Positions 1 to 64,000 of a stretch of 64,000 nt of DNA are shown here, piece after piece (the first letter of the stretch is position 1; each line of letters begins with the position of its first letter). The notes below the pieces were generated by a model. The model had not been told where the DNA came from and did not search any database. It was given only the letters and a program-made list of their open reading frames with translations. Made by a program: the position numbers and the translations under genes. This DNA is from a bacterium (GTDB lineage: Bacteria > Planctomycetota > Planctomycetia > Pirellulales > UBA1268), in assembly GCA_029978085.1 (NCBI GenBank), contig JAPOJV010000001.1, positions 2,110 through 66,109 on the forward strand. The letters run 5' to 3'.

Positions 1-416
1 ACGCTTGTTTTGACGCGGTGGAACGTCTTGGCTTCCACAGCATTCGCGATCGGGGCGCTGAGAAGCTCGAGGAACCAGTCGGCGCCGGCCCGAGGCCCAG
101 GCGGCTCGAGACGGATCAACGGCAGCTTGTCGTCAGGCGTGTGCTCGTCTCCCGGTGCAGACCATTCACCCTTCTTGCGGGGCTGCCACGTTGCCTTCAG
201 CAAACGTTCGGTCACCTGCCCTGCGGTTACCACAGCTTTCGCATGTGGCGAAAACATGCAATCGACATCCTTCGTGCGGATGCTTCGCTGGCCATCGTCC
301 GAGAAGAAGTGGTACCCCGCAGCGAGGCTCCCGATGATGATGACGTTCTGCCGGCAATCGCCTGGGAGGGCGGCGGATATCCGGGCCATCACGGCGTCGG
401 GCGTAAGCGGTGTCAT
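1..416 (-). CDS. Nucleotidyltransferase-fold protein, N-terminal part only (gene runs off the left edge)
   Basis: Absent from the ORF track because there is no stop codon in the window. My translation of the minus strand from ATG 416-414 reads MTPLTPDAVMARISAALPGDCRQNVIIIGSLAAGYHFFSDDGQRSIRTKDVDCMFSPHAK... The G-S...D-x-D spacing is typical of pol-beta-type nucleotidyltransferases. There is an ATGA start/stop overlap with the upstream gene (stop 415-413). Confidence 0.6.
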   Translation of the reverse strand, partial: MTPLTPDAVMARISAALPGDCRQNVIIIGSLAAGYHFFSDDGQRSIRTKDVDCMFSPHAKAVVTAGQVTERLLKATWQPRKKGEWSAPGDEHTPDDKLPLIRLEPPGPRAGADWFLELLSAPIANAVEAKTFHRVKTS

Positions 417-1507
417 GCGACAGGCCTGCCTTGCTCTCCGATCCGCTGCATGTGGTCGGCCATCTCCGATGCCTCGCGGATGAAGCCCATCTCGACGAGG
501 TCCGCCAAGCACTCGAGTTCACCGGCCCACTGACCTTGTCTTCGGGATCCCACGGCTGGGATGGCCGGCGGGTCGCGAGTGACATGCACAGCGAGCGCGA
601 CCCGCTGCTCCGCCTTCGTCTTGGGGCGCAACCCAGCATCGATCAGTTCGACAATCTGCGCTGGATCTCCATCGATGGACAGGTCGAGTCGCGGCGCAGC
701 CGTGATGTCTAAATCCGGAAAGTGCCTTGATGCGCCCAAAACACCGCCGATGCGGATCGTTCGTGGAAGCTTGCCCGCCCCTTGGAGTCGGACAAGACGT
801 TTGGACATGCGTTCGGCTGAGGTGTGGCCGGTCGGGTCGGTGAACAAGTGGACCTTGCGCAACCGGGCATGGTCACGTGCCAATTCCATCCATTCCCCAC
901 TGGTGAGCTGTCGCATCCGAACACCACGCTCACCACGGTCTTCCAGCCAGCCCTTGTCGCTGAGCTCCTTGAGCACCGACGCCACGGTTGGGTAACTCAC
1001 GCCGCATGTTTCCTGCAGGCGCTTGACCGTCACGGGCGGCTGGTTCCGCAGGCGAAGCTGCGCCAACGTGGCGACGACAATCTGCCGCGGCGGCAATTGC
1101 GGCGAGTGACCGCGCAGGCGTTCGGTCGCCACCAGTTCGTCGAGCCACGCGTGGAATTCATCGGGCACGTCATGGAGCGGCCCGCTGAATGCAGCCACAT
1201 TGCGGCTCCGATCGCCCTTGTCCAGCAGGCAATGGATTCGACTGGCGAGTTCGGGGCGGAGTACGCCTTGAACCCGCTGCAGTTCTTCCTCCAACCGGCC
1301 CGGAGACAGACGCGAGCCGACGAGCACGCACACAGCCCTGCAGCCCACCTGTTCGCCATGCAGAAGGGTGGCGAGTGCTACAAGCGCACCCCGCACGTCC
1401 CGCATGCTGTTGGTCCGCGTGACCTCCACCAGAATCGGACCGGTAGGGCCTTCCCACCTGCCGTCTGCTCGGTAACGGCCTTCGGTGTTGACGTCGCGAC
1501 TCTTCAT
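413..1507 (-). CDS. Hypothetical protein with a central winged-helix/HTH-like segment
   Basis: 364-aa ORF. The segment VTVKRLQETCGVSYPTVASVLKELSDKGWLE looks like a wHTH. The C-terminal IRIGGVLGASRHFPDLDI resembles a degenerate NTase patch. Translationally coupled to the downstream NTase gene. Confidence 0.55.
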   Translation of the reverse strand: MKSRDVNTEGRYRADGRWEGPTGPILVEVTRTNSMRDVRGALVALATLLHGEQVGCRAVCVLVGSRLSPGRLEEELQRVQGVLRPELASRIHCLLDKGDRSRNVAAFSGPLHDVPDEFHAWLDELVATERLRGHSPQLPPRQIVVATLAQLRLRNQPPVTVKRLQETCGVSYPTVASVLKELSDKGWLEDRGERGVRMRQLTSGEWMELARDHARLRKVHLFTDPTGHTSAERMSKRLVRLQGAGKLPRTIRIGGVLGASRHFPDLDITAAPRLDLSIDGDPAQIVELIDAGLRPKTKAEQRVALAVHVTRDPPAIPAVGSRRQGQWAGELECLADLVEMGFIREASEMADHMQRIGEQGRPVA

Positions 1508-1696
1508 TCACTTGCAACATTAACACGCAAGTTGCGACTAAGCAATCAGCCGGAGACTCGGACCGACGGCAGATCGCGACGAAAACCCTCCGGCGGGCCG
1601 TGCGGCGGTTTTGTCCCCGCCCGAACCGCGGCCGGAATGGTCCACCTCGTCGGCCGCGGGTCGGGTCTGTATAACTTTGACGGTTGAATCGGTAAG

Positions 1697-1726
1697 AGCC
1701 GGCGGGCCAGAGCCCCCGGCTTTTTT
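1697..1726 (+). terminator. Intrinsic-terminator-like hairpin plus T6 tract in the region upstream of nuoA
   Basis: AGCCGGCGGGC-caga-GCCCCCGGCT forms about 10 GC-rich base pairs with one bulge, followed by TTTTTT (1721-1726). No plus-strand gene lies upstream of it. Confidence 0.45.
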
Positions 1727-1735
1727 AGGCCGCTA

Positions 1736-1757
1736 CTTCGTGACAGATTTCACGAAG
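1736..1757. promoter_or_regulatory. Perfect palindrome CTTCGTGA-N6-TCACGAAG (Crp/Fnr-type GTGA-N6-TCAC core), 84 nt upstream of the nuoA ATG
   Basis: 8-bp perfect arms read directly from the sequence. The core spacing matches the TGTGA-N6-TCACA class of sites. Confidence 0.3.
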
Positions 1758-1840
1758 TGGCTTCCTACGGCCGATTTTCCCACTTCCGGGGTTCGGCCAG
1801 GCCTCGGCCGGAGCCCGCTGACCACATTTCGAGCCCCGCC

Positions 1841-2236
1841 ATGGACGCCATCCTCCCGGTCCTGCTGTTCGTCGCGATCGCGGCCGCCGTTTCCGTGGGC
1901 CTGGTGGTTTTCGCGCAGCTCGTCGGCCCCAAGCGGTCGGGGGCCGTGAAAGAGATGCCGTACGAGAGCGGCATGGATCCGATCCACGACACGCGGCGGC
2001 GATTCGACGTCCGCTTCCACCTCGTGGCAATCACGTTCCTGGTGTTCGACGTCGAACTCCTGTTCCTCTATCCATGGGCAGTCGCCAGCCGATCGCAGGC
2101 CGGCGTCGATGCGGCAGTGGCCGGCGGCCTGGTCTCGTCCCGTGGGCTCGTGTTCGCCGGTGCGATGCTGTTCATCGCATTGGTGATCGTGGGCTTTGCT
2201 TATGACTGGCGCAAGGGGGTGTTCCGATGGCGGTAA
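1841..2236 (+). CDS. nuoA: NADH-quinone oxidoreductase subunit A
   Basis: ORF 1757..2236 trimmed to ATG 1841 (MDAILPVLLF...). ND3/NuoA motifs PYESGMDP and FDVELLFLYPW. First gene of the nuo cluster. Confidence 0.9.
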   Translation: MDAILPVLLFVAIAAAVSVGLVVFAQLVGPKRSGAVKEMPYESGMDPIHDTRRRFDVRFHLVAITFLVFDVELLFLYPWAVASRSQAGVDAAVAGGLVSSRGLVFAGAMLFIALVIVGFAYDWRKGVFRWR

Positions 2237-2856
2237 ACGATTCGCCGAAGCTCGAACTGCCCGAGAACGTGTTCGTCAGCAAGCTCGACGAGCTGGCCAG
2301 CTGGTGCCGGAAAAACAGTCTCTGGCCGATGCCCTTTGCCACGGCCTGCTGCGGCATCGAGCTGATGGCCACGGGTGCGAGCAAGCACGATCTCGCCCGA
2401 TTCGGCGCCGAGGTGTTCCGGTTCAGCCCGCGGCAGTGCGATCTCATGATCGTGGCCGGCCGCGTGGTGATGAAGATGCTGCCGGTGCTCCAGCGGATCT
2501 GGCAGCAGATGCACGAGCCCAAGTGGTGCATCTCCATGGGCGCCTGTGCGAGCACCGGCGGCGTGTTCGACACGTACGCCGTCGTGCAGGGCATCGATCG
2601 CTTCATCCCGGTTGACATGTACGTGCCCGGCTGCCCGCCGCGGCCCGAGCAGCTCATCCAGGCGATCATCGACCTGCAGGACAAGATTCAGCGCGAGGGC
2701 ACGATCACCGGTCGCGAGTTCGACACGGCCGGCCGGCAGGCCCGCAAGCGGGCCCTGGTGGAGATCACGTCGCCGCTCTCGATCGATGCCTCCCGCAACC
2801 CCGTTCTCCAGCGCGAGCTCGCCGCGGCCGCCGAGGCGATCGGCCCCCGCACCTGA
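2227..2856 (+). CDS. nuoB: NADH-quinone oxidoreductase subunit B
   Basis: Cluster N2 cysteine motifs: ATACCGIELMA, CISMGACASTGG and GCPPRPE. Confidence 0.95.
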   Translation: MAVNDSPKLELPENVFVSKLDELASWCRKNSLWPMPFATACCGIELMATGASKHDLARFGAEVFRFSPRQCDLMIVAGRVVMKMLPVLQRIWQQMHEPKWCISMGACASTGGVFDTYAVVQGIDRFIPVDMYVPGCPPRPEQLIQAIIDLQDKIQREGTITGREFDTAGRQARKRALVEITSPLSIDASRNPVLQRELAAAAEAIGPRT

Positions 2857-2901
2857 TCAACGTTCCAGCGTTCACCCCCTCGATCCCGCACCCACCCCTT
2901 C

Positions 2902-3411
2902 ATGCCGCACACGCCCCCTGCCGTTGACGACGTGGTCGCCGCGCTCGCCGAGCGTTTCGGGCCCGTGGATCCGTCGGTCTATCGCGGTCAGACCCGCGTG
3001 GTGCTCCCGGCTGCCGCGGCCTTCGACGCCCTCCGGCTGTTGAAGGACCGCGGCTTCGACCTGCTCGTCGACGTCACGTGCGTCGACTACCTGGAGTACA
3101 AGGGCGCGAAGCACCGCTACGGGCTCGTCTATCTCCTCGCGAACACGGCCACCAATCAGCGGCTCACCGTCCGCGTGTTCGTCGACGACCCCGAGCCCAC
3201 GGTGCCGAGCGTCGTATCGCTCTGGGAGGGCGCGAACTGGCTGGAGCGTGAAGTCTGGGATCTCTTCGGCATCCGCTTCGAGGGCCACCCCGACCTCCGC
3301 CGGCTCGTGATGCCCGAGGAGTTCACCGCCCACCCGCTGCGGAAGGACTACCCGCTCCAGGGCCGCGGCGAACGCCACAACTTCCCCGTCATCACCCGGG
3401 ACCACAGCTAG
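2902..3411 (+). CDS. nuoC: NADH-quinone oxidoreductase subunit C
   Basis: 30-kDa subunit signature WEGANWLEREVWDLFGIRFEGHPDLRR. Confidence 0.93.
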   Translation: MPHTPPAVDDVVAALAERFGPVDPSVYRGQTRVVLPAAAAFDALRLLKDRGFDLLVDVTCVDYLEYKGAKHRYGLVYLLANTATNQRLTVRVFVDDPEPTVPSVVSLWEGANWLEREVWDLFGIRFEGHPDLRRLVMPEEFTAHPLRKDYPLQGRGERHNFPVITRDHS

Positions 3412-3414
3412 CCC

Positions 3415-4653
3415 ATGTCGATCGCCCCCGCCGAATTCGACGTCACGAGCCGCGGCCCCGAGGCGGGCGCGCGGAGCGAGGACTATCTCTGGACGCTCAA
3501 CTTCGGACCGCAGCATCCCGCCACCCACACGACGCTCCGGCTCGTACTCAAGCTCGAGGGGGAGCGGGTGGTCGATGCGATGCCGGAGATGGGCTACCTC
3601 CACTCGGGCTTCGAGAAGATCGGCGAGCACCTCACGTTCAACCAATACGTGACGGTGACCGATCGGATGAACTACATCTCGCCGATCGCCAACAACGTGG
3701 CCTGGCACCATGCCGTCGAGGCCCTGCTCGGCATCGAGCTCACGCCGCGGTGCCGCTATATCCGCACGATCGTCGCCGAGTTGGCCCGGATCAGTGACCA
3801 CCTGCTCTCGAACGGCGCGGTGGGGCTCGACACGGGGGCGTTCACGTTCTTCCTCTACGCCTTCTACCAGCGTGAGGTGATCTACGACATCTTCGAGACG
3901 CTGTGCGGGGCCCGGTTCACCAACTCCTACACCCGCGTCGGCGGCGTGTCGCAGGACTTCACGCCGCTGGTGATCGAGAAGATCCGGGCGTTCATCAAGA
4001 CCTTTCCGAAGACGCTCGACGACATGGAGCGGCTGCTCACGCGGAACCGCATCTTCGTCGATCGCACGAAGGGCGTGGGCGTGCTCACGAAGGAAGAAGC
4101 GATCAATCGCAGCGCCACGGGCCCCGTGGCCCGGGCCAGTGGCGTGACCCGCGACCTCCGCAAGGACGAGCCCTATCTCGCCTACGCCGACCTCGACTTC
4201 AAGGTGGCCTGCGCGAGCGCCGGTGATTGCTACGCCCGCTATCTCGTGCGGATGCAGGAGATGCGGGAGAGCCTGAAGATCGTCGCCCAGGCCCTGGAAA
4301 ATCTGCCGAGCGGCCCGGTGAACGTGGGCATCGACCAGCGGACGGCCCTGCCGACCAAGAAGCAGGTCTATTCGACGATCGAGGGCACGATCTCCCACTT
4401 CGAGCTGTCGATGGCCAATCGCGGCTTCGACGTGCCGTTCGAGGAGTCGTACGCCGCGATCGAGGCGCCCAACGGCGAACTTGGCTTCTACATCGTGGGG
4501 GACGGCGACGACACGGCCTACCGGGCCCGCTGCCGCCCGCCGAGCGTGCTGCACTTCGCCCTGTTTCCGTTCCTGATCCGCGGCCACACGCTTTCCGACG
4601 TGGTGGCCGTGCTCGGCAGCCTCAACATCATCGCCGCGGAGCTCGACCGATGA
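3415..4653 (+). CDS. nuoD: NADH-quinone oxidoreductase subunit D
   Basis: 49-kDa subunit: LNFGPQHPATHTTLRLVL, C-terminal LGSLNIIAAELDR. Confidence 0.95.
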   Translation: MSIAPAEFDVTSRGPEAGARSEDYLWTLNFGPQHPATHTTLRLVLKLEGERVVDAMPEMGYLHSGFEKIGEHLTFNQYVTVTDRMNYISPIANNVAWHHAVEALLGIELTPRCRYIRTIVAELARISDHLLSNGAVGLDTGAFTFFLYAFYQREVIYDIFETLCGARFTNSYTRVGGVSQDFTPLVIEKIRAFIKTFPKTLDDMERLLTRNRIFVDRTKGVGVLTKEEAINRSATGPVARASGVTRDLRKDEPYLAYADLDFKVACASAGDCYARYLVRMQEMRESLKIVAQALENLPSGPVNVGIDQRTALPTKKQVYSTIEGTISHFELSMANRGFDVPFEESYAAIEAPNGELGFYIVGDGDDTAYRARCRPPSVLHFALFPFLIRGHTLSDVVAVLGSLNIIAAELDR

Positions 4654-5147
4654 TCGCCCCCAAGCGCGTGCTCACCGACGAGATGGTGGCCAAGATCGAG
4701 GCGCTCGCGCCGCGGTACCCGAACCGCCGCGCCCTCACACTGCCCGCCCTCCACATCGTGAACGCCGAACTCCGGCACGTGCCGCTCGAGGCGGTGGTCG
4801 AGATCGCCCAGGTGCTGGGGCTCGCGCCGGCCGAGGTGCAGGACACACTCACCTTCTATCAGTTCTTCCATCAGGAAAAGCCCCACGGCACAGTGCGTGC
4901 CTTCGTCTGCCGCTCGGTCTCCTGCGCACTCCGCGGTGGCGATCACCTGCTCGAGCATCTCTGCAAGAAAAACGGCGTCGAGCCGTACGGCACGACACCA
5001 GACGGCAGCCTGACGATCGAGCCGGCGGAGTGCCTGGGAGCCTGCGACTTTGCCCCCTGCATCCTCGCCAACGACGACCTCCTCAAGAACATGACGCCCG
5101 AGGCCGCCGAGGCCGAGCTCAAGAAGCCCCGTGCGAGGGCCACCTGA
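4650..5147 (+). CDS. nuoE: NADH-quinone oxidoreductase subunit E
   Basis: ORF 4227..5147 trimmed to ATG 4650 (ATGA overlap with the nuoD stop). 2Fe-2S cysteines CRSVSC...ECLGACDFAPC. Confidence 0.92.
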   Translation: MIAPKRVLTDEMVAKIEALAPRYPNRRALTLPALHIVNAELRHVPLEAVVEIAQVLGLAPAEVQDTLTFYQFFHQEKPHGTVRAFVCRSVSCALRGGDHLLEHLCKKNGVEPYGTTPDGSLTIEPAECLGACDFAPCILANDDLLKNMTPEAAEAELKKPRARAT

Positions 5148-5148
5148 C

Positions 5149-6504
5149 ATGACTCCGTTCAAGCCCGTCCTGCTCGAAGCCGTCGGCGTGCCCGATGGCC
5201 ACTCCATCGCGAGCTACAAGAGCCGCGGCGGCTACGCCCCGCTGGAGAAGGTGCTCGCGGAGAAGCAGCCGGTCGACGTGGTCGAGATGGTGAAGTCGTC
5301 GGGCCTCCGTGGCCGCGGCGGCGCCGGCTTCTCGACCGGCCTCAAGTGGACGTTCCTGCCGAAGGACCATCCCGGGCCGATCTATCTCTGCGTCAACGCC
5401 GACGAGAGCGAGCCGGGCACATTCAACAACCGGATCCTGATGGAGGACGACCCGCATCAGGTGATCGAGGGAATCATCCTCTCCTCGTATGCCACGCGGG
5501 CCTCCACGGCCTACATCTACCTGCGGTACGAGTATCCGCAGAGCTGGCATCGTCTCCAGGCCGCCATCGACGAGGCGTATGCCGCCGGCTACCTCGGGAA
5601 GAACATCCGGGGCACGACCTTCTCGCTCGACATCTACCTGCATCGCGGCGCGGCCGCCTACATCTGCGGCGAGGAGACGGGGCTGATCGAGAGCCTCGAG
5701 GGCAAGCGGGCCTGGCCGCGGATCAAGCCGCCGTTTCCGGCGATTGAGGGGCTGTTCCGTAAGCCGACGGTCGTCAACAACATCGAGACGATGGCCTGCG
5801 TGGCCCAGATCGCCCGCCGCGGCGTCGACTGGTTCAAGTCGATCGGCGTGCCGGCCGACCCTGCCAATCCCCGCGACCCCGGCTCCTACGGCCCGAAGCT
5901 CTACTGCCTCTCGGGCCACGTGGAGAAGCCGGGCTGCTACGAGGCGCCGCTCGGCATCACCGCGCGGCAGCTGATCGACCAGTTCGGTGGCGGCGTCTGG
6001 AAGGGTCGCAAGGCGAAGGCCGTGATCCCCGGCGGCATCTCGATGGGCCTGATGACGGAGAGTGAGCTCGACACGCCGCTCGACTTCGCCGGCCCGGGCA
6101 AGGTGGGCTGTCTCGGCCTCGGCACCGCGGCCGTCGTCGTGATCGACGACGAGACCAGCATCGTCGACTTCCTCCACAACTCCTGCCGGTTCTTCGCCCA
6201 CGAGTCGTGCGGCCAGTGCACGCCCTGCCGCGAGGGCACGAGCTGGAGCCTGCGGATGCTCGAACGGATCAAGGCCGGCCAAGGCCGCCTCCGGGATCTC
6301 GACCTCTTGCTCGAGATCGGCACCACGATGGGCATGATGCCGGGCAGCACGATCTGTGGTCTGGCCGACGGCGCCGCCTGGCCGATCAAGAACGCGATCA
6401 AGAAGTTCCGCGGCGAGTTCGAAGACTACATCAAGCGGACCAATCCCTCGGGCTGGATGGTCACCGACCCCGTGCCCGCCCTGCAGATCGTCGGAGCCCA
6501 CTGA
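5149..6504 (+). CDS. nuoF: NADH-quinone oxidoreductase subunit F
   Basis: ATG 5149 (MTPFKPVLLE). GLRGRGGAGFSTGLKW FMN/NADH site and the ESCGQCTPCREG 4Fe-4S motif. Confidence 0.95.
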   Translation: MTPFKPVLLEAVGVPDGHSIASYKSRGGYAPLEKVLAEKQPVDVVEMVKSSGLRGRGGAGFSTGLKWTFLPKDHPGPIYLCVNADESEPGTFNNRILMEDDPHQVIEGIILSSYATRASTAYIYLRYEYPQSWHRLQAAIDEAYAAGYLGKNIRGTTFSLDIYLHRGAAAYICGEETGLIESLEGKRAWPRIKPPFPAIEGLFRKPTVVNNIETMACVAQIARRGVDWFKSIGVPADPANPRDPGSYGPKLYCLSGHVEKPGCYEAPLGITARQLIDQFGGGVWKGRKAKAVIPGGISMGLMTESELDTPLDFAGPGKVGCLGLGTAAVVVIDDETSIVDFLHNSCRFFAHESCGQCTPCREGTSWSLRMLERIKAGQGRLRDLDLLLEIGTTMGMMPGSTICGLADGAAWPIKNAIKKFRGEFEDYIKRTNPSGWMVTDPVPALQIVGAH

Positions 6505-6505
6505 T

Positions 6506-6587
6506 GAAAAAGGTGCCAGCCACCATTTTCGCGAAAGCCTCCGCCACGCTGAGCCGCCCCATGAAAATGGTGGCTGGCACCTTTTTC
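6506..6587. repeat. Inverted repeat, copy 1: 25-bp perfect arms, 32-bp spacer, filling the nuoF-nuoG gap
   Basis: GAAAAAGGTGCCAGCCACCATTTTC (6506-6530) pairs with GAAAATGGTGGCTGGCACCTTTTTC (6563-6587). The same 16-nt core occurs at 23922 and 54720. Confidence 0.9.
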
Positions 6588-6601
6588 GTCGGAGTTCGTT
6601 C

Positions 6602-8239
6602 ATGCCCGTAGTCATCGTCGATGGACAAGAGATCGAGATCGGAGCCGACGAGCGGCTCAACTGCATCGAGGCTGCGCGGCGGGCGGGCAAGGAGATTCCG
6701 CACTACTGCTGGCATCCGGGCCTCTCCGTCGTGGCCAGCTGCAGGATGTGCCTGATCGAGACGGGCCAGCGCGATGCCGCCACCGGCAAGGTCACGATGG
6801 TGCCGAAGCTCGTGCCCGGCTGCCAGACGCCGGTCAAGGACGGCACGGTGATCGTCACCGAGAGCCAGCTCGTGAAGGACAGCCGCGCCCGGGTCGAAGA
6901 GGCGCTCCTCATCGATCATCCGATCGACTGTCCGATCTGCGACAAGGCGGGCGAGTGCCTGCTCCAGGACTACCACTTCGAGCACGGCCAGGCCGAGCGG
7001 CGGGCCGATCTCCATCCATTCACGAGCCGCAAGCGGGACGTCGGCCCCACGGTCACGCTGTTCGTCGATCGCTGCATCATGTGCACCCGGTGCGTGCGGT
7101 TCACCCGCGAGGTGTCAGGCACGTCGGAGTTGATGGTCACGTCCCGTGGCGCAAAGGAAGAAATCGACGTCTTCCCCGGGTTCCCGCTCGACAACAAGCT
7201 CGCCGGCAACGTGGTCGATCTCTGCCCGGTCGGTGCGCTCGGCGACAAGGACTTCCTCTATCAGCAGCGGGTCTGGTTCCTGAAGCGGGAGGCGAACGTC
7301 TGCGGCGGCTGCTCGGCAGGCTGCTCGATCCACACCGAACACAACCAAGACACGGTCTACCGGCTCAAGCCCCGCGAGAACCCGCACGTCAACACCTGGT
7401 GGATGTGCGACGACGGCCGCTACGGCTGGCACCACCTCCACGATCAGTCGCGGGTGCTCGCCGCCGGCCGGCGGCGCGATCTCCGTGGCAACGGCCACGG
7501 CACGCCGGGCGATGCCTTCGAGACGATCGAGTGGGCCGACGTCGTGACGCGGCTCCGCGATGACCTCAAGGCCGCGGGCCGTCTCGCAGTGGCCGTCTCG
7601 CCGATGCTCACGGTCGAAGAGGCCTGGATGCTCTGTGCGATCGCCCGCTCGATCGATCCGGAAGCGTTCCTGTCCCTCGGCCACGTGCCCGTGGTCGGGG
7701 CCGATGAAACCTTCCCCGGCGGCTTCACGATCCGCGCCGAGAAGTGCCCCAACCGCAAGGGTGTCGAGGAAGTGCTCGCCCTCTACGGCGCCGGTGGCCG
7801 CTCGTGGGATGACCTCGTGGCCCATGTCGCCGCCGGCAAGGCCGACGCCGCCTGGGTGACCGGCGGCTATCCGACGCCCTGGATCGACGACGCGACCGCT
7901 GCATCCTTCGCCGATCTCACGTGCCTCGTGGTGCAGGACCTCTTCGAGTCGCCGCTCATGAAGCTCGCCACCTGGCGGCTGCCGGCAGCGGGCTTCGCGG
8001 AGCGGGCCGGCACCTGGGTGAACGTGGCCCACCATGCCCAGAGCTTCGGCCAGGCGATCAAGCCGCCGGCCGGCGTCTGGCCCGAAGGGCGGCTGTTCTG
8101 GAACATGCTCGGCCGCCGCGGCCTCTATGACCCCGTCGGCGTGCGGCAGCAGATCGCCGGGTCGGCCGCCCCCTTCGCCGCGCTCGCCGGCGACGTGCCG
8201 GCCACCGGTGTGGACCTTCGCGTGAGGCAGCTCGCATGA
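6602..8239 (+). CDS. nuoG: NADH-quinone oxidoreductase subunit G (short form, 545 aa)
   Basis: ORF 6356..8239 trimmed to ATG 6602 (MPVVIVDGQEIEI), with GGAG 10 nt upstream. Fe-S motifs CRMCLIE, HPIDCPICDKAGECLLQD and CIMCTRCVRF. Confidence 0.92.
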   Translation: MPVVIVDGQEIEIGADERLNCIEAARRAGKEIPHYCWHPGLSVVASCRMCLIETGQRDAATGKVTMVPKLVPGCQTPVKDGTVIVTESQLVKDSRARVEEALLIDHPIDCPICDKAGECLLQDYHFEHGQAERRADLHPFTSRKRDVGPTVTLFVDRCIMCTRCVRFTREVSGTSELMVTSRGAKEEIDVFPGFPLDNKLAGNVVDLCPVGALGDKDFLYQQRVWFLKREANVCGGCSAGCSIHTEHNQDTVYRLKPRENPHVNTWWMCDDGRYGWHHLHDQSRVLAAGRRRDLRGNGHGTPGDAFETIEWADVVTRLRDDLKAAGRLAVAVSPMLTVEEAWMLCAIARSIDPEAFLSLGHVPVVGADETFPGGFTIRAEKCPNRKGVEEVLALYGAGGRSWDDLVAHVAAGKADAAWVTGGYPTPWIDDATAASFADLTCLVVQDLFESPLMKLATWRLPAAGFAERAGTWVNVAHHAQSFGQAIKPPAGVWPEGRLFWNMLGRRGLYDPVGVRQQIAGSAAPFAALAGDVPATGVDLRVRQLA

Positions 8240-9492
8240 CCGACTACTTGCCTTCGCTCCCCACGATCGTCGCGCTGGTGAAGATCGGCCTGCTCATCGG
8301 CGGCCTGATGACGGCGGCCGCCTACCTCGTGCTCGTCGAACGCTGGATGGCCGCCTGGGTGCAGGATCGCAAGGGCCCCAACCGCGTCGGCATTCCGCTC
8401 ACGAAGGTGCGGCTCTTCGGTCTCGGCCAGCCGCTCGCCGACGGCTTGAAGATCATCCTCAAGGAAGACTTCACGCCCAAGCACGTCGACAAGGTGCTCT
8501 ACACGGCGGCGCCGCTCGTGATCCTGGCCGCGTCGCTGGCGATCTTCGCCGCCATCCCGTTCGGCAGTTCGTTGCCACCGATCCCCGCCCTCGGCCTCGC
8601 CGGCGAGGAGCCGTTGCTCGTGGCGCCCGGCCTCGACGTCGGCGTGCTCTGGGTGTTCGCCCTTTCCAGTATCGCGGTCTACGGCGTGCTCCTCGGCGGC
8701 TGGGCGAGCAACAACAAGTACGGCTTCCTCGGTGGCCTGCGGAGCAGCGCGCAGCTCGTGGCCTACGAGATCCCGCTCGGCCTCGGCCTCTTGGGCGTCG
8801 TGCTCGCGGCCGGCTCGCTCAAGCTCGACACGATCATGAACGCCCAGGCATCGACCGGTGTTTGGTATGCGTTCGCCCAGCCGCTCGGCTTCATCGTGTT
8901 TCTCGTGGCCGCCTTCGCCGAGGCGGCGCGGCTGCCCTTCGATCTCCCGGAGGCCGAGCAGGAGCTCGTCGGCGGCTATCACACCGAGTATTCGGGCATC
9001 AAGCTCCTGCTCTTCCTCGTGGCCGAGTTCCTCCACATGGTCACGGCGGCCTTCCTGATCGTGATCATGTTCCTGGGCGGCTGGCACCTCTGGGGTGTCA
9101 CGGGCTCCGGCCCGGTCGAAACGTGGACGGTGGCCCTGCTCCGGTTCGCCGTTCTCTCCGCCAAGATTCTCGGCGTGATCCTGTTCTTCATGCTCGTCCG
9201 CTGGAGCTGGCCGCGGTTTCGGTTCGACCAGCTCATGAACCTCGCCTGGAAGGTGATGCTGCCGCTGGGGCTCGTGAACCTCGTCACGGTGGCGGCCATC
9301 GAGGAATTTCGGCCGCAACTGGTGGCGGCGGTAGGCGAGGGGGCGGCGAAGACGGCCGCGATCGCCATCCCGTGGGTGGTCTTCTTCGTGGGCTGGATCG
9401 CGGCCGGCATGCTCACGCCTTCGGGCACCGACAACACACCGATCCGCACCCACGGCCCGCTCGACATCGAACACGAACTGGTGGAGGTCTGA
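8236..9492 (+). CDS. nuoH: NADH-quinone oxidoreductase subunit H
   Basis: Polytopic ND1-like protein with the motif EAEQELVGGYHTEYSG. ATGA overlap with nuoG. Confidence 0.93.
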   Translation: MTDYLPSLPTIVALVKIGLLIGGLMTAAAYLVLVERWMAAWVQDRKGPNRVGIPLTKVRLFGLGQPLADGLKIILKEDFTPKHVDKVLYTAAPLVILAASLAIFAAIPFGSSLPPIPALGLAGEEPLLVAPGLDVGVLWVFALSSIAVYGVLLGGWASNNKYGFLGGLRSSAQLVAYEIPLGLGLLGVVLAAGSLKLDTIMNAQASTGVWYAFAQPLGFIVFLVAAFAEAARLPFDLPEAEQELVGGYHTEYSGIKLLLFLVAEFLHMVTAAFLIVIMFLGGWHLWGVTGSGPVETWTVALLRFAVLSAKILGVILFFMLVRWSWPRFRFDQLMNLAWKVMLPLGLVNLVTVAAIEEFRPQLVAAVGEGAAKTAAIAIPWVVFFVGWIAAGMLTPSGTDNTPIRTHGPLDIEHELVEV

Positions 9493-9493
9493 C

Positions 9494-10027
9494 ATGAAGC
9501 CCACCGATCCCGCGATCACCTGGCTGGAAGAGAAGCCGCTCGGCCTCGCCGAACGGCTCTACCTGCCCCTCTTCGTCGGCGGCCTGGCGACGACCGCCCG
9601 GCATCTCGTGAGCCCCAAGGTCACGGTGAGCTTCCCCGAGCAGCGGCCGACGGTGGGCAACCCGCTCATCTACCGCGGCGTGCATCGGCTCAATCGCGAC
9701 GAGGAGGGCCGCGTGAAGTGCGTGGCCTGCTTCCTTTGCGCCACCGCCTGCCCCGCCCACTGCATCGACATCGTGGCCACCGAGAGCCCCTGGCCCGACC
9801 GTGAGAAGTATCCCGAGAGCTTCCAGATCGACGAACTGCGGTGCATCTTCTGCGGCATGTGCGAGGAGGCCTGCCCGGTCGATGCGATCGAGCTCACGAG
9901 CCTCTTGGACCTCACGGGCAAGAGCCGCGAAGAGATGATCTTCGATAAGGAGAAGCTCTTGAGCGTGTACGACATGACGAAGGATGCGGAGCCCATGAAG
10001 TCGGCGTCGCTCGGAGGCACGCTGTGA
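9494..10027 (+). CDS. nuoI: NADH-quinone oxidoreductase subunit I
   Basis: Two 4Fe-4S ferredoxin motifs, CVACFLCATACP and CIFCGMCEEACP. Confidence 0.93.
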   Translation: MKPTDPAITWLEEKPLGLAERLYLPLFVGGLATTARHLVSPKVTVSFPEQRPTVGNPLIYRGVHRLNRDEEGRVKCVACFLCATACPAHCIDIVATESPWPDREKYPESFQIDELRCIFCGMCEEACPVDAIELTSLLDLTGKSREEMIFDKEKLLSVYDMTKDAEPMKSASLGGTL

Positions 10028-10842
10028 TCGCCGTCGCGCTTCCTTCGCCGGGCGTCCTGCTCGCCGGCGCCGTCACCGCCGCCGCCGTGAGTCTCTGGCT
10101 GCTCCTGCCGCGCGGCCGCGACAGTCGCCCTGCCCGCTGGCTCGGCGGTCTGCTCGGTGCCGCCGCGCTCGCCGGCTTCGTGCTCACCGGCCGCCGCCTC
10201 GGCGGGCTCGGCGAGGAGGCCGTGTTCCTGATCGTGTCGCTCGTGGCCGTGATCTCGGGCGCGGCCACGATCGTGTCACGGTCGCCGGTCTACTCGGCCA
10301 TCTGGTTCGCCCTCGCCCTCGCCGGCGTGTCGGGCGTGCTGCTCGTGCTCGGCGCCCAGTTTCTCGGGGTGGCCACGATCGTGGTCTATGCCGGGGCGAT
10401 CCTCGTGATGTTCCTGTTCGTGCTCATGCTCGCCCAACCGGCCGGCCTCGCCCCCTACGACCGCGTCTCCAACGAGCCGCTGCTCTCGGCGATCGCCGGC
10501 GCCACGCTGCTCGGCCTGCTCACGCTCTCGATCGGCCGGCTCTCGGCCGACCCGTCGTGCTGCCAGATGCCGTCGAAGGCCGCCGCGATGGCCGCCGGCA
10601 CGGCGGGAACGAGCGTCGACGCGGCGCATGCAGGGGATGCGATCGATGCCGCAATCGCGACCGATCCGCTCGCGGCCGATCAGGTGGCCCGGCTCGGCGG
10701 CGAACTCTTCGGCCGGCACCTGCTCGCGGTGGAGGCTGCCGGCGTGCTCCTGCTCGTGGCGCTCGTCGGCTCGATCGCCGTGGTGAGCCGCCATGGCGAC
10801 CCGTCGGGCGAACTGGCCCCGGCCCGGAGGGCCGCATCATGA
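10024..10842 (+). CDS. nuoJ: NADH-quinone oxidoreductase subunit J (long, 272 aa)
   Basis: GTG start overlapping the nuoI stop. Hydrophobic ND6-like sequence (VVYAGAILVMFLFVLML) in the expected operon position. Confidence 0.85.
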   Translation: MIAVALPSPGVLLAGAVTAAAVSLWLLLPRGRDSRPARWLGGLLGAAALAGFVLTGRRLGGLGEEAVFLIVSLVAVISGAATIVSRSPVYSAIWFALALAGVSGVLLVLGAQFLGVATIVVYAGAILVMFLFVLMLAQPAGLAPYDRVSNEPLLSAIAGATLLGLLTLSIGRLSADPSCCQMPSKAAAMAAGTAGTSVDAAHAGDAIDAAIATDPLAADQVARLGGELFGRHLLAVEAAGVLLLVALVGSIAVVSRHGDPSGELAPARRAAS

Positions 10843-11282
10843 ACCAACTGGCACTCCTGCAAAACGCGCTCGTCGTCGGCGCGATCCTGTTCTCGCTCGG
10901 CCTCGTGGGCATCCTCACGCGGCGAAACCTGATCGTGATGTTCCTCTCCGCGGAGCTGATGCTGCAGGGCATCTCCGTGAGCCTCGTGGCCTGGAGCCGC
11001 TACCACGGCGACTTCGGCGGGCAGGTACTCGTGATCTTCGTGCTCACCGTGGCGGCCTGCGAGGCGGCGGTGGCCCTCGTGTTCGTGCTCCAGGCCTTTG
11101 CCCGTACGGGGCGGCTCGACTCGGCAGCCTGGCAGTCACTCCGCGAATCCAATCTGCCGCGACGGGTCGATCACGAGCTACCGGCCATCGACACCGTGCC
11201 CCCCTCGTTCCCGCGGCTCACGCCCGCCGGTGTGCTGCCTGCCGCCGACGAAAACGACCTGCTCCAGCGCGAGCACGTCTGA
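10839..11282 (+). CDS. nuoK: NADH-quinone oxidoreductase subunit K with a 47-aa hydrophilic C-terminal tail
   Basis: ORF 10557..11282 trimmed to ATG 10839 (ATGA overlap with nuoJ). ND4L core MNQLALLQNALVVGAILFSLGLVGILTRRNLIVMFLSAELMLQG. Confidence 0.88.
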   Translation: MNQLALLQNALVVGAILFSLGLVGILTRRNLIVMFLSAELMLQGISVSLVAWSRYHGDFGGQVLVIFVLTVAACEAAVALVFVLQAFARTGRLDSAAWQSLRESNLPRRVDHELPAIDTVPPSFPRLTPAGVLPAADENDLLQREHV

Positions 11283-11304
11283 CCGCACCGCTCCACCGAT
11301 CACC

Positions 11305-13551
11305 ATGCAAGCCATGTCGCCCGCCACGCTCCTCGTTCTCGTGCCGCTGCTGCCCCTCGTGGGCGCGATCCTCACGGTCGCACTCGGCAGGCGGCTCGGC
11401 TCCCGCGGTCACCTGCCGGCGATCGCCGGCATCGCCGCCGCGGCCGTCGTCGCCGTGTCGCTCCTGCTTGGGCTCGGCCGGGAAGTGGGCATCGGCGACG
11501 CCGCCCACGCGCCGACCGCGCGGCCGGTCGAGATGATCACCACGCTCTGGGAATGGGCCGGCGTCGATGCCGCCTACTCGCCCCCCGCGGGCAGCCCCGC
11601 CGCGGCCGACACCGCCCGGGCCGATGGCGCGACGGACCTGCGGAGCTTTTCGATTCCGGTCGCCCTCCGGCTCGACCCGCTCACGTCCACGCTCCTGACG
11701 ATCATCACCTGCGTCGGCCTGCTCGTGGCGATCTATTCGATCGGCTACATGCACGACGACCCGGGCTATCCGCGGTTCTTCGCGCTGCTCGCGATGTTCG
11801 TGTTCTCGATGTCGATGCTTGTGGCCGCGAGCAACTTCCTGCTCGTCTACGTGTTCTGGGAGGCGGTGGGGGCGTGCAGCTACCTGCTGATCGGCTTTTG
11901 GTTCACGAAGCCCGAGGCGGCGCGGGCGGCGAAGAAGGCCTTTCTCGTCAATCGCGTGGGCGACTTCGGCCTGGCCGTCGCCACGTTCCTGCTCTGGATG
12001 ACCTACGGCACGCTCAACTTCCACGACACGCTCTCCGCCGACGGCACGATCCTGCCGGGCATTCTCGGCCAGAGCCGGATCGCCGACGCGGCCGGCTACG
12101 TCGGCGGCGCTGTCGGCACCGCGATCTGTCTCTTGCTCCTGCTCGCCGCCTGCGGCAAGAGCGCCCAGCTGCCGCTCCACGTCTGGCTGCCCGACGCGAT
12201 GGAAGGCCCCACGCCCGCCAGCGCCCTGATCCACGCCGCCACGATGGTCACGGCCGGCATCTACCTCGTGGCCCGCTGTGCGCCGCTGTTCGTGGTCTGT
12301 CCCGACGCCCTCACGATGGTGTCGATCGTGGGCACCACGACGGCTCTCGTCGCCGCCTTGATCGGTACCGTGCAAAACGATCTCAAGCGGGTGCTCGCCT
12401 ATTCGACGATCAGCCAACTCGGCTACATGTTCGCGAGTCTCGGCACGGGCACGATGCTCGGGTTCACGGCTGCGATCTTCCACCTCGTGACCCACGCCTT
12501 CTTCAAGGCCCTGCTCTTCCTCGGCGCGGGCTCCGTGATGCATTCGATGGGGGGCGTGATCGACATGCGGCGGTTCGGCGGCCTGCGGCGGCTGATGCCG
12601 ATCACGGCGGCCACGTTCCTGATCGGGTCGCTCGCGCTTGCCGGCGTGGCTCCCTTTGCCGGCTTCTTCAGCAAGGACGAGATCCTTGCCGCCCTCCACT
12701 CCAAGGGCTGGCCGGATGCCCACGGCGAACATCACGACACCGCCCCCGCCAGCGGCCATGCCGCTGTGCGGCTTCCCGCGGCGGACAGCGGCCCCAACAC
12801 GGCCCCCGCCTCCACGATGCACTTCGTCTCGATGAAGACCGCGGCAGCCGCCGACGCCCCCGTCCTCGATCGGCCCCGCACCTGGCAGACGCTCTTCTGG
12901 ATGTCGCTCATCACGGCCGGCCTCACCGCCTTCTACACGTTCCGCGCCGTGTTCATGACGTTCACCGGCCCGCTCCGCGTGCCCGACGAGGCCGGTCACC
13001 ACGCCCACGAATCACCCCCCGTGATGACGATCCCGCTCGTGATCCTCGCGGTCGCCTCCGCGGTGAGCGGCTGGTGGCTCTTCGCCACACACTCGCTCTC
13101 CACGTTCCTCGCCGCCACGCCGTCGCTCACGGCGCCGGCGGTCACGGCCACCGCCACGCCCCCCGCCTTCCACTTCGACCTCGCCCTGCAGGGCACGCTC
13201 GCCGCGGCGCTCGGCATCGCGATCGCCGCAGTCGGCCACCTCGGCCGCCGCAGCGACGGGCCCCAGATCGAGCGGTTCCTCGGCCCGATCGGCACGCTGT
13301 TCGCCAACCGGTTCTTCATCGATCAGCTCTACAAGGCTCTGATCGTGAAGCCGCTGGAAGGCGTGGCCCTGGTCGCCGCCGCGTTCGACCGCTACGTGAT
13401 CGACGGCCTCGTCGATGGCGTCGCCCGCATCCCGCTCGCCCTCGGCGCCTGGGCGCGGCACCTCCAGTCGGGCCTCGTCCAGCGGTACGCCCTCGTGGGC
13501 GTGCTGGGCACGCTCCTGATCATGCTCGCCCTCGCCGCGCGGCTGCGATGA
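11305..13551 (+). CDS. nuoL: NADH-quinone oxidoreductase subunit L (748 aa, with a low-complexity insertion)
   Basis: ORF 11098..13551 trimmed to ATG 11305. ND5 motifs WEAVGACSYLLIGFWF and QLPLHVWLPDAMEGPTPASALIHAATMVTAG. Confidence 0.92.
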   Translation: MQAMSPATLLVLVPLLPLVGAILTVALGRRLGSRGHLPAIAGIAAAAVVAVSLLLGLGREVGIGDAAHAPTARPVEMITTLWEWAGVDAAYSPPAGSPAAADTARADGATDLRSFSIPVALRLDPLTSTLLTIITCVGLLVAIYSIGYMHDDPGYPRFFALLAMFVFSMSMLVAASNFLLVYVFWEAVGACSYLLIGFWFTKPEAARAAKKAFLVNRVGDFGLAVATFLLWMTYGTLNFHDTLSADGTILPGILGQSRIADAAGYVGGAVGTAICLLLLLAACGKSAQLPLHVWLPDAMEGPTPASALIHAATMVTAGIYLVARCAPLFVVCPDALTMVSIVGTTTALVAALIGTVQNDLKRVLAYSTISQLGYMFASLGTGTMLGFTAAIFHLVTHAFFKALLFLGAGSVMHSMGGVIDMRRFGGLRRLMPITAATFLIGSLALAGVAPFAGFFSKDEILAALHSKGWPDAHGEHHDTAPASGHAAVRLPAADSGPNTAPASTMHFVSMKTAAAADAPVLDRPRTWQTLFWMSLITAGLTAFYTFRAVFMTFTGPLRVPDEAGHHAHESPPVMTIPLVILAVASAVSGWWLFATHSLSTFLAATPSLTAPAVTATATPPAFHFDLALQGTLAAALGIAIAAVGHLGRRSDGPQIERFLGPIGTLFANRFFIDQLYKALIVKPLEGVALVAAAFDRYVIDGLVDGVARIPLALGAWARHLQSGLVQRYALVGVLGTLLIMLALAARLR

Positions 13552-13591
13552 GCCACACGCCCGGCATTCCTCCCCGAACACCATCCGTCGC

Positions 13592-15268
13592 ATGAACGCA
13601 CTGAGTCCTTCGACCCACCTGCTCCTCGTCATCGCCGCGCCGCTCATCGGCGCGATCGTGGCCTGGCTGTTCCGGTCGTGGGGTCTTGCCGCCGTCCGGC
13701 AGAGCGCGGCCAACACGGCGATCGTCACGCTCGTGCTGGCGGGCTGGCTCGTCGTGCGATTCCTGTCCGATCCCGCCGCCATGGCCGGCGAGCCCTACGG
13801 TCTCGTCGAGTTTCCGTGGCTCGTCGGTGGGATCTTCGACGTGAAGCTGTCGCTCGGCCTCGACGGCCTCTCGATCTGGATGTTCGCGCTCTCCGCCCTG
13901 CTCTCGATCACGGCCGTATTCGTCAGCTGGGATGCGATCCGCGATCGCCCGGCCGGCTTCTACGTCCTGCTCCTCGTGCTCGAGGCGGCGATGCTGGGCG
14001 TGTTCGCGGCCCGCGACGTGATCCTCTTCTATGTGTTCTTCGAGTTCACGCTCGTGCCGCTCTTCTTCCTGATCGGCATCTGGGGGCATGACGAGCGGCG
14101 GAAGGCGGCCGTGAAGTTCTTCATCTACACGCTGGCCGGCAGCGTGCTCACGTTTCTGGGTCTGCTCGCGATCATCCTCTGGAACGCCTCCCACACCGGC
14201 ACCGTCACGTTCGACATCGCGGCCCTCACGGCGGCGATGAAGGCCCATCCGATGCCGATGGATGCGGGCGGCGGCTGGCTGCAGTTGATCGTGTTTCTCG
14301 CGCTGCTGGCAGGCTTCGCGGTGAAGGTGCCGATCGTGCCCCTCCACACCTGGCTGCCGCTGGCCCACGTGGAGGCGCCGACGGGCGGCTCGGTCGACCT
14401 CGCCGGCGTGCTGCTCAAGATCGGCATCTACGGCTTCCTCAGGTTCTCGCTGCCGATGCTCCCCGAGGCCTCCGCCCTGGCGGCCCCCTGGCTGTTCGGG
14501 CTCGGCGTGGTGGGCATCATCTACGGGGCCCTCGTGGCCCTCGTGCAGACCGACCTCAAGCGGCTCATCGCCTACTCGTCGGTGAGCCACATGGGCTACA
14601 TCGTGATGGGGCTCTTCGCCCTCACGCCGGTGGCCACGGAAGGCGCGAACCTTCAGCTCATCAATCACGGCCTGTCGTCTGCCGGGCTCTTCGCGCTCGT
14701 GGGCATGATCTACGAGCGGTTCCACACACGGAACATCGCCAGCCTCGGCGGCATCGCCAGCCGAGCCCCGTGGCTGACCGTGTTCTTCATGCTGTTCACG
14801 TTCTCGAGCATCGGCCTGCCGGGTCTCAACGGGTTCGTGGGCGAGTTCATGATCCTCGCCGGCTCGTTCCAGCGGGCCTGGTCGGGCGTCGCCCCCAGCT
14901 TCTCGTTCGCCTATCTGCTGATGGCCGTCACGGCCGTCGTCGGCGTCGTGCTCGGTGCCTGGTACATGCTGTGGGCCGTGGAGCGGGCGTTCTTCGGGCC
15001 CTCCCGCGAGCCCCCCCGCAGCGGCCACGACGGCCACGACGGCCACGGACACGCCGACCGCTGCGACTTGAAGTGGCATGAACTCGTCGCCCTTGCACCG
15101 CTCGCCGTCTTCGTGCTCTGGATCGGCCTCACGCCGGCCACGTTCCTTCGCCCCGCGGCCCCCGCCATCCGCGCCGCCACGCAGGCCTCGGCCGACGCCT
15201 TCGCCGCCCGGATGCGGGACGCCACGCCCACCGCCCAGCCCATCGCCCGGACCGCCCAGCTGCCATGA
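13592..15268 (+). CDS. nuoM: NADH-quinone oxidoreductase subunit M
   Basis: ND4 motif LHTWLPLAHVEAPTGGSVDLAGVLLKIG. Confidence 0.93.
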   Translation: MNALSPSTHLLLVIAAPLIGAIVAWLFRSWGLAAVRQSAANTAIVTLVLAGWLVVRFLSDPAAMAGEPYGLVEFPWLVGGIFDVKLSLGLDGLSIWMFALSALLSITAVFVSWDAIRDRPAGFYVLLLVLEAAMLGVFAARDVILFYVFFEFTLVPLFFLIGIWGHDERRKAAVKFFIYTLAGSVLTFLGLLAIILWNASHTGTVTFDIAALTAAMKAHPMPMDAGGGWLQLIVFLALLAGFAVKVPIVPLHTWLPLAHVEAPTGGSVDLAGVLLKIGIYGFLRFSLPMLPEASALAAPWLFGLGVVGIIYGALVALVQTDLKRLIAYSSVSHMGYIVMGLFALTPVATEGANLQLINHGLSSAGLFALVGMIYERFHTRNIASLGGIASRAPWLTVFFMLFTFSSIGLPGLNGFVGEFMILAGSFQRAWSGVAPSFSFAYLLMAVTAVVGVVLGAWYMLWAVERAFFGPSREPPRSGHDGHDGHGHADRCDLKWHELVALAPLAVFVLWIGLTPATFLRPAAPAIRAATQASADAFAARMRDATPTAQPIARTAQLP

Positions 15269-17010
15269 TTCCACTCGCTGCCCTCACGACGCTCCCGACG
15301 TCACTCGAATCGTTCTCGCTCGTCGCGCCCGAGATCGCGCTCGTCGTCGCGGCCCTCGTCGCCTTCTTGGGCGGCGCCTTCCTCGGACTCCGCAGCGGCT
15401 GGGTCATCGCCCTCCTCGGGATCGCCGCCGCCTGGGCCTTGGCCGGCGGCCAGCCGGCCGACGCCGCCACGATCACCTCCGGTGGCGTGCGGGTCGATGG
15501 GTTCTCGACGTTCATCCGCTGGCTCGTGCTCGGCCTCGGGGCGCTGCTCGCACTCGTGCAATCGGGTGACCTCTTTGCGACGGCCGTGAGCCGCGGCCCG
15601 GGTATCCGCCGCGGCGGCACCTGTGAGGAGGCCGGCACGTTCCTGCTCCTGCTCGCCGGCCTCTCGCTGGTGGGCGTGGCGGGCGACCTCGTGCTGCTCT
15701 TCGTAGGCCTCGAACTCGTGTCGATCCCCACCTACATCCTCCTCGCACTCAAGCGAATCGACGCCCACGGCCAAGAGGCGAGCCTGAAGTATTTCTTCCT
15801 CTCGCTCGTGTCGTCGTCCCTGTTCCTCTACGCGGCCGTCTGCCTGTACGGGATCGGTGGCTCCACCGATCTGCAGTCGATCGCAGCACGGCTGCAGTCG
15901 ACCGACGCGAAGATCGCTGGCATGGCCACGGTCCTGCTGCCGGCCGCCCTTGGCATGGCGATGGTCGGCGCCGCGTTCCGGCTCGCCGCCGTGCCGATGC
16001 ACTTCTACGCCCCCGACGTCTACGAGGGCACGAGCCCCGGCAACGCCGCCCTGCTCTCCACGCTGCCGAAGGTGGCGGGCGTCGTGGTCCTGGCCCGGCT
16101 GCTCGGCCTGGCGATCGCCCCCGATACCACCGCCGCGGCCCAGGTGGGCCCTGCGGCGCAGGCCAGCCTCGACCTGCTCTGGAAGCTGGCCGTCGTGATT
16201 GCTGCGGTCACGATGACGGTCGGCAACGTGATGGCCCTCTGGCAGCGGAACCTCCGCCGCCTGCTCGGCTGCTCGTCGATCGCCCATGCGGGCTATCTGC
16301 TCGTGGGCGTGGCCGTCGCCGCAGCTGCCGGAGCCACGCAGGCCGGCCAGCCGCTCGGCGACACCACCGCGCTCGACACCGGCTGGACGATGGTGCTCGG
16401 CGGCATGACGTCGTCCCTCTTCTATCTGGCCACCTACGCACTCGCCACGATCGGGATCTTCGGGGCGGTCGCCTACCTGGGCCATCGCTGGCCCGAGTGG
16501 ACGGCCGGCAGCGGCCCGCGGCCTCCGCGCGAGGAGATCGCCACGGTCGATGATCTCGACGGCCTCGCCTCCACGAATCCGGTGGCTGCCTTTGCCATCG
16601 CCGCCTTCCTCCTCTCGCTCGCCGGCATTCCGCCGCTGCCCGGCTTCTGGGGCAAGCTCTCGCTGGCCGCCTCGGCGCTGCAGGTGGACTGGAACGCCGC
16701 CATCTCGCTCGACAGCCGCCGCGGCTGGTTCGTGGGCCTGGCCGTGGTGCTCGTGCTCAATGCCGCGATCGCCGCCGCCTACTACCTGCGAATCATCTCG
16801 GCGATGTACTTCAAGACGACGAAGCGGGGCGTGCAGGCCGACGGCGGCATCGCGGCCGGCCTGGCCATGCTCGCCTGTCTCGTGCTCGTGGCCGCGGTGA
16901 CCGTGCAGCCGCGACGGCTGTTCATGGCCGCCTCGCGGGCTGGCGACGCCGTGTCGGGCACGCTGCCCGTGGCCGTGGCCGACGCCCGGCCTACGATTCC
17001 GGGCCGTTGA
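15265..17010 (+). CDS. nuoN: NADH-quinone oxidoreductase subunit N (581 aa)
   Basis: ND2-like antiporter subunit with FYAPDVYEGTSPGNAALLSTLPK. ATGA overlap with nuoM. Confidence 0.9.
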   Translation: MIPLAALTTLPTSLESFSLVAPEIALVVAALVAFLGGAFLGLRSGWVIALLGIAAAWALAGGQPADAATITSGGVRVDGFSTFIRWLVLGLGALLALVQSGDLFATAVSRGPGIRRGGTCEEAGTFLLLLAGLSLVGVAGDLVLLFVGLELVSIPTYILLALKRIDAHGQEASLKYFFLSLVSSSLFLYAAVCLYGIGGSTDLQSIAARLQSTDAKIAGMATVLLPAALGMAMVGAAFRLAAVPMHFYAPDVYEGTSPGNAALLSTLPKVAGVVVLARLLGLAIAPDTTAAAQVGPAAQASLDLLWKLAVVIAAVTMTVGNVMALWQRNLRRLLGCSSIAHAGYLLVGVAVAAAAGATQAGQPLGDTTALDTGWTMVLGGMTSSLFYLATYALATIGIFGAVAYLGHRWPEWTAGSGPRPPREEIATVDDLDGLASTNPVAAFAIAAFLLSLAGIPPLPGFWGKLSLAASALQVDWNAAISLDSRRGWFVGLAVVLVLNAAIAAAYYLRIISAMYFKTTKRGVQADGGIAAGLAMLACLVLVAAVTVQPRRLFMAASRAGDAVSGTLPVAVADARPTIPGR

Positions 17011-17047
17011 GCCTGCGGTTCCCACGCGGTCCAGAGAGCCCCGATCC

Positions 17048-18133
17048 ATGCCGATCCCCGACCAGTCCGCCGTCACGTCCGTCCTCGCCTCCGTGGCCGA
17101 TCCCGAGTCGGGCCGGCCGCTCTCGGAGATGGGGCAGGTGCAGAACATCTCGGCCTCGGCCGACGCGATCGCCGTGACCGTCGGCCTCACGACCCACTCC
17201 GCGATCCTCTGGAAGCCGACGGCGGCCCGGATCGAAGAGCTCCTGCGGACGCGGTTTCCCGAGGTCAAGAACGTCACGGTCACGGTCGTGCCCCACGACC
17301 GTCCCCCCACGAAGCTCGGCCAGATCGGGCTCGAGGCCAAGAGCGTGATCGCCGTCGGCAGCGGCAAGGGGGGCGTGGGCAAGAGCACGATCGCGGCCAG
17401 CATCGCGCTCGGCCTGGCACGGGCGGGCAGCCGCGTGGGCCTGCTTGACGCCGACGTCTACGGCCCCAGCGTCCCTCACCTGCTCGGTCTCTCAGGCCGA
17501 CCGCAGGTAGACAACGGCAAGATCCTGCCGATGCTCGCCGCCTGCGGCCCGCACTCGATGCCGGTGATGTCGATGGGCTTCCTCGTGCCGCCGGGCGAGG
17601 CGGTCGTGTGGCGGGGCCCGATGCTGCACGGCGCGATCACGCAGATGCTCCGCGACACGCTGTGGGGCCCGCTCGACTATCTGATCATCGACATGCCACC
17701 GGGCACGGGCGACATCGCGCTGACGCTCTCGCAGGTGCTGCCGCTCACCGGCGCCGTCGTCGTCTGCACGCCGCAGGACGTGGCCCTGCTCGACGCCACG
17801 AAGGCGATCGCGATGTTCAAAAAGGTCAACATCCCGCTGTTGGGCATGGTGGAGAACATGAGCTTCTTCGTCTGCCCCGACACCCAGAAGCGATACGACA
17901 TCTTCGGCACCGGCGGCGCGGCCCGCACAGCCAAGGACCTCGACATCCCGTTCCTCGGCGAGGTGCCGATCCAGATCCCGATCCGCGAGCATGGCGATGC
18001 CGGCAAGACGGCCGCCAACTACGACGACCCGGCAAGCCGCCCCTATCTCGAGGCGATCTGCTCACGCCTCGTCGGCGGCATCGCCGCCGCAGCCGCCGCC
18101 CGTCCGCCACTCCCCTCGCTGCCCGTGCTGTAA
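17048..18133 (+). CDS. apbC: Mrp/ApbC/NBP35-family Fe-S cluster carrier ATPase
   Basis: N-terminal DUF59-like segment, then the deviant Walker A GSGKGGVGKSTIAA and MSFFVCPDTQKRYDIFG. Lies 37 nt downstream of nuoN on the same strand. Confidence 0.88.
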   Translation: MPIPDQSAVTSVLASVADPESGRPLSEMGQVQNISASADAIAVTVGLTTHSAILWKPTAARIEELLRTRFPEVKNVTVTVVPHDRPPTKLGQIGLEAKSVIAVGSGKGGVGKSTIAASIALGLARAGSRVGLLDADVYGPSVPHLLGLSGRPQVDNGKILPMLAACGPHSMPVMSMGFLVPPGEAVVWRGPMLHGAITQMLRDTLWGPLDYLIIDMPPGTGDIALTLSQVLPLTGAVVVCTPQDVALLDATKAIAMFKKVNIPLLGMVENMSFFVCPDTQKRYDIFGTGGAARTAKDLDIPFLGEVPIQIPIREHGDAGKTAANYDDPASRPYLEAICSRLVGGIAAAAAARPPLPSLPVL

Positions 18134-18250
18134 GAAGCAAACTCGCGCGCGTCGGGGTTGCCCGTGCCCTCGAGCGGACGTTCGCTTCCGCCCTCCGGGC
18201 TTCAGCTCACTGCGTGTCCGCTGCGCTTCGGCATACGTCCGGCGTTTCCT

Positions 18251-19057
18251 TCAGTAGAGCCACAGCCGCAGGCCGTCGCGTGATCGCCAGGCGGGCTGGG
18301 GCGTGTGGAGCATGAACCGGGCGAGGGATCGCGTTTCCGCGGCGCGGGAGCCGATCGCGGCCCATTCCCGCACCGATGCCCGTGCCAGCCGCGCGGCCGT
18401 GGGCCAGTTCCAGGCGTCGGCCACCTCGCGCCACAGCCGGTCGATGCACCGCCGCCGCACGTGGATCGCGTCGAGACCGTACCAGTCACCGCGCTGCTCG
18501 ATGAACGTGCCGTCGACCGCGGCGGCAATAGCCCGCAGCTCGTCGTCGAGCCACTCCGCCGCCTCCTTGAGCATGGGCAGCGGCAGCTGGCAGCCCGGCA
18601 CGAACGCAGTCCGCAGCGCCCGGTATCGGATAGCCCCCACGGAGGCGATGCTCGCCAGCGGCAGCCCGGTGATCGCGATGGTGACGCCGCGGTCGGCGAG
18701 CCGCTGCACGGCCTCACGAACGGCCCCGGCCACCTGCGCCACGCCGAGGCCGTAGAGCAGCTCGTTGCCGACGTCGGTTACGACGGCGACTGGTCGGGCG
18801 TTTGCTTCGGATGCGTTCTTGGCAAGTGATTGCCACAGGCCGCAGGCGAGAATCGACGGCAGCCGCCGCATCCACACGCGGCTGTTCACGCCGTAGGCCC
18901 GGCCGTGGCCGGCGGCGACGAAGAGATCCGCCGGGGACGCGGCCCGCGACCGCACCGTTGCGACGAGCCGCGATAGCCCGCGCGACACGTTGCTGGCCCC
19001 GAGCACGATCACCGTCTGCCGGTCGCCCTCCACGGCAGTCAGTTCCACCGCTGCCAC
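18251..19057 (-). CDS. SGNH/GDSL-like hydrolase family protein (start uncertain)
   Basis: ORF 18251..19147. I prefer the GTG at 19057 (or 19048) to limit overlap with the upstream gene, which ends at 19039. Blocks VIVLGASN, VTDVGNELLYG and LDAIHV resemble SGNH blocks I, III and V. Confidence 0.45.
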   Translation of the reverse strand: MAAVELTAVEGDRQTVIVLGASNVSRGLSRLVATVRSRAASPADLFVAAGHGRAYGVNSRVWMRRLPSILACGLWQSLAKNASEANARPVAVVTDVGNELLYGLGVAQVAGAVREAVQRLADRGVTIAITGLPLASIASVGAIRYRALRTAFVPGCQLPLPMLKEAAEWLDDELRAIAAAVDGTFIEQRGDWYGLDAIHVRRRCIDRLWREVADAWNWPTAARLARASVREWAAIGSRAAETRSLARFMLHTPQPAWRSRDGLRLWLY

Positions 19058-19815
19058 GGCGTGCCCGCCGAGAGGCTCTGGAAGCACGAGGCGGCGAGCA
19101 TCGCGAACATGATGCCGAGGAACGGCTCGCCATGCGTGTAGCCCCACCAGGCCACGGCGCCGCCGGCCACCACGCCGATGATGCCCGCGATCCGGTGGGC
19201 GTCGGACACGCCGGCCGCGAGCAGTCCCTCGCGCACGATCTGCCCACCGTCGAGCGGCGGCACCGGCACGAGATTGATGAGTGGCCAGAACACGTTCACG
19301 TAGAGCAGGAAGTCGGCGAGCGCGTAGGTGAATGGCGACGCAAACTCACGCCCCTCGTAGAGGCCGAGCGGCCTGCCGATCGCCTCCAGTGGAAAGGGCG
19401 CCATGGTGCCCGTGGCCTTGAGTCCGGCCACGATCGCCGCCGCGAAGGCAAACTGCGCGAGCGGCCCGGCTGCCGAAACGACGAGCCGCTGGAATGGCCG
19501 CAGGTATCCGCGTCGTCCCCAGGTCTCGGGCACAGCGAGGCCGCCGAAGTGATAGAGCACGACGTGGGCCGACTGGCCGAAGAACCGGTAGGCGAGGGCG
19601 TGGCCGAACTCATGCACGAGGAGCGACACGAACACGGCCCCCACCCAGAGCACGAGAAACTGGATCAACGCCCGCTGGTCACCCCGGGAATACGCCTGGC
19701 AGACGTTCCAGCCGATGAGTGCCGCTGCCAGCCAGAACCAGGCCGACACCCGCACGCGGACGCCCGCGAGCGAGAAGGAGAGGTCGGCGGCGGTGTCCTG
19801 CGGCTCGGCGAGCAT
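19039..19815 (-). CDS. Site-2 protease (peptidase M50) family membrane metalloprotease
   Basis: ORF 19039..19971 trimmed to ATG 19815 (MLAEPQD...), which avoids overlap with vapC. HEFGHAL zinc motif and NLVPVPPLDGG second motif; multiple TM segments. Confidence 0.8.
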   Translation of the reverse strand: MLAEPQDTAADLSFSLAGVRVRVSAWFWLAAALIGWNVCQAYSRGDQRALIQFLVLWVGAVFVSLLVHEFGHALAYRFFGQSAHVVLYHFGGLAVPETWGRRGYLRPFQRLVVSAAGPLAQFAFAAAIVAGLKATGTMAPFPLEAIGRPLGLYEGREFASPFTYALADFLLYVNVFWPLINLVPVPPLDGGQIVREGLLAAGVSDAHRIAGIIGVVAGGAVAWWGYTHGEPFLGIMFAMLAASCFQSLSAGTPWQRWN

Positions 19816-19904
19816 CGCCACAGTATGCCGTATTTTCGTCCACGGCTGTCGCGAACACCGCAACCCGGCCCGGAGTCGGCGGCTGCCGGCTGAAGGCCGC
19901 TCGT

Positions 19905-20300
19905 TCAGCGAAGCAGTGACATGCCGGCGTACTTCGCCGCCCCCGCGTCGAAGGTCACGGTTTCGGTGCATCCCATCGAAGAGGCGATCCGCTCGATGAG
20001 GCAGTCTGCAAAATCGGCTTTCCCATCGTCGAAGACCCGCACGGCACGGAGCACCTGATCGGCACGGTCCACCACGATCTGCTTTGCCCTCAGCAACGCC
20101 TCGAGAGCCTGCTTGACGTCATGGCCGGCGAGGCCATAGCAGGACGTCAAGACCCAGTACAGTTCGACCACCGAAACCACCGTGACAAAACCCGGACGCT
20201 CCGCATCCAGTGACTCGATCAATCGGGTGGCCTTCGGCGACTGCCTCGGGTCATCCTGCATGATGTAGCGCACCAGCACGTTGGTGTCGAGACAAATCAT
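19905..20300 (-). CDS. vapC: PIN-domain toxin VapC
   Basis: MICLDTNVLVRY... PIN N-terminus with acidic residues. 4-nt overlap with the upstream antitoxin gene. Confidence 0.88.
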   Translation of the reverse strand: MICLDTNVLVRYIMQDDPRQSPKATRLIESLDAERPGFVTVVSVVELYWVLTSCYGLAGHDVKQALEALLRAKQIVVDRADQVLRAVRVFDDGKADFADCLIERIASSMGCTETVTFDAGAAKYAGMSLLR

Positions 20301-20539
20301 CGCGCCGACGCCCCGCGCCGCGCAATGGCTGCATTCATCTCCTCGATCGATACCTTTTTGGCGGCCTTTCCGAACATGCCCTTGAGTTCGGTGACGCTGC
20401 GATTGGCCGCTACGAATTCATAGCGGCCCGGCGCGATCTGGATGAATTCCACTCGATCGCCGGCATCAACCTTGAGGTCATGCCGGACCTCCGCCGGGAT
20501 GGTGATCTGGCCTTTGCTGGTGAGCGTTGCAGTCGACAT
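20297..20539 (-). CDS. vapB: AbrB/SpoVT-family antitoxin VapB
   Basis: The LTSKGQITIPAEVRHDLKVDAGDRVEF swapped-hairpin motif, 80 aa. Confidence 0.85.
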   Translation of the reverse strand: MSTATLTSKGQITIPAEVRHDLKVDAGDRVEFIQIAPGRYEFVAANRSVTELKGMFGKAAKKVSIEEMNAAIARRGASAR

Positions 20540-20665
20540 GTCCGGCTCCGCTGTTCCTTACCCGATTGTAAGGCAAGCGATGTGCCGCTGCAATGAACCC
20601 GGCACCCGACCGGTCGCAGTCTGGGCAAGCGGGCAGGCCCCAGGGCTGCGTGATATCATGAAGCC

Positions 20666-21292
20666 ATGACCAACAGTATCCCCCCGAACGGCGTGAGCTC
20701 CCAAGATCGGGGGCCGGCGGCGAGCCGCTCACGAGCCTCCGGGAAGTTCGTGCTTCGCCTCGACCCGCACCTGCACGGCCTCCTGCGAGAGGATGCCCAT
20801 GCGGCGGGCGTATCGCTCAACGACTGGTGCGGACGCACGCTGACCGCCCCGGGGGCGGGAGGGCTCGATGCCGCCTCGACCGCTGTGCTGCCACTCCGCA
20901 CGCGGCTCGGCAGCGATCTGGAGGGAGTGATCATCTACGGATCGTTCGCGCGGGGCGAACTCGCTGCCGGGTCCGACGTCGATCTGCTCGTGGTGCTCGC
21001 GGCCGGCGTACCGATCACTCGCTCCCTCTACCGGGAGTGGGAGGGAGTGGTGCCCTCGTGGAATGGCCGCGAGGTCGATCTGCATTTCGTGCATCTGCCG
21101 GCTCCCGCCGACAGAGTCTCCGGGAGCTGGGCGGAGGCTGCCGTGTGCGGCATCGTGCTCTATGACCGCGACCTCGCCGTGTCGCGGCGACTCATCGCGA
21201 TCAGGGAGCGGATCGCCGCGGGCGAACTGACGCGGAAGATGGCGCAAGGCCAGCCCTACTGGATTCACGAGGATCGCGATGCGCAGCCCTGA
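20666..21292 (+). CDS. Fusion of a HicB/RHH-like DNA-binding segment with a minimal nucleotidyltransferase (MNT) domain
   Basis: N-terminal FVLRLDPHLHGLLREDAHAAGVSLNDWC (Arc/HicB-like), followed by IYGSFARGELAAGSDVDLLVV (GS-x9-DxD). Confidence 0.75.
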   Translation: MTNSIPPNGVSSQDRGPAASRSRASGKFVLRLDPHLHGLLREDAHAAGVSLNDWCGRTLTAPGAGGLDAASTAVLPLRTRLGSDLEGVIIYGSFARGELAAGSDVDLLVVLAAGVPITRSLYREWEGVVPSWNGREVDLHFVHLPAPADRVSGSWAEAAVCGIVLYDRDLAVSRRLIAIRERIAAGELTRKMAQGQPYWIHEDRDAQP

Positions 21293-21695
21293 ACTGGGAG
21301 CCGACTACATTCGCCGCGCGAAGGCCCGGCTGGCCGCGGTGGACGCGCTCTTTGCCGCACAGAGCTGGGCCGATGTCGTGCGCGAGTCGCAGGAAGTGGT
21401 CGAGCTGGCGCTCAAGGGTTTGTTGCGAATCGCTGGCATCGAGCCGCCGCGGATTCACGACGTATCGGAGGTGCTCGTGGCCGAGAAGTCGCGGCTCCCG
21501 CAGGCTGTGCAGCAGCATGTGGAAGCGCTCGCCGCCGGATCCCGCACGCTCCGCCGCGATCGCGAGCTGGCCTTTTACGGCGCCGAGGACCTGACGCCGT
21601 CCGGTTTCTACACACGGGACGACGCCGCCGCCGCCCGTGAGATCGCCCGCACGACGGTGGCAGCGGCGGAGCCTCATGTGCCGACCGTGCCCTGA
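21279..21695 (+). CDS. HEPN domain protein (cognate partner of the upstream MNT)
   Basis: 138 aa. GIEPPRIHDVSEVL and RRDRELAFYG are typical HEPN features. 14-nt overlap with the MNT gene. Confidence 0.75.
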   Translation: MRSPELGADYIRRAKARLAAVDALFAAQSWADVVRESQEVVELALKGLLRIAGIEPPRIHDVSEVLVAEKSRLPQAVQQHVEALAAGSRTLRRDRELAFYGAEDLTPSGFYTRDDAAAAREIARTTVAAAEPHVPTVP

Positions 21696-21701
21696 GCGGC
21701 C

Positions 21702-21994
21702 GTGCTGAACGCGGGTGACGGTTCGCTGCGGTGGGCGATCAATCAGGCCAACGCCAATTCCGGGGCCGATGAGATCGCGTTCGCCGTGCCCGGCGAAATC
21801 TCGCTCTCCTCCGCGCTTCCGGCCATCACCGACACAGTCACGATCAACGGCTCCACCGTGCCCGGCTTCACCGGCCCACCCGCGGTCACCGTCAACTTCC
21901 GCGGCCAGACCGGCCTGCGGTTCGCCCCCGACAGCGGCGGCTCCTCCCTCACGAGCCTGTCGCTCGTGCGGGCCACGTGGGCCGGCGTGACGCG
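21702..21994 (+). pseudogene. Fragment resembling the N-proximal region of a large beta-helix/adhesin-type protein
   Basis: GDGSLRWAINQANANSGADEIAFAVPGEISLSSALPAITDTVTINGSTVPGF... has no signal peptide and starts 7 nt after the HEPN stop. The rest of ORF 21702..22370 is antisense to lpxB. Confidence 0.4.
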
Positions 21995-23233
21995 TCATGC
22001 CGCGTCGCGGCCGGCCGTTGCTCGGCCTGCCAGCGTCGGCACGGCGTCACCCGCTGCGATCGCGAGCACGGCTGCGGCGGCGCGGTCCGCGGAGCCGCCG
22101 TGGGCCACTTCCTCGGCCAGTTCGTCGAGTCGGGCGACGATCGCCCGGCGTGACGCCGGCTCGGTGAGCCACTCCACGAGATGCCCGGCCGCACGATCGG
22201 CCGGATCGGCCACGGCCAGATACTCGGGGTACACCGCATCGGGGTCGGCCGGAGGCACGCCGACCGGCGGCCGCACGACGCCCTGCACCCGCTCGATCGG
22301 CTCGGCGGCCGCGAGCAGGTTCACGAGCGTGATGAACTTCACCCGCCGATACCAGCTCTGCACGACATAGGCGAGACCGCTGACCCGATAGACGATCACG
22401 GTCGGCACTCGGGCCGCGAGCAGCTCGAGCGAGACCGACCCGCTCACCGCGAGGGCAACGGCCGCCTGGCTGATGAGCTCGCGGGTGCGTCCGACCTCGA
22501 CGTCGATCTCCACCGGCTGCCGTTCGGCCGCGAGTGTGGCCCTGATCATGCGGGCATACCGCTCGTTGAGCGCTCCCACGACGAATCGTGCACCCGGCAC
22601 CCGCGCCTGCACCATGACCGCCGACCGGATCATCGACGCGAAATTGCCTTCGATCTCCTGGCTCCGTGAGCCGGGCAGGAGCAGCACGAGCGGCCGCGCC
22701 GTATCGACGCGGTCACCGCGGCGCGGCCCGCAGTCGAGCTCGTCGAAGAACGGATGCCCCACGAGCGTGCTCCGCATCCCCTGGGCCAGGAACCAGTCGT
22801 GCTCGAACGGCAGCGCCGAGAGCACGTGGTCGACGAGCCGCCGCATCTTGCCGATCCGCCAACTGGCCCAGGCCCAAATCTGCGGCGGGCAGTAGAAGAC
22901 GACCGGGATACCGTGCCGCTTCGCCCGCCAGGCGAGCCACCAGTGGAAGCCGGGAAAGTCGACGAGTACGACGACGTCGGGGCGGGCGTCGAGAAAGCTC
23001 CGCTCGGCCCGCCGCGCGAGGTCCACGAACCGGTGGATGTTGAGGATCACACGGAGGAACCACATCACGGCCAGCCGGGTGAGGTCCGCCACGAGCCGGC
23101 AGCCGGCAGCCTCCATGCACGGCCCCCCCAGCCCGACGCACTCGACATCGGGCCGCCGCGCGCGGAGCGACTCCACGAGCAGCGCCGCATGGTGGTCGCC
23201 CGAAGGCTCGCCGGCCGAGAGAAACACGCGCAT
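21995..23233 (-). CDS. lpxB: Lipid-A-disaccharide synthase
   Basis: MRVFLSAGEPSGDHHAALLVESL... N-terminus, GT19 family length (412 aa). Confidence 0.9.
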   Translation of the reverse strand: MRVFLSAGEPSGDHHAALLVESLRARRPDVECVGLGGPCMEAAGCRLVADLTRLAVMWFLRVILNIHRFVDLARRAERSFLDARPDVVVLVDFPGFHWWLAWRAKRHGIPVVFYCPPQIWAWASWRIGKMRRLVDHVLSALPFEHDWFLAQGMRSTLVGHPFFDELDCGPRRGDRVDTARPLVLLLPGSRSQEIEGNFASMIRSAVMVQARVPGARFVVGALNERYARMIRATLAAERQPVEIDVEVGRTRELISQAAVALAVSGSVSLELLAARVPTVIVYRVSGLAYVVQSWYRRVKFITLVNLLAAAEPIERVQGVVRPPVGVPPADPDAVYPEYLAVADPADRAAGHLVEWLTEPASRRAIVARLDELAEEVAHGGSADRAAAAVLAIAAGDAVPTLAGRATAGRDAA

Positions 23234-23234
23234 G

Positions 23235-23270
23235 AAAAAACTCCGCGGGGCCCGTCGGCCCCAGCGGAGT
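23235..23270 (-). terminator. Strong hairpin plus U-tract ending 1 nt before the lpxB ATG
   Basis: On the minus strand, ACTCCGCTGGGGCC-gacg-GGCCCCGCGGAGT (13 bp, one bulge) is followed by TTTTTC and then ATG. The 3' arm contains the only GGAG upstream of lpxB. Confidence 0.55.
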
Positions 23271-23459
23271 ATTTCAAGTCTCGGCGCCCGACCCTAGGCC
23301 AATTCAGCCGGGCGGAAGCCGCATATCCGGCGTGAACGATGCCCGTGAAGCCCGTGGCGCGAGCCGAGGGTATGCGGTCCGTTTCTCGTAAAGCCTCGCG
23401 GATTCCCTTAGCTCGCGCTTCGGGCTTCCAAGCAACCGGCTGACCATCGCCGACGACTG

Positions 23460-23903
23460 CTACTTTGCGGCCGGCTCGAAGCCCTTCTCGATGCTGCCGA
23501 AGACGAGCGTGACCTTCTCGTCATCCGACGCCTTCTCGACCTTGCCCTTGCAGTTGTTGCAGCAGAAGCCGACCTCGGCGTCGCCGATGGCGAGCTCCGT
23601 GCCGGCCTTCACCGGTCCGCCGCTGAACGGGCAGCCCTTCTGCTTGAGCTGGCCGGTGGCCACGAGCTGCTGGTGGGCCTTGGCCGCGAACGGCGCCGAG
23701 TCCTTCTCGAACTTGCCCGAGCAGTTGCCGCAGCAGAAGTAGACCTTGCCACCGGCGAAGTCGGCGGCCTTCTCGGGATTGCACTTGGCACCGGAGACCG
23801 GGCACTTCGCGTCCTTCGGCTCTTTCACGGCCGACATGGCGACCGACGAGCACACGACGGCGACGACCAACGCGACGAAAGGCAGGGCGTGACGATTCTT
23901 CAT
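23460..23903 (-). CDS. Secreted protein with two YHS/TRASH-like cysteine motifs (putative metal binding)
   Basis: ORF 23460..24218 trimmed to ATG 23903 (MKNRHALPFVALVVAVVCSSVAMS signal). Repeats CPVSG...GGKVYFCCGNCSGKF and CPFSG...EVGFCCNNCKGKV. AGGAG lies 9 nt upstream. Confidence 0.6.
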   Translation of the reverse strand: MKNRHALPFVALVVAVVCSSVAMSAVKEPKDAKCPVSGAKCNPEKAADFAGGKVYFCCGNCSGKFEKDSAPFAAKAHQQLVATGQLKQKGCPFSGGPVKAGTELAIGDAEVGFCCNNCKGKVEKASDDEKVTLVFGSIEKGFEPAAK

Positions 23904-23921
23904 GACTTGCGACTCCTGTGT

Positions 23922-24003
23922 GAAAAAGGTGCCAGCCACCTTTTGTCTGGAACGGGTCCGTGTCACCTGCGGCGACAGGCAAAAGGTGGCTGGCACCTTT
24001 TTC
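23922..24003. repeat. Inverted repeat, copy 2: 24-bp perfect arms, 34-bp spacer
   Basis: GAAAAAGGTGCCAGCCACCTTTTG (23922-23945) pairs with CAAAAGGTGGCTGGCACCTTTTTC (23980-24003). It lies between the MFS gene stop and the YHS-like gene start. Confidence 0.9.
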
Positions 24004-24091
24004 ACGGCCTGGACCTTCGTTAACGACACGATCATAGGCCCGCGGCGGCCGACGTCGCAATCGGCGAATCGGCCACGATTCCGGCCGGTCG

Positions 24092-25366
24092 TCACCGCCG
24101 CCGGGGCTCGGGGAGCCCCGTGGCCACAGCGGCCCCGGTCGCGATCACCGCCGCCCCGGCCAGGAAGACCGGCCGAAAGCCGACCGCATCGACCATCCAG
24201 CCGACGAGGGGCGAGCATACGAACGGGGCCGCGAGAGCCGCCCCGACGATGCTGACGTAGCGGGCGTGATCGCGAGGCCGGGGCGCGAGTTCGAGCGCAT
24301 AGTTCGTGAAGATCTGGAGTGAGATCGGATTGAGCCCGAGCATCAGGTAGACGATCCAGAACCAGTCAGCCGCGAGTGCGTGGGGGGCGAGCGACAGGCC
24401 AATGACCACCAGCGGCACGAGCGATGAGAGGGCCACGAGCCAGATGAGCACGATACGAGTGCCGCGGCGGTCGGCAGACGGCCCGGCGACGAGGCTCACG
24501 CATCCCGTCGACACGTTTTGAACGACGACCCACGTGAGCAGGCTCATAAGCGGCGTGCCGAGCCGGTCGCGGGCGAATGCCTGATAATGAGGGAACAGCA
24601 TGATCACGCCGGAGAAGCAGGCGGCGACGACCGCCAGCCGCACGAGCGCCCGATCCGCCATGAGCGTGTACCGCCATTCGGCGACGGCCTGTCTGAAGCG
24701 GGCCGCGACTCCCGACTCCCGCACAGCCGTGGCCTGCGTGAGCGGCGCGTCGGGCGGCTCATCGAGAAACGCCGGCACGATCGCCGCCAGGGCGAAGAAG
24801 GCGGCGGTCACTGCGAAGATCTTCGTGAAGCCGTCGGGCTCGGCGAGCCAGGGTCGCAGGAACAGGATCGCGGCGAGGATGGCGAGCAGGCTGCCCAGGG
24901 CGGCATTCACGACGAGCGACCGGCCGCGATGCCCCGGAGCGATGAGCTTGCCCTGCAGGGCGGCGGCGACGAGCTGCGAGAGACCGTTGCAGCCCGAGAA
25001 CGTCGCGTAGAGCACGAGGAACACCGCGGCGAGCAGAGCCGGCTGGGACCGCAGCGGTGTCCAGGCGCAGGCGAGGAGGGCGAAGCAGGCAGCCTTGGCG
25101 ACCGCCGCAGCCACGAGCAGCCACTTCTTGATTGGCCGACGGCCGACGGCCCCTGCGACAAACAGCGGTGGCAGGCTCTGGCCGCCACGGTTGAGCACGG
25201 GCAGGAGGCCGCGGAGCGTGCCCGAATCGACCACGGCGTCGAGCACGGCCGGCATGATGATCGTCTCGGTCTTGAAGATCCAGCCGACGCGGACGATCAC
25301 ATGGTAGAGCTCGAGACAGAGCGTGTTGCGCACCTCTCGCGGGCCGCGTGCGCTGGGCTCGCTCAT
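24092..25366 (-). CDS. MFS transporter
   Basis: 424 aa with about 12 hydrophobic segments and the typical MFS two-halves organisation. Confidence 0.75.
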   Translation of the reverse strand: MSEPSARGPREVRNTLCLELYHVIVRVGWIFKTETIIMPAVLDAVVDSGTLRGLLPVLNRGGQSLPPLFVAGAVGRRPIKKWLLVAAAVAKAACFALLACAWTPLRSQPALLAAVFLVLYATFSGCNGLSQLVAAALQGKLIAPGHRGRSLVVNAALGSLLAILAAILFLRPWLAEPDGFTKIFAVTAAFFALAAIVPAFLDEPPDAPLTQATAVRESGVAARFRQAVAEWRYTLMADRALVRLAVVAACFSGVIMLFPHYQAFARDRLGTPLMSLLTWVVVQNVSTGCVSLVAGPSADRRGTRIVLIWLVALSSLVPLVVIGLSLAPHALAADWFWIVYLMLGLNPISLQIFTNYALELAPRPRDHARYVSIVGAALAAPFVCSPLVGWMVDAVGFRPVFLAGAAVIATGAAVATGLPEPRRR

Positions 25367-25523
25367 GGGGTGGGCCGTTCGTCACAGAGCAGCAGCTCCA
25401 GGGAGCTACGGCGTTCGGCCGCCGTACGCGGAGAGGGCTGCCGCTCGAGTGCGGCGGCATCGGCCACGCGGAATGTGAGTTCGACTTCGTACACTGACAC
25501 GGTCACACGAGGATTGGCGGACG

Positions 25524-26165
25524 ATGATAGCAACCATGCGCGGAGAGACGTGGCGGCGGCTCATGCTCGTCCTCGCGGCAATAGCGATCAGCATCGTGGG
25601 CTGTGAGTCTCCTGGTCGTGGCCATCCGGCCGTCGGCCGCGGCGTCGGGTCGCTCCCCGTCGTGTCGCTCGGTGATCCCCGGGCGACCGCGCCGACGCTC
25701 ACCGGCAAGGTGACGCTCCTCAACTTCTGGGGCACCTGGTGTCCGCCCTGCCGCCGCGAGCTGCCCGGCCTCGTCCGGCTGGCCACCCAACTGGCCGACG
25801 AGCCGCGGTTTCAACTCGTGGCCGTGTCGTGCGGCACGGATGATCTCGACGAACTCGCCGCCACGACCGCCGCCTATCTCGTCGAGCACAATCTGCCGCT
25901 GCGGCCTTGGGGCTTCGCCGATCCGCCGGCCCGCAGCCTCTTTGCCTCGGCGTACGGCCTCGAAGCCTTCCCGACGACGTTTCTCATCGGCCCCGATTCC
26001 CGCGTGCGGCAGGTCTGGGTGGGCTATCGGAGCCGAGACGAGGCCGACATCGCCCAGGCCGTCCTGCGACTGTTGAAGGAACAGCCGCCTCCAGTCGGAG
26101 GAGCACCAGCCGCTACGTCGACTGATCCGCTGCCGACCGATCCAGCTCCGCCAGCCGCTCGATGA
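25524..26165 (+). CDS. TlpA-like thiol-disulfide oxidoreductase (redoxin), probable lipoprotein
   Basis: WGTWCPPCRRELP active site. Signal peptide ending SIVGC. Confidence 0.85.
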   Translation: MIATMRGETWRRLMLVLAAIAISIVGCESPGRGHPAVGRGVGSLPVVSLGDPRATAPTLTGKVTLLNFWGTWCPPCRRELPGLVRLATQLADEPRFQLVAVSCGTDDLDELAATTAAYLVEHNLPLRPWGFADPPARSLFASAYGLEAFPTTFLIGPDSRVRQVWVGYRSRDEADIAQAVLRLLKEQPPPVGGAPAATSTDPLPTDPAPPAAR

Positions 26166-27216
26166 AGGCAGCGGCCTCGGCCGCCGGATCCGCGGCCGCC
26201 GTGATCGCCGACGCCACCGCCACGCGGCGGATGCCGAGCGCGGCGAGCGATTCGAGCCGCTCGCGGGTTACGCCCCCGATCGCGAAGGCCGGCAGCGCGA
26301 TCTCCGTGGCCACCCGCGCGAGAAACTCCCGTGGCGCGAACTCGCCGAACGATTTCGTATGCGACGGGAAGCAGGGGCCGATGCCGAGGTAGTCGGCCCC
26401 CTCGTTCACCGCGGCCCGGGCCTCGGCATAGTCGTGGGCCGTGCGGCCGAGCAGCCGATCGGGGCCGATCACCCGCCGCACGAGCGGCGTCGCGAGGTCG
26501 TCGGCCCCCGTATGCACGCCATCCGCGTTGATCGCCGCCGCCACGTCGGCGCGGTCGTTCACGATCACGACCGCCGGCCGCTCGCGGTCACGTCGACGCG
26601 CGATCGCCACGGCCGCTGCGGCCCGGGCTGCCAGCGCCGGGACGGCCAGCGACTTGTCGCGAATCTGTAGCATCCGCACTCCCGCTTCGAGCAGCGATTC
26701 CACGAGCCTTTCAAACGCGGCCTGGTCGCCACGGCCGTCGACGAGCACGCAGAGCCTGACGCCTGCCAGCCGATCCCGCGATCGCACGGCCGCCGCCGCC
26801 GCCCGCTCGAGCGCATAGAGGCGATACCGAATCCGCTCGAACGCCGCCGCCGCCTCGGGCACGACCACGGCCACGCATTCCTCGAGGCTGCGCACGGCCT
26901 GCGTGCCGCGGGCGGCATTCGCGGCGACGAGATCGGCGACCGACGCCCGCGGCAGTGCCGCCGGCTTCGCCATGCCCGCGCCGACGTCGCCGCTCACGTC
27001 ACGCAGCGCGATCCGCGACTCGAGCCCCCGGTGCGCGAGGGCCGCGGCCAGTTCGTGCCGCAGCTGTTTGGCGAGGCTCGTGAGCGCGACGTCATCGAGC
27101 ACGAACCGGGCCACGTCTTCGAGCACGCGGATCGCCTCGGCCGCCCGGTTGGCCGAAGCATCGATCGCCCGCCACACGCCAGCCGCGCCTCCCTGCCCGT
27201 CTTCACTGGTCTGCAT
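26113..27216 (-). CDS. thiE: Thiamine-phosphate synthase with an N-terminal extension of about 150 aa
   Basis: C-terminal TIM barrel: MLQIRDKS, VIVNDRADVAAAINADGVHTGADD, GADYLGIGPCFPSHTK and FAIGGV. Confidence 0.82.
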   Translation of the reverse strand: MQTSEDGQGGAAGVWRAIDASANRAAEAIRVLEDVARFVLDDVALTSLAKQLRHELAAALAHRGLESRIALRDVSGDVGAGMAKPAALPRASVADLVAANAARGTQAVRSLEECVAVVVPEAAAAFERIRYRLYALERAAAAAVRSRDRLAGVRLCVLVDGRGDQAAFERLVESLLEAGVRMLQIRDKSLAVPALAARAAAAVAIARRRDRERPAVVIVNDRADVAAAINADGVHTGADDLATPLVRRVIGPDRLLGRTAHDYAEARAAVNEGADYLGIGPCFPSHTKSFGEFAPREFLARVATEIALPAFAIGGVTRERLESLAALGIRRVAVASAITAAADPAAEAAAFIERLAELDRSAADQST

Positions 27217-27461
27217 GATTTTCCTACCTGCCTTTTCTCGTGGCCCGAGTTGGAGCGGCTCGAGAGAGATTCACCGGCTCAGGGGCGGTACAAGTCTCGT
27301 CGCGGGACCTCGAGGACTCGGTCCAAATGCACCTCGTGCTTGCACCGACCCCCTCGCCTACCTTTTCTGACCTGCCACTATAAAGCCTGAAGAGATACGG
27401 GTTTGTGAAACGCGGTTCGGTTCCTAGACTCTGCCGCCCATCCGTCCCGTGAGCCGACGCT

Positions 27462-28067
27462 ATGCGTGCCGCCCGCTACCTCACCCTGCTCTGGCCGGGC
27501 CTGCCCTGGCTCTGGCTGCGGGGGAGTCTGCCCGGGCTCGTCGTCGCCGTCGGGTTCGCCCTCACGCTCGACGTCGCCGTGCTCACCACCTGGATCTGGT
27601 CGGACCTGATCGAACTGCCGGCGCGGCTCGCGGTGTGGGTGGCGACGGCGGTGATCTGGGGGCTCGCCACCGCCTCGGCGCTGTCGGCCTTTCCGCCGCC
27701 GCTCGCTGCGGGACGCGATGCCGAGTCGGACACGCTCTACGTGAAGGCCCGCAACGCCTATCTCGCCCACGACTGGCTCACCGCCGAAGCGACGCTGCGG
27801 ACGCTCCTCCAGCGGGATTCGACCGACGGCGAGGCCCAGCTGCTGCTCGGCACGCTGCTGCGTCGCGTGGGCCGGTTCGACGAGGCCCGGGCGGCACTCG
27901 ACCAGCTGTCCCATGCCGACTCCGGACGACTCTGGCAGTCCGCGATCGTCCGCGAACTGGCCCGCATCGACGCCGACAGCCGTGCGTCCGGCGACACGCC
28001 CGGGCCGGCGATTCTCTCCCTGCAGCCGCCGGCCGACGACGCCGGCCGCCACACAGCTGCCGCCTGA
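27462..28067 (+). CDS. Membrane-anchored TPR-repeat protein
   Basis: Three N-terminal hydrophobic segments followed by TPR-like helices (YVKARNAYLAHDWLTAEATLRTLLQRDSTDGEAQLLLGTLLRRVGRFDEA). Confidence 0.6.
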   Translation: MRAARYLTLLWPGLPWLWLRGSLPGLVVAVGFALTLDVAVLTTWIWSDLIELPARLAVWVATAVIWGLATASALSAFPPPLAAGRDAESDTLYVKARNAYLAHDWLTAEATLRTLLQRDSTDGEAQLLLGTLLRRVGRFDEARAALDQLSHADSGRLWQSAIVRELARIDADSRASGDTPGPAILSLQPPADDAGRHTAAA

Positions 28068-28378
28068 CCTGATCCTCGCGGCTGTCCGTCACCGGTTCGG
28101 GCTGGTCGCGAGGCCACGGAATCCGGGGTTTTCGCCGCGCTGCGACGTCCGCCACAGACATTCCGGCCGTGCCCCCCTAGAATTCGCTGTCCCGTCTGCG
28201 AGGGCCTGCCCCAAACCGGAGTCGGAAGCGAACGATTTCCGTTGAGTTGGCGTAGGGTTTGCAGAGGAGAGGGAAGAGAGGCGGGGGCTGCCGAAATGGC
28301 CCCCGCCGCGACTCCGCAGAGAGACAGCCCGAACGAACAGGCAGAACGGACCGACAGCCGGGAAGGAAATCAGAGCCC

Positions 28379-30922
28379 ATGTACGAGCGTTTCACCGACC
28401 GCGCCCGCAAGGTGATGCAGCTGGCCAATCAGGAGGCCCAGCGGTTCAACCATGAATACATCGGCACCGAGCATGTGCTGCTCGGGCTGATCAAAGAGGG
28501 CAGCGGCGTCGCCGCCAACGTGCTCAAGAACCTCGACATCGACCTGCGGAAGATCCGCATGGAGGTGGAGAAGCTCGTGCAGAGCGGCCCCGACATGGTG
28601 ACGATGGGCAAGCTCCCGCAGACGCCCCGGGCCAAGAAGGTGATCGAGTATTCGATGGAGGAGGCCCGCAACCTCAACCACAATTACGTCGGCACCGAGC
28701 ACATCCTCCTCGGCCTGCTCCGCGAGCAGGAAGGGGTGGCGGCCCAGGTGCTGATGAACCTCGGCCTCAAGCTCGAGGACGTCCGCGAGGAGGTGCTCAA
28801 CCTGCTCGGCCACGGCATGGAGGGCGAGGGCAGCGAGCGGGCCGGGATGGGCGGCCGGCAGCCAGCCGGTGCCGGCGGCGGTGGCGGCGAGGGCAGCCCG
28901 AAGAGCGGCAAGAGCAAGACCCCGGCGCTCGACAGCTTCGGCCGCGACCTCACGGAACTGGCCCGCCAGGGCAAGCTCGACCCCGTGATCGGCCGCGAGA
29001 AGGAGATCGAGCGGGCCGTGCAGATTCTCTGCCGCCGCACGAAGAACAACCCCGTGCTCCTCGGTGAGGCGGGCGTGGGCAAGACGGCGATCGTAGAGGG
29101 CTTCGCCCAGCGGGTGGTCGACGGCAACGTGCCCGAAATCCTCGCCGACCGGCGGATCGTGGTGCTCGACCTGGCGATGATGGTCGCCGGCACAAAGTAC
29201 CGCGGCCAGTTCGAGGAGCGGATCAAGGCGGTGATGAACGAGGTTCGCCGCGCGAAGAACACGATCCTGTTCATCGACGAGCTGCACACGCTCGTGGGCG
29301 CCGGCGGCGCGGAAGGGGCGATCGACGCCTCCAACGTGCTCAAGCCGGCCCTCGCCCGCGGTGAGATCCAGTGCATCGGTGCCACCACGCTCGATGAATA
29401 CCGCAAGTACATCGAGAAGGACTCGGCGCTCGACCGCAGGTTCCAGATCATCATGGTGGAGCCAGCCACGAAGGACGAGGCGGTGGAGATCCTCAAGGGG
29501 CTTCGCGACCGCTACGAGAGCCACCACCGCGTGAGCATCTCCGACGCCGCCCTCGAGGCCGCGGTCGATCTCTCCAGCCGTTACATCACCGGCCGCTGCC
29601 TCCCCGACAAGGCGATCGACGTGATCGACGAGGCGGGCGCCCGCGTGCGGCTCAAGGCGATGACGAAGCCGCCAGATCTGAAGGAGATCGACGAGGAAGT
29701 CGAGCGGCTCAACAAGGAGAAGGAAGAGGCGGTCGCCAACCAGGATTTCGAGAAGGCGGCGGCGCTCCGCGACCAGGCCGACAAGCTCAAGAAGAAGAAG
29801 CAGGCCATGACCCGCGACTGGCGCGACAAGTCGCGCGAGACCGACGGCGTGGTCGACGAGGAGGTCGTGGCCGAGGTCGTCTCCAAGATGACGGGCATCC
29901 CGCTCACGCGGATGTCCACCGAAGACCAGGCCCGGCTCATGGGCATGGAAGGGGAACTGCACAAGAAGGTCATCGGCCAGGATGCCGCGATCAAGAGCGT
30001 GTCGAAGGCGGTTCGTCGCAGCCGCTCCGGGCTCAAGGATCCGAAGCGACCGATCGGCTCGTTCGTGTTCGCCGGCCCGACGGGCGTGGGCAAGACCTTG
30101 CTCGCGAAGGCGCTTGCCCAGTTCATGTTCGGCGACGCCGACGCGCTCATTCAGATCGACATGAGCGAATACATGGAGAAGCACAACGTCAGCCGGCTCA
30201 TCGGTGCGCCGCCGGGCTACGTGGGCTTCGAGGAAGGTGGGCAGCTGACGGAGAAAATCCGCCGCCGCCCCTACGCCGTGGTATTGCTGGACGAGATCGA
30301 GAAGGCTCATCCCGACGTCTTCAACATGCTGCTCCAGGTGATGGAGGAGGGACGGCTCACCGACTCGTTCGGTCGCAACGTCGATTTCCGCAACACGATC
30401 ATCATCATGACGACGAACGCGGGCGCCGAGGCGATCAAGAACGAGGCCGCCTTCGGCTTCCAGAAGCCAGACGACGATGCCAGCTACGAGGGCATGAAGG
30501 GCCGCGTAAACGAGCGGATCGAGAAGGTCTTCCGTCCGGAGTTCCTCAACCGGCTCGACGACGTGATCGTGTTCCACCACCTCACCGTCGATGACCTCAA
30601 GCAGGTGATCGACATCGAACTGGCGAAGGTGCGCGAGCGGCTCGGCGAGCGCGGTCTGAAGCTCGAACTCACCGACGAAGCGAAGAAGTTCCTCATCAAG
30701 AAGGGCTCCGACACCGACTTCGGTGCCCGCCCGCTGCGTCGGGCCCTCGAGAACTTCATCGAGGATCCCGTGAGCGAGGAACTCCTCAAGGGCGAGTTCG
30801 AGGGCAAGGACACGATTCAGGTCGACTGCATCGAGGTTGCCGGCAAGAAGCAGCTCTCGTTCAAGGGCCTGGTGACGGCCGAACCGGTCGCCGCCGGCCC
30901 GGCAGAAGGCTCGGCCTCCTGA
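28379..30922 (+). CDS. clpC: ATP-dependent Clp protease ATP-binding subunit ClpC
   Basis: ORF 28259..30922 trimmed to ATG 28379. Clp-N repeats ([33 protein letters not shown]), Walker A motifs [13 protein letters not shown] and [15 protein letters not shown], and a UVR-like middle domain. Confidence 0.93.
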
Positions 30923-30930
30923 CGGGCTAG

Positions 30931-31087
30931 GGTAGCCCGGTCACGGTAGCCCGGTCACGGTAGCCCGGTCACGGTAGCCCGGTCACGCCGTGACCGGAAA
31001 GCCTGTCACGGCGTGACAGGACCACACCGGAAAGTCTGTCACGGCGTGATAAACCCACTTGAGCCCGTCACGGAGTGACGGGCCTAC
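30931..31087. repeat. REP-like cluster 1: four tandem 14-mers GGTAGCCCGGTCAC followed by four palindromes
   Basis: Tandem units at 30931, 30945, 30959 and 30973. Palindromes: CCGGTCACGCCGTGACCGG (30979-30997), CTGTCACGGCGTGACAG (31003-31019), a degenerate copy (31036-31050), and GCCCGTCACGGAGTGACGGGC (31063-31083) followed by CTAC. Confidence 0.9.
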
Positions 31088-31210
31088 GACCGGGCAATCC
31101 GGGCAACCCCTACCGATTCCTCCGGAGGTGCCGCAGGAATCGGCCCCGAGCGTCGATCCTCCCTCCGGGCGGTGTCTCTACCGCCATTCCTCGAGGCGGA
31201 GGGAAACCGG

Positions 31211-32083
31211 ATGGCGATGCACGCGGGCGGACTGGGGATCCACGTGGCGGAACTGCCTGCAGCGGCCCGGCCGCGGCCGGCGCTGTTTCGGGCGCTCGGG
31301 AAGCACGAGCCCCCGCGCACGATCCGGATGCAGGGGGAGTCGTTTCACCGGCAGGAAACCCTCAAGCACGATTCCTGGGCCGCATCCGCCGTCTACGCCT
31401 CCGCGACGCGCAAGGCGATCTGCAAGTTCAACCGCCGCCAGCCGATCCTCGTGATCCCGATGGCCTGGCTGGGCCGGTTGCTCGCCCGACGTGAAGAGCG
31501 GTTCATGGAACGGCTCGCGGGCATCGACGGCATCCCGGTGTCGCTCGGCGCGGTGGAGGTGGAGGGTCGCCGGCTCACCAATGCGGTGGCCCACGAGTGG
31601 ATCGAGGGGCATGCGCTCGCGGAAGAAGAGCGGGTAAACGACCAGTTCTTCCCGCGTCTTGCCGCGCTTTTGGCGGAGGCCCATCGCCGCGGCGTGGCCC
31701 ACGTCGATCTCCACAAGCGTGAGAACATCCTCGTCGACGACGACGGACGGCCGCACCTGATCGACTTCCAGATCTCGTTCGCCCTGCCGCGGTCGAACCG
31801 GCTCGTGGCCGGCCTCTGCGGCGGCCTGCTTCGGCTCCTGCAGCGGTGCGACGACTACCACCTGCTCAAGCACCGGCTGCGGCATCGCCCCGACCAGATC
31901 TCGGCCACCGCCGCCGACCTCGAGCAACTCCGGCCCTGGTGGATCCGGGCCCACCGCTGCGTGGCGGTGCCCTTCCGCAGGGTTCGTCGTGGGCTGCTCA
32001 CGATGCTCAGAATCCGGTCGCGGGGCGGTCACGCCCACACCGAGGCCTTCCCCGAGATCGCCCACCGCCGCGTCGCGGCCTGA
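31211..32083 (+). CDS. Protein-kinase-like fold protein (Kdo/WaaP/RIO-type)
   Basis: ORF 31172..32083; start chosen at ATG 31211. GVAHVDLHKRENILVDDDGRPHLIDFQ resembles the catalytic loop and DFx of the lipopolysaccharide-kinase family. Confidence 0.55.
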   Translation: MAMHAGGLGIHVAELPAAARPRPALFRALGKHEPPRTIRMQGESFHRQETLKHDSWAASAVYASATRKAICKFNRRQPILVIPMAWLGRLLARREERFMERLAGIDGIPVSLGAVEVEGRRLTNAVAHEWIEGHALAEEERVNDQFFPRLAALLAEAHRRGVAHVDLHKRENILVDDDGRPHLIDFQISFALPRSNRLVAGLCGGLLRLLQRCDDYHLLKHRLRHRPDQISATAADLEQLRPWWIRAHRCVAVPFRRVRRGLLTMLRIRSRGGHAHTEAFPEIAHRRVAA

Positions 32084-32127
32084 CCGCGCCATTCTGCTAC
32101 GGCCGATCTGGACTCGGGCTGCCTGCC

Positions 32128-32252
32128 GTAGGCCCGTTGCTCCGCAACGGGCAAGCAAGTGGCCCGGTCACGCCGTGACCGGAGAAACAGCCCGTCACGG
32201 AGTGACGGGCCTCCGACCGGCATGCCTGTCACGGCGTGACAGGACCACCTAC
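32128..32252. repeat. REP-like cluster 2: four palindromes with GTAG/GTGG heads
   Basis: GTAG followed by GCCCGTTGCTCCGCAACGGGC (32132-32152). GTGG followed by CCGGTCACGCCGTGACCGG (32164-32182). GCCCGTCACGGAGTGACGGGC (32190-32210). CCTGTCACGGCGTGACAGG (32225-32243) followed by CTAC (32249-32252). Confidence 0.9.
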
Positions 32253-32320
32253 CACGCAGCTTGCCTAGATTGCCGCCGTAGCACAGAGACGTTGTAGTCG
32301 GCTCAAGCTGCCCGACCGGC

Positions 32321-33253
32321 ATGGCCGATACGACCGGCAGGGTGTGGTGCGCCTCCACTGCGCACGCCCTCTCGGACACGCTCGCCATGGCCAGTTCACC
32401 CGCCACCGCCGCCCCGCAGTCCGCCGTCAACGGCTGGCTCGCCGGGATGGTCGCCAACCTCGGCAGCTTCGCGATGTCGAGCGTGGCCGGCATCGGCGAC
32501 GTGGCGATCTTCACGCTCCAGACGTTCGGCTGGATGTTCGCCAGGCGGCAGCGGCGCGACGTGCTCCTCCCGAGCTTCTACCAGATCGGCGTGATGTCGC
32601 TGCCGGTGGTCGCGCTCACGGGGCTCTTTATCGGCATGGTGCTCGCCGTGCAGAGCTACGCCCAGTTCAAGGCGCTCGGCCTCGAGACCCGGCTCGGCTC
32701 CGTGATCAACCTCTCGCTCGTCCGCGAGCTCGGCCCGGTACTCGCGGCCACGATGCTCGCCGGCCGCGTCGGCAGCGCGATGGCCGCCGAGCTGGGCACG
32801 ATGCGGGTGACCGAGCAGATCGATGCGCTCGAGAGCATGGGGGCCAACCCCATCTATTACCTGGTCGTGCCCCGGTTCCTCGGCTGCCTCGTGCTCATCC
32901 CGTCGCTCACGGTGATGGCCGACTTCATGGGTGTGCTCGGCGGCTATCTCTACTCGCATGTGCTGCTCGGGATCGACTACCACCACTATTGGGAAAACTC
33001 CCGGGCCTACGTCGATGCCTTCGACTTCCTGATGGGCATCTTCAAGAGCTTTTTCTTCGGCGCGGCGATCGCCCTGGTGAGCTGCCACCACGGCTTTCAC
33101 TGCACGCCCGGCGCCGAGGGCGTGGGACGGGCTGCTACCAATGCCTTCGTCCACTCGTTCGTCCTGATTCTCGTGCTCGATCTGTTCCTCGGGATCGGGC
33201 TCAACAATTTCCACGACTTCTTCCGGCCCGAAGGTCCCCGCAAGCTGCTCTGA
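32321..33253 (+). CDS. mlaE: MlaE-like ABC transporter permease (start uncertain)
   Basis: [45 protein letters not shown] is the MlaE/YrbE signature. Possible internal starts at 32387 or later. Confidence 0.85.
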
Positions 33254-33271
33254 CCCGCGAGCCACCATCCC

Positions 33272-34198
33272 ATGCCCGCTACCGCTCCCGCCACCTCCCG
33301 AGCCAATGCCGAGTCCGACCCGCCGGTCCTGCGGGTCGATGGGCTCGGCGTGCGGTTCGGCAGCCAGCAGGTACTCCGCGACATCTCGCTCGACCTGGAT
33401 GCCGGGCAGACGCTCGTTGTGCTCGGGGAGAGCGGCTGCGGCAAGACGGTGCTGCTCAAGACGATGATCGGTCTCGTGCGGCCGACCGCGGGCGATGTCG
33501 CCTTCGAGGGGCGATCGCTGTCGCGAATGAACGACCGCCAACTCGCCCACCTGCGCACGAAATACGGCTTCGTGTTCCAGGGGGCTGCCCTCTTCGACAG
33601 CTACACGATCGCCGACAACATCGCCTTTCCGCTCCGCGAGCACACGCGGCTCTCCGAGCACGAGATCGCAGAGATCGTGGGCACGCTGGTCGACGAGGTG
33701 GGGCTACCGCGCACGGTGCTGTTGAAAAAGCCGGTGCAGCTCTCGGGGGGCATGCGGAAGCGGGCGGGCCTCGCCCGGGCGCTGGCCCTCGATCCCCAAC
33801 TCGTCCTCTACGACGAACCGACCACCGGCCTCGACCCGATCATGACCGATGTGATCAACGAGCTGATCCTCCGGGTGCGAGAGCGGCCGCGGGTGACGAG
33901 CGTGGTTGTCACGCACGACATGTCGACGGCCCGCAAGGTGGCCGACCGGATCATCATGCTCTACCCGCTCTTTCGACTGCGGCCCGACGAGCCGCAGATC
34001 GTGTTCGACGGCACGCCTGCGGACCTCGACCGCAGCCGCGACCCACGGGTTCGCCAGTTCATCGAGGGGCGGGCCGGGAACCGGCTGACCGAGTTGCTCG
34101 AGGAGCAGGGTCTGACCGAACGTGGCCGGCCCACTGCCACTGATGGTGGAGCGGTCACCGACGACGAGACGACTGACGACGAGGAGGAGACGACGTGA
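33272..34198 (+). CDS. mlaF: MlaF-like ABC transporter ATP-binding protein with an acidic C-terminal tail
   Basis: Walker A GESGCGKT, signature LSGGMRKRAGLARAL, Walker B LVLYDEPTTGLD. Confidence 0.88.
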   Translation: MPATAPATSRANAESDPPVLRVDGLGVRFGSQQVLRDISLDLDAGQTLVVLGESGCGKTVLLKTMIGLVRPTAGDVAFEGRSLSRMNDRQLAHLRTKYGFVFQGAALFDSYTIADNIAFPLREHTRLSEHEIAEIVGTLVDEVGLPRTVLLKKPVQLSGGMRKRAGLARALALDPQLVLYDEPTTGLDPIMTDVINELILRVRERPRVTSVVVTHDMSTARKVADRIIMLYPLFRLRPDEPQIVFDGTPADLDRSRDPRVRQFIEGRAGNRLTELLEEQGLTERGRPTATDGGAVTDDETTDDEEETT

Positions 34199-35262
34199 AC
34201 GACCGCATGATGCAGTTTCGCGTGGGTGTGGTGGTACTGGCGACAGCCATCATCGCCGGCATCCTGATCGTGCTCTTCGGCGACCTGCCGTCGCTCGTAC
34301 AGGCGACCTATCCGCTCAAGATGAGCTTCGCCGACGCCCGCGGCGTGTCGAACGGCACGCCTGTGCGGAAGAACGGCATCCTCGTCGGCCGGGTGGCCGA
34401 CGTGGAGCTCGACGAAAGAGGGGGCGTGAGCGTCGTGGCCGACATCGACTCCTACGTGCCGATCTACAAGGACGAGCAGCCACGGATCGCCACGACGCTG
34501 CTCGGTGACGCCGAGATCCAGCTCGTTCCGGGCCGGGTCGTGCCGCCACGGCAACGGATCGCTCCAGAGGAGGTGCTCGTGGGGGCCGTCTCCCGCGATC
34601 CCTTCGAGGTCTTCGCCACGCTGGAGCCGAAGCTCGGCTCGGCCCTCGAATCGCTCACGCAGGCGAGCGAGTCGGTGACAAAGCTCTCGGCCAACCTCGA
34701 CCGGCTCCTGCTCGGCGAAGACGACACGTTCGCCAAGATGGTGGCGAAGACGGAGAAGGCCCTCGACGCCTTCAGCCTGGCGATGGACAACATCAACGAC
34801 GTGATGGGCGACGCCAACGCCCGAGCGAAACTGAAGGAGACGCTCAACGGCCTGCCGGAGGTGATGAATGACCTCCGCACCACCGTGCAGGGCATCGGCA
34901 CGACGGTGGACACGGCCGATCGCAACCTGCGGAACCTCGAGGGGCTCACCCGCCCGCTCGGCGAGCGGGGCGAGGGGATGGTGGCCCAGGTCGACAAGAC
35001 GATCGGCCGGCTCGATGAGGTGCTCCAGCAGGCCGTCTTCTTCACCAGGGCACTCAACGAGTCGGAAGGCACGCTCGGCAAGCTCGTCCGCGACCCGAAG
35101 GTCTACGACGACCTCGCCCAGGCAGCCGCCAACGTCAACAACCTCACGAAGGAACTCCGGCCGATCGTGGACGACGTTCGCGTGTTCACCGACAAGATCG
35201 CCCGCCATCCCGAGCAGCTCGGCGTCCGCGGCGCGCTCGACCGCCGCCCCGGGCTGAAGTAG
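34195..35262 (+). CDS. mlaD: MlaD-like MCE-domain substrate-binding protein
   Basis: N-terminal TM segment and MCE core (GVSNGTPVRKNGILVGRVADVEL), long helical C-terminus. 4-nt overlap with mlaF. Confidence 0.8.
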   Translation: MNDRMMQFRVGVVVLATAIIAGILIVLFGDLPSLVQATYPLKMSFADARGVSNGTPVRKNGILVGRVADVELDERGGVSVVADIDSYVPIYKDEQPRIATTLLGDAEIQLVPGRVVPPRQRIAPEEVLVGAVSRDPFEVFATLEPKLGSALESLTQASESVTKLSANLDRLLLGEDDTFAKMVAKTEKALDAFSLAMDNINDVMGDANARAKLKETLNGLPEVMNDLRTTVQGIGTTVDTADRNLRNLEGLTRPLGERGEGMVAQVDKTIGRLDEVLQQAVFFTRALNESEGTLGKLVRDPKVYDDLAQAAANVNNLTKELRPIVDDVRVFTDKIARHPEQLGVRGALDRRPGLK

Positions 35263-35305
35263 GCCCGTCAAGCCACGCAAACCGGTCACGGCGTGGCCGG
35301 GCTAC
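35259..35305. repeat. REP-like cluster 3 (degenerate forward unit plus inverted unit)
   Basis: The GTAG at 35259-35262 contains the mlaD TAG stop. CCGGTCACGGCGTGGCCGG (35282-35300, one mismatch) is followed by CTAC (35302-35305). Confidence 0.75.
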
Positions 35306-35309
35306 CCGT

Positions 35310-37976
35310 CTACGCGAGTCGGCGGGCGACCACCTTGGCGGCCATCTCGTCGAGCGTCGTTTCCCGCAGCCGGCGACCGTACTTCTCCGTGAGCCAGGGC
35401 AACGCCTCCTCGGCGACGTCGGCCTGCACAAGCACGAGGTCACCTGGCCGGGCGGCCTCGAGCACGAGTTGCACCGACGAGGCCCAGGTGCCACCGGCCT
35501 CGGCAGCCGTGGCCCGCGGGGCGGTCGCGGCGCTGACGCCCTGCCCGATGAGCCGCGTGATGTCGCCCGGCTGACGGCCACGGATGTAAGAATCCTCATA
35601 GACGACCACACGGTCGAACTCCGCGCCGAGCAGGCGGCCCTGTTCGAGCATGTCGTCATCGCGGCGATCGCCCGCTGCGGAGTAGACCGCGATCCGGCGG
35701 CCATGCGGCAGCCCACGGATCACGCGGCAGACCTGCTCGAGCGAGGGCACGTTGTGGCCGTAGTCGACCACGATCGATACACCCTCGAGGTCGAGCAGGT
35801 TGAACCGTCCCGGTGAACCGTCGGCATTGTTCGCAAACGTTTCCAGGCCGATCCGCACGAGTTCAAGCGGCACACCGAGCCGCCACGCGGCGGCGGCGCT
35901 GGCCAACGCGTTCTCCACCTGAAAGGGCACCAGGCCCTTATGCACCAGCGGCACCTTGTCGAGTTGCGCGAGTCGCGTTTCACGAGGGCCGTCGCAGAGC
36001 ACAATCCAGCCCTCGCGAATGGTGGCCGCGAGGCCGCCTGCGGCGAGATGCTCGACGACGAGCGGGTTGGCCGGATCGATGGCAAAGTAAACCACCTCAC
36101 CCTTGCACCATTTCTTCATGTCGACGACGAGCGGGTCGGCGGCGTTGAGGACGGCGGCGCCGCCGGGCCGCACGGCCGCGACGATCGCCCCCTTCACCCA
36201 GGCCAGCTTCTCCGGCGTGTCGATCTCGCCGATGCCGAGATGATCCCCCTTGCCGATGTTGGTGACTACCGCCACGTCGCAGCGGTCGAAGCCACAGCCC
36301 TCGCGGAGGATGCCGCCTCGTGCGGTCTCGAGCACCGCCGTCGTCACCGTCGGGTTGGCAAGCACGCGGCGGGCGCTCTGCGGACCGCTACAGTCGCCGG
36401 CGTCGATCTGGCGGCCGCCGATCCATACGCCCTCGGTGCAGGTCGTGCCCACGGTCGCGCCCCCGGTGGCCGAGATGTGCGACAGCAGTCGCACCACGGT
36501 CGTCTTGCCGTTCGTGCCCGTGACCGCGGCGGTGGGAATCCGCCCGGTCTCCCCCTCGGGAAACATCGCGTCGATGATCGCACGGCCCACCTCGCGAGGC
36601 GTGCCCACGGTGGGCTGGAGGTGCATCCGCAGGCCGGGGGCCGCGTTGACCTCGATTACCGCCCCCCGCTGCGACTCGAGCGTCTGCGCGATGTCGGTGG
36701 TCACGATGTCGATGCCGGCCACGTCGAGGCCGACGATCCGCGCCGCCTCGACGGCCCGCGCGGCCACCTCCGGATGCACGGCATCGGTCACGTCTTCCGC
36801 CGTGCCGCCGGTGCTCAGGTTCGCGTTCTGCCGCAGGAACACCACTCGTTCGGCGGCCGGCACGCTCTCCGGCGTGAGACCCTGCTCGGCGAGCACGGCC
36901 AGAGCCACCTCATCGATCGGAATCGGCGAGAGCACGTCGGCATGGTCACCACACCGCCGCGGATCCTCGTTCACGGCGTCCACGAGTTGACGCACCGTGC
37001 TTGCGCCGTTGCCCACGACCGCCGGGCGATACCGCCGCGCCGCGGCCACCATCTTGCCGCCCACGACGAGCAGCCGGTGGTCGTCACCGGCCACGAACCG
37101 CTCGACCACGACCGATGAATCCTCGTCGCGGGCGATCTGCCAGGCCTTCTCGACCTCGGCCTGGCCAGAGAGATTGACCGACACGCCGCGACCCTGATTG
37201 CCATACCGCGGCTTCACGACGACGGGCGTGCCGATCTCCGCCGCCACCCGCCAGGCATCGGCCGCATCGTTCACCGGCCGCCCCTCGGGCACCGGAATGC
37301 CCGACTCGGCGAGCAGCGCCCGCGTCAGCTCCTTGTCCTGCGCGATCGATTCGCCGATCGCCCCGGTCGCGTCGGTCTCGCTCGCCATGATCCGCCGCTG
37401 CTTCGCGCCGTGGCCAAGCCGCACGAGCGAGCCCTCGTTGAGCCGCCGCACGGGGATGCCGCGGGCCACCGCCGCCTCGACGATCGACCGCGTGCTGGGG
37501 CCGAGTTGCACGTCGAGCAGGATCTGCCGCAGCCGCTTCACTTCGGCGGTCACGTCGAACGGGGTATCGTCGATCGCGGCCATCAGCAGCCGATGCGCCG
37601 TGTGGAAGCACTCGATCGCGAATGACTCTTCCTTATATTCGATCACGACCTTGTAGACGCCGCGGGTGTTGGCCTCACGGGCCCGGCCGTAGCCCACCGG
37701 CGTGCCGGCGAGGGTCTGCAGTTCGAGCGTGACATGCTCGAGCACGTGGCCCATCCACGTGCCGGTGCGGAGCCGCTCGAAGAAGCCCCCCCGCTCTCCG
37801 ATCGAGCAGCGGTGCTCGATCATCGTGGGCAGCCACGCCATGATGCGGTCGTTGAATCCGGGCAGGGTGTGCGACGGAAAATCCTCGAGGTGGCCGAGAT
37901 CGACCCAGGCCTCGAGGCAGGGGAAGGAAGCCCACTGGTTCGGACCGCGCAAAGCCTTGAGCGACAGAATCTCCAT
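35310..37976 (-). CDS. cphA: Cyanophycin synthetase
   Basis: ORF 35310..38090 trimmed to ATG 37976 (MEILSLKALRGPNQWASFPCLEAWVDLG...). N-terminal CphA domain, ATP-grasp, and a Mur-ligase-like half with VTGTNGKTT. 888 aa. Confidence 0.92.
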   Translation of the reverse strand: MEILSLKALRGPNQWASFPCLEAWVDLGHLEDFPSHTLPGFNDRIMAWLPTMIEHRCSIGERGGFFERLRTGTWMGHVLEHVTLELQTLAGTPVGYGRAREANTRGVYKVVIEYKEESFAIECFHTAHRLLMAAIDDTPFDVTAEVKRLRQILLDVQLGPSTRSIVEAAVARGIPVRRLNEGSLVRLGHGAKQRRIMASETDATGAIGESIAQDKELTRALLAESGIPVPEGRPVNDAADAWRVAAEIGTPVVVKPRYGNQGRGVSVNLSGQAEVEKAWQIARDEDSSVVVERFVAGDDHRLLVVGGKMVAAARRYRPAVVGNGASTVRQLVDAVNEDPRRCGDHADVLSPIPIDEVALAVLAEQGLTPESVPAAERVVFLRQNANLSTGGTAEDVTDAVHPEVAARAVEAARIVGLDVAGIDIVTTDIAQTLESQRGAVIEVNAAPGLRMHLQPTVGTPREVGRAIIDAMFPEGETGRIPTAAVTGTNGKTTVVRLLSHISATGGATVGTTCTEGVWIGGRQIDAGDCSGPQSARRVLANPTVTTAVLETARGGILREGCGFDRCDVAVVTNIGKGDHLGIGEIDTPEKLAWVKGAIVAAVRPGGAAVLNAADPLVVDMKKWCKGEVVYFAIDPANPLVVEHLAAGGLAATIREGWIVLCDGPRETRLAQLDKVPLVHKGLVPFQVENALASAAAAWRLGVPLELVRIGLETFANNADGSPGRFNLLDLEGVSIVVDYGHNVPSLEQVCRVIRGLPHGRRIAVYSAAGDRRDDDMLEQGRLLGAEFDRVVVYEDSYIRGRQPGDITRLIGQGVSAATAPRATAAEAGGTWASSVQLVLEAARPGDLVLVQADVAEEALPWLTEKYGRRLRETTLDEMAAKVVARRLA

Positions 37977-38855
37977 GGAAAGATTTGAGTGCCTATTCGA
38001 TCCCATGCAGACGCGTGCAGGGGTCGGGAAGTGTGCGCCTCCACCAGCCACCGGACATTCCGGTAGATGTGCCTGGAAAGGAGGTCGCACGGATGACAGC
38101 TTGGCTGCGGCGGCGCGTCGCCGGCGCAGTCCTGTCTGCCAGCGCAGACAGCCGTGCTGACCCGACGGGGGGGAGCGTCAGGGCGGCGGCTGACAGTCTG
38201 GAGCCGCGGGGGGGAGTCCTGTGGCGACGCAATGGTTCGCCAGCAGGTTCGAGCACAACGTGGGGGAGAGATTCCCGTCGAGCAATCGACCGGCCAAAGT
38301 GGCCATGGGGAGAAAGGATTCCTACACCGCAGGACCGGATTGCATCGCCGCACGCCACACGGACGCGCGTTCGCTTGCGATGCCCGTTTCTCGCGGCACC
38401 ATGAATCGAACCACGCCACTGGGTCCACTGATCACGCGTGTGCGTGCTCGGCTTCGCAGCGGCTGACGAAAAGTTTACGCTTCCGTGCAGCGAAAGCGAA
38501 ACATTTTTCGCCGCATTTGAGCAGGTGCATTCTGCGTGCCAGTGCGTTGCCGATTCCGCTCCGTGATCGGAAAGGCGTGCAGGAGCGGGTGCAGCGCGGG
38601 ACAGCCGGGCCAAAATCATTGAAGAATTGACAACGAGCCGAACCGGACGGTCACGGTGGGGCGGAAGGCGGGAATTTTTTTCAAGTCAGTCAGCGCGGCG
38701 CAGAAGTCGAGCCGGCGGAGCGAGGACCGTTCAAACCAAGTTAATCTAGGTATCTTCGGAAAGCCACGCACCTTTCTGTGCCCCGCGGCCTCACCCCCCT
38801 TCCAATCGGGCTTTGCGGTCGATTGGCCCCATTTTTGCGAGAAAAAACGGAATTC

Positions 38856-41168
38856 ATGGCAGCCACAGCCCTGTCCGCAGACTCAGCCCCCGGGGACGCG
38901 CCCCGCAGGACCGCCGGTCTGCCGTGGGGCGACCTGGTTCGGCTCCAGCCGGGCGAACAGGTTGTGGCCGTCTGCCGGTTCGACCTCGATGGCCAGATGC
39001 GATTCACCGACGGCTGGATCGCCCTCACCGATCGTCGGCTCGTTGCCGATGCCCCCGCCTCCGCCGATGCGGCCACCCTCGAGACCCCCGGTCCACGATC
39101 GTGGCCCCTTGGCGATGGCACGCGGATCGATGTCTATCTCCGGTCCGCAGTGGGCCGGATCGAGCTCTCCGAACGGGGCCGAGTGATCGCCCGCTGGCTG
39201 TTCACGCCCGCCAAGGCGAAGGGCGTGCACGCGCTGGAGGACGCCTTCGATGCTCGGTCCGAGGCTCGTGGCGGCCCGACCGCCCCATCGGCAGCACCGC
39301 CGGCTGCTACCGACGAGGCCGGCGAATCCACCGCGATCGCGCCGGCCCGCGGCCGTGGCGACGATGACGGCCCCCTGCCGAGCAGCGGCCTCGCATCATG
39401 GCGGGCACTCGCGCGGCTGCTCGGCTTCGCCAAGCCGCACTGGCGCATGGCCGTGCTCGGTATCGCGCTTTCTCTGGCCAGCACGTCGGCCGCGCTCGTG
39501 CCTCCGTATCTCACGATGCCGCTGGTCGACAAGGTGCTGATCCCGAGGCAGGCGGGGGAGCAGGTGCCATTCTCGGCAGTGTGGTGGTATCTCGGCGGCC
39601 TCACGGCTGCGGCCCTCATCGCGTGGCTCCTCGCCTGGGCCCAGACGTGGACGCTCGCCTGGGTGAGCGAGCGGATCGCCGCCGGACTCCGCGTGCGGAC
39701 CTACGCCCATATCCAGCGGCTGTCACTCGATTTCTTCCAGGGCCGCCGCACCGGCGACCTCATCTCCCGCGTGGGCAGCGATACCGACCGCATCAATATC
39801 TTCCTGTCGGTGAACCTGATCGAGTTCGCCTCGAACGTGATGCTGATGGTGCTCACGGTGGGCGTGCTGATCTGGCTCAATCCCCGGCTGGCCCTGCTCA
39901 CGCTCGTGCCCTTCCCGTTCGTCGTCTGGCTCGTCTACGCCGTCCGCGAGCGGCTGCGCCGCGGTTTCGGCCGGGCGAGCGTGGCCTGGGGCGACATGAC
40001 GAGTGTGTTGGCCGACACGATCCCCGGGATCCGCGTGGTCAAGGCGTTCGCCCAGGAGTCACGCGAGATCGACCGTTTCGTCGCCGCCAACGACCGCGTG
40101 CTGGATGCCAACGACCGCGTCAACGTGGTCTGGTCGTTCTGCGGCCCGCTCGTGACGCTTTTCAACGAGCTTGGCCTCCTGTGTGTGTGGGCCGCGGGCG
40201 CCTGGCTCGTGTTCGGCGGCGGCGTGACGGTGGGTGGCCTCACGGCGTTCCTCGCCTACATCGCCCGGTTCTACGGCCGCGTCGAGTCGATGATCCGCAT
40301 GGTGCCCGCGACCCAGCGGGCTGCGGCCGGTGCGCAGCGGATCTTCGAGATCCTCGACTGCACGCCGTCCGTCGCGGAGGCCGCGCACCCCGTGAAGCCC
40401 GGCCGTGGCGACGGCCGGATCCAGGGACGGATCGAAATTTCCGGCGTGCACTTTCGCTACGGCGCACGGGAGGTGCTCCACGGCATCGACCTCGTGATCG
40501 AGCCGGGCGAGATGATCGGCCTCGTCGGCACGAGCGGTTCCGGCAAGTCGACGCTCGCCAACCTGGTCTGCCGCTTTTATGACCCGTCGAGCGGCTCGAT
40601 CAAGGTGGACGGCGTCGACCTCCGCGACCTGTCGATCGCCGACTACCGCCACAACCTCGGCTGCGTGCTCCAGGAGCCCTTCCTCTTCTTCGGCACGATC
40701 GCGGAGAACATCGCCTACGGCCGGCCCGACGCGCCGCGAGACAAGATCGTGGAGGCCGCCCGGGCCGCCGGCGCCCACGACTTCATCCTCGCGCAGCCGC
40801 TGGCCTATGACTCCCGCGTCGGCGAGCGCGGCGGATCGCTCTCCGGGGGTGAGCGTCAGCGGCTCTCGATCGCCCGCGCCCTGCTCGTCGACCCGCGGAT
40901 CCTGATTCTCGACGAGGCCACGTCGAGCGTCGACGCCGAGACCGAGGCGATCATCCAGGCCGCGATCGACCGACTGGTGACGGGCCGCACCACGATCGCG
41001 ATCGCCCATCGACTGTCGACGCTCCGCCGGGCCAATCGGCTCGTGGTGCTCGATGCCGGCCGCATCATCGAGATGGGTACGCACGACGAACTGCTCGCCC
41101 TCGACGGAGCCTATGCCCGGCTTTATCGGGCGCAGATGGAAGAGAGCGAGGCGGCGGCCGGCGTCTGA
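38856..41168 (+). CDS. ABC exporter (fused permease/ATPase) with a soluble N-terminal extension of about 190 aa
   Basis: ORF 38778..41168 trimmed to ATG 38856. Six-TM exporter domain, Walker A GTSGSGKST, signature LSGGERQRLSIARAL, Walker B ILILDEATS. Confidence 0.88.
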   Translation: MAATALSADSAPGDAPRRTAGLPWGDLVRLQPGEQVVAVCRFDLDGQMRFTDGWIALTDRRLVADAPASADAATLETPGPRSWPLGDGTRIDVYLRSAVGRIELSERGRVIARWLFTPAKAKGVHALEDAFDARSEARGGPTAPSAAPPAATDEAGESTAIAPARGRGDDDGPLPSSGLASWRALARLLGFAKPHWRMAVLGIALSLASTSAALVPPYLTMPLVDKVLIPRQAGEQVPFSAVWWYLGGLTAAALIAWLLAWAQTWTLAWVSERIAAGLRVRTYAHIQRLSLDFFQGRRTGDLISRVGSDTDRINIFLSVNLIEFASNVMLMVLTVGVLIWLNPRLALLTLVPFPFVVWLVYAVRERLRRGFGRASVAWGDMTSVLADTIPGIRVVKAFAQESREIDRFVAANDRVLDANDRVNVVWSFCGPLVTLFNELGLLCVWAAGAWLVFGGGVTVGGLTAFLAYIARFYGRVESMIRMVPATQRAAAGAQRIFEILDCTPSVAEAAHPVKPGRGDGRIQGRIEISGVHFRYGAREVLHGIDLVIEPGEMIGLVGTSGSGKSTLANLVCRFYDPSSGSIKVDGVDLRDLSIADYRHNLGCVLQEPFLFFGTIAENIAYGRPDAPRDKIVEAARAAGAHDFILAQPLAYDSRVGERGGSLSGGERQRLSIARALLVDPRILILDEATSSVDAETEAIIQAAIDRLVTGRTTIAIAHRLSTLRRANRLVVLDAGRIIEMGTHDELLALDGAYARLYRAQMEESEAAAGV

Positions 41169-41200
41169 CGTCACACCACCGTTCCCCTGCCCGACACACC

Positions 41201-41722
41201 ATGCACCACGCGACTTCCGACATGACGTCCAATGACATGACGCCCCAGACCGGCTCCTCCCCCGCAGGCTGGCGGCTGGAGCGGCATGCCCACGGCCGGC
41301 TCGACTTCGTCGATGCCCAGGGCCGGCGGCATGCCAACGTGGACGTGCTCCGCGCCTTTCCCGTAAGCGACCCCGCCGGTCCGGCTGCGATCGTTGCCGC
41401 CGAAGGCGGTGAGTTGGCGTGGGTCGAATCACTCTCCGGCATCGCCGCCCCGCTTCGCACCATCCTCGAAACGGAGCTTGCCCAGCGGGAGTTTCTCCCG
41501 CGGATCGAACAGATCGAGGCGGTGTCCGATGGAGAGCCTGCCGAGTGGACCGTGGTCACCGACCGCGGCCCGCATCGGTTCAAGGTGGCCCACGCCGACG
41601 ACTTCGTCGCGCAGCCCGACGGCAGCGCATTCGTGACCGACAGCTACGGTATGCGATACGCGATCCCGAGCATCGCCGCCCTCGACCCCCGCAGCCGCCG
41701 CCTGCTCGAGCGCAAGGGGTAG
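41201..41722 (+). CDS. DUF1854-like protein (family reported as cyanophycin-metabolism-associated)
   Basis: The pattern GRLDFVDAQGRRH...VLRAFPVSDP...ELAWVESL...ELAQREFLPRIEQIEAV...WTVVTDRGPHRF...YGMRYAIPSIAALDPRSRRLLER matches my recollection of DUF1854. The gene immediately follows the ABC exporter. Confidence 0.65.
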   Translation: MHHATSDMTSNDMTPQTGSSPAGWRLERHAHGRLDFVDAQGRRHANVDVLRAFPVSDPAGPAAIVAAEGGELAWVESLSGIAAPLRTILETELAQREFLPRIEQIEAVSDGEPAEWTVVTDRGPHRFKVAHADDFVAQPDGSAFVTDSYGMRYAIPSIAALDPRSRRLLERKG

Positions 41723-41763
41723 GCCCGTCACGGAGTGACCGGAACAAGTCACTGCGTGACTTG
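41719..41763. repeat. REP-like cluster 4
   Basis: The GTAG at 41719-41722 contains the TAG stop of the upstream gene. CCCGTCACGGAGTGACCGG (one mismatch) and the perfect CAAGTCACTGCGTGACTTG (41745-41763). Confidence 0.8.
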
Positions 41764-41923
41764 CCCACGGGCCCTTCCCCGACCCCGTAAGATGGACGGG
41801 TTACGCCGTTCATGAGGGACGGGGGCCTGTTTTTCGCGAAAAAACGTGGTTTTTTTCTCAACCTTTCGGTTGAAGCCTGCGTACATCGGATTAGTCTCGA
41901 AGGGTCTTTTCAGGAGCCAACTC

Positions 41924-43630
41924 ATGACCCCGTTCGGCCGCCGTTCGAACGCCTCTCGCCGCCTGCTGTCGCTGGCGTGCACCGCCCTCGTCGTCGCACC
42001 GCAGGCTCCCGCCATGCGGACCGCGCGGGCCCAGTGCTGTGGTGACGCCGTCGTCGCCCCCGCTCCGGTCGCCACGCAGACCTACCGCCTCGACTACCAG
42101 ACCGTCTACGACGAGCAGCAGGTCACCGCCTACCGCATCTCGCAGGAGACCGTCTACGACTCGAAAACCTACACCGTGCAGAAGCCGGTCTGGGAGACGC
42201 AGACGCAGGAGCGTCGTTACACCGTGCAGCGTCCCGTGTGGGAAACGCAGACCCGCGAGGAGCGGACCACGGTGATGAAGCCCGTGTACGAGACGCAGAT
42301 CCAGGATCGCAGCTACGACGTCACCCGTGACGTAATCGAGACGGCGACCCGCGAGGAGCAGTACACGGTGATGAAGCCTGTGTACGAGACCGTGATGCAG
42401 CAGCAGGTCTCAACCGTCCGCAAGCCGATCTACGAGACGAGTGAGCGGGAGCAGGCCTACACCGTCACCGAGCCGGTCACCCAGATGCGGACCGCCTACT
42501 CCGTCGGCAGCCAGGCCGTTGACACCGTCACGCCCGTCGTCACGCCGGGCACGACGTCGCTCGGCTGGGTGCCCGCCAGCTACGCCATCGACCCCTCCAC
42601 GGGTCTCGCCGTCATGCAGCGGGGCGGCTGGGTGTGGCAGATGAATCCCGGCGCGGTCGTCAACCAGGTGAACCGCGTCTACCAGCCCACCTACACGCCG
42701 GTGCAGGTGCCTGAGACGACCTACGTCAACCGCGTGGTGACGCAGAAGGTGCCGGTGCAGACGGTCCGCTACGTCGATGAGCAGGTCGTCCAGCAGGTGC
42801 CCGTGCAGACCATGAAGATGGTTGCCGAGACGGCGACCCGTCAGGTGCCCGTGCAGACCGTCCGCAAGGTGGTCGAGCGGGTCGAGAACAAGGTGCCGGT
42901 CACCGTCTGCCGGATGGTGCCCGAGGAACAGGTCCGCCAGGTGCAGATGCAGGTGATGAAGTACGTCACCGAGGAAAAGGTCGAGCCGGTGCAGGTGCAG
43001 GTGATGAAGTACGTCACCGAGGAGCGGACGATGCAGGTGCCGCGGGTCGTCGAGAAGCGGACGCCCTACACCTACACAGTGCGGATGCCGCGGACGGTGG
43101 TCACGAAGGTGCCGCTCGACCCGTGTGGCAATCCGATTCCGGCTGCGGCGATGACCGCCGCTCCGGCTGCAGCCTCGCGTCCGACGTCGGCCCCTGCTCC
43201 GGCGATCTCTACCACCGACTCTGGCCCCCTGAAGACGTTCAGCGACCGGCCGGCCGACGCGCCGAAGAAAGTCGAAGAGGGCTGGGGCGCGTCGAATCTC
43301 AACCATGTTGACCCTGCCACGAGCTCCGCGGGCACGGTGCGGGCCGAGAAGCCGGTCGTCGATTCGGCTCAGGCTCCGAGCAGCGAGCAGTCGCTGAAGA
43401 AGATCGAGACGATTCCGGCGCCGGCCGCGAAGGAGCCGGGAGCGGCCCCGCAGACGCCGAGTCAGTCGGCGCCGAAGGCAGCCCCGCAGCCGGCGGTCGA
43501 GCAGTCGCCGACGGTCGCCCCGCCGGGTCCGGCTGTGTATCCGCCGCCGCCGGCCTCCGATCCCCGCGACGTGCCGGCTGCCGAGACCTCGGGCCGCAGC
43601 CTCACCGGCCGCCACGGCCACACGACGTGA
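41924..43630 (+). CDS. Secreted YTV-repeat protein with a Pro/Ala-rich C-terminus
   Basis: ORF 41846..43630 trimmed to ATG 41924 (signal peptide MTPFGRRSNASRRLLSLACTALVVAPQAPA). Tandem repeats of about 18 aa, YTV(Q/M)KPV(W/Y)ETQ..E(R/E)...; a 27-bp perfect direct repeat at 42949 and 42997. Confidence 0.75.
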   Translation: MTPFGRRSNASRRLLSLACTALVVAPQAPAMRTARAQCCGDAVVAPAPVATQTYRLDYQTVYDEQQVTAYRISQETVYDSKTYTVQKPVWETQTQERRYTVQRPVWETQTREERTTVMKPVYETQIQDRSYDVTRDVIETATREEQYTVMKPVYETVMQQQVSTVRKPIYETSEREQAYTVTEPVTQMRTAYSVGSQAVDTVTPVVTPGTTSLGWVPASYAIDPSTGLAVMQRGGWVWQMNPGAVVNQVNRVYQPTYTPVQVPETTYVNRVVTQKVPVQTVRYVDEQVVQQVPVQTMKMVAETATRQVPVQTVRKVVERVENKVPVTVCRMVPEEQVRQVQMQVMKYVTEEKVEPVQVQVMKYVTEERTMQVPRVVEKRTPYTYTVRMPRTVVTKVPLDPCGNPIPAAAMTAAPAAASRPTSAPAPAISTTDSGPLKTFSDRPADAPKKVEEGWGASNLNHVDPATSSAGTVRAEKPVVDSAQAPSSEQSLKKIETIPAPAAKEPGAAPQTPSQSAPKAAPQPAVEQSPTVAPPGPAVYPPPPASDPRDVPAAETSGRSLTGRHGHTT

Positions 43631-43642
43631 TTGCCGCGTGGG

Positions 43643-43704
43643 CAAGTCACGCCGTGACTTGTTTTCCGGTCACGGCGTGACCGGGCTACCGTGACCGGGC
43701 CTAC
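43643..43704. repeat. REP-like cluster 5 (inverted orientation)
   Basis: CAAGTCACGCCGTGACTTG (43643-43661) and CCGGTCACGGCGTGACCGG (43666-43684), followed by GCTACC-GTGACCGGGC-CTAC. That last segment is 1.7 copies of the 14-mer in reverse orientation. Confidence 0.85.
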
Positions 43705-43757
43705 GGGCACCCGCTGCTACACTACCGCTTCGTCACCCACCTCTCGCGGAGTGTCCC

Positions 43758-44636
43758 ATGCGCCTGCTCAGCTCCCTGCTCGCAATCGCCATCCTGTCCG
43801 CCGCCACCAACGCGACAGCCGCCGAGAAACTCAAGGCGCTGATCGTGGACGGCCAAAACAACCACGGCAACTGGCCCCAGACCACCCAGATGATGAAGCG
43901 GTATCTCGAAGACACCGGCCGCTTCACCGTGGACGTCGTCACGCATGCACCGAAGGGTGAAGACCCGTCGTTCAAGCCCGCCTTCGCCGACTACGCCGTG
44001 GTCGTGAGCAACTTCGGTCACGGGGCCGCGGCCTGGCCCGCCGAGACGCGGACCGCCTTCGAGGATTACGTGCGCAGTGGGGGCGGGTTCGTCGCCGTCC
44101 ATGCGGCCGACAACTCGTTCCCCGATTGGGCGGCCTACAACGAGATGATCGGACTCGGCGGATGGGGCGGACGCAACGAGAAGAGCGGGCCGTACGTCTA
44201 CTACTCCGACGACGGGAAGCTCGTCCGCGACACGTCGCCGGGGGCTGGCGGCAGCCACGGTCCGCAGGCACCGTTCGCGATCATCGTCCGTGACGCGGCC
44301 CATCCCATCACGAAGGGCATGCCGGCCACGTGGCTGCACGCCAAGGACGAACTCTACGACAGCCTCCGCGGTCCGGCGACCAACATGGAGGTGCTCGCGA
44401 CGGCCTACTCGCCCAAGACCAAACGGCACGAGCCGATGATGCTTTCGATCGCGCACGGCAAGGGACGCGTCTTCCACACACCGATGGGCCACGCCAACGA
44501 GTCGCAGGAGTGCGTGGGCTTCATCACGACATTCGTGCGGGGCGCCGAGTGGGCGGCCACGGGCGCGGTCGAGCAGCCGGTGCCCGCCGACTTCCCGACG
44601 GCCGACGCCGAACGGAGCCGGCCGTTCGCGAAGTGA
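43758..44636 (+). CDS. ThuA-domain protein (secreted)
   Basis: Signal peptide followed by KALIVDGQNNHGNWPQTTQMMKRYLEDTGRFTV, and HTPMGH near the C-terminus, typical of the ThuA family. Confidence 0.75.
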   Translation: MRLLSSLLAIAILSAATNATAAEKLKALIVDGQNNHGNWPQTTQMMKRYLEDTGRFTVDVVTHAPKGEDPSFKPAFADYAVVVSNFGHGAAAWPAETRTAFEDYVRSGGGFVAVHAADNSFPDWAAYNEMIGLGGWGGRNEKSGPYVYYSDDGKLVRDTSPGAGGSHGPQAPFAIIVRDAAHPITKGMPATWLHAKDELYDSLRGPATNMEVLATAYSPKTKRHEPMMLSIAHGKGRVFHTPMGHANESQECVGFITTFVRGAEWAATGAVEQPVPADFPTADAERSRPFAK

Positions 44637-45496
44637 GCCATCCGCTGCACGACGGCAGCCTGGTGATCGGCGTCGATTTCACGTCGGCGCCATCCCGACG
44701 CAAGCCGCTTACCGTCGCCGTCGGCCGCTGGCGAGCCGGTAGGCCGCGGCCGGCCTACGACCTCGACGAGATCAGAGCCTTCACGAGCCTCGATGAGTTC
44801 GCTGGGCTGCTCGCCGCGCCGGGCCGCTGGGTGGGGGGCTTCGACCTCCCCTTCAGCCAGCCACGCAGCCTGATCGAGCACGAGGGCTGGCCCACCGACT
44901 GGCCGGAGTTCGTGCGGTTCTATTGCGACCAGCCCCGCGACGCGCTCCGCGACGTGTTTCGCCGCTGGTGTGACGGCCGGCCCGCGGGCGACAAGTTCGC
45001 CTGGCGGGCAACCGACACGCCCGCCGGCTCGAGCCCGGCGATGCGCTGGGCCAATCCTCCCGTTGCCTGGATGATGCACGCCGGCATCGGCCGGATGCTC
45101 GCCGCCGGCCTCGCGTTCCCGGCCCACCGCCACGCGCCGCGCGGCAGCGGCAGGATCGCCCTCGAAGCCTATCCGGGATTCACCGCCCGCAGGGTCTGCC
45201 GGACGTCCTACAAAAGCGATACGGCGGCCAAGCAGACGCCCGACCGCCGCGCCAACCGTCGCGCGATCCTCGCCGCACTCGAACGCGGCGCGGCCAGCCT
45301 CGACATCGCACTCACAATCTCGCCAACGTGGCGGCGCCGGCTCATCGCCGACGGCAGCGGTGACCTGCTGGACGCCGTCATCTGCGCCCTCCAAGCCGCC
45401 CACGCCGCCGCCCTGCCACGCTACGGCCTCCCCCGCCACCTCGATCCACTCGAAGGCTGGATTGCCAGCGTGCCCACTTACATTTCGATCTCGTAG
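44633..45496 (+). CDS. DUF429-family (RNase H-like fold) protein
   Basis: GTG 44633 overlaps the ThuA stop (GTGA). VIGVDFTSAP N-terminus, EAYPGF, and a C-terminal DLLDAVICALQA pattern. Confidence 0.6.
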   Translation: MSHPLHDGSLVIGVDFTSAPSRRKPLTVAVGRWRAGRPRPAYDLDEIRAFTSLDEFAGLLAAPGRWVGGFDLPFSQPRSLIEHEGWPTDWPEFVRFYCDQPRDALRDVFRRWCDGRPAGDKFAWRATDTPAGSSPAMRWANPPVAWMMHAGIGRMLAAGLAFPAHRHAPRGSGRIALEAYPGFTARRVCRTSYKSDTAAKQTPDRRANRRAILAALERGAASLDIALTISPTWRRRLIADGSGDLLDAVICALQAAHAAALPRYGLPRHLDPLEGWIASVPTYISIS

Positions 45497-46866
45497 CCCT
45501 TGCGATACGGGCGGGCGAGCATCGCGTTGGCCTGGTCGTCGCCGATGACCTGCTCGGTAACGGCGTCCCACTTCAGCGACCTGCCGAGGCGGCCGCTGAT
45601 GCCGGCCAGGTGACAGACGTTGAGCATCTTCATATGGGAATGCACATCGGAGATGGGCATTTCGCCGCTGCGGACGCACTGCAGGAAGTTGGCCCAGTGG
45701 GCCTTCCGCTCATTCCCCTCCATGGGCATATGGCGGTAGACCTTCGCGACGGCGTCGGCCGGCAGCGGGTCATCCTTCAGGGCGTCCACAGGTGCTCCCG
45801 TGAGCTTACCGCGGTTGACGAAGATCGTGCCCTTGTCGCCTTCGATGAGCACGCCGTTGTCGGTGTCGTGTCGAATGACCAACTGCGTGTCGCCCGGGAA
45901 ATCGACCGTGAAGTGAAACTCCGTCGCGGTGTTGTAGCGGTCGCGCTCCACCGGCATGCCGTCCTTGAACTCGACGGGGTGCGTGGCCGTGCCGCCGATC
46001 GACGTCGGGCCCGCCGTCTGGCCATTGAGGGCAAGGGCCCACATCGCGATGTCGACGTGGTGCGCCCCCCAGTCGGTGAGCTTGCCGCCCGAATACTCGT
46101 ACCACCAGCGGAACTCGTAGTGACCGTTCGTGTTGGCCGGTGGCCGCTTCTCCTTGCCGTCCTTGTCCACGACGGCCGGGCCCTGAAAGAACCGATACTC
46201 CACCGCCGGTGCCGGTCCGAGCCAGCGATCCCAGTTGAGTTCCTTCGCCGGCTCGGCGACCGGGATCGCCGGGGAAGACGGGGCGTTGCCGATCGCGGTC
46301 TGCACCCGCTTGATCCGGCCGAGCCGCCCCTCGGCCACGAGGGCCATCGCGGTCACGAACAGCGGAAACGTGCTCCGCTGCTGGGTTCCCACCTGCACGA
46401 TCCGGCCCGTCTCCCGCTGCACCTTGCGAATGAGTTTGCCTTCGTCGATCGTGAGTGTGAGCGGCTTTTCGCAGTAGACGTCCTTGCCTGCCCGTAGCGC
46501 CTCGACCAGCGGTTTTGTGTGCCAGTGGTCGGGCGTGGCGATGTGGAGGACATCGACGTCCTTTCGCTCCAGAATGCGGCGGTAGTCGTCGTAGACCTGT
46601 GCCTTGCCGCCGGCGAGCTTCTCGTTGGCGGAGGCCGCCCGACCGGAATCAGCGTCGGCGATCGCGACGACGTCGATCCACTGGGCCGCCGACCGGAGAT
46701 TGCCGACGCCCATCCCGCCCGCGCCGATCAGGCCGATCGTGAACCGGTCGTTTTTCGACTTCGTCTCGTCGGCGAGCGTCCGCGGCGTCGAATGGAAATA
46801 GGGCACGCCGGCGGCGGCCGCGAGCGTGGCACACGACGAAAGAAAACCACGACGGGTGTTGTTCAT
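45478..46866 (-). CDS. Gfo/Idh/MocA-family oxidoreductase with a twin-arginine signal
   Basis: ORF 45478..47343 trimmed to ATG 46866 (MNNTRRGFLSSCATLAAAAG). Rossmann IGLIGAGGMGVGN and VYCEKPL. Confidence 0.88.
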   Translation of the reverse strand: MNNTRRGFLSSCATLAAAAGVPYFHSTPRTLADETKSKNDRFTIGLIGAGGMGVGNLRSAAQWIDVVAIADADSGRAASANEKLAGGKAQVYDDYRRILERKDVDVLHIATPDHWHTKPLVEALRAGKDVYCEKPLTLTIDEGKLIRKVQRETGRIVQVGTQQRSTFPLFVTAMALVAEGRLGRIKRVQTAIGNAPSSPAIPVAEPAKELNWDRWLGPAPAVEYRFFQGPAVVDKDGKEKRPPANTNGHYEFRWWYEYSGGKLTDWGAHHVDIAMWALALNGQTAGPTSIGGTATHPVEFKDGMPVERDRYNTATEFHFTVDFPGDTQLVIRHDTDNGVLIEGDKGTIFVNRGKLTGAPVDALKDDPLPADAVAKVYRHMPMEGNERKAHWANFLQCVRSGEMPISDVHSHMKMLNVCHLAGISGRLGRSLKWDAVTEQVIGDDQANAMLARPYRKGYEIEM

Positions 46867-47005
46867 GACGCAGGCTCCAGAGAACGGATGCGGAGAGACC
46901 GATTGCTCGCGTGAGAATACCCGCGTGGGGCCGCGAACCCAACGGTTCGTTGGACGTGCCCTTGGCCCTGGGATAGATTCTGCGATCGCTGAGAGGAATT
47001 GCCCA

Positions 47006-47971
47006 ATGCCCGAGACGGTCACGGACGACCAGATTCTGCCTGCGCACGGCGTCCGCCGGCTGTACACGGCAGCCATGATGGCCGAGGTGCTCGATGTCTC
47101 GCCCGCAGCCGTGCGGCACTGGGTGCGGGAGCGGCTCTTGGAGCCGATGCGGCGGTCGGGCTCGCTCGAATGGTTCGACTTCAGCCAGCTCGTGGTGGGC
47201 CGGAATCTCGCCCGCCTGCTCCGCGGTGGCCTGTCACTGCGGGAGATCGACGACAAGCTGGCCGATCTGGTGGCCGGCGGAGGCCCTGCGGCGGCCCAGG
47301 CCACGGACCGGATCGTGGCCGATGGCCGGCGGCTCAGCCTCAAAAGTGGTGACCGGCTGCTGAGCGCCGGGGGGCAGCTGCAATTGCCGTTCTACACGTC
47401 GTCACTCGTCGCGGCCGCCGAGCCGATCGACACCGTGCCCGCGGTGCGGCTCATCGACATGGCCGCCGCCCGTGCCGCCGCGACGTCGCCTCAATGCACT
47501 GCCGAGCGGGATGCCGCCGCGGAGGCCACCGAGATCCTCGACCTCGCCGATGATCTCGAGGCAGCCGGTGAATTCGCCGAGGCGGCCGAGGCGTTGCGAG
47601 CGGTGCTCCAGGCCCAGGGGCCGTCGGCGGCGGTCATGTTCACGCTCGCCGAGTTGCTCTACCGGGCTGGCGATCTTACGGCGTCCCGGGAGCGGTACTA
47701 CGCCACGATCGAGATCGACCCCGAGCACCTGCGGGCCCGGGCGAGCCTGGGGTGTGTCTTGGCGGAGCTCGGCGAGCACGAGCTGGCCCTCGCGGCGCTC
47801 GAGGGCGTGCTGCGGCAGGAGCCCGACTACGCCGATGCCCACTGGCACATCGCCGGCGTGCTCCACGAAATGGGCCGTGCGCGGGACGCGCGGCACCATC
47901 TCGCCACGTTCCTCACGCTCGCGCCCGAGAGTCCGTGGGCCACCCTCGCCCGACAGCGGCTCGAAGCGTAG
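47006..47971 (+). CDS. MerR-type HTH plus TPR-domain protein
   Basis: ORF 46826..47971 trimmed to ATG 47006. LYTAAMMAEVLDVSPAAVRHWVRERLL is the HTH; the C-terminal part has TPR repeats (AELLYRAGDLTASRERYYATIEIDPEH...). Confidence 0.7.
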   Translation: MPETVTDDQILPAHGVRRLYTAAMMAEVLDVSPAAVRHWVRERLLEPMRRSGSLEWFDFSQLVVGRNLARLLRGGLSLREIDDKLADLVAGGGPAAAQATDRIVADGRRLSLKSGDRLLSAGGQLQLPFYTSSLVAAAEPIDTVPAVRLIDMAAARAAATSPQCTAERDAAAEATEILDLADDLEAAGEFAEAAEALRAVLQAQGPSAAVMFTLAELLYRAGDLTASRERYYATIEIDPEHLRARASLGCVLAELGEHELALAALEGVLRQEPDYADAHWHIAGVLHEMGRARDARHHLATFLTLAPESPWATLARQRLEA

Positions 47972-48036
47972 GCAGCCCGGTCACAGTAGCCCGGTCACGC
48001 CGTGACCGGAAGTCTGTCACGGCGTGACAGACCCAC
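47968..48036. repeat. REP-like cluster 6
   Basis: The GTAG at 47968-47971 contains the TAG stop. Two 14-mer heads (GGCAGCCCGGTCAC, AGTAGCCCGGTCAC), then CCGGTCACGCCGTGACCGG (47991-48009) and CTGTCACGGCGTGACAG (48014-48030) followed by CCAC. Confidence 0.88.
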
Positions 48037-48043
48037 GTGGCGG

Positions 48044-48649
48044 TCAGTACGCGCCCCACGGTCCGCGGACGGCATTCACGCCGAACTGCACGGTGTCGCT
48101 CGGCTGGTTGGGCGTCGGCAGGAATCGTCCGCCGCCTCCGGCCACGGCGCCGGGTCCCGGATAGGGACGCCGAAACTGATGGTAGATCGGCGCCACCCGC
48201 GAGCTCGGCACGCCCCAGCCGTATTGCGTTTGGAACTCGGCCGTGGGGGGCACGACGAGCGCGATCGGCCGGCCTTCGGCGGGATCGTACCAGGCGCTGT
48301 GCGAGCTCTTGCCCTGGCTTCGCAGGAAGTAGCGCTTCTCGATCACGTCATGATGAAGCCAGTGGCCGTCGCAGAGGCCGTGGGCACAGCAGTGTCCGCA
48401 GCCGTGACCGCCACAGTGGCCGCAGCCGTGGTGATGGCCGCAGTGCCGCCCGCAGCCGTGATGCCCCACATGCCCGTGGTGCGGCCCGCACGCAGGACCG
48501 GCGCATCCGGGCACCGGGCCGTATCCGCCGGAGCCCGCCGGATAGGCCGGCCCTCCGGCGTGGCATAGGTGGCTCGTCGCCCAGCCAAGCGTCACCACGC
48601 ATGCGACGGCAGCCAGCTGCCGGCGCAGGTCACGAGTCAACTGCCGCAT
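48044..48649 (-). CDS. Secreted His/Cys/Gly-rich protein (putative metal binding)
   Basis: Signal-like N-terminus followed by HHGHVGHHGCGRHCGHHHGCGHCGGHGCGHCCAHGLCDGH. The C-terminal half is Pro/Tyr-rich. Confidence 0.6.
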   Translation of the reverse strand: MRQLTRDLRRQLAAVACVVTLGWATSHLCHAGGPAYPAGSGGYGPVPGCAGPACGPHHGHVGHHGCGRHCGHHHGCGHCGGHGCGHCCAHGLCDGHWLHHDVIEKRYFLRSQGKSSHSAWYDPAEGRPIALVVPPTAEFQTQYGWGVPSSRVAPIYHQFRRPYPGPGAVAGGGGRFLPTPNQPSDTVQFGVNAVRGPWGAY

Positions 48650-48665
48650 GTCGCGTCGCTCCTCC

Positions 48666-49010
48666 TCAATACCAGTAGGCGTGCACGTCGGTCCGCATGC
48701 CGGTCACGCCCGCAGGCCGGATGTACCGCCGCCGATGCTTGTAGAGAAACTCGTGCGGCATGAACGGGGGATACGTGTACCAGGTGTGCCCCACCCGCGG
48801 CGGCACCGGCCGTGGCGCCACGTAGAGCTGCGCCCCCATGCCGGGATAGCCACCGGCGGGCACCGGCGGCGTGTAGAAGTTGTAGAAGACGTCGGGCGTC
48901 GGGCCCTCGACGCCGCCATCGATCGGCAGCCCGCGACACTCCGCAGCCGCCATCCCGGCTGCGATGACCGTCACCACGAGCCCGCGCCGCATCCATGCGG
49001 ATCGAAGCAT
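48666..49010 (-). CDS. Small secreted Pro/Tyr-rich protein (start uncertain)
   Basis: ORF 48666..49034; hydrophobic N-terminus RRGLVVTVIAAGMAAAEC. Lies 16 nt upstream of the His/Cys-rich gene on the same strand. Confidence 0.45.
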   Translation of the reverse strand: MLRSAWMRRGLVVTVIAAGMAAAECRGLPIDGGVEGPTPDVFYNFYTPPVPAGGYPGMGAQLYVAPRPVPPRVGHTWYTYPPFMPHEFLYKHRRRYIRPAGVTGMRTDVHAYWY

Positions 49011-49301
49011 CTCCCACCTCCGTGTGGAACCCAAGCTCGGATGAGCCGGACAGGTGGAAGGCGTCCGTGCCTTTCACCGGCTCTTTTCTTTCGGCTTCGC
49101 GAGCCCCGGGCAGACAGTGCCCGCGGGCCGGCCGGGCGACCTCGACGCGACAGGCACACCTTCACGTTTCCGCGGGCCGCCCGCAGCGGAACACTGCCGC
49201 GGGCCCGGGCGGCAGACTCCCGCTGACCCGCAAAGCCCTCCCCTCTTGCCAAGCCCGCGGCAGCCGATCACAGTCTGGTGACCCGATCCTTCGTATCCGC
49301 C

Positions 49302-51461
49302 ATGGCCAAAACCAAGCAACGCCCGAGCAAAGCCGCGAAGACCGCCCCTGGTCAGCCCACGGAGCCGGAGGCAAACGGTCAGCCCGCGGCTGCGGCCAAG
49401 CAGCCCGCCAAGCGACGAGCCACCGCCCAGACGCTGGCCGCCGGGCAGCGCGATATTTCGGTGAGCGAGTTCTTCGCCAAGAACCGCCACCTGCTCGGCT
49501 TCGACTCGCCCCGCAAAGCCCTGCTCACGAGCGTGAAGGAGGCCGTGGACAACTCCCTCGACGCCTGCGAAGAGGCGGGCATCCTGCCGGAGATCTGGGT
49601 GCGGATCGAGCAGGTGGGTGAGAGCGGCTCCCGCTACCGCATGAGCGTGCAGGACAACGGCCCCGGCATCGTGGCCAAGCAGATCCCGCTCATCTTCGGC
49701 AAGCTCCTCTACGGCTCGAAGTTTCATCGGCTGCGGATGAGCCGCGGTCAGCAGGGCATCGGCATCTCGGCGGCCGGCATGTACGGCGTGCTCACCACCG
49801 GCAAGCCGGTGAAGATCATCTCCAAGATCGACGCCAAGCATGCCGCCCACTATTCCGAACTGCGGATCGACACGAAGACCAACCAGCCGGAGATCCTCAA
49901 CGGCAAGGGCGAGGGCGTCGACATCCCGTCCGGCAAGGGCGGCGTCGAGCTGATGAAGAAGCACTCGATCGAGTGGGTCGCCGAAAACGACAAGGGCGAC
50001 GCCATCGACCACGGCACCCGCGTGACGATCGAGATGGAGGCGAAGTTTCAGCGGGGCCGCGGCAGCGTCGAGGAATACCTCGAGCAGACGGCGATCTCGA
50101 ATCCCCACGCCCGCATCCATTTTCAGGGGCCCGATGGCCCCGAGCGAATCCTCGAACGCTCGACCGAGGACCTGCCGCCGGAGCCGAAGGAGATCAAGCC
50201 GCATCCCTACGGCGTCGAGCTCGGCCGGCTGGTGACCATGCTCCAGGAGCATCCCAAGCTCACCCTCGCCCAGTTCCTCACGCAGTCGTTCTCGCGGGTC
50301 TCTCACGGCACGGCCAAGAAGATCTGCGACACGGCGAAGCTCTCGACACGGGTGACCACCGGCAAGCTCGGCCGCGGCGAGGCCGATGCGCTCTTCAAGG
50401 CGATCCAAGAGACCAAAATCCCGCCGCCGGCCACCGATTGCGTGGTGCCGATCGGCGAACAGCGGCTGCTCGCTGGCCTGCGGCAGGTGGTGCCGGGCGA
50501 GTTCTTCACGGCGGCAACTCGGCCGCCGGCCGTCTACCGCGGCAATCCGTTCGTGATCGAGGCGGCGCTCGCCTATGGCGGCGGCGTGGCCGCCCAGAAA
50601 ATCAGCCGCGAGGCCCTCGGTGAACTGGCCGGCGAGAGCGACGCCCGCAGCCTGCGGCAGTTCCTCACCACGACGTTCAGCGGCCTCGGCGCCGAGGCGG
50701 CCGACAAGATTCTCGCCGAGGCCCAGCTGGCACCGCGGCAGTCGCCATCCAAGCTCAAGAAGCCGCAGCTCGACGCCTTGCACGGTGCGATGCAGCATGT
50801 GAGTGCCGACGATGGCCAGAGCATGAACGTGCTTCGCTACGCCAACCGCGTGCCGCTCCAGTTCCAGCCGGCGGCCTGTGCCGTCACGCAGACGATGACC
50901 TCGACCAACTGGCGGGCCTACGGGCTCTCGCAGTCGCGGGGCGGCCTGCCGAGCGGCCCGGTCACCGCGATGGTGCACGTGGCGAGCGTCTGGGTGCCGT
51001 TCACGAGCGAGTCGAAGGAGGCGATCGCCTCTTACCCGGAGATCCAGAAGGAGATCCGGCTCGCGCTCCAGGCGGTGGGCCGCAAGCTCGGCATGTACAT
51101 GCGGCGGCGGCTGCGGGTGGCCCAGGAGGGACAGCGGCGGAGCATCTTCCTCCGCTACCTCGGCGAGGTGGCCTCGGCGGTCTCGCAGATCAACGGCTCC
51201 GACCGGGCAGGCCTCTACGATCAGCTCCTCGCCGTGGCCAAGAAGAAAACGGCCGAGGCCGACGTGAAGCTCGACGACCGCGGCCGCCCGATCCAGGAAG
51301 AGGAAGACCTCGAGCTCGGCGACAACTGCATCATCGTCCCGCAGACGGTGCCGGGCTCAGGGACGACTGCCGGACCGCCGGAGGGTGAGGCAGACGAGAA
51401 GCCCACCCGCACACGCAAGCCAGCGGCGACGAAGCCGGCCAAGTCCCGCCGTCGGAAATAG
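49302..51461 (+). CDS. top6B: DNA topoisomerase VI subunit B
   Basis: ORF 49278..51461, ATG 49302. Bergerat-fold motifs EAVDNSLDACEE, VQDNGPGIV and SRGQQGIGISAAGMYG. H2TH-like KEIKPHPYGVELGRL and a transducer region (ANRVPLQFQ...VHVASVWVPFTSESKEAI). Basic C-terminal tail. Confidence 0.85.
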   Translation: MAKTKQRPSKAAKTAPGQPTEPEANGQPAAAAKQPAKRRATAQTLAAGQRDISVSEFFAKNRHLLGFDSPRKALLTSVKEAVDNSLDACEEAGILPEIWVRIEQVGESGSRYRMSVQDNGPGIVAKQIPLIFGKLLYGSKFHRLRMSRGQQGIGISAAGMYGVLTTGKPVKIISKIDAKHAAHYSELRIDTKTNQPEILNGKGEGVDIPSGKGGVELMKKHSIEWVAENDKGDAIDHGTRVTIEMEAKFQRGRGSVEEYLEQTAISNPHARIHFQGPDGPERILERSTEDLPPEPKEIKPHPYGVELGRLVTMLQEHPKLTLAQFLTQSFSRVSHGTAKKICDTAKLSTRVTTGKLGRGEADALFKAIQETKIPPPATDCVVPIGEQRLLAGLRQVVPGEFFTAATRPPAVYRGNPFVIEAALAYGGGVAAQKISREALGELAGESDARSLRQFLTTTFSGLGAEAADKILAEAQLAPRQSPSKLKKPQLDALHGAMQHVSADDGQSMNVLRYANRVPLQFQPAACAVTQTMTSTNWRAYGLSQSRGGLPSGPVTAMVHVASVWVPFTSESKEAIASYPEIQKEIRLALQAVGRKLGMYMRRRLRVAQEGQRRSIFLRYLGEVASAVSQINGSDRAGLYDQLLAVAKKKTAEADVKLDDRGRPIQEEEDLELGDNCIIVPQTVPGSGTTAGPPEGEADEKPTRTRKPAATKPAKSRRRK

Positions 51462-51476
51462 CCGGCGGCATGCGCC

Positions 51477-51616
51477 GTAGTCCACATGCTCCGCATGTGG
51501 CCCACGGCTCAAACACCACAGACCCGAACTACTCCCCTGCGGGCCCGCGAACCTCCGACTGAATAGCCGGCCTCCCGGCCTTCATACTCCAACCGCACGC
51601 GGAGTGTGCGGACTAC
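51477..51616. repeat. REP-like cluster 7: two inverted GTAG-headed hairpins about 92 bp apart (REPIN-like)
   Basis: GTAG-T-CCACATGCTCCGCATGTGG (51477-51500) and CCGCACGCGGAGTGTGCGG-A-CTAC (51593-51616). Different stems, the same CTCCG/CGGAG centre. Confidence 0.8.
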
Positions 51617-51741
51617 GGACGGCAACGCCACTCGGCCCGCCGCTATGACCGCGTGCACAGCGTGGCCTTCGCGATCAGCTTTCCGGCCAGCTCAACTCCC
51701 CTCTTGGCTTACGCCTCGGGCCTGGAGGAACGGCGATGCGT

Positions 51742-52650
51742 TCAGTTGGCGTCGTCGCCAACGGAGATTTTCGCCTCGGGCAGACGCTCCTGAAGCCGGC
51801 GGACCGACTCGGCATCGACGGCCGTGCGCTGCAACGAGAGCTCGCGCAGGGCGGCGAGGTCAGCCAGTTGGCTGATGCCCGCGGCTGATACGGCCGTCGA
51901 GCCGATCGAGAGCCAGCGGAGCCGACGCAGGCCGGCGAGCGTGGCCAGGCCCGCATCGGTGAGCCGCGTGTCGGCGAGATTCAGCCATTCGAGATCGCCG
52001 AGACCCGCGAGATGAGCGATGCCGTCATCACCGACCGGCACCCGCCACAGGTTGAGCCGACGCAGCGACCGGAGCTGACCAATCGGCTCGAGCGCCGCAT
52101 CATCGAGCTGCACCGACTCGCTGAGATCCAGATCCTGTAGGCCGTCGAGTGCGACCAAATGCGCAAGGCCGGCGCCGGTGACGGCGGCGCGGGCCAGCCG
52201 CAGCCGCCGCAGCTTCGGAAACTTTGCCACGATGGCGAGGTCGTCGTCCCGCACCAGCGTCTGGGCCAGCGTCAGTTCCTCGAGGTTCACGAGCGCCGCG
52301 ATCGCCGCCAGGCCGTCGCCGCCGACCCAGAGATGATCGAGCATGAGCACCCGCAGCTTCACAAGCGGCGCGAGCGAGCCGAGGCCGGCATCGTCCACGG
52401 TCGTGGCGCCCGACTTGCCGGAGAGCCGCAGCGCCACGAGGTCGGTGAGACCGGCGAGCGTGGCCAGGTCGGCATTCGTAACGGTGCAGGCCCGCAGATC
52501 GAGATCGACCACGGCTCCGGCTTCGTTCCGCTTGGCAACGCCCCCCGCCGCCACGAACCGGGCCACGGTGTCGGCCGGCTCCGCTGCCTGCGCGGCATGC
52601 GCAGGAAGGACGAGAATGACTGCCGCGAGCACTGCACCCAGCCGTTTCAT
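51742..52650 (-). CDS. Secreted leucine-rich-repeat protein
   Basis: ORF 51742..53154 trimmed to ATG 52650 (MKRLGAVLAAVILVLPAHAAQA). Repeats of about 24 aa, L..L.L....v.D.gLa.La.L. One-nt TGATG overlap with the upstream gene. Confidence 0.8.
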   Translation of the reverse strand: MKRLGAVLAAVILVLPAHAAQAAEPADTVARFVAAGGVAKRNEAGAVVDLDLRACTVTNADLATLAGLTDLVALRLSGKSGATTVDDAGLGSLAPLVKLRVLMLDHLWVGGDGLAAIAALVNLEELTLAQTLVRDDDLAIVAKFPKLRRLRLARAAVTGAGLAHLVALDGLQDLDLSESVQLDDAALEPIGQLRSLRRLNLWRVPVGDDGIAHLAGLGDLEWLNLADTRLTDAGLATLAGLRRLRWLSIGSTAVSAAGISQLADLAALRELSLQRTAVDAESVRRLQERLPEAKISVGDDAN

Positions 52651-54026
52651 CAGGCGACCTCCCAGCCCGGGCGATACTGCTTGCGGATGAACCGAGCAGC
52701 CTCCGGGCAGTTCCTGGCCGTGAGCGCCGCCGCATCCCACTCCAGCCGCTTGCCGACACGATAGGCCACCGAGCCGAGCAGCACAGCCTCCGACAATGGG
52801 CCGGAGTAGCCGAAGTGACAGGTCGTCGGCGTACCCTCGCGGCAGGCGGCGATCCATTCGGCGTAGTGGCCGATCGACTTCGGGATCGACTGCGGCGGTG
52901 GCGTGAATCCGGCGAACTTCTCCGCCGGAAAGAGCCGGTAGCCGCCGTAGTCGGCGAACAGCATCCCGTCGCGGCCAACGAACATCACGCCGTTGCCCGG
53001 CACCTTCTGCCCGGCCACCTCCTTCGGGATCCGGTTGCCGTCGTACCACGTGAGCGTCACCGGCGGCTGCTCGCCGCGGGCGGGGAACTCGTACCGCACG
53101 ACCAGGCCCACGGGGCAGGTCTCGGGATCGACCTCGGCCCCCTCGGCCGCACACGCCGTCGGGTATTTCAGGTCAAGCGCCCAGAAGGGCAGGTCCATAT
53201 AGTGGCAGCCCATGTCGCCGAGCGTGCCGTTGCCGAAATCCCAAAACCGCCGCCAGTTCGCCGGGTGATAGGCACCGGCCGCGAACGGCCGAACCGGCGC
53301 CGGGCCGAGCCAGAGATCCCAGTGCAGCGTCGCCGGCGGCTCCTGCCCGCCTTCGGGCCGCTTGCCGCCCCCCCACGACTTGCCGACCCACACATGCACC
53401 TCCTGCACCGGGCCGATCGCCCCGGCACGGATGATCTCCACGACGCGGCGGTAGTTGTCTTCCGCGTGAATCTGCGTGCCCATCTGCGTGACCACGCCCG
53501 CCTTGGCCGCCTCCTCCGCGACGAGCCGTGCCTCGGCCACCGTGTGGGCCAGCGGCTTCTCGCAGTAGACGTGCATCTTCTTGCGGATGGCCCGAATCGA
53601 GGCCGGGGCATGGTGGTGGTCGGCCGTGCTCACCACGACCGCATCGACCGTGCCCACCTCCTTCTCGATCAGCTCACGGTAGTCGACGTAGGTGCGGACG
53701 TCGGGGAACCGGGCCGGCCGCTCCTTCTCGACCTGCTGGTCGTCCTCCTTCACCGTGTATACCTGCGGCTTCGTCTGCCGAGCCATAAACGTGTCGTCGA
53801 CGTCACACATCGCCACGATTTTCGCGCCCGTCACGGCAGCCACTCCGCCGACGTTGTCGGCCGCGCGATTCGCCACGCCGATGCAGGCGATCTGTAGCAG
53901 GTCGTTGGCCCCCAGCGCCGGCCGGGCCGAAAGCCCGCTGAACACGCCCCCCGACAATCCGGCGAGGCCGGCCGAGAGCGTCTTGACCGCCGTACGGCGG
54001 GAAACCGTGACCCGTGATGCCATCAT
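52650..54026 (-). CDS. Gfo/Idh/MocA-family oxidoreductase with a Tat-like signal
   Basis: SRRTAVKTLSAGLAG signal, IACIGVANRAADN, VYCEKPLAH. Confidence 0.88.
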   Translation of the reverse strand: MMASRVTVSRRTAVKTLSAGLAGLSGGVFSGLSARPALGANDLLQIACIGVANRAADNVGGVAAVTGAKIVAMCDVDDTFMARQTKPQVYTVKEDDQQVEKERPARFPDVRTYVDYRELIEKEVGTVDAVVVSTADHHHAPASIRAIRKKMHVYCEKPLAHTVAEARLVAEEAAKAGVVTQMGTQIHAEDNYRRVVEIIRAGAIGPVQEVHVWVGKSWGGGKRPEGGQEPPATLHWDLWLGPAPVRPFAAGAYHPANWRRFWDFGNGTLGDMGCHYMDLPFWALDLKYPTACAAEGAEVDPETCPVGLVVRYEFPARGEQPPVTLTWYDGNRIPKEVAGQKVPGNGVMFVGRDGMLFADYGGYRLFPAEKFAGFTPPPQSIPKSIGHYAEWIAACREGTPTTCHFGYSGPLSEAVLLGSVAYRVGKRLEWDAAALTARNCPEAARFIRKQYRPGWEVA

Positions 54027-54080
54027 GAAACTCCTGGGAGGGAATGCTGTCGAGCAAGGAGGCTGCTGATTCGATGCCGA

Positions 54081-54782
54081 CTACAGCTCCTTGATGAACA
54101 CGTTGCGGACGTGCATCGGTGCGCCGTGGGTCTGAATCTGGATGGGGCCCGTGGCGGGCAGCGGCTTCCCCTTCTCGAAGAAGTTCGCCAGCGGCGCCGC
54201 ATCGACCACCACCTGCCCATTGAGTTCGACGGTCACCTGCTCGCCGACCATCCTGATCTGCGTCGTGTTCCACTCACCGACGGGTTTGTCGGCCTTCACG
54301 AGCGGCCATTTGCCGGGTGCATCGCCGGGGTTGTTCCACAGGCCACCGGAGCCTTTCTGGCAGCCGTGCTTGAAATCCCGTTCACACTGTGGATCCCAGA
54401 TCTGCACCTGCGGATTTCCGCGGAGGTAGATGCCGCTGTCAGCGCAAGGCTTCGGAAGCATCCACTCGACGAGCAGTTCGAAGTCACCGTAGTCGCGATC
54501 GGTCGTGAGAAACACGCCGTGGCCGTCGCTCACGATCACGCCGTCCTGCACCGTCCAGTGGGCAGCCAGATCGTCGTTCCATTGTTTCTGCCGAGTCTCG
54601 TGCTCCGCAGGCGTGCCTGCCGCCTCCGCCCGTGGATCCAGATGAGGCCGACCCCGCCAGCCGGCCAGGTCACGGCCGTTGAAGAGCGGCGTAAAGCCAG
54701 CCGGTGGCTCCGCCCCAACAAAGGTGCCAGCCACCAAATCCAGGCAAGCCAGCACAAACACAGCGCAGCGAAGTCTCGTCAT
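54081..54782 (-). CDS. DUF1080 (3-keto-disaccharide hydrolase family) secreted protein
   Basis: ORF 54081..54854 trimmed to ATG 54782 (MTRLRCAVFVLACLDLVAGTFVGA). FTPLFNGRDLAGWRG, WTVQDGVIVSDG and YGDFELLVEW. Confidence 0.85.
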   Translation of the reverse strand: MTRLRCAVFVLACLDLVAGTFVGAEPPAGFTPLFNGRDLAGWRGRPHLDPRAEAAGTPAEHETRQKQWNDDLAAHWTVQDGVIVSDGHGVFLTTDRDYGDFELLVEWMLPKPCADSGIYLRGNPQVQIWDPQCERDFKHGCQKGSGGLWNNPGDAPGKWPLVKADKPVGEWNTTQIRMVGEQVTVELNGQVVVDAAPLANFFEKGKPLPATGPIQIQTHGAPMHVRNVFIKEL

Positions 54783-54819
54783 CAACGCATCTTCTCCAGA
54801 TTTGGTGGCTGGCACCTTT
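54720..54819. repeat. Inverted repeat, copy 3: 21-bp perfect arms, 58-bp spacer, straddling the DUF1080 start codon
   Basis: AAAGGTGCCAGCCACCAAATC (54720-54740, inside the CDS, encoding DLVAGTF on the minus strand) pairs with GATTTGGTGGCTGGCACCTTT (54799-54819, beginning 1 nt after the upstream gene's stop). Confidence 0.9.
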
Positions 54820-55845
54820 TTAAACCGCGACGGGTGCGCCCCCTTGCGCCGCACTTTTGTCGGCGGCGAAGATCACGGCGAACGTGCGGGCGGCCTCGCG
54901 GAAGCTCGTGAGCGGCATCGGCTCGCCCCGGTCGAGGGCGTCGAAGAACGCCTGGAACTGGGCCTGATACGGGTGGTCGCTCACGTCGCCCGAGTCGAGC
55001 ATCTTCATCGAGAGCCGGCTCCAGTGCCCCTTATCGGCCTTGAGCTTCATCGAATGGAAGCGGTCGTCGAGCAGGCTCCCCTCGCTGCCGACCAGGTGCG
55101 TGTGGAAGTAGTAGGGCTGCAGGCAGTCGACGATCGCGGCCGTCTTGCCTACGGCGCCGTTCTTGAACCGCAGGATCGTGACGCTCGACGTGTCGTATTC
55201 GTACGGCGTGAAAAACTCGCTCGCCGACTTGGTGCTGATGCTCGACACGCTCTCCACCTCATCTCCCATGAGCATGAGCAGCGCATCGAGCGCGTGGCAG
55301 CCAGCCGTGAGCAGGGCGCTGCCCCCCTCCTTCTTGCCGGTGTTCCACCGGTATTGGCCATACCAGGGGCCGATCCCGTGGTAGTAGTCGACCTCGCCGT
55401 AGTGCAGCCGGCCGAGCAGCCCCTCGTCGAGCAGCGCCTTCGTCACCTGGAACTGGTTGGAGAACCGACACTCGAAGCAGACGCAGCCCTGCACGCCGTT
55501 GGCCTCGGCCGCCGCGAGGATGTCGCTGACTTCCTCCGGCGAGTTGGCCATCGGCTTCTCGAGGATCACGTGCTTCTTCGCCTTCGCCGCCGCGACAGCC
55601 TGCTCACGGTGCAGGCTCGGCAGGCCCGTGATGTCGACGACGTCGATCCCGGGATCGGCCAGCATGTCGTCGAGCCGCTGATACACACGGATCGGGCAGC
55701 CGTGCTTCGCGGAGAGCTCCGCCGCATCGAGCGGCCGCGACGAGCAGACGGCCACGACGCGGCCCTGCCGCGTGGCGTTGATGGCGGCCAGGTGGGCCGT
55801 CGCCGCCCAGCCGTAGCCCACGATGCCGACGTTCACGTTCTTCAT
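54820..55845 (-). CDS. Gfo/Idh/MocA-family oxidoreductase (no signal peptide)
   Basis: VGIVGYGWAATAH Rossmann motif, VILEKPMA. ATGA overlap with the upstream gene. Confidence 0.88.
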   Translation of the reverse strand: MKNVNVGIVGYGWAATAHLAAINATRQGRVVAVCSSRPLDAAELSAKHGCPIRVYQRLDDMLADPGIDVVDITGLPSLHREQAVAAAKAKKHVILEKPMANSPEEVSDILAAAEANGVQGCVCFECRFSNQFQVTKALLDEGLLGRLHYGEVDYYHGIGPWYGQYRWNTGKKEGGSALLTAGCHALDALLMLMGDEVESVSSISTKSASEFFTPYEYDTSSVTILRFKNGAVGKTAAIVDCLQPYYFHTHLVGSEGSLLDDRFHSMKLKADKGHWSRLSMKMLDSGDVSDHPYQAQFQAFFDALDRGEPMPLTSFREAARTFAVIFAADKSAAQGGAPVAV

Positions 55846-57839
55846 TTCCGGGGCTCCGTCTTGTGCAGTACGAATCCTTCGATCGCCTCGTATTCGGGCA
55901 GGCCAAGCTTATCGTAGAGCCGGGCCGTGTCGCGGTTACGATCCTCGGCCCGCTGCCAGAACTCCCGCGGGTCGCTGGGTCCCGGAAAGAGCGCCCGATC
56001 CTTCTGGCTCTCGTGCTTGAAGATCGCCATCCGCTTCCGCTCCACCTCGTCGGGCGAGAGCGGCACCGCCATCTCGATCTCGTGCGGCTCCCACTCCTGC
56101 CAGGCGCCCCGGTAGAGCCACAGCTCGCACTGCTTCGCCCAGTCCCGATCCTTCACCTGCTCGAGCGCCTGCGTGACGGCGGAGAGGCAGACGCGATGCG
56201 TGCCGTGCGGGTCGGAGAGGTCGCCGGCGGCATAGACCTGGTGTGGCTTCACCCGCTCGAGCAGATCGACCGTGATGGCGATGTCCCGCGGACCGATCGG
56301 CAGCTTGCGGACCTTGCCCGTCTCGTAGAACGGCAGGTCGAGGAAGGGGATGTGCTCCGGCTTCACGCCCGAGTAGCGGGCCCCGGCCCGGGCCTCGGTG
56401 CGGCGGATCAGCCCTTTGACGAGCTGCAGTTCAGGCAGATCGACGGCACCGGCGGGCTTCGTCTTCAAGAACGTGCGGACCTTGTCCGCCACCTCCTCCG
56501 CCTTTGCCCCGACGCCGAACGCCCGGCAGAACTCCTCCACGAAGTCCACGTGGCGGTCGGCCGACTCGTCCCACACGGCGATGTTGCCGCTCGTCTGGTA
56601 GGCCACGTGCACCTCGTGCCCCTGCTCGCAGAGCCGGATGAACGTCCCGCCCATGCTGATCACATCGTCGTCGGGATGCGGGCTGAACACGATGACCCGC
56701 TTCGGAAACTCGGTCGCCTTACGAGCCTCGGCTGCCTGGTCGAGCCCGCGAATCCGCCGCGGTGCGCCCGGCTTGCCGGCCGGCCAGCCGGTGATCGTGT
56801 CCTGCATCGCCCGAAATACCTCGATGTTGATGTCGTAGGCCCGGCCGCGATTGGACAGCAGGTCCTGCAGGCCATGCTCGTTGTAATCCTCGTCGGTGAG
56901 CTTGAGGATCGGTTTTCCGAGCGTGATCGCCAGCCAGATCACGGCCTTCCGCGTGAGCGACTCGGTCCACTCGAGCCCCATCGTGTCGAGCGGCCCCACC
57001 AGCCACGGCGACTCGAACCGCGTGAGCCGCGCGGCGGCGGCCCGGTCGAGCACGAACCTCGCGTCGGCATGCTGCTGGAGCGCACTGGCCGACACATGGC
57101 TGCATGGCGGCTCCTCGACGGCTTTCCGCACGATCGGCGCCTTGTGCTCACCGAACGCCAGGAGCACCACCCGCCGCGCGTCGAGGATCGATCCCACGCC
57201 CATCGTGATCGCCTGCCGCGGCACGTTCCACTCGCCGAAGAAGTCGCTGGCGGCGTCGGACCGCGTCACGCTGTCGAGCGTGATGAGTCGCGTGCGGCTG
57301 TCGAGCGGGCTGCCCGGCTCGTTGAAGCCGATGTGGCCCGTGCGGCCGATGCCGAGCACCTGGAGATCGATCCCGCCCGCCTCGCGGATCTGCTCCTCAT
57401 ACCGGCCGCAGGCGCGGGCCACGTCGCCGCGGGCCAGCGTGCCGTCGGGGATGTGGATCGCCGCAGCCGGAATGTCGATGTGGTCGAAGAGGTGCTCCCG
57501 CATGAACCGGTGGTAGCTCTGGAGCGCGTCGGGCTGCATCGGCCAGTATTCGTCGAGATTGAACGTGACGACCGTCTTGAACGACACGCCCTCCTCGCGG
57601 TGGAGGCGGATCAGCTCGTCGTAGACGCCCACGGGCGTGCTCCCCGTGGCGAGGCCGAGCACGGTCTTGAGGCCGGCCCGAGCCCGCTCCGTGACGAGAT
57701 CGGCGATCTCCCGCGCCACAGACCGGCTGGCGTCGCCCGGCTGGTCGTAGACGGTGACGGGGATCCGTTCGACCGTGTGCACATGCGGAAGCGGTCCGCG
57801 GTAGATCGGTGGCGTGGCGGTGCTGGAGGCGACGTTCAT
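55842..57839 (-). CDS. nagB: Glucosamine-6-phosphate deaminase (NagB-like) fused to a LmbE/PIG-L-family deacetylase domain
   Basis: N-terminal half: GLATGSTPVGVYDELIRL, FNLDEYWPM, GIGRTGHIGFNEPGS. C-terminal half: VIVFSPHPDDDVISMGGT. Confidence 0.85.
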   Translation of the reverse strand: MNVASSTATPPIYRGPLPHVHTVERIPVTVYDQPGDASRSVAREIADLVTERARAGLKTVLGLATGSTPVGVYDELIRLHREEGVSFKTVVTFNLDEYWPMQPDALQSYHRFMREHLFDHIDIPAAAIHIPDGTLARGDVARACGRYEEQIREAGGIDLQVLGIGRTGHIGFNEPGSPLDSRTRLITLDSVTRSDAASDFFGEWNVPRQAITMGVGSILDARRVVLLAFGEHKAPIVRKAVEEPPCSHVSASALQQHADARFVLDRAAAARLTRFESPWLVGPLDTMGLEWTESLTRKAVIWLAITLGKPILKLTDEDYNEHGLQDLLSNRGRAYDINIEVFRAMQDTITGWPAGKPGAPRRIRGLDQAAEARKATEFPKRVIVFSPHPDDDVISMGGTFIRLCEQGHEVHVAYQTSGNIAVWDESADRHVDFVEEFCRAFGVGAKAEEVADKVRTFLKTKPAGAVDLPELQLVKGLIRRTEARAGARYSGVKPEHIPFLDLPFYETGKVRKLPIGPRDIAITVDLLERVKPHQVYAAGDLSDPHGTHRVCLSAVTQALEQVKDRDWAKQCELWLYRGAWQEWEPHEIEMAVPLSPDEVERKRMAIFKHESQKDRALFPGPSDPREFWQRAEDRNRDTARLYDKLGLPEYEAIEGFVLHKTEPRK

Positions 57840-57887
57840 CAGATACTCCTCTGGTCATGATCCTGAAGGGAACGATAGAGCCGGCGG

Positions 57888-59219
57888 CTACACGAGCTTT
57901 GTCCGGCCGGGAATGGCGTGCGCCGGGGCAGGCAAGGCACCGTCCCAGGCGAGATCCTTGGGAAAGAGGTCGAGCTGCGACTCCTTGGTCACGAAATCCC
58001 ACGTGACCCGCTGGCCGGAGTAGGCCGCAAGCCGGCCCATCACCGCGACGAGCGAGCTGTCGGCGGTCTGCTTCAGCTCGACGATCGGCGTGCCGGCGCG
58101 GATCGAGTCGACGAGATCCTTGTGCTCCTGCTGATAGGCGGCGCCGATGTTGCCGCCCGTCTGCCAGACCACCTTCCCGTCGCGGTCGAGAATCTTCGAG
58201 CCCGCGTTCATGGCGCCGATGTGGCAGGTGCCCTGGGAGCCATACACGACGGTGCTGTTGTCGGCCGCTGACCCCGGAATCTGTCGGCACAGAAACGACA
58301 CGGTGCGATTCCCCGGATACTCATAGTCGATGCTCATCGAGTCCCACATCTCGCTGTCGGCAGGCCGCGTGAACCGGCCGCCGGAGCCGTAGGCCGAGAG
58401 CGGATTATCGCCCATCAGCCAATTGATGGTGTCGATATTGTGGACGGCCTGCTCGCAGATCTGGTCACCGCTCAGCCAGATGAAGTGCATCCAATTGTTG
58501 AGCTGATACTGGGCGTCGCTCATGTCGGGCTGACGGCCTCGATACCAGATGCCGCTCGAGCAATACCGGGTCGTCGCGTGGATCACGTCGCCGATCTCCC
58601 CCTTGCGAATCCGCTCGATGGCCTCGATGTAGCTCGGCTGGCGGCGATACTGCGTACCTGTGACGATGGCGGTGTGTTGGGCCGCCGCCTTGTCGTGGGC
58701 CTCGAGGCAGATGCGGTAGCCCGCCGGATCGACGCACGCCGGCTTTTCGGCGAAGACGTGCTTCCCCGCCTCCACGGCCTCCAAGAGATACCGCGGCCGG
58801 AAGCCGGGCGACGTGGTGAGCAGCACGATGTCGACGGCCGGATCGTCGAGGATTTGTTTGTAGCCGTCGAGGCCGCCGTACATCTTCGCGTCGTCGATCG
58901 CCACCTTGTCGCCGTGGGACGCGAGGCTCTTCCGCAGGGCCGCGCACTTGGCCGGAGAGAGGTCGGCCGCCGCGACGATCTTCACGCCCTGGTTGATCGA
59001 CAGCGAGTCGTTGACGGCGCCGCTGCCCCGGCCGCCGCAGCCCACGATGCCGAGTCGCAGCTCGCGAACCTCCTCCGCGGCAGCGACCGACGAGTGCACC
59101 ATCAGGCCGGAGGCGAGCGACGCAGCCGCGCCCGCCCCGAGAAAGCCACGGCGGCTCGAGGTCTGATCCATGCCTGATGCCTGGCCCATGATCATCGTCT
59201 CCGAAGGTGAATCGTTCAT
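57888..59219 (-). CDS. Gfo/Idh/MocA-family oxidoreductase with a twin-arginine signal
   Basis: ORF 57888..59387 trimmed to ATG 59219 (one-nt TGATG overlap with the upstream stop). SSRRGFLGAGAAA, LGIVGCGGRGSG, VFAEKPAC. Confidence 0.85.
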   Translation of the reverse strand: MNDSPSETMIMGQASGMDQTSSRRGFLGAGAAASLASGLMVHSSVAAAEEVRELRLGIVGCGGRGSGAVNDSLSINQGVKIVAAADLSPAKCAALRKSLASHGDKVAIDDAKMYGGLDGYKQILDDPAVDIVLLTTSPGFRPRYLLEAVEAGKHVFAEKPACVDPAGYRICLEAHDKAAAQHTAIVTGTQYRRQPSYIEAIERIRKGEIGDVIHATTRYCSSGIWYRGRQPDMSDAQYQLNNWMHFIWLSGDQICEQAVHNIDTINWLMGDNPLSAYGSGGRFTRPADSEMWDSMSIDYEYPGNRTVSFLCRQIPGSAADNSTVVYGSQGTCHIGAMNAGSKILDRDGKVVWQTGGNIGAAYQQEHKDLVDSIRAGTPIVELKQTADSSLVAVMGRLAAYSGQRVTWDFVTKESQLDLFPKDLAWDGALPAPAHAIPGRTKLV

Positions 59220-60154
59220 CAGCCGAGCAGGGCCGTCTTCATCTGATCCAGCACGGTTTTCAGCCGGGGCACGTCGCCTCCGCCCACCTCGGCGGAGACC
59301 CAGCCCTTGAAGCCGATGTCGGCGAGCGCGGCACGCACGGCCGCCCAGTCGATATCGCCGGCCGTGATATCGACGAAGCCCTTCCACTTGCCTTCGGCAT
59401 CGGCCTTGGCATTGGAATAGCCCTTGATGTCGAGCTTGACGATCCGCGGTCCGAGCTCACGAATCCAGGCGGCCACGTCGCCATAGCGGGCGTGGTTGCC
59501 GAGATCGAAGAAGGCGCCGACCCACGGGCTCTCAAAGCTGTCGATGTAGTCGGCGAACGGCGTGACCGACTGGGTCCGCGGCCCGTCGTCCTGGTAGAAG
59601 AGGCCGTTCCACACGTTCTCGAACAGGATTCGCTGGCCGAGCGTGGCCGCCAGCGGAATGGCCTTGCGAATCTCGTCGCGAGCCCGAGCCGGCCCCTCCG
59701 GCCCGTCGGTCGCCTTGCCGACGACGACGAGCACGCCGCTCCCGCCGGCCGCGTGCGACACGCGGATGCAGTGCATGAGGTTGGCAAGCCCCGCCGCCCG
59801 CACGGCGTCGTCGGGGCTCGTAAGCGTCTTGCCCCAGTGGGCGTGATTGATTGCGTTATGAATGAAGACGCCCGTGCTGGCAGCCGCCTCCCGCAATTGC
59901 TCCGGCGTTACAGACGCCGCGTCGTCGAAGTCGACGCCATCCATCCCGGCCTCACGGGCAGAGGCAAGCCGCTCGTCGAGGCTCCCGCCCTTGGTCATCG
60001 TGTACTTGCACGAGAACAGGAGCCCCTGCGGGGGCTCCGGGAGCGACACGGTGCCGGCGGGGGCTGTCTTCGTCACGGCATCATCTGCGTGAGCTGTGGT
60101 CGAGGCGACGGCAGCGGCGACCGATGCGAGCAATTCGCGACGCTTAAGGCGCAT
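59219..60154 (-). CDS. Xylose-isomerase-like TIM-barrel protein (sugar phosphate isomerase/epimerase family) with a signal peptide
   Basis: MRLKRRELLASVAAAVASTTAHA signal. GMDGVDFD, ILFENVWN and FDLGNH patterns are typical of the family. Confidence 0.75.
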   Translation of the reverse strand: MRLKRRELLASVAAAVASTTAHADDAVTKTAPAGTVSLPEPPQGLLFSCKYTMTKGGSLDERLASAREAGMDGVDFDDAASVTPEQLREAAASTGVFIHNAINHAHWGKTLTSPDDAVRAAGLANLMHCIRVSHAAGGSGVLVVVGKATDGPEGPARARDEIRKAIPLAATLGQRILFENVWNGLFYQDDGPRTQSVTPFADYIDSFESPWVGAFFDLGNHARYGDVAAWIRELGPRIVKLDIKGYSNAKADAEGKWKGFVDITAGDIDWAAVRAALADIGFKGWVSAEVGGGDVPRLKTVLDQMKTALLG

Positions 60155-60299
60155 GGGATCTCCAAAAAGCGGAAGCCGGCATCTTCGCCCCAGCGGATTC
60201 CAGCCGAAATACCCAAACGTCCAAAGTCATGCCTATTTGTACTTCACGGGGACTGATTGAGGCTGCCGGAAGATGGTATGAGAAGCGATTTTTTGTAAT

Positions 60300-61268
60300 A
60301 TGCACGGAGTTTCCCACGCGATCACACCGCGGCCCGCCCGGCATGCCATGCGTAAAAGTGCCAAGGAATACTACCGGTATCTCGCGGTGAACCCACGGGA
60401 CCACGCCTGGGGGCTGTGTGTCACGGGCGCCGGCTACCAGCCGGCTGCTCCGGGATCCGCGGGCGTACCCCGCCGGCGACACCCTCCGGGACACTTCTAC
60501 GCCTGGGATGCAGGCCGGGTGCTCAACGAGTATGCACTCGTCTACGTGACCCACGGCCAGGGCGAATTCGATTCCCAGGCCACGGGCCTGCGATCGCTCG
60601 AGGCCGGCGATGCCCTGATCCTGTTTCCGGGCGTATGGCACCGGTATCGGCCACTCCAGGATACGGGCTGGGGCAGCTACTGGATTCACTTCGAGGGGGA
60701 GACAGCCGATCGACTGCGAGCCACCAGCGCGATCCAGCCGCAGCAGGCCGTGCTCCGCGTCGGCCTCGATGAAACCATTCTCCAGGCCTTCACGACCGTG
60801 CTCGATGCCCTGCACGCCGAGTCGGCAGGCTTCGCCCAGATCGCCGCGGCCCGCACGATGGAGATCCTGGCTCGGATCGTCGGCGCGGCCGCGACCGAGC
60901 GGCCCGTCCCCCGGCTGCAGGCGATCGTCCGCCGGGCCCGGCTGATGCTAGAGGAGGATCCAGGCGGCCTGCCGCACGTCGAGGAGATGATCCGCACGTT
61001 CGACGTCAGCCGCACCCACTTCTTTCGCGTGTTCAAGGAACAGACGGGCCAGAGCCCCTATAAGTATCATCTCCAGCTCACGATCCGCCGCGCGGCCGAG
61101 ATGCTTCGCGACTCGCCGATGTCGGTGAAGCAGATCGCGGTGACGCTTGGCTTCCGCAACCCCTACCACTTTTCAAAGCTGTTCAAGCTGAAGACCGGCT
61201 CGTCGCCCCGCGACTACCGCCAGCACTGGCGGGCAATGTCGGCCCGCGAGGCCGTGACGGCCAGTTGA
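60300..61268 (+). CDS. AraC-family transcriptional regulator
   Basis: C-terminal HTH pair: HFFRVFKEQTGQSPYKYHLQLTIRRAAEML and IAVTLGFRNPYHFSKLFKLKTGSSPRDYR. Divergent from the minus-strand sugar operon. Confidence 0.88.
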   Translation: MHGVSHAITPRPARHAMRKSAKEYYRYLAVNPRDHAWGLCVTGAGYQPAAPGSAGVPRRRHPPGHFYAWDAGRVLNEYALVYVTHGQGEFDSQATGLRSLEAGDALILFPGVWHRYRPLQDTGWGSYWIHFEGETADRLRATSAIQPQQAVLRVGLDETILQAFTTVLDALHAESAGFAQIAAARTMEILARIVGAAATERPVPRLQAIVRRARLMLEEDPGGLPHVEEMIRTFDVSRTHFFRVFKEQTGQSPYKYHLQLTIRRAAEMLRDSPMSVKQIAVTLGFRNPYHFSKLFKLKTGSSPRDYRQHWRAMSAREAVTAS

Positions 61269-61318
61269 GCGACGCACGTTGACCTTTGTGATGCCCCCCG
61301 CCTTCCCGGAGCACTTTC

Positions 61319-61978
61319 ATGCACATCACTCCTGGCGCCCTCGCCGTCGGCCTCGTCATCATCTCCAGTTGCCTCGGCACGGCCCGAGCTGAGGACGCGT
61401 CACCAGCTCCCGCGGGATTCACGTCGCTCTTCACCGGCACCGATCTGACCGGCTGGGCCGGGGCGGTCGACAACTACGAGGTCCGCGACGGCGCGATCGT
61501 CTGCAAGCCCGGCCAGGGGGGCACGCTCCACACGAAAGAGTCATACGGCGACTTCATCGTGCGGTTCGAGTTCCTCCTGCCACCCGGCGGCAACAACGGC
61601 CTGGCGATCCGCTATCCGGGGAGCGGCGATCCGGCCTACACGGGGATGTGTGAGCTGCAGGTGCTCGACAGCGAGCATCCCAAGTATGCGAAGCTCGATC
61701 CCCGGCAGTATCACGGCTCCGCCTACGGCATGGCCGCCGCCCGCCGCGGCCACCTCCGGCCCACCGGCGAGTGGAACGAACAGCAGGTGACGGTGCAGGG
61801 CTCGCGGATCACGGTCGAGTTGAATGGCACGACGATCCTCGATGCCGACCTGAAAGACGTGACCGAGTTTCTCGACGGCAAAGCCCACCCCGGCAAGGAC
61901 TTGAAGGAGGGCTTCTTCGGGTTCGCCGGCCACGGCGACTCGGTCATGTTCCGCCGCATCGCGATCAAGCGACTGTAG
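61319..61978 (+). CDS. DUF1080 (3-keto-disaccharide hydrolase family) secreted protein
   Basis: Signal peptide, FTSLFTGTDLTGWAG, YEVRDGAIVC, YGDFIVRFEFLLPPGGNNGLAIR. Confidence 0.85.
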   Translation: MHITPGALAVGLVIISSCLGTARAEDASPAPAGFTSLFTGTDLTGWAGAVDNYEVRDGAIVCKPGQGGTLHTKESYGDFIVRFEFLLPPGGNNGLAIRYPGSGDPAYTGMCELQVLDSEHPKYAKLDPRQYHGSAYGMAAARRGHLRPTGEWNEQQVTVQGSRITVELNGTTILDADLKDVTEFLDGKAHPGKDLKEGFFGFAGHGDSVMFRRIAIKRL

Positions 61979-62003
61979 TTCCGAGGGCTGCGCATGACCG
62001 TTC

Positions 62004-62050
62004 GTAGGCCCGTTGCTCCGTGACGGGCTGCCCGTTGCGGAGCAACGGGC
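62004..62050. repeat. REP-like cluster 8
   Basis: GTAG (62004-62007) followed by GCCCGTTGCTCCGTGACGGGC, a hybrid of the two stem types, and then GCCCGTTGCGGAGCAACGGGC (62030-62050). Confidence 0.85.
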
Positions 62051-62173
62051 CTCCAGTGGGCTGGCGTTCAGCCCCGTGGCGTTCGCCAGACAGGATGGCG
62101 AATGTCTTCGATCTCGCGATCAAGCGGATCGAACGAGATGCAGGAGCCGACACGCCGACGTCCCGAGCGGCGG

Positions 62174-62590
62174 TCAGAGCAGCCGGGCAAGACAGGCTGC
62201 GAAGCGGTCGAAGTCCACGAGGTGGCTCTGCAGGTAATCGGCGACGAGAGCGTCGTCGATGTGCCAATACACGTGGACCAGCCGATTGCGGAATCGGGCC
62301 ATAGCCCGCAACGAGTCCTCCATGTCAGGCGGACAAATCCCTCGCTCGACGAGCACGGTGAAGGCATCGGCGCTGTCGCTCGGCGAGCGAAACCGCTCGG
62401 ACGCAATCACGTGGCAGGCCACATCGAGGCAACATTCGATCGCAACGACGAAGTGATACTTCGCGCTTGCCACTTTGTCGGGATCCGCCAGCAACTGAGC
62501 GGCGGGGATCGCAGCCAATCTCCGGAGTTCGCCGACATAGCCCGCCAGCAGCCCGAGCAGTGTGTCACACTTCGCCCGGTCCACCATCAT
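62174..62590 (-). CDS. hepT: HepT-type HEPN (DUF86) toxin
   Basis: RFRNRLVHVYW (R-x4-H HEPN motif), 138 aa. 4-nt overlap with the upstream mntA. Confidence 0.85.
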   Translation of the reverse strand: MMVDRAKCDTLLGLLAGYVGELRRLAAIPAAQLLADPDKVASAKYHFVVAIECCLDVACHVIASERFRSPSDSADAFTVLVERGICPPDMEDSLRAMARFRNRLVHVYWHIDDALVADYLQSHLVDFDRFAACLARLL

Positions 62591-63030
62591 CGGCTTGGCT
62601 CCCCGGCGGCGAGGCCAGCTGCTGCAAAGCTGGTGAGTCTTGCTTCATGAAAGCACTGGATGCGCGGCCGTTCATCGAACCACCGGACCATCAGCTCTCG
62701 CTCGAGCGTGACGCGGGCCGTTTCATCAGTGCAATGAAGTCGACACCCTCGTTCCAGCACCCGCGCCCGCCACTCGAGCGGCGCCTGGCCGAGATTCCGC
62801 AGGTCCACGTCCACGCCGAGCCGTCGCGAAAGGCGATCCGCCAGAATCATTTCCTCGGCCACCGGCAACGCCCCGGGGGTGGCGAGGTAATAACCGATGT
62901 CGAGATCACTGTCGGGAGTCGCGCCGCCCTCGATGCGACTTCCGTAGGCGTAGGACAGGAACACGGACGTGCCGCGAAACACGTGCTCGCATGCTTTGGA
63001 TGCTGTATCGATGATGGCGGCTTGATCCAT
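62587..63030 (-). CDS. mntA: MntA-type minimal nucleotidyltransferase antitoxin
   Basis: ORF 62587..63090 trimmed to ATG 63030 (MDQAAIIDTA...). YGSRIEGGATPDSDLDIGY (GS-x9-DxD). Confidence 0.82.
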   Translation of the reverse strand: MDQAAIIDTASKACEHVFRGTSVFLSYAYGSRIEGGATPDSDLDIGYYLATPGALPVAEEMILADRLSRRLGVDVDLRNLGQAPLEWRARVLERGCRLHCTDETARVTLERELMVRWFDERPRIQCFHEARLTSFAAAGLAAGEPSR

Positions 63031-63098
63031 ACGGCTGATTCTATATCCACTCGCCCGCCCCGCGCAAGACAGGCTGCGCGGGACGGGCAATCATGGAT

Positions 63099-63569
63099 TT
63101 ACTTCGCGGCCTTCAGTTCGGCCACCTCTGCCTCGAGCTTTGCGATCCGCTCCTCCATCTCCTTGAACTTCGCGCGGGCCTTCTCCATCCGTTCCTTCAT
63201 CTCGGGCGACATCTCACCCCACATCGGGCCCGGGCCGGGACCGAATCCAGGGCCGGAATGATGGCGATGGCCGTGCGGCGGACGGCCATGTCGCATGTCG
63301 CCATGCTCGCCGCGCGGATGGTCACCGTCGTGCGGGGGGCGACGATGCGGGGGCCGGTCATGCGGGGGCGGCCCGCCGTGCTCCATCCGCTCGACCACGC
63401 GGCCGAGCTTCTCCACGATCCGATCGAGCCGGTCGAGGGAGTCGCCGCCACCCGATCGATCGTATGCGGGAGCATCGTCGTCGGCCCGCACCACCCGCAG
63501 CCGATCCGCCGCCACGAGCAGGCCCACACCACAGCCGGCCACGGCCAGCCACTTCCAGAATGTATTCAT
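63099..63569 (-). CDS. Secreted His/Pro-rich protein with a C-terminal coiled coil
   Basis: Signal/TM segment MNTFWKWLAVAGCGVGLLVAA. HGGPPPHDRPPHRRPPHDGDHPRGEHGDMRHGRPPHGHRHH. C-terminal EMKERMEKARAKFKEMEERIAKLEAEVAELKAAK. Confidence 0.6.
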   Translation of the reverse strand: MNTFWKWLAVAGCGVGLLVAADRLRVVRADDDAPAYDRSGGGDSLDRLDRIVEKLGRVVERMEHGGPPPHDRPPHRRPPHDGDHPRGEHGDMRHGRPPHGHRHHSGPGFGPGPGPMWGEMSPEMKERMEKARAKFKEMEERIAKLEAEVAELKAAK

Positions 63570-63646
63570 CGGAGTTCTCCTCGAGAGTAGATAGAGAAGG
63601 GATTCAAGGCTCCTCGCCGGCCGGCCAGTATGCTGTGCCCACCATC

Positions 63647-64000
63647 ATGAACGGCCCGGCCCACCGAAAGTTTCGCGACCCCGCCCTCGCCGATTTCGGC
63701 GTGGATTCCGCGGGATGCGGCCGCCGGCTGGAGCGGCTGGGCGGCGTGCTGGTCAACCGCCCCCTGCCCCAGACCACGGCCCGCCGAGCCCTGTCTTCTC
63801 TCTGGCAGGATGCCGCCGCCGTCTTCACGGGCACCGGCACGGCCGGCGTCGGCGACGGCCGCTGGGAACTCGCCGGCGACATTCCCGAACCGTGGCTCGT
63901 GTCGCTGCCGGTGGGCACGGCGACGCTCAGGCTCGAGGTGAAGCCGGCCGCCTCCGGACAGATCGGCGTGTTTCTCGAACAGGCCGAGCAGTGGCAGTGG
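63647..64000 (+). CDS. Putative SAM-dependent methyltransferase, N-terminal part (runs off the right edge)
   Basis: Absent from the ORF track because there is no stop. My translation from ATG 63647 reads MNGPAHRKFRDPALADFGVDSAGCGRRLERLGGVLVNRP...LRLEVKPAASGQIGVFLEQAEQWQW. The final block resembles the h.tGlFpEQ..nW motif preceding the SAM-binding fold in RlmI/YwbD-like methyltransferases. Open to the window edge with GC3-rich codon usage. Confidence 0.4.
   Translation, partial: MNGPAHRKFRDPALADFGVDSAGCGRRLERLGGVLVNRPLPQTTARRALSSLWQDAAAVFTGTGTAGVGDGRWELAGDIPEPWLVSLPVGTATLRLEVKPAASGQIGVFLEQAEQWQW

Follow-up and report, generated by a model that had tools for sequence, protein, structure and literature searches.

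The window, the whole 64-kb stretch of planctomycete DNA that was analysed, was found to contain a cyanophycin synthetase gene (cphA) and an ABC exporter gene that diverge from an intergenic region of ~880 nt, and a DUF1854 gene that starts 32 nt past the ABC stop codon on the same strand (Table 1). The coordinates and the Pfam and NCBIfam scores confirmed the positions and identities that the original prediction had given for these three genes. In this planctomycete, the locus represents the known cphA/ABC exporter/DUF1854 module, a trio for which NCBIfam already holds dedicated models of the exporter and its partner (NF052233 and NF052234). New here are the modelled PH-like fold of the family-wide exporter extension, the lack of a zinc ribbon in the exporter copy of the window, the internal duplication of DUF1854, a planctomycete CphA with all three active-site motifs, the intergenic element and the replacement of cphA by an ATP-grasp gene set.

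Table 1. Features of the cphA/ABC exporter/DUF1854 locus (positions in the window)
Feature	Position	Strand	Description
cphA (predicted cyanophycin synthetase 1)	35310-37976	-	888 aa; N, G (ATP-grasp) and M (Mur-ligase-like) domains; single full-length enzyme
Intergenic part next to cphA	37977-38094	none	conservation limited to cphA-carrying loci
Conserved non-coding element	38095-38414	not fixed	~320 nt; covarying base pairs
ABC exporter, CphA-associated	38856-41168	+	770 aa; NF052233 and Pfam PF00664/PF00005
Modelled N-terminal PH-like domain of the exporter	38919-39269	+	residues ~22-138; AlphaFold2 and Foldseek
DUF1854 accessory protein	41201-41722	+	173 aa; PF08909
YTV-repeat protein	41846-43630	+	PF07639, 131 bits; N-terminus resembles a signal peptide

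Conservation of the gene trio

At least 596 species genomes encode the ABC family, and the locus set comprised the best 80 of them. Among these best 80 of at least 596, DUF1854 lay directly downstream of the ABC gene in all 76 loci whose contig continued, and cphA lay within 10 kb of the ABC gene in 69 of the 71 evaluable loci, still adjoining it in a few loci with a rearranged gene order (L019, L035, L038 and L048). The linked loci spanned Planctomycetota, Burkholderiales and Rhodocyclales as well as bins labelled Chromatiaceae and Desulfobacteraceae, and DUF1854 also followed the ABC gene in the metagenome loci (37/37 evaluable). The association of the trio is far above chance, and the 76/76 and 69/71 counts bear out the co-occurrence that had been anticipated. 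Two loci (L009 and L024) contained the ABC and DUF1854 genes without cphA in about 10 kb. One sublineage had a set of ATP-grasp genes in the place of cphA, beside the same intergenic element, ABC gene and DUF1854 gene, and cphA was swapped for other ligases in five or six loci.

Within 10 kb, we found no further neighbour conserved across phyla, and no conserved peptidase, membrane-fusion protein or outer-membrane factor gene. Of the 43 planctomycete loci that could be evaluated, 31 had a YTV-repeat gene after DUF1854 in the same orientation, and these included loci lacking cphA; the gene was missing from more distant planctomycete loci (e.g., L014, L017, L022, L026, L036 and L071). We regard the YTV-repeat protein as a lineage-specific neighbour that may or may not belong to the module.

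Domain architecture of the three proteins

CphA scored above the cutoffs of both NF010623 (1202.2 bits, cutoff 877) and TIGR02068 (1073.5 bits, cutoff 850). Pfam revealed the Cyanophycin_syn N domain (PF18921) at residues 24-135, ATP-grasp families at residues ~212-316, Mur_ligase_M at residues 485-697 and Mur_ligase_C at residues 723-851, so that the protein has the three-domain architecture of CphA1 (N, ATP-grasp G and Mur-ligase-like M). A phmmer comparison with solved CphA1 structures gave E-values of ~1e-218 for 7WAC and ~1e-212 for 7LG5. The Cx19HxxEH motif of the N domain, a primer-generating peptidase motif found in 83% of CphA1s (PMC9262961), was present as CSIGERGGFFERLRTGTWMGHVLEH with C57 as its first residue, and the M-domain P-loop GTNGKT was located at residue 487; all three active-site motifs were intact in this planctomycete protein. 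On the basis of family score, architecture and motifs, the sequence is predicted to encode cyanophycin synthetase 1.

The exporter scored 1011.1 bits against NF052233, 'cyanophycin metabolism-associated ABC transporter', above the cutoff of 880, with residues 29-766 aligned to profile positions 26-749 of 766. With six TM helices and a single nucleotide-binding domain, it is a half-transporter, in which Pfam identified ABC_membrane (PF00664) at residues 201-474 and ABC_tran (PF00005) at residues 541-690. The ABC signature LSGGERQR and the Walker B region LILDEATS were strongly conserved in the family, as were family-specific TMD motifs such as ADTIPGIRVVKAFAQE. A generic TAP-like model scored 397 bits. 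We rejected assignment to the MsbA lipid A exporters (TIGR02203; 444.9 bits, cutoff 602) and to the HlyB-type type I secretion exporters (TIGR01846; 411 bits, cutoff 725), the latter also on account of an N-terminal domain that is PH-like in the model rather than C39 and of the lack of conserved partner genes within 10 kb.

The extra N-terminal domain that had been noticed in this exporter is indeed present, as ~200 residues to which a Pfam search gave no match, but it is not peculiar to this gene; the homologues were all ~750-790 aa long, and the extension is a trait of the whole family. The AlphaFold2 model of this region showed seven strands and a C-terminal helix, with pLDDT above 90 over most of residues 22-138 and one 10-residue block averaging 68. 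A Foldseek search of the PDB revealed that nearly all of the best matches were PH or PH-like domains (top E = 6.6e-4), and the modelled domain has a PH-like fold. Together with DUF1854, it would lie on the cytoplasmic side. A CPxC..CPxC zinc ribbon was present between the PH-like domain and TM1 in 29 of the 44 aligned homologues, a majority feature of the family rather than a curated NCBIfam criterion. The exporters of the window and of close planctomycete relatives lacked the ribbon and had a disordered Ala/Pro/Asp-rich linker in its stead (residues 141-176 in the window).

The 173-aa protein matched PF08909 with 116.2 bits (gathering cutoff 26.8), residues 44-171 covering profile positions 1-129 of 130, in line with its proposed identity as a DUF1854 protein. 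Its score of 138.7 bits against NF052234 was below the cutoff of 150; because this was its sole NCBIfam match and was nearly full length, we read the shortfall as divergence within the family rather than as a sign that the protein lies outside it. The AlphaFold2 model had a mean pLDDT of 86, and the two halves of the protein aligned to each other in hhalign (probability 86.6%, E = 4.5e-6), identifying DUF1854 as a tandem duplication of a unit of β-strands plus a helix. Neither sequence nor fold searches of DUF1854 against the PDB gave a significant match. In two natural fusions (P0175 and P0244), DUF1854 was located at the C-terminus of the ABC protein, which places it after the nucleotide-binding domain and implies a 1:1 stoichiometry. 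A literature search found no biochemical study of the exporter or the DUF1854 protein, in agreement with the original prediction.

Conserved intergenic element

Two parts could be distinguished in the region between cphA and the ABC gene. The part next to cphA (alignment A8, columns 28-118) was conserved in L003, L004, L005, L006 and L011, and this conservation was missing from L009, a locus without cphA. The adjoining element showed 70-75% blastn identity across ~410 nt, tblastx scores that were alike among reading frames, and an invariant core of 30 nt at 38350-38379 (about 30-45 nt); the exact core occurred in 98 metagenome stretches, each time in the same context. A covariance model (R1) scored 143.5 bits at 38273-38400 on the + strand, as a single copy in the window. 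Rfam 15 gave no match at E <= 1 in positions 37800-39000 and no match at gathering thresholds in the whole window. Among the more remote loci searched, from planctomycetes and betaproteobacteria, none yielded the element.

Compensatory changes were observed at 37 of the 61 proposed pairs, compared with 22.8 +/- 1.9 in shuffles, of which 0 of 500 reached 37, and the covariation score was 0.203 compared with 0.04-0.08 when the partners were slid. Several homologues also carried extra hairpins inserted at helix tips. Compensatory changes and inserted hairpins are traits of RNA structure rather than of protein-binding DNA, and they weigh against reading the element as a DNA-level regulatory region with shared divergent promoters or regulator sites. 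Such a region would nevertheless account for the position between divergent operons, the invariant 30-45-nt core, a thermodynamic stability only modestly better than that of shuffled sequences (z about -2 over the full element, -0.8 over its middle segment) and the lack of a clean strand assignment for a transcript, and we consider it possible though rather improbable. The covariation suggests that the element is probably a structured RNA, previously undescribed, whose transcribed strand is somewhat more likely to be +, as for the ABC gene. It probably regulates one or both of the divergent operons in the freshwater Pirellulales clade of the window.

Possible role of the exporter

To place the module among known systems, we compared it with four groups. 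The betaproteobacterial cphA-cphA'-ABC-DUF1854 cluster (10.1101/072470; NF052233/NF052234) has the same ABC family with the PH-like extension, DUF1854 directly downstream and an adjoining, usually divergent synthetase. It differs in that the window encodes one complete CphA (Cx19HxxEH and P-loop), whereas the betaproteobacterial CphA/CphA' pairs have the motifs split between them, with complementary losses; in addition, the window has an exporter without the CPxC..CPxC zinc ribbon, an intergenic region of ~880 nt with a conserved, probably structured element, and a DUF1854 protein slightly under the NF052234 cutoff. Canonical cphA-cphB (cyanophycinase) storage clusters, as in cyanobacteria and numerous other bacteria, share the synthetase family, but the window has the exporter pair in the place of the hydrolase. 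Type I secretion and bacteriocin (PCAT) exporters are likewise half-transporters of the ABCB type in which an additional N-terminal cytoplasmic domain precedes TM1, there a substrate-recruiting C39 or C39-like domain, and HlyB (TIGR01846) was among the best generic matches, far under its cutoff. In contrast to the C39 exporters, the modelled N-terminal domain here is PH-like rather than a C39 peptidase fold, and the presumed substrate is a non-ribosomal polymer without a leader peptide; unlike type I secretion systems, the module lacks conserved membrane-fusion or outer-membrane partner genes within 10 kb. NdvA/ChvA and HepA are, according to NCBIfam, ABC exporters of the polymer of an associated synthase (cyclic glucan and heterocyst envelope polysaccharide, respectively), but they have carbohydrate substrates and neither a PH-like domain nor a DUF1854 partner, and the exporter of the window scored below both cutoffs (377 bits against 733 and 374 bits against 725).

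A Pfam search for cyanophycinase and isoaspartyl dipeptidase families (Peptidase_S51, Asparaginase_2, IadA-type amidohydrolase and AstE_AspA) found none among the plausible ORFs of the window, and no linked cyanophycinase or dipeptidase was found within 10 kb in any related locus examined. The reported lack of cphB, cphE and iadA holds as a statement on the 64-kb window rather than on the whole genome. Among 903 betaproteobacterial genomes bearing cphA1, a recognisable cyanophycinase is reported for only 2.8% (PMC10206079), a figure for betaproteobacteria that agrees with the question of polymer turnover raised by the original prediction. cphA1 and cyanophycinase were clustered in 81% of the genomes having both (PMC10206079), and another Pirellulaceae genome has been reported to encode a cyanophycinase (PMC13190842).

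Price et al. observed cofitness of four genes (cphA, cphA', ABC and DUF1854) in two betaproteobacteria, with motility and stress phenotypes; they also noted natural ABC-DUF1854 fusions, proposed export of an amino-acid polymer and stated that the Cupriavidus necator enzymes had been reported not to make classical cyanophycin (10.1101/072470). The cyanophycin label of this family had been ascribed purely to gene neighbourhood; the neighbourhood is real, but that account is incomplete, since the cofitness and the export proposal exist. Four-gene cofitness means that loss of the pump resembles loss of the synthetase, in organisms that are betaproteobacteria with a split CphA/CphA' pair rather than planctomycetes, which limits its bearing on the window. 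We give roughly even chances to the reading that the pump exports the CphA product. By homology, CphA1 would build the nitrogen-rich (β-Asp-Arg)n polymer, multi-L-arginyl-poly-L-aspartate, from Asp, Arg and ATP in the cytoplasm, and its intact motif predicts an N-domain zinc peptidase that would also cut the polymer into short oligomers. The ABC protein would act as a homodimeric exporter of the MsbA/HlyB type with the PH-like domain and DUF1854 as additional, presumably cytoplasmic parts. A docking role is proposed for these two parts on the model of type I secretion and bacteriocin ABC exporters, whose N-terminal domains recruit substrate: they may bind CphA or its product, and polymer or oligomer may then be fed into the transmembrane cavity. 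Driven by ATP hydrolysis, the product would reach the periplasm or the outer side of the cytoplasmic membrane, where the polymer would serve as envelope or extracytoplasmic material rather than as a cytoplasmic store. An extracytoplasmic polymer would explain a cluster without a cyanophycinase gene, and the ATP-grasp gene set beside the same element, ABC gene and DUF1854 gene fits an exporter of products made by ATP-grasp enzymes. Passage of a long cyanophycin polymer, which is insoluble at neutral pH, through this exporter fold is conjectural; an oligomer or small molecule is as compatible with the exporter as a long polymer, and the loci without cphA together with the ligase-swapped loci mean that cyanophycin is not a proven substrate.

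A rather unlikely alternative is that the pump is an overflow or detoxification valve for other cargo, such as a small by-product, the β-Asp-Arg dipeptide, a short primer, or free arginine or aspartate, with the polymer kept as a cytoplasmic store. Its generic closeness to exporters of small molecules, lipids and peptides (MsbA, 445 bits; TAP-like, 397 bits), the oligomers predicted from the intact CphA peptidase motif and the loci without an adjoining cphA would suit such a valve. It would, however, be expected to show a synthetase-dependent pump phenotype unlike that of the synthetase mutant, whereas the cofitness of the four genes was positive; two dedicated accessory domains conserved across phyla would be unusual for simple efflux, and a polymer kept inside leaves the near-absence of betaproteobacterial cyanophycinase unexplained. 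We consider it less probable still that the ABC/DUF1854 pair serves mainly as a scaffold or regulator anchored in the membrane, which through its PH-like domain and DUF1854 would bring CphA or nascent polymer to the membrane or sense polymer load. PH-like folds are often binding modules, both extra domains appear to be cytoplasmic and cofitness would also be expected of an obligatory assembly factor, but the TMD and NBD motifs (LSGGERQR, LILDEATS and ADTIPGIRVVKAFAQE) are highly conserved, which argues for a working ATP-driven transporter. To our knowledge, there is no precedent for an ABCB-type exporter as a pure scaffold. Import or salvage of cyanophycin-derived peptides for turnover seems very improbable: cyanophycin-utilisation loci elsewhere do include transporters (PMC10206079), but the fused TMD-NBD architecture (PF00664) is of the exporter type, no substrate-binding protein gene lies nearby and none of the examined loci has a linked cyanophycinase or dipeptidase.

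Taken jointly, export of an envelope or extracellular cyanophycin-like polymer, loading by the PH-like domain and DUF1854, control by the ~320-nt RNA and reuse of the unit with another ATP-grasp set form a combined picture that we put forward only tentatively, as one that may well fail in some part. If it is true, cyanophycin or a similar product of ATP-grasp enzymes would not serve planctomycetes and betaproteobacteria as a nitrogen store in the cytoplasm, and the ~320-nt RNA may be a riboswitch or leader that controls the module in freshwater Pirellulales.

The three-gene module in the window and across genomes

The three genes were found exactly as the original prediction describes them, in a window with a GC content of 68%. 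With 1202 and 1073 bits, the cphA product passed the two NCBIfam models for cyanophycin synthetase; it contained N, ATP-grasp and Mur-ligase domains. The exporter matched NF052233, the 'cyanophycin metabolism-associated ABC transporter' family, with 1011 bits (cutoff 880). The DUF1854 identity claimed for the third gene was borne out by the Pfam model, which its product passed with 116 bits; against NF052234 it scored 138.7 bits, the cutoff of that model being slightly higher at 150. The claimed absence of a cyanophycinase nearby was also correct for the 64-kb window, as judged from the Pfam families of its plausible ORFs, among which we found no match to Peptidase_S51 (cyanophycinase), Asparaginase_2 (IaaA), IadA-type amidohydrolases or AstE_AspA (CphZ-like). 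No tRNAs or Rfam families were detected across the window. The upstream genes (nuo operon, Mrp/NUBPL-type ATPase, LpxB, ThiE, ClpC and an MlaEFD set) and the downstream genes (a YTV-repeat protein, ThuA, several Gfo/Idh/MocA oxidoreductases and a topoisomerase VI B-like gene) look unconnected to cyanophycin.

Features of the window and their positions
Feature	Position	Strand	Remarks
HicB/nucleotidyltransferase fusion adjoining HEPN-domain protein	20654-21695		probable toxin-antitoxin-type genes
cphA	35310-37976	-	888 aa
Conserved element, ~320 nt	38095-38414		also in genome-scan loci L003-L006, L009 and L011 and metagenome stretches L081-L178
Invariant 30-nt core of the element	38350-38379
ABC exporter gene	38856-41168	+	770 aa
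DUF1854 gene	41201-41722	+	173 aa; starts 32 nt past the ABC stop
YTV-repeat gene	41846-43630	+	N-terminus signal-peptide-like
Topoisomerase VI subunit B-like gene	49227-51461	+	Topo-VIb transducer and GHKL ATPase domain
HepT-like ribonuclease	62174-62644		probable toxin-antitoxin-type gene

The topoisomerase VI B-like family is probably more typical of archaea and eukaryotes. In 31 of the 43 planctomycete loci that could be evaluated, some without cphA among them, a YTV-repeat gene lay downstream of DUF1854 in the same orientation; it was missing from planctomycete loci at greater distance. It may be either inherited synteny or a fourth, lineage-specific component of the module.

The nearest relatives of the DUF1854 protein and the exporter were found in metagenome-assembled genomes and metagenome contigs labelled Pirellulales, Planctomycetia or Planctomycetota. 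Among genomes, a Lake Mendota Pirellulales bin matched best (84% identity), and the metagenome contig Ga0255188_1010715 was identical to the window across its ABC and CphA segments. An exact-sequence look-up of the window DUF1854 protein returned no record.

At 50% identity, the DUF1854 family falls into about 1000 representative clusters. Because DUF1854 alignments had no sufficiently conserved stretch, the N-terminal domain and transmembrane region of the exporter were used as the query in a scan of one genome per GTDB species, which revealed exporter relatives in at least 596 genomes. In 76 of the best 80 of these loci, the DUF1854 gene lay immediately 3' of the ABC gene; in the other four, the contig stops within the ABC gene or right after it. 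The co-occurrence raised in the original prediction was thus found in all 76 evaluable loci for DUF1854 and, for cphA, within 10 kb of the ABC gene in 69 of the 71 loci with enough flank, among the same best 80. The orientation of cphA to the ABC gene was mostly divergent in this set. Co-directional copies were present upstream (L019 and L048) and downstream (L035 and L038), and linkage therefore survives rearrangement. The loci came from Planctomycetota, Burkholderiales, Rhodocyclales and one acidobacterial bin, with further loci in bins labelled Chromatiaceae and Desulfobacteraceae. Within 10 kb, no extra neighbour was conserved across these phyla, and specifically no peptidase, membrane-fusion protein or outer-membrane channel.

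Two observations concern individual loci. The acidobacterial bin (L024:8962-11696) carried ABC and DUF1854 genes with no cphA within 9-10 kb; its neighbours (acetate kinase, a cyclase, a TIM-barrel protein, a thioredoxin-like protein and a TonB-type outer-membrane barrel) were set aside as module partners, being unrelated housekeeping-type genes. Several contigs (L005, L007, L008, L019 and L020) encoded proteins 47-76% identical to the window ABC protein, some of them with planctomycete gene order around it, in bins labelled Candidatus Kuenenia, Chitinophagaceae, Desulfobacteraceae or Bacteroidales; some of these assignments probably reflect errors in binning or naming.

In the literature searched, DUF1854 was mentioned only by Price et al. 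(bioRxiv 10.1101/072470), who reported cofitness of the genes in two betaproteobacteria, who noted that many betaproteobacteria are without cphB and that DUF1854 is fused to the transporter in a few genomes, and who proposed export of an amino-acid polymer. Independently, Sharon et al. (PMC10206079) reported that, of 903 betaproteobacterial genomes with cphA1, only 2.8% had a recognisable cyanophycinase; they called this near-absence 'unanticipated' and made no mention of the exporter. The cofitness evidence and the betaproteobacterial lack of cyanophycinase are taken from this literature, and the core of the finding was therefore already known. The gene identities and linkage of the original prediction stood; its interpretation was partly supported, since it had overlooked both the genetic evidence and the export hypothesis already in print. 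The module was thus catalogued before, and the window contains a planctomycete variant of it, with a single complete synthetase, no zinc ribbon and a clade-specific, probably structured element. The additions made here are a PH-like domain in the exporter, an internally duplicated fold for DUF1854, complementary decay of CphA and CphA', a candidate RNA and the exchange of ligases.

Domain architecture of the synthetase, exporter and DUF1854 protein

The window CphA matched solved CphA1 structures with an E-value of about 1e-218 and retained both the M-domain P-loop (GTNGKT) and the Cx19HxxEH zinc-peptidase motif, which makes primers by cleaving cyanophycin (Sharon et al., PMC9262961). In contrast, most betaproteobacterial loci (L021-L080, e.g., L028:4816-9733 and L065:4649-9751) contained two tandem paralogues, cphA' and cphA, with complementary losses. 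The exporter-proximal paralogue kept the peptidase motif, had a degenerate M-domain P-loop and was without the C-terminal Mur-ligase domain; the distal paralogue kept the P-loop and was without HxxEH, a nine-residue deletion having removed the cysteine. The proximal paralogue was still full length in Cupriavidus, Achromobacter and Ralstonia loci. As the motifs are united in the window CphA and split in the betaproteobacterial pairs, the planctomycete system represents the undivided form.

The exporter homologues of the best 80 loci were all approximately 750-790 aa long, and the N-terminal extension is therefore a family trait. Its alignment revealed a conserved core that was followed by a CPxC..CPxC zinc ribbon in 29 of 44 homologues, whereas the window exporter and its close relatives contained a low-complexity linker at this position. 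The N-terminal domain had no relative of solved structure by sequence. An AlphaFold2 model was built from 18 sequences, because two later homologue searches with this domain gave only short planctomycete fragments. In the model, most of residues 22-138 had pLDDT values above 90 and formed seven strands and a long capping helix; residues 141-176 were disordered and led to a helix running into TM1. A Foldseek search of the PDB returned almost exclusively PH and PH-like domains (top E = 6.6e-4), and the Pfam bacterial PH model was weakly matched by five homologues. The standard topology of the exporter fold would put this domain on the cytoplasmic side.

The model of the DUF1854 protein (mean pLDDT 86) revealed two successive units, each composed of six to seven β-strands and a helix. 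Profile comparison aligned the two halves with a probability of 86.6% (E = 4.5e-6), and we therefore conclude that the protein arose by internal duplication. It had no sequence match in the PDB and no significant fold match there by Foldseek of the model; the top matches, to designed β-propellers and polo-box domains, reached TM-scores of at most 0.23. The likeness to polo-boxes, namely β-strands and a helix occurring twice, was taken as topological only. Homology between the exporter N-terminal domain and DUF1854 was rejected at a profile-profile probability of 0.8%. In two natural fusion proteins, P0175 (866 aa) and P0244 (913 aa), DUF1854 lies C-terminal to the nucleotide-binding domain, which places it on the cytoplasmic side at 1:1 stoichiometry. 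A 2984-aa DUF1854 match (P0232) was a repetitive surface protein and was dismissed as spurious.

The intergenic element and loci lacking cphA

The divergent intergenic region spans approximately 880 nt, the first ~440 nt of which were 70-75% identical to related loci whose proteins were only 70-80% identical to those of the window. The possibility of a short conserved ORF or a leader peptide was rejected, since tblastx conservation was alike across frames, and the region is therefore non-coding. The exact 30-nt core sequence occurred in 98 metagenome stretches. The ABC gene was located 462-754 nt downstream of the core on the same strand in all 76 metagenome loci with an ABC match, DUF1854 came next in 37 of 37 evaluable core-bearing loci, and a divergent cphA started 369-436 nt on the other side of the core in 60 of 65 evaluable loci.

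Across 72 non-redundant copies of the element, pairwise identity averaged 62%. In an alignment not fitted to any structure, ten helices (61 pairs) showed 89% standard pairing, and compensatory double changes were found in 37 pairs; shuffles gave 22.8 ± 1.9, and none of 500 attained 37. The covariation score was 0.203 versus 0.04-0.08 with partners slid one to three columns, a comparison that is inflated because the structure came from the same alignment. Several homologues had whole extra hairpins inserted at helix tips. Thermodynamic z-scores were weak, and the case for structure rests on covariation. No Rfam family matched the element. A covariance model of its 3' domain identified a single copy in the window and no diverged copies in the more distant planctomycete or betaproteobacterial loci searched, and the element is therefore clade-specific.

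The plus strand was favoured overall by G-U versus A-C counts (393 vs 208); the minus strand was favoured by one covarying helix and by the folding energy of the 3' domain. Strand assignment by folding energy was discarded, being confounded by composition and differing between domains. Across the intergenic region, sigma-70-type promoters and terminators were not in excess of the expectation from shuffles, and a sigma-54-like GGCAC..TTGC match noticed by eye was not conserved. The element is probably a structured RNA that acts as a leader or as a small RNA, with a DNA-level regulatory region as a live alternative.

In a planctomycete sublineage, one genome-scan locus (L009) and five metagenome loci (L087, L103, L110, L127 and L157) kept the element, ABC and DUF1854 genes and had no cphA at the site; the L009 exporter scored 988 bits against NF052233. 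The YTV gene was also retained downstream wherever flank allowed a check. Where upstream genes were listed (L009, L110, L127 and L157), the divergent position was occupied by a different gene set, which in L009 (4021-9013, minus strand) encoded ATP-grasp proteins of 519 and 308 aa (GshB/RimK-like) and two paralogues of ~420 aa for which Pfam, NCBIfam and the PDB gave no match. This replacement suggests that the exporter pair serves ATP-grasp ligase products more generally; another possibility is that cphA is situated elsewhere in these genomes.

A proposed model for export and its implications

The gene identities, architecture, linkage and fusions are established by the analysis, and the following model adds an inferred substrate, transport direction and loading role. 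CphA would make (β-Asp-Arg)n, from which its N-domain peptidase may yield oligomers. The PH-like domain and DUF1854 would act as cytoplasmic loading modules, by analogy with the N-terminal C39 and C39-like domains of type I secretion and bacteriocin exporters, and a homodimeric ABC pump would carry the polymer or oligomer across the cytoplasmic membrane. With the polymer exported, an intracellular cyanophycinase would no longer be needed. The exporter may resemble T1SS/PCAT exporters in its mode of working; however, it is not a member of these families, because its scores are under the family cutoffs, its N-terminal domain is folded differently and partner genes are missing.

We regard the chances that the ABC pump exports the CphA product as about even. 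Export of a small by-product or a dipeptide instead is a reading that we consider rather unlikely. The pair acting as a scaffold or regulator appears more doubtful still, and import is very improbable. A dedicated exporter accompanying cphA across several phyla gives the near-absence of cyanophycinase from betaproteobacteria with cphA a concrete and testable explanation, namely that the polymer leaves the cytoplasm.

If true, a widely distributed biopolymer would have a different biological role, and a function would be defined for DUF1854 and for the ABC exporter family whose members carry a PH-like domain. Cyanophycin recovery at present needs cell breakage, and a natural secretion route could aid its production. 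The system takes its simplest form in the planctomycete version, in which the synthetase is one complete protein and the zinc ribbon is absent. The ligand or regulator of the structured element would reveal what the cell senses, and the natural swap of the synthetase for other ATP-grasp ligases bears on the substrate range of the pump. Together, these results sharpen the testable question of what purpose cyanophycin serves outside cyanobacteria.

What the first reader, a model, noticed from the sequence alone, without database searches (positions are those of the whole stretch)
49302..51461. Bacterial topoisomerase VI subunit B gene with no subunit A (Spo11-like) gene beside it
The 719-aa product has a complete Top6B architecture: a GHKL/Bergerat ATPase with the N-box EAVDNSLDA, G1 DNGPGI and G2 GQQGIGIS, an H2TH-like segment, and a transducer. 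It also carries a Lys/Arg-rich C-terminal tail. Topo VI is mainly archaeal and plant; it is sporadic in bacteria, and the A and B genes are usually adjacent. Here the neighbours are a His/Cys-rich secreted-protein operon (divergent) and an LRR gene (convergent). The A subunit must therefore be encoded elsewhere, or the B subunit works with another partner.
Basis: partly seen in the sequence, partly recalled or inferred. Interest (0 to 1): 0.55.

Follow-up and report, generated by a model that had tools for sequence, protein, structure and literature searches.

The report
Topoisomerase VI B gene, partner unlinked
This is an ordinary, intact gene for the ATPase (B) subunit of bacterial topoisomerase VI from a Pirellulales-type planctomycete; in this sub-lineage the gene for the DNA-cleaving A subunit has moved away from it to another place in the genome.

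Summary
The ORF at 49302-51461 (+) is real and encodes a complete Top6B. It scores 661 bits against NCBIfam NF003218 (cut-off 274) and matches M. mazei Top6B (PDB 2Q2E) at E=1.5e-135. No Top6A is encoded anywhere in the 64-kb window.

The natural partner could still be identified. In many Planctomycetia genomes a B gene of exactly this type sits 3-400 bp upstream of a Top6A of one specific type. That B type carries the same 61-74-aa insertion and the same C-terminal 'ADVKLDDRGRPI' motif. The A type has the motifs TSxRGLYY, HVEK[GD]TVW and LDNDPWGYYIY.

B genes at least 77% identical to the window's form one clade in which A is never adjacent. In the A tree there are matching clades of intact 'solo' A genes. 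They come from MAGs with similar GC content, the same study series and the same Pirellulales labels.

The ancestral layout was p201<-p122<- ->top6B->top6A. Here top6B stayed in place and top6A left.

Topo VI with both subunits in Pirellulales, including the extra helical bundle in B, was published in 2024. So this is a split operon of a known enzyme. The A gene of this particular genome could not be retrieved.

The parts
49302..51461 (+). top6B gene, 719 aa: DNA topoisomerase VI subunit B (GHKL ATPase, H2TH, transducer with an inserted second H2TH, C-terminal extension)
   Evidence: ORF. NCBIfam NF003218 661 bits and TIGR01052 492 bits, both above their cut-offs. Pfam Topo-VIb_trans and HATPase_c. 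PDB 2q2e_B E=1.5e-135. At least 8000 database relatives scored; the best 120 are 85-94% identical, and those that carry a source name are called topo VI subunit B from Planctomycetes (one is called 'ATP-binding protein').
49302..49421 (+). N-terminal Lys/Ala/Pro-rich tail (aa 1-40); variable among homologues
   Evidence: Sequence. These columns are variable in the 25-sequence alignment. Comparable basic tails occur on the partner-type Top6A N-termini.
49539..49769 (+). ATP-binding motifs of the Bergerat fold: N-box (aa 80-88), G1 (118-123), G2 (149-156)
   Evidence: Positions. Invariant in 25 homologues. Aligned with the M. mazei and S. shibatae Top6B motifs.
50199..50417 (+). canonical H2TH domain (aa ~300-372)
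   Evidence: Aligned to the M. mazei Top6B H2TH region. A Pfam NFACT_N hit covers aa 291-370. It is one of only two confidently folded segments in the AF2 model.
50595..50816 (+). inserted second H2TH-like module (aa 432-505) inside the transducer; specific to the Planctomycetia type of Top6B
   Evidence: Absent from M. mazei and S. shibatae: their alignments break at aa 431/506. 39% identical over 54 aa to the first H2TH, E=2e-8. Matches the Fpg H2TH of 3twk at E=0.003. Weak Pfam H2TH and S13 hits. Present in all Planctomycetia class-2 B genes. Corresponds to the 'alpha-helical bundle' described for Pirellula staleyi.
50817..51200 (+). C-terminal half of the transducer (aa 506-633), with the WKxY-like WRAY motif (537-540), the switch lysine in SESKEAIA (569-576) and the long helix that contacts Top6A
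   Evidence: Pfam Topo-VIb_trans best stretch at aa 504-609. Alignment to 2q2e_B residues 369-496. Motif positions.
51201..51458 (+). C-terminal extension (aa 634-719): a conserved 'ADVKLDDRGRPI...NCIIVP' segment followed by a variable Lys/Arg-rich tail
   Evidence: The motif is shared with the operon-type B genes of L092 and L081 but not with class-1 B.
48666..49034 (-). p122: 122-aa protein with no family match, transcribed divergently from top6B; a conserved neighbour
   Evidence: ORF. No Pfam or NCBIfam hit. Homologues lie upstream of top6B in 17 of the genome loci, both solo-B and operon type, and in the P0087 and P0001 contigs.
48044..48649 (-). p201: 201-aa His/Cys-rich protein with no family match, downstream of p122; a conserved neighbour
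46826..47971 (+). MerR-HTH plus TPR protein (the true start may be internal); conserved upstream neighbour within the solo-B clade
   Evidence: Pfam MerR_1 and TPR. Homologues at 54-64% identity in L118, L152, L202 and L207. TPR genes at the same position in the P0087 and P0001 contigs.
51742..52647 (-). LRR protein gene, convergent with top6B; it occupies the place where top6A lies in operon-type genomes; not a conserved neighbour
   Evidence: Pfam LRR_8, LRR_4 and LRR_14. Different downstream genes in relatives. The only LRR hits among the genome loci are in unrelated positions.

Best explanation
The gene encodes the B (ATPase/clamp) subunit of a canonical bacterial type IIB topoisomerase, Topo VI.

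Inferred mechanism, from the archaeal enzyme: two B subunits bind ATP through the Bergerat fold and dimerise to capture a T-segment. The transducer, with its switch lysine and long helix, passes this signal to a dimer of Top6A. Top6A cuts the G-segment with its 5Y-CAP tyrosine and Toprim Mg2+ site.

The partner here is a Top6A of the 'P0315 type'. In most Planctomycetia this A gene lies immediately downstream of this type of top6B. In the window's sub-clade of Pirellulales it has been relocated, so B and A are expressed from separate loci. The top6B gene stayed at the ancestral position next to the divergent p122/p201 pair.

Pirellulales have gyrase but no Topo IV (literature). The enzyme is therefore most likely the cell's decatenase and relaxase of positive supercoils.

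Shown here: the identity and intactness of B, the partner type, the clade-specific unlinking, and the existence of intact solo A genes in MAGs of similar GC content, from the same study series and with the same taxon labels. Inferred: that this particular genome carries such an A gene, and the enzymology.
For: Identity of B. Strong purifying selection: 86-90% identity to the window protein in a 25-sequence sample, including the insertion and the transducer helix, and 85-94% among the best 120 relatives.

Partner type:
- L092 carries a B that is 67% identical to the window's over aa 153-686, with the insertion and the C-terminal motif. It ends 3 bp before Top6A P0315.
- The same arrangement is seen in L093.
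- In the genome scan, 72 of 113 Top6A loci have B in the same 8-kb block. These include the complete genome of Lacipirellula limnantheis, NZ_CP036339.1.

Unlinking is clade-specific:
- All seven B-only genome loci plus the window form one clade nested among operon-type Pirellulales B genes.
- Their identity to the window is 77-93%, against 73% or less for every operon-type B.
- No A lies within 3.3-4.1 kb downstream in L102, L111 and L202.
- None lies within +-10 kb in the P0087 and P0001 contigs.
- None lies in the window, 49 kb upstream or 12.5 kb downstream.

Solo A genes:
- Eleven A loci have at least 2 kb of upstream sequence and no B.
- They fall into two all-solo clades.
- Clade S1 (63-70% GC, 89% mutual identity) has intact catalytic motifs and the full Pfam Top6A architecture.
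- S1 comes from the same MAG series and carries the same labels as the B-only loci: Pirellulales EUL_323 versus EUL_329/EUL_332, samp_4432 versus samp_4449, and 'Kuenenia' and 'Chitinophaga' mislabels on both sides.

Ancestral position: p122/p201 homologues lie upstream of top6B in both solo and operon loci.

Literature: Topo VI-A and -B both occur in Pirellulaceae, Lacipirellulaceae and Thermoguttaceae, and those bacteria lack Topo IV (PMC11302465).
Against: No genome was seen in which both an unlinked B of this clade and a solo A were retrieved together. The scan stopped at 120 rows and no assembly appears twice.

The window's own genome could not be searched. Its proteins are not on record in the assemblies index.

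The NJ trees are quick distance trees without support values. In the A tree the two solo clades are not sisters, whereas the solo B genes form a single clade.

The AF2 model of B was too poor (pLDDT 42) to examine the A-binding surface.
Confidence: 0.85

Rival explanations
1. Orphan B subunit. The A gene was lost in this clade, and the GHKL-H2TH-transducer protein now works alone or with a different nuclease or partner, for example as a DNA-clamping ATPase.
For: No A lies next to B in any member of the clade. Same-genome co-occurrence with a solo A was not demonstrated. The extra H2TH module and the basic tails could support DNA binding without A.
Against: The transducer, switch lysine and long A-contacting helix are invariant across the clade. 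Branch lengths are short rather than accelerated. Intact solo A genes of exactly the partner type exist in MAGs of similar GC content, from the same study series and with the same labels. A solo A would itself need a B. The insertion and the tails also occur in operon-type B genes. Published Pirellulales genomes contain both subunits.
Confidence: 0.08
2. A mobile-element or defence-associated type IIB relative (Topo VIII-like or paraMORC-like GHKL) rather than a housekeeping Topo VI subunit.
For: Bacterial type IIB enzymes of the Topo VIII and Mini-A kind are carried by mobile elements (PMC7671362). One related B-A pair lies on a contig filed in IMG/VR.
Against: The protein scores as a top6B equivalog and is not fused to an A domain. 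GC content is uniform around the gene. The neighbourhood (cyanophycin synthetase, ABC transporter, YTV protein, MerR-TPR, p201, p122, top6B) is syntenic in relatives. No integrase or transposase gene was seen among the ten neighbouring products scanned. No relatives were found on bacterial plasmids; the only strong plasmid matches are annotated Topo VI genes on haloarchaeal replicons.
Confidence: 0.02
3. Another GHKL family (MutL, histidine kinase, Hsp90) mis-read as Top6B.
For: A generic HATPase_c hit.
Against: MutL and EnvZ models score 13-16 bits against cut-offs of 180-750, while Top6B models score 492-661 bits. The Topo-VIb_trans domain is present. The best PDB match is Top6B at E=1.5e-135.
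Confidence: 0.01

Closest known systems
Topo VI-B of Pirellulales (Pirellula staleyi, Thermogutta terrifontis, Lacipirellula parvula), described in Allen et al. 2024, NAR Genom Bioinform (PMC11302465)
   Same: Same order-level taxon label (Pirellulales) as the window's closest named relatives. Same architecture, including the extra alpha-helical bundle in the transducer. It works with a Topo VI-A in bacteria that have gyrase but no Topo IV. The Lacipirellula limnantheis B gene is 68% identical to the window's.
   Different: In the Lacipirellula limnantheis chromosome seen here the B and A genes are adjacent (L105). In the window's clade they are unlinked. The paper does not discuss gene order, and it does not describe the bundle as an H2TH duplicate.
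Methanosarcina mazei Topo VI subunit B (PDB 2Q2E chain B)
   Same: GHKL, H2TH and transducer align over three blocks at E=1.5e-135. tblastn gives 47-48% identity over aa 42-435 to M. mazei-type loci. [quoted passage not shown]
   Different: There is no sequence match to the region that follows the transducer in the M. mazei chain, the part described as an Ig-like C-terminal domain (PMC9348778): the alignment ends at residue 496 of that 621-residue chain. The window protein also has a 74-aa H2TH-like insertion at M. mazei position ~368, a ~36-aa insertion in the GHKL domain (aa 200-235), and basic N- and C-terminal tails. The archaeal gene is always followed by top6A.
Class-1 planctomycete Topo VI (B of 592-626 aa plus the P0276/P0394/P0462-type A) in marine Planctomycetota MAGs
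   Same: A bacterial Topo VI of Planctomycetota, with basic N-terminal tails.
   Different: Its B is only 50% identical to the window's and lacks both the insertion and the C-terminal extension. Its A belongs to a different lineage (ETGGMFQRL and FVDCDPYG motifs, 34% identical to P0315). It is always an adjacent B-A pair.
Topo VIII / Mini-A (type IIB relatives carried by mobile elements)
   Same: Bergerat fold, H2TH and part of the transducer are homologous (PMC7671362).
   Different: Topo VIII is usually a single B-A fusion carried on plasmids or integrated elements. The window protein is a stand-alone B in a conserved chromosomal context and scores as a Top6B equivalog.

Membership tests
DNA topoisomerase VI subunit B (Top6B) | Whole-protein match to curated Top6B models above their cut-offs | tested here: met
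   NF003218 661 bits (cut-off 274) and TIGR01052 492 bits (cut-off 380.7).
DNA topoisomerase VI subunit B (Top6B) | GHKL/Bergerat ATP-binding fold with N-, G1- and G2-boxes | tested here: met
   EAVDNSLDA at aa 80-88, DNGPGI at 118-123, GQQGIGIS at 149-156. They align to the M. mazei and S. shibatae motifs. Pfam HATPase_c.
DNA topoisomerase VI subunit B (Top6B) | H2TH domain between the GHKL fold and the transducer | tested here: met
   Aligned with the H2TH region of 2q2e_B. A second copy is inserted at aa 432-505.
DNA topoisomerase VI subunit B (Top6B) | Transducer domain with switch lysine and long C-terminal helix | tested here: met
   Pfam Topo-VIb_trans 2e-50. The SESK motif aligns to the same motif in M. 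mazei. Helices at aa 579-604 and 613-631 appear in the model, at low confidence.
DNA topoisomerase VI subunit B (Top6B) | A Top6A partner (5Y-CAP plus Toprim) encoded in the same genome | not testable with these tools
   There is none in the window. Lineage-level evidence: the same B type is fused into operons with P0315-type A genes, and solo A clades occur in matching MAG series.
DNA topoisomerase VI subunit B (Top6B) | ATP-dependent strand passage as an A2B2 heterotetramer | not testable with these tools
   This needs biochemistry. It is inferred from the archaeal enzymes.
Topo VIII | Single polypeptide with B-like N-terminal and A-like C-terminal halves, carried on a plasmid or integrated element | tested here: not met
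   The protein ends after the transducer and C-terminal extension, with no TP6A_N or Toprim hit. The chromosomal context is conserved.
Meiotic Top6B-like (TOPOVIBL / MTOPVIB) | Degenerate GHKL fold and no H2TH domain | tested here: not met
   All ATP-binding boxes are intact and two H2TH modules are present. The family definition is from PMC11302465.
MutL / sensor histidine kinase | Match to the family models above their cut-offs | tested here: not met
   MutL 15.8 bits (cut-off 180) and EnvZ 13.2 bits (cut-off 415).

The most novel reading that the evidence does not exclude
In this Pirellulales sub-clade the two Topo VI genes have become uncoupled for a functional reason, not only physically. 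Under this reading the B subunit, with its duplicated H2TH module and basic tails, has an A-independent or differently regulated role. The always-adjacent divergent p122/p201 pair would then be functionally tied to it, somewhat as plants have the accessory Topo VI subunits RHL1 and BIN4. The evidence does not exclude this, because same-genome co-occurrence of B and A, expression and interactions were not testable.
Probability: 0.08. Interest if true: 0.6.

Novelty: new member of a known kind. Interest (0 to 1): 0.22.

Why it matters
It matters little for enzymology. Topo VI in Pirellulales, with both subunits and the extra helical bundle, is already documented.

Four modest points are worth keeping:
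1. The statement that top6B and top6A are 'invariably in tandem' holds for archaea but breaks down in a well-defined, environmentally abundant planctomycete clade. Neighbourhood-based searches for the A subunit will miss it there. PGAP's name for Top6A ('DNA topoisomerase IV subunit A') adds to that problem.
2. The 'helical bundle' of Pirellulales Top6B is an internal duplication of the DNA-binding H2TH module. This gives a testable idea about how the enzyme handles the T-segment.
3. A pair of unknown small proteins is conserved next to top6B across Planctomycetia.
4. Planctomycetota carry two different Topo VI lineages.

Tried and rejected
- Regex and tblastn with archaeal Toprim fragments on the window gave nothing. 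The first regex would have missed M. mazei-type motifs anyway.
- Exact look-ups of three window proteins found none on record.
- A protein search with a GC-rich Top6A from that scan turned out to hit Thermoplasmatota archaea.
- I first took the abundant P0276-type planctomycete Top6A to be the partner. I rejected this when its contigs showed it always follows a different, shorter B that is only 50% identical to the window's.
- P0313 and P0355 looked like GC-rich planctomycete A genes, but their N-termini do not match Top6A, so they are probably assembly chimeras on very short contigs.
- The GARP/FYMINK amino-acid ratio was a poor proxy for genomic GC: L083 has 69.5% GC, yet its A has a ratio of about 1.
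- The AF2 model built from a shallow alignment had pLDDT 42 and was unusable, so no fold search was run.
- Chimeric protein queries for the search for related loci were tested on viral contigs.
- Plasmid searches found only haloarchaeal Topo VI.
- The supplement of PMC11302465 gives no accessions or locus tags that would show gene order.
Full report
**Observation.** The window has about 68% GC throughout, with no compositional break at the locus. The ORF from ATG 49302 to the stop at 51459-51461 encodes 719 aa. The N-termini of 24 close homologues begin with the same MAKT(A)KRP, which supports that start. In addition there is a switch-lysine motif SESKEAIA at 569-576 and a WKxY-like WRAY at 537-540.

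Pfam finds Topo-VIb_trans (2e-50) and HATPase_c. The NCBIfam Top6B equivalogs score 661 and 492 bits, far above their cut-offs, while MutL and EnvZ models score 13-16 bits. The best solved structure is M. mazei Top6B, 2Q2E chain B, at E=1.5e-135. The alignment falls into three blocks and skips two insertions, aa 200-235 and aa 432-505.

The neighbours are as described. Two small genes without family matches (122 aa, and 201 aa His/Cys-rich) are transcribed divergently. An LRR gene is convergent. No Top6A is encoded anywhere in the 64 kb.

**How common is the protein?** A search of the 5.8-billion-protein collection filled its 8000-candidate limit. The best 120 hits are 85-94% identical and 708-773 aa long. 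Those that carry a source name are called 'DNA topoisomerase VI subunit B' from Planctomycetes or Planctomycetaceae (one is called 'ATP-binding protein'). In a 25-sequence sample nearly every position from aa 37 to about 680 is invariant or nearly so, including the insertion and the transducer helices. This is a housekeeping-grade, strongly constrained gene.

Two relatives on contigs of 36 and 339 kb have the same upstream genes (TPR, ~205 aa, ~115 aa). Neither has a Top6A domain within +-10 kb.

**Finding the partner.** Archaeal-type queries only recovered archaeal operons. A profile search of the 50%-identity representatives gave several bacterial Top6A types.

- The abundant P0276 type is named as planctomycete Top6A. 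PGAP calls it 'DNA topoisomerase IV subunit A'. On its contigs it always follows a shorter B (592-626 aa) that is only 50% identical to the window's. That B lacks the insertion and the C-terminal extension. This is a different, 'class 1' planctomycete Topo VI and not the partner sought.
- The decisive locus is L092. Its B gene is 67% identical to the window's over aa 153-686. It has the same inserted module and the same 'DADVKLDDRGRPI...' C-terminal motif. It ends 3 bp before Top6A P0315.
- L093 shows the same arrangement. More distant versions appear in L081 and L091.
- The P0315 type is recognisable by TSxRGLYY (catalytic tyrosine region), HVEK[GD]TVWxRFNEDKFW and GQPPRGVRR...LDNDPWGYYIYSV (Toprim).

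**One genome scan for both genes.** Only one scan of the species-representative genome collection was allowed. I therefore built a single IUPAC pattern that matches either of two peptides. One is a 28-aa peptide of the window-type B, present in 120 of 120 close homologues. The other is the 28-aa Toprim motif of the P0315-type A.

It returned 113 A loci and 7 B loci, each an 8-kb block.

- The A type is widespread: Pirellulales, Thermoguttaceae, Lacipirellulaceae, Phycisphaerae, Nitrospira, Anaeromyxobacter, Methylomirabilota and others.
- In 72 of the 113 A loci a B gene lies in the same block. This includes the complete chromosome of Lacipirellula limnantheis.
- In the Planctomycetia operons the B is 63-73% identical to the window's and carries the insertion. 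In the other phyla it is 41-55% identical and mostly lacks it.

**The split is clade-specific.** The seven B-only loci are L102 (Pirellulales bacterium EUL_329, 93% identical to the window's B, 71% GC), L114, L118, L152 (EUL_332), L202, L207, and L111 (a marine Pirellulales with 49% GC). Together with the window they form a single clade nested inside the operon-type Pirellulales B genes. Every B at least 77% identical to the window's is unlinked. Every B at 73% or below is linked. Where the block allows a check, 3.3-4.1 kb downstream of B contains no A.

Conversely, 11 A loci have at least 2 kb of upstream sequence and no B. In an NJ tree the solo A genes are not scattered. They form two all-solo clades.

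- Clade S1 comprises L095, L096, L129, L136, L150, L177 and L196, at 63-70% GC. Its members are 89% identical to each other, the same level as the window's B clade.
- S1 genes have intact catalytic motifs and K/R/P-rich N-termini reminiscent of the B N-terminus. L177 has all three Pfam Top6A domains above their cut-offs.
- S1 members come from the same MAG series and carry the same labels, or mislabels, as the B-only loci: EUL_323 versus EUL_329/EUL_332, samp_4432 versus samp_4449, 'Kuenenia' on both sides, and 'Chitinophaga(ceae)' on both sides.
- In L096 and L177 the solo A lies downstream of a DegT/DnrJ aminotransferase gene, near prfB.

**Which gene moved?** Homologues of p122 and p201 lie divergently upstream of top6B in all seven solo-B loci. 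They also do so in at least ten operon-type Planctomycetia loci, including Lacipirellula limnantheis. The ancestral arrangement was therefore p201<-p122<- ->top6B->top6A. In the window's clade top6B kept its place and top6A left. In the window an unrelated, non-conserved LRR gene now lies convergently where top6A would be.

**Mechanism.** All residues needed for ATP binding, the switch lysine and the DNA-binding motifs are conserved. The protein should therefore act as in archaeal Topo VI. It forms an ATP-operated clamp that captures a T-segment and, through the transducer, drives G-segment cleavage and religation by a Top6A dimer. That step is inferred from the solved archaeal enzymes.

A 2024 survey reports both Topo VI subunits in Pirellulaceae, Lacipirellulaceae and Thermoguttaceae, which have gyrase but lack Topo IV. 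It also notes a 'unique alpha-helical bundle' in the transducer of Pirellula staleyi Topo VI-B (PMC11302465). This makes a decatenase role plausible. It also shows that the enzyme in this order is already known.

The bundle corresponds to aa 432-505 here. It is 39% identical over 54 aa to the protein's own H2TH (E=2e-8). It also matches the H2TH of Fpg (E=0.003). It is therefore an internal H2TH duplication.

**Limits.**
- The window's own genome could not be interrogated.
- The trees are quick NJ trees without support values.
- The structural model was unusable.

The orphan-B reading therefore keeps a small probability.

**Verdict.** The missing neighbour is best explained as a lineage-specific split of the top6B-top6A operon in a Pirellulales sub-clade. 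This is an ordinary member of a known, recently catalogued bacterial Topo VI group, with a minor twist in gene order.

Noticed in passing
window 50595-50816 (Top6B aa 432-505): The insertion in the transducer is an internal duplicate of the protein's own H2TH module: 39% identity over 54 aa, E=2e-8. It also matches the Fpg H2TH at E=0.003. It is present in all Planctomycetia class-2 B genes, and a comparable insertion appears in two Myxococcota/Deltaproteobacteria B genes (L170, L195). It corresponds to the published 'alpha-helical bundle' of Pirellula staleyi Topo VI-B, which was not described as an H2TH copy.
   Followed up: partly
window 48044-49034 (-); also L099, L102, L104, L105, L111, L114, L118, L125, L139, L140, L146, L152, L153, L162, L166, L192, L202, L207: Two small proteins without any family match are conserved divergently upstream of top6B across Planctomycetia, whether or not top6A follows. 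One is 122 aa. The other is 201 aa, with a variable His/Cys-rich stretch and a conserved C-terminal ~100 aa. Their function is unknown. This may be a shared promoter region or a functional link.
   Followed up: partly
L083-L090 (about 8100-11300 in each); L087: A second, distinct Topo VI lineage occurs in Planctomycetota MAGs, several of them marine. Its B is 592-626 aa, 50% identical to the window's, and has no insertion. It lies directly upstream of a Top6A with ETGGMFQRL and FVDCDPYG motifs that is 34% identical to the P0315 type. The context is conserved (pseudouridine synthase, DUF1425, LpoB, futalosine-pathway gene).
   Followed up: partly
L091 2936-6708: The top6B gene on this 70%-GC contig is interrupted by an intein (Intein_splicing plus LAGLIDADG hits). 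The contig has many frameshifts.
   Followed up: no
L081 / L094 (IMGVR_UViG_3300037657_000197, 34.7 kb): A contig filed as viral in IMG/VR carries a complete top6B (695 aa, 55% identical to the window's) followed about 425 bp later by a top6A. I did not check whether the contig is really viral, a provirus flank or a misclassification.
   Followed up: no
(names from NCBI records): NCBI's pipeline names Top6A proteins 'DNA topoisomerase IV subunit A'. Keyword searches for the Topo VI A subunit will therefore miss them. This can make a B gene look orphaned.
   Followed up: no
L096, L118, L150, L177, L196, L202: MAGs labelled Candidatus Kuenenia or Chitinophaga(ceae) have 63-70% GC and carry Pirellulales-type top6A or top6B. 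The taxon labels of these bins look wrong.
   Followed up: no
window 35310-43630: Upstream synteny is shared with relatives: cyanophycin synthetase-like ligase (35310-38090, -), ABC transporter (38778-41168, +) and a YTV-repeat protein (41846-43630, +). The window has an extra block between the YTV and MerR-TPR genes that is not on the relatives' contigs: ThuA, DUF429 and a Gfo/Idh/MocA oxidoreductase (43758-46905).
   Followed up: no
window 49074-50978 (-): A 634-aa stop-free antisense ORF overlaps top6B. This is an expected artefact of 68% GC and not a gene.
   Followed up: no
L082 (P0313) and P0355: Two short-contig 'Top6A' proteins have unrelated N-termini joined to a Toprim domain. One N-terminus is GAF-like and the other is membrane-protein-like. 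They are probably assembly or gene-calling chimeras, and each stands as its own cluster representative.
   Followed up: partly

Follow-up and report, generated by a model that had tools for sequence, protein, structure and literature searches.

A probable REPIN-type element at the start of a planctomycete DUF1080 gene

The inverted repeat at 54720-54819 of the window (the whole stretch of 64,000 nucleotides that was analysed) is very probably a REPIN-type, RAYT-linked element located at a gene junction and exapted to provide the ribosome-binding site, the start codon and the signal-peptide core of a DUF1080 gene. The REPIN-like reading follows from the recurrence of the repeat core as doublets and from the presence of the same units on both sides of a Y1/HUH transposase gene. 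The original prediction had considered that a mobile element, on inserting, gave a secreted enzyme its N-terminus or exchanged the one it had, and the repeat family, the flanking of a RAYT gene and an empty site in lineage L208 all speak for this view.

According to the proposed history, the REPIN would have entered the oxidoreductase/DUF1080 junction before several of the sampled lineages split. The left unit, placed directly after the oxidoreductase stop, would provide GGAG as a ribosome-binding motif, the DUF1080 ORF would begin at TTG 54785 or ATG 54782 inside the element, and the right unit would be translated into the hydrophobic core and c-region of the signal peptide. In the mRNA the stem may partly occlude the Shine-Dalgarno (SD) motif, so that initiation of DUF1080 would require ribosomes to reach the end of the upstream ORF (translational coupling).

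The inverted repeat, its orthologues and its predicted stem

A repeat search recovered the two 21-nt arms of the original prediction (54720-54740 and 54799-54819), which are complementary at 21/21 positions and separated by a 58-nt spacer, while the oxidoreductase stop, the GGAG motif and the ATG were found exactly where they had been placed (Table 1). The downstream arm indeed reads GAT TTG GTG GCT GGC ACC TTT (D L V A G T F) in the DUF1080 frame. The A-run of the left unit reaches back over the final two nucleotides of the oxidoreductase stop, and the distance from this stop to the first mature codon is 109 nt, made up of the 100-nt element and 9 nt. A chance origin of the arm repeat was rejected, with 4 matches observed in the window (up to 3 mismatches) and 0 in 100 dinucleotide shuffles.

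Table 1. Features of the putative REPIN, its neighbouring genes and the related doublets of the window
Feature	Position	Strand	Context or basis
Second doublet, inner variant ATTTTC/GAAAAT	6503..6590		between nuoF-like stop (6504) and nuoG-like ATG (6602)
Third doublet, inner variant TTTTG/CAAAA, interior ccgtgtcacctgcggcgac	23920..24005		16 nt 5' of the ATG (23904) of a minus-strand gene
DUF1080 (PF06439) gene, 233 aa as called	54081..54782	-	
Putative signal-peptide coding region of the DUF1080 / 3-keto-disaccharide hydrolase gene, (L)MTRLRCAVFVLACLDLVAGTFVGA	54711..54785	-	inspection
Right REP unit CTTGCCTGGATTTGGTGGCTGGCACCTTTGTT	54717..54748	-	holds the downstream arm; putatively translated as (A)-C-L-D-L-V-A-G-T-F-V
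Doublet interior, ~40 nt	54749..54788	-	putative signal-peptide n-region and early h-region L-M-T-R-L-R-C-A-V-F-V-L
Start codons TTG (54785-54783) and ATG (54782-54780)	54780..54785	-	both within the element
GGAG, Shine-Dalgarno-like (54797-54794), 8 nt 5' of TTG 54785	54794..54797	-	in inner segment TCTGGAGAAG
Left REP unit AAAAAGGTGCCAGCCACCAAATCTGGAGAAGAT	54789..54821	-	family consensus; near-invariant in the window, L128, L007 and L109
Upstream arm, with 13-nt core GGTGCCAGCCACC at 54804-54816	54799..54819	-	inside the left REP unit
GFO_IDH_MocA oxidoreductase gene, 341 aa, stop TAA (54822-54820) adjoining the element	54820..55845	-	

The same insertion was detected in at least four other lineages, L128, L007, L008 and L109, whose DUF1080 products are 89%, 91%, 85% and 76% identical to that of the window, respectively, and the core-to-core distance was 68 nt in each. 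Comparison of the units with those of the window revealed 0/63 differences in L128 and 6/63 in L109, while the interior of the doublet, which differs from that of L109 at about 24/40 positions, is fast-evolving. The segment GGAGAAGAT followed by TTG was invariant in all five orthologues, including L008 with its decayed arms, and in all five the frame remained open and the length unchanged through the right unit.

Analysis of lineage L208, which is 80% identical and syntenic, showed that the element is absent and that a 61-nt spacer and an unrelated leader, MPLLFRLSSCLLFLVGSAASAA, are found instead. The oxidoreductases of L208 (empty site) and L109 (filled site) are 85% and 84% identical to that of the window; since the two are about equally distant, a single vertically inherited insertion would imply that L208 lost the element or that the lineages branched in a suitable order. 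Local alignment of the interior with the empty-site leader DNA of L208 and with L009 gave marginal similarities (p 0.02-0.3), the best L109 match being in a different frame, and the interior may either have arrived with the element or represent ancestral host sequence caught between two units. The original prediction proposed that orthologues encoding LVAGTF without the upstream arm would indicate chance similarity; this test does not discriminate, because in L008 the sequence AVAGTC stands beside a decayed upstream arm, which is decay of a shared insertion.

The stem is predicted to form in the mRNA, the fold of 54700-54840 (minus strand) giving -69.2 kcal/mol (z = -4.5). REPs near stop codons reportedly affect the expression of flanking genes, as Liang, Rudd and Deutscher are said to have described in 2015. 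It is possible, if unlikely, that the stem is, whatever its origin, a co-opted riboregulator, maintained by selection because its structure in the mRNA controls DUF1080 translation. It might make this translation follow that of the oxidoreductase ORF, serve RNA processing or stability, or attenuate expression from the first cistron to the second. The great stability of the predicted stem agrees with such a role, as do the G residues of the SD, predicted to be unpaired in <3% of the ensemble (the two 5' G being paired in the extended stem), and the initiation region, whose predicted mean unpaired probability rises from 0.30 to 0.47 when the upstream arm is left out. In the window, L128 and L109 the arms are also far better conserved than the interior, the upstream stop adjoins or overlaps the structure in all orthologues, and altered expression of genes flanked by REPs near stops is an established theme (PMC3733652).

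However, covariation over the five orthologues was not significant, with one compensatory pair and 191/500 shuffles scoring as high. Three uncompensated mismatches were found in one arm of L007, while in L008 both arms have decayed and GGAGAAGAT, the TTG and the ORF were kept; this decay beside a retained initiation region indicates that the stem is dispensable in those lineages. Moreover, the arms keep the family sequence beyond pairing, which protein recognition or recent homogenisation would explain equally well. The original idea was that the stem, if formed, would enclose the ribosome-binding region; the fold predicts sequestration of the SD G residues, but a regulatory role is not well supported, given the non-significant covariation and the uncompensated arm decay.

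A scan of the element for an intrinsic terminator or promoter found none, the loop being 58 nt long and the tail UUUGUU. Other copies of the family have A5 and T5 flanks, and a terminator-like effect is possible there. No Rfam 15 family reached its gathering threshold anywhere in the window, and a permissive search of 54650-54900 returned noise only (isrG, 10 bits versus 100).

Repeat family and transposase

The hairpin is not unique: two further hairpins with the same core were found in the window (Table 1), where the arm core amounts to 6 units, or 3 inverted doublets, in 64 kb against 0.0-0.5 expected by chance. The nuoF-nuoG junction is also occupied by the element in L078 and L085, while the interior type ccgtgtcacctgcggcgac was found in L042, L084, L025 and L125 in other gene contexts. 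A 16-mer scan matched at least 118 genomic stretches, about half of which were Planctomycetota MAGs among the matches listed; in these matches the family pairs were mostly in +/- orientation and 45-95 nt apart. At least 40 inverted doublets with the GGTGCCAGCCACC core were identified in other Planctomycetota MAGs, and at least 45 +/- pairs with 15-90 nt between cores were counted among the matches listed. Singleton 16-mer matches in unrelated phyla are consistent with chance, about 280 being expected in 596 Gb by our own estimate. Several of the matched MAGs are labelled 'Candidatus Kuenenia', but these labels conflict with a G+C content of 66-69% and were not taken as evidence for Brocadiales. 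The 13-nt core is common to an acidobacterial family, and it was not found in either orientation in the published full texts searched.

Alignment of the copies yielded a unit consensus of about 33 nt, G-A(4-5)-GGTGCCAGCCACC-AAATCTGG(A/G)(G/C)AAG. The inner extensions vary between copies and are complementary within a copy (AAATC/GATTT, ATTTTC/GAAAAT, TTTTG/CAAAA), while inward of the arms the sequences AAATCTGGAGAAGAT ... CTTGCCCAGATTT are conserved across genomes, a pattern to which the window copy conforms; the inner segment TCTGGAGAAG is likewise conserved across the family. Since the consensus reaches inward of the arms, GGAG and the codons A-C-L-D-L-V-A-G-T-F-V are to be read as element sequence, and the TTG start probably belongs to it as well. 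The element-derived part thus includes the translated arm, as originally noted, but extends further than had been proposed.

Solo units, and doublets with differing interiors, were found in unrelated gene contexts. About 18/45 doublets among the matches listed start -4 to +8 nt from the stop codon of a high-GC3 ORF, as judged by a crude ORF model, and the window copies A and C each adjoin a stop codon. The flanks of 40/42 doublets showed no direct repeats of at least 2 nt, such as a target-site duplication would leave. The GTAG/CGTC tag was not found in the unit, which ends in G-A(4-5), and the palindrome of the single unit is weak (GGTG-CCAGC-CACC), with self-pairing confined to GGTG/CACC, or extending to at most 8 bp in the TTTT variant.

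In L026, L067 and L122, inverted units 785-790 nt apart flank an ORF of 232-244 aa. The ORF matched PF01797 (Y1_Tnp) with 44 bits (cut-off 23) and NF047646, the NCBIfam model for REP-associated tyrosine transposases, with 75.5 bits, just under the equivalog cut-off of 80, while its best PDB match was 4ER8, the E. coli TnpA-REP (E = 7.5e-7). It carries the motif HWH (HUH) and a Y in RYVERNP, and is assigned to the RAYT class (IS200/IS605-like Y1 HUH). Doublets with the same core also lie on either side of a homologue from Acidobacteriota (L082, 40% identity). Since tblastn found no RAYT gene in the 64-kb window, the linkage for the source genome rests on its relatives, and these suggest that a RAYT mobilised the element.

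We regard it as very improbable that the element is not a RAYT-mobilised REPIN but a conventional MITE from a DDE-transposase IS, or a conserved protein-binding or uptake-type motif. The units do resemble long terminal inverted repeats more than self-folding REPs, they carry no GTAG tag, the transposase is absent from the window, and the copies at orthologous positions across genomes (nuoF-nuoG and the DUF1080 locus) could mean a functional motif. Against these points stand the lack of target-site duplications, the Y1/HUH genes flanked at a constant distance in three genomes together with the homologue in Acidobacteriota, and the occurrence of solo units and of doublets with differing interiors in unrelated contexts.

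Start codon and signal peptide

Gene callers began the 233-aa product at ATG 54782 in several assemblies. The ATG start of the original prediction exists as a codon but is species-specific, while the position conserved in all orthologues is the in-frame TTG at 54785-54783, one codon 5' of it. In L128 and L007 the stop TGA of the upstream ORF overlaps this TTG (cgTTGAc), and in L124 the initiation region of the element is fused in frame to the Tat leader of the next gene; the in-frame start candidates after the oxidoreductase stop and before the twin-arginine motif of this fused gene are the TTG and a left-arm GTG, both in the element. GTG 54854 (MRRKGAHPSRFKK...), from which both arms would be translated, was judged less likely than TTG/ATG as the true start, because the internal start gives a canonical leader and because the upstream ORF of L128/L007 ends exactly on the TTG.

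By inspection the N-terminus appears compatible with a Sec-type layout of MTRLR / CAVFVLACLDLVAGTF / V-G-A before EPPAGF, with an Asp within the h-region and predicted cleavage after V-G-A. An Asp in the h-region of a signal peptide is unusual. In an alignment of 28 orthologues, conservation starts at EPPAGF and 28/28 have a hydrophobic leader ending in small-x-small. The paralogue at 61319 has an unrelated signal peptide, as had been stated. Translation of the arm is well supported, and the translated arm would form part of an export leader. Between the right arm and the mature domain, the only in-frame starts are TTG 54737 and GTG 54734, inside the arm.

That one of these two codons is the true start, the arm then being untranslated, the element 5'-UTR or intergenic sequence and the called N-terminus an artefact, is hardly credible: both lie in frame within the arm, many other copies clearly precede the real start (nuoG 6602; genes in L013, L017 and L078) and many REPs seemingly in ORF N-termini are probably extragenic with the start further downstream (Di Nocera et al., PMC3733652), but a start within the arm would give a leaderless MVAGTFVGA-EPPAGF where 28/28 aligned orthologues have a leader, frame and length through the element are kept in five lineages with the interior about 60% diverged, and the stop/start overlap of L128/L007 and the in-frame fusion of L124 indicate TTG 54785.

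Comparison with known systems and wider reading

REP/REPIN and RAYT systems have been described in E. coli and Pseudomonas (Nunvar 2010, PMC2817692; Bertels and Rainey 2011, PMC3116915; Di Nocera 2013, PMC3733652). The planctomycete family resembles them in its short units, arranged mostly as inverted doublets that could form long hairpins, in its location mostly between co-directional or convergent genes close to where the upstream ORF ends, with termini able to supply or adjoin stop codons, in the flanking of a Y1 HUH transposase gene by the same units and in the lack of target-site duplication; REPs close to stop codons were described by Di Nocera et al. (PMC3733652). In contrast to classical REPs, the planctomycete unit has no GTAG/CGTC tag and a palindrome of merely 4-8 bp, and it therefore fits better the 'TIR repeat / TIRYT' ('TIRtron/TIRYT') variant of the same authors (PMC3733652). 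It further differs from REP/REPIN systems in that exact 16-mers are shared across many Planctomycetota MAGs, in that its 13-nt core recurs in Acidobacteriota and in that the DUF1080 copy overlaps a coding region and provides the gene start.

Rickettsia palindromic elements (RPE) and intragenic REPs are similar in being palindromic repeats that lie in frame within genes and are translated; according to Di Nocera et al. (PMC3733652), RPE-1 copies inserted at N-termini are expressed in vivo, and REPs within genes occur preferentially at the N-termini of ORFs. There is no sequence relation to RPE, however, and the DUF1080 element would also bring an RBS-like motif and a start, its translated part corresponding to a signal-peptide core and not to a surface loop. 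For CGTC/RPE repeats no dedicated transposase is known (PMC3733652), while the planctomycete family has an identifiable one. As in translationally coupled genes, the upstream stop adjoins the stem (window, L008, L109) or overlaps the start as TTGA (L128, L007), and the predicted structure hides part of the SD; in contrast to such systems, coupling is inferred here and the structure would have come from a mobile repeat and not evolved in place.

Beyond the DUF1080 locus, we tentatively suggest, while considering it doubtful as a general rule, that REPINs of this family have repeatedly become part of the 5' ends of genes whose products are exported, as a mobile cassette that alters or even contributes translation starts and signal-peptide cores, and that some copies were kept for long under a dual constraint, coding and hairpin. 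The source genome has 68% G+C, and the A-run and T-run ends match the rare AAG-AAA | TTT-TTG basic/hydrophobic junction of signal peptides and stop contexts, while the arms read as hydrophobic peptides (LVAGTF, GGWHLF, WWLAPF). Cases comprise about 5/45 doublets among the matches listed: the DUF1080 locus, a lipoprotein of L090, for which 14 homologue clusters keep the ORF uninterrupted across the REPIN and some show in-frame decay of it, and, by ORF reading only, L115, L018 and L084.

REPs are extragenic by definition. The element is of a known kind while its coding exaptation is uncommon, and the frame kept in five lineages, the invariant RBS and start, the fusion in L124 and the empty site in L208 make this an unusually good comparative case for a translated REP. 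The REP/RAYT family, found across Planctomycetota and with a core that also occurs in an acidobacterial family, is apparently undescribed. For annotation, start calls beside these repeats need care in both directions. What appeared to be a bespoke regulatory hairpin would instead be a selfish or symbiotic repeat whose insertion can be dated, and the DUF1080 locus may serve as a clean natural test case of mobile repeats creating gene starts and leader peptides, which bears on whether long-lived REPIN copies persist through host use.

The inverted repeat and its repeat family

Analysis of the window confirmed the exact inverted repeat of the original prediction, the two 21-nt arms being 100% complementary and 58 nt apart, with the upstream arm adjoining an oxidoreductase stop codon and the downstream arm lying in the signal-peptide codons of a DUF1080 gene. 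Four arm matches were observed in the window and none in shuffled windows, and the RNA fold of the region was predicted at -69.2 kcal/mol (z = -4.5). The identical element was found in independent assemblies of the same species, where gene callers start the 233-aa DUF1080 product at the ATG in the table.

Features of the element, its neighbouring genes and related repeats (locus L-handles denote loci from other genomes or MAGs)
Feature	Position	Strand	Remarks
GFO/IDH/MocA oxidoreductase ORF, 341 aa	54822-54820 (stop TAA)	minus	
Upstream arm	54799-54819		21 nt
GGAG	54797-54794	minus	
GGAGAAGAT + TTG	54785		eight nt downstream of GGAG
ATG of DUF1080 ORF	54782	minus	
Downstream arm	54720-54740	minus	GAT TTG GTG GCT GGC ACC TTT (D L V A G T F), within DUF1080 (PF06439) ORF
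Tat-signal GFO oxidoreductase	54026 (start)		counterpart of gene fused in L124
Second doublet of arm-core family	6503-6590		between nuoF-like stop and nuoG-like start
Third doublet of arm-core family	23920-24005		ends 16 nt upstream of minus-strand gene
GTAG-tagged REP type	30940-31050, 32159-32248		
Small hairpin family	32130-32152, 62006-62052		
DUF1080 paralogue	61978 (end)		
L078	6573-6642		nuoF-nuoG REPIN
L085	around 6178		nuoF-nuoG REPIN
L128	1455-1500		18-nt deletion
L007	2170-2213		18-nt deletion
L124	6830-6905	minus	in-frame fusion
L009	60-240		orthologue P0004
L090	978-1100		lipoprotein
L026	185-4821		six units
L082	2444-3202		opposite core arrangement

Elsewhere in the window the arm core GGTGCCAGCCACC builds two more inverted doublets. 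When one genome per species was scanned with an exact 16-mer, at least 118 stretches matched; about half of the matches listed were from Planctomycetota MAGs (Pirellulales, Planctomycetaceae, Isosphaerales), where the motif occurred, among these listed matches, mostly as +/- pairs 45-95 nt apart. Solo units occur too. Lining up 45 doublets gave the family consensus G-A(4-5)-GGTGCCAGCCACC-AAATCTGG(A/G)(G/C)AAGAT ... CTTGCCCAGATTT-GGTGGCTGGCACC-T(4-5)-C, with conservation extending inward past the 21-nt arms. The window copy matches this consensus on the sense strand of the DUF1080 gene, and therefore the 'Shine-Dalgarno' GGAG and the codons (A)-C-L-D-L-V-A-G-T-F-V are element sequence. About 18 of the 45 doublets start within a few nt of a stop codon, and target-site duplications were absent in 40 of 42. 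The nuoF-nuoG REPIN, which has the inner variant ATTTTC/GAAAAT, is also found between the corresponding genes of other MAGs (L078, L085), so that long-term orthologous retention is not peculiar to the DUF1080 copy.

An ORF of 232-244 aa lies between two inverted units, spaced 785-790 nt, in three MAGs (L026, L067 and L122). It scored 44 bits against Pfam Y1_Tnp (cut-off 23) and 75.5 bits against the NCBIfam 'REP-associated tyrosine transposase' (RAYT), slightly below the equivalog cut-off of 80. Its best solved relative is E. coli TnpA-REP (4ER8, E = 7.5e-7), and it has the HWH (HUH) motif and the Tyr in RYVERNP. Inverted units around a Y1 transposase gene are the REP/REPIN-RAYT architecture (Nunvar 2010; Bertels and Rainey 2011; Di Nocera 2013, PMC3733652). 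Doublets adjoining stop codons are common to this family and the REPs reported in PMC3733652; unlike REP/REPIN, the planctomycete unit is without the GTAG/CGTC tag and its self-complementarity is weak, which places it closer to the 'TIR repeat/TIRYT' variant (PMC3733652). No RAYT gene lies within the 64-kb window. In L026, from a Planctomycetaceae MAG, six units were found in 5 kb around the RAYT gene, with a sigma-70-like TTGACG-17 nt-TATACA directly before the RAYT start and downstream of the RAYT-proximal units.

A 40%-identical RAYT homologue occurs in a Vicinamibacterales MAG, with flanking doublets that share the 13-nt core in the opposite arrangement, a cross-phylum tie between repeat core and transposase clade. 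In L082, and also in L024, L045, L064, L086 and others (Acidobacteriota, Vicinamibacterales), the same core is arranged as GGTGGCTGGCACC, 11 nt, GGTGCCAGCCACC, and these opposite-arranged cores flank the RAYT 40% identical to that of planctomycetes.

Two further families were also present in the window. One, unrelated and of the classical GTAG-tagged REP type, has three tandem GGTAGCCCGGTCAC units followed by the palindromes GTAGCCCGGTCACGCCGTGACCGG / CCTGTCACGGCGTGACAGGACCAC; the other is a small hairpin (AGGCCCGTTGCTCCGCAACGGGC), with one copy shortly after the end of the DUF1080 paralogue. Loci L013, L041, L075, L094 and L109 have 66-69% G+C in MAGs labelled 'Candidatus Kuenenia', which conflicts with the roughly 41% G+C of that genus; such labels probably reflect mistakes in binning or taxonomy.

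History and probable translation of the DUF1080 copy

Four other lineages carry this insertion at the corresponding junction, each with a core-to-core distance of 68 nt. Their DUF1080 sequences are 89% (L128, both arms perfect), 91% (L007, right arm with three uncompensated mismatches), 85% (L008, both arms decayed) and 76% (L109, a three-domain protein, arms intact) identical to that of the window. Compared with the window, the two units differ at 0/63 positions (L128) and 6/63 positions (L109) and the interior at about 24/40, so the units are constrained or homogenised in these two lineages while the interior evolves as an ordinary leader peptide. This 40-nt interior may have arrived with the element or may be host sequence bracketed by two units.

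From the oxidoreductase stop to the first mature codon the window has 109 nt, made up of the 100-nt element and GTTGGGGCG, with no trace of an older spacer or leader outside the element. A syntenic empty site (L208, 80% identical, gene order NagB/LmbE, oxidoreductase, DUF1080) has a stop codon, an unrelated 61-nt spacer, ATG, the leader MPLLFRLSSCLLFLVGSAASAA and then EPPAGF. The oxidoreductases of L208 and L109 show nearly equal identity to that of the window (85% and 84%), so L208 may either have lost the element or have branched off before it was gained. The 82%-identical orthologue P0004 (L009) sits in a different upstream context; its leader (..AVFCLLWGVVAGA DEPP, DNA gtcgtcgctggcgcc) and upstream aaaacttctggag are faintly like a decayed element, a similarity not significant when tested.

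An N-terminal hydrophobic leader was found in 28 of 28 aligned orthologues, conservation starting at EPPAGF, and from the right arm to the mature domain in-frame start codons occur only within the arm, so that initiation at them would yield a protein lacking the leader. All five lineages keep the reading frame and the length of the element though the interior is heavily diverged, and GGAGAAGAT with its TTG is invariant even in L008 with its decayed arms. L128 and L007 have lost the oxidoreductase stop to an 18-nt deletion, and the ORF continues through the left arm as a C-terminal extension (GKRCQPPNLEKMR* / ...KIC) to a new TGA overlapping the DUF1080 TTG start (cgTTGAc), by sequence a classic coupled arrangement; both arms of L128 are thus coding, with complementarity still perfect. 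In L124 the DUF1080 gene and right arm are deleted in frame, which joins the left half of the element, its TTG and first five codons included, to the Tat leader of the following gene (MTSGPISRRTAVKTL...), a Tat-signal GFO oxidoreductase. The in-frame start candidates there, from the oxidoreductase stop to the twin-arginine motif, both lie inside the element: one is the conserved TTG, the other a GTG of the left arm.

Taken together, the leaders, frame, invariant start, overlap and fusion make it a well-supported reading that DUF1080 translation begins inside the element and passes through the right unit. The leader MTRLR-CAVFVLACLDLVAGTF-VGA looks by inspection like a Sec signal, though with an Asp. 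The proposal that a mobile element built the DUF1080 N-terminus is supported, the element-derived part being larger than in the original prediction.

The stem as a possible regulator

The original prediction also had the stem, if formed in mRNA, enclosing the ribosome-binding region. The predicted structure ensemble has the first, second and fourth bases of GGAG paired at >97% and the ATG in a small loop; removing the upstream arm raises the mean probability that the initiation region is unpaired from 0.30 to 0.47. This shift and the upstream stop adjoining the stem make it plausible that the stem would couple or occlude DUF1080 initiation. In the stem alignment 90% of cells pair, with one compensatory change only (L008, pair 29-94), which 191 of 500 shuffles scored as well as. 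Uncompensated arm damage is tolerated in L007 and L008 with the initiation region kept, and the comparative data do not require a regulatory stem. The regulatory reading is weakly supported overall, and retention of the stem for regulation, in addition to the REPIN explanation, is considered unlikely.

Probable insertions into other leader peptides

Reading of ORFs through the other doublets revealed four further loci (L115, L090, L018 and L084) in which the stretch from the exit arm to a lipobox or signal-peptide core has no start codon. The L090 lipoprotein gene follows a DUF1559 pseudopilin-like gene; its basic n-region (MKHKK) and its lipobox core are separated by a whole REPIN in frame. 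In the protein database the ORF through this REPIN (MKHKKRCQPPNLGNLPAQPSHAACFWWLAPFLLLAVAGC) is open in 14 homologue clusters, 73-93% identical (P0121-P0134); the REPIN is decayed but in frame in some homologues, and distant ones have the plain lipoprotein leader MVSRRSLAWTLLMSAALAMTGC.

Di Nocera et al. (PMC3733652) reported that REPs are in excess at the N-termini of ORFs and that Rickettsia RPEs are translated, and the principle of N-terminal and translated repeats is therefore already known; as far as could be found, neither a tie to signal peptides nor a donated RBS and start has been described. The DUF1080 element belongs to the REP/REPIN-RAYT kind, its coding exaptation being uncommon, and, judging from L090 and the other loci, REPINs of this family seem to enter leader-peptide DNA repeatedly.
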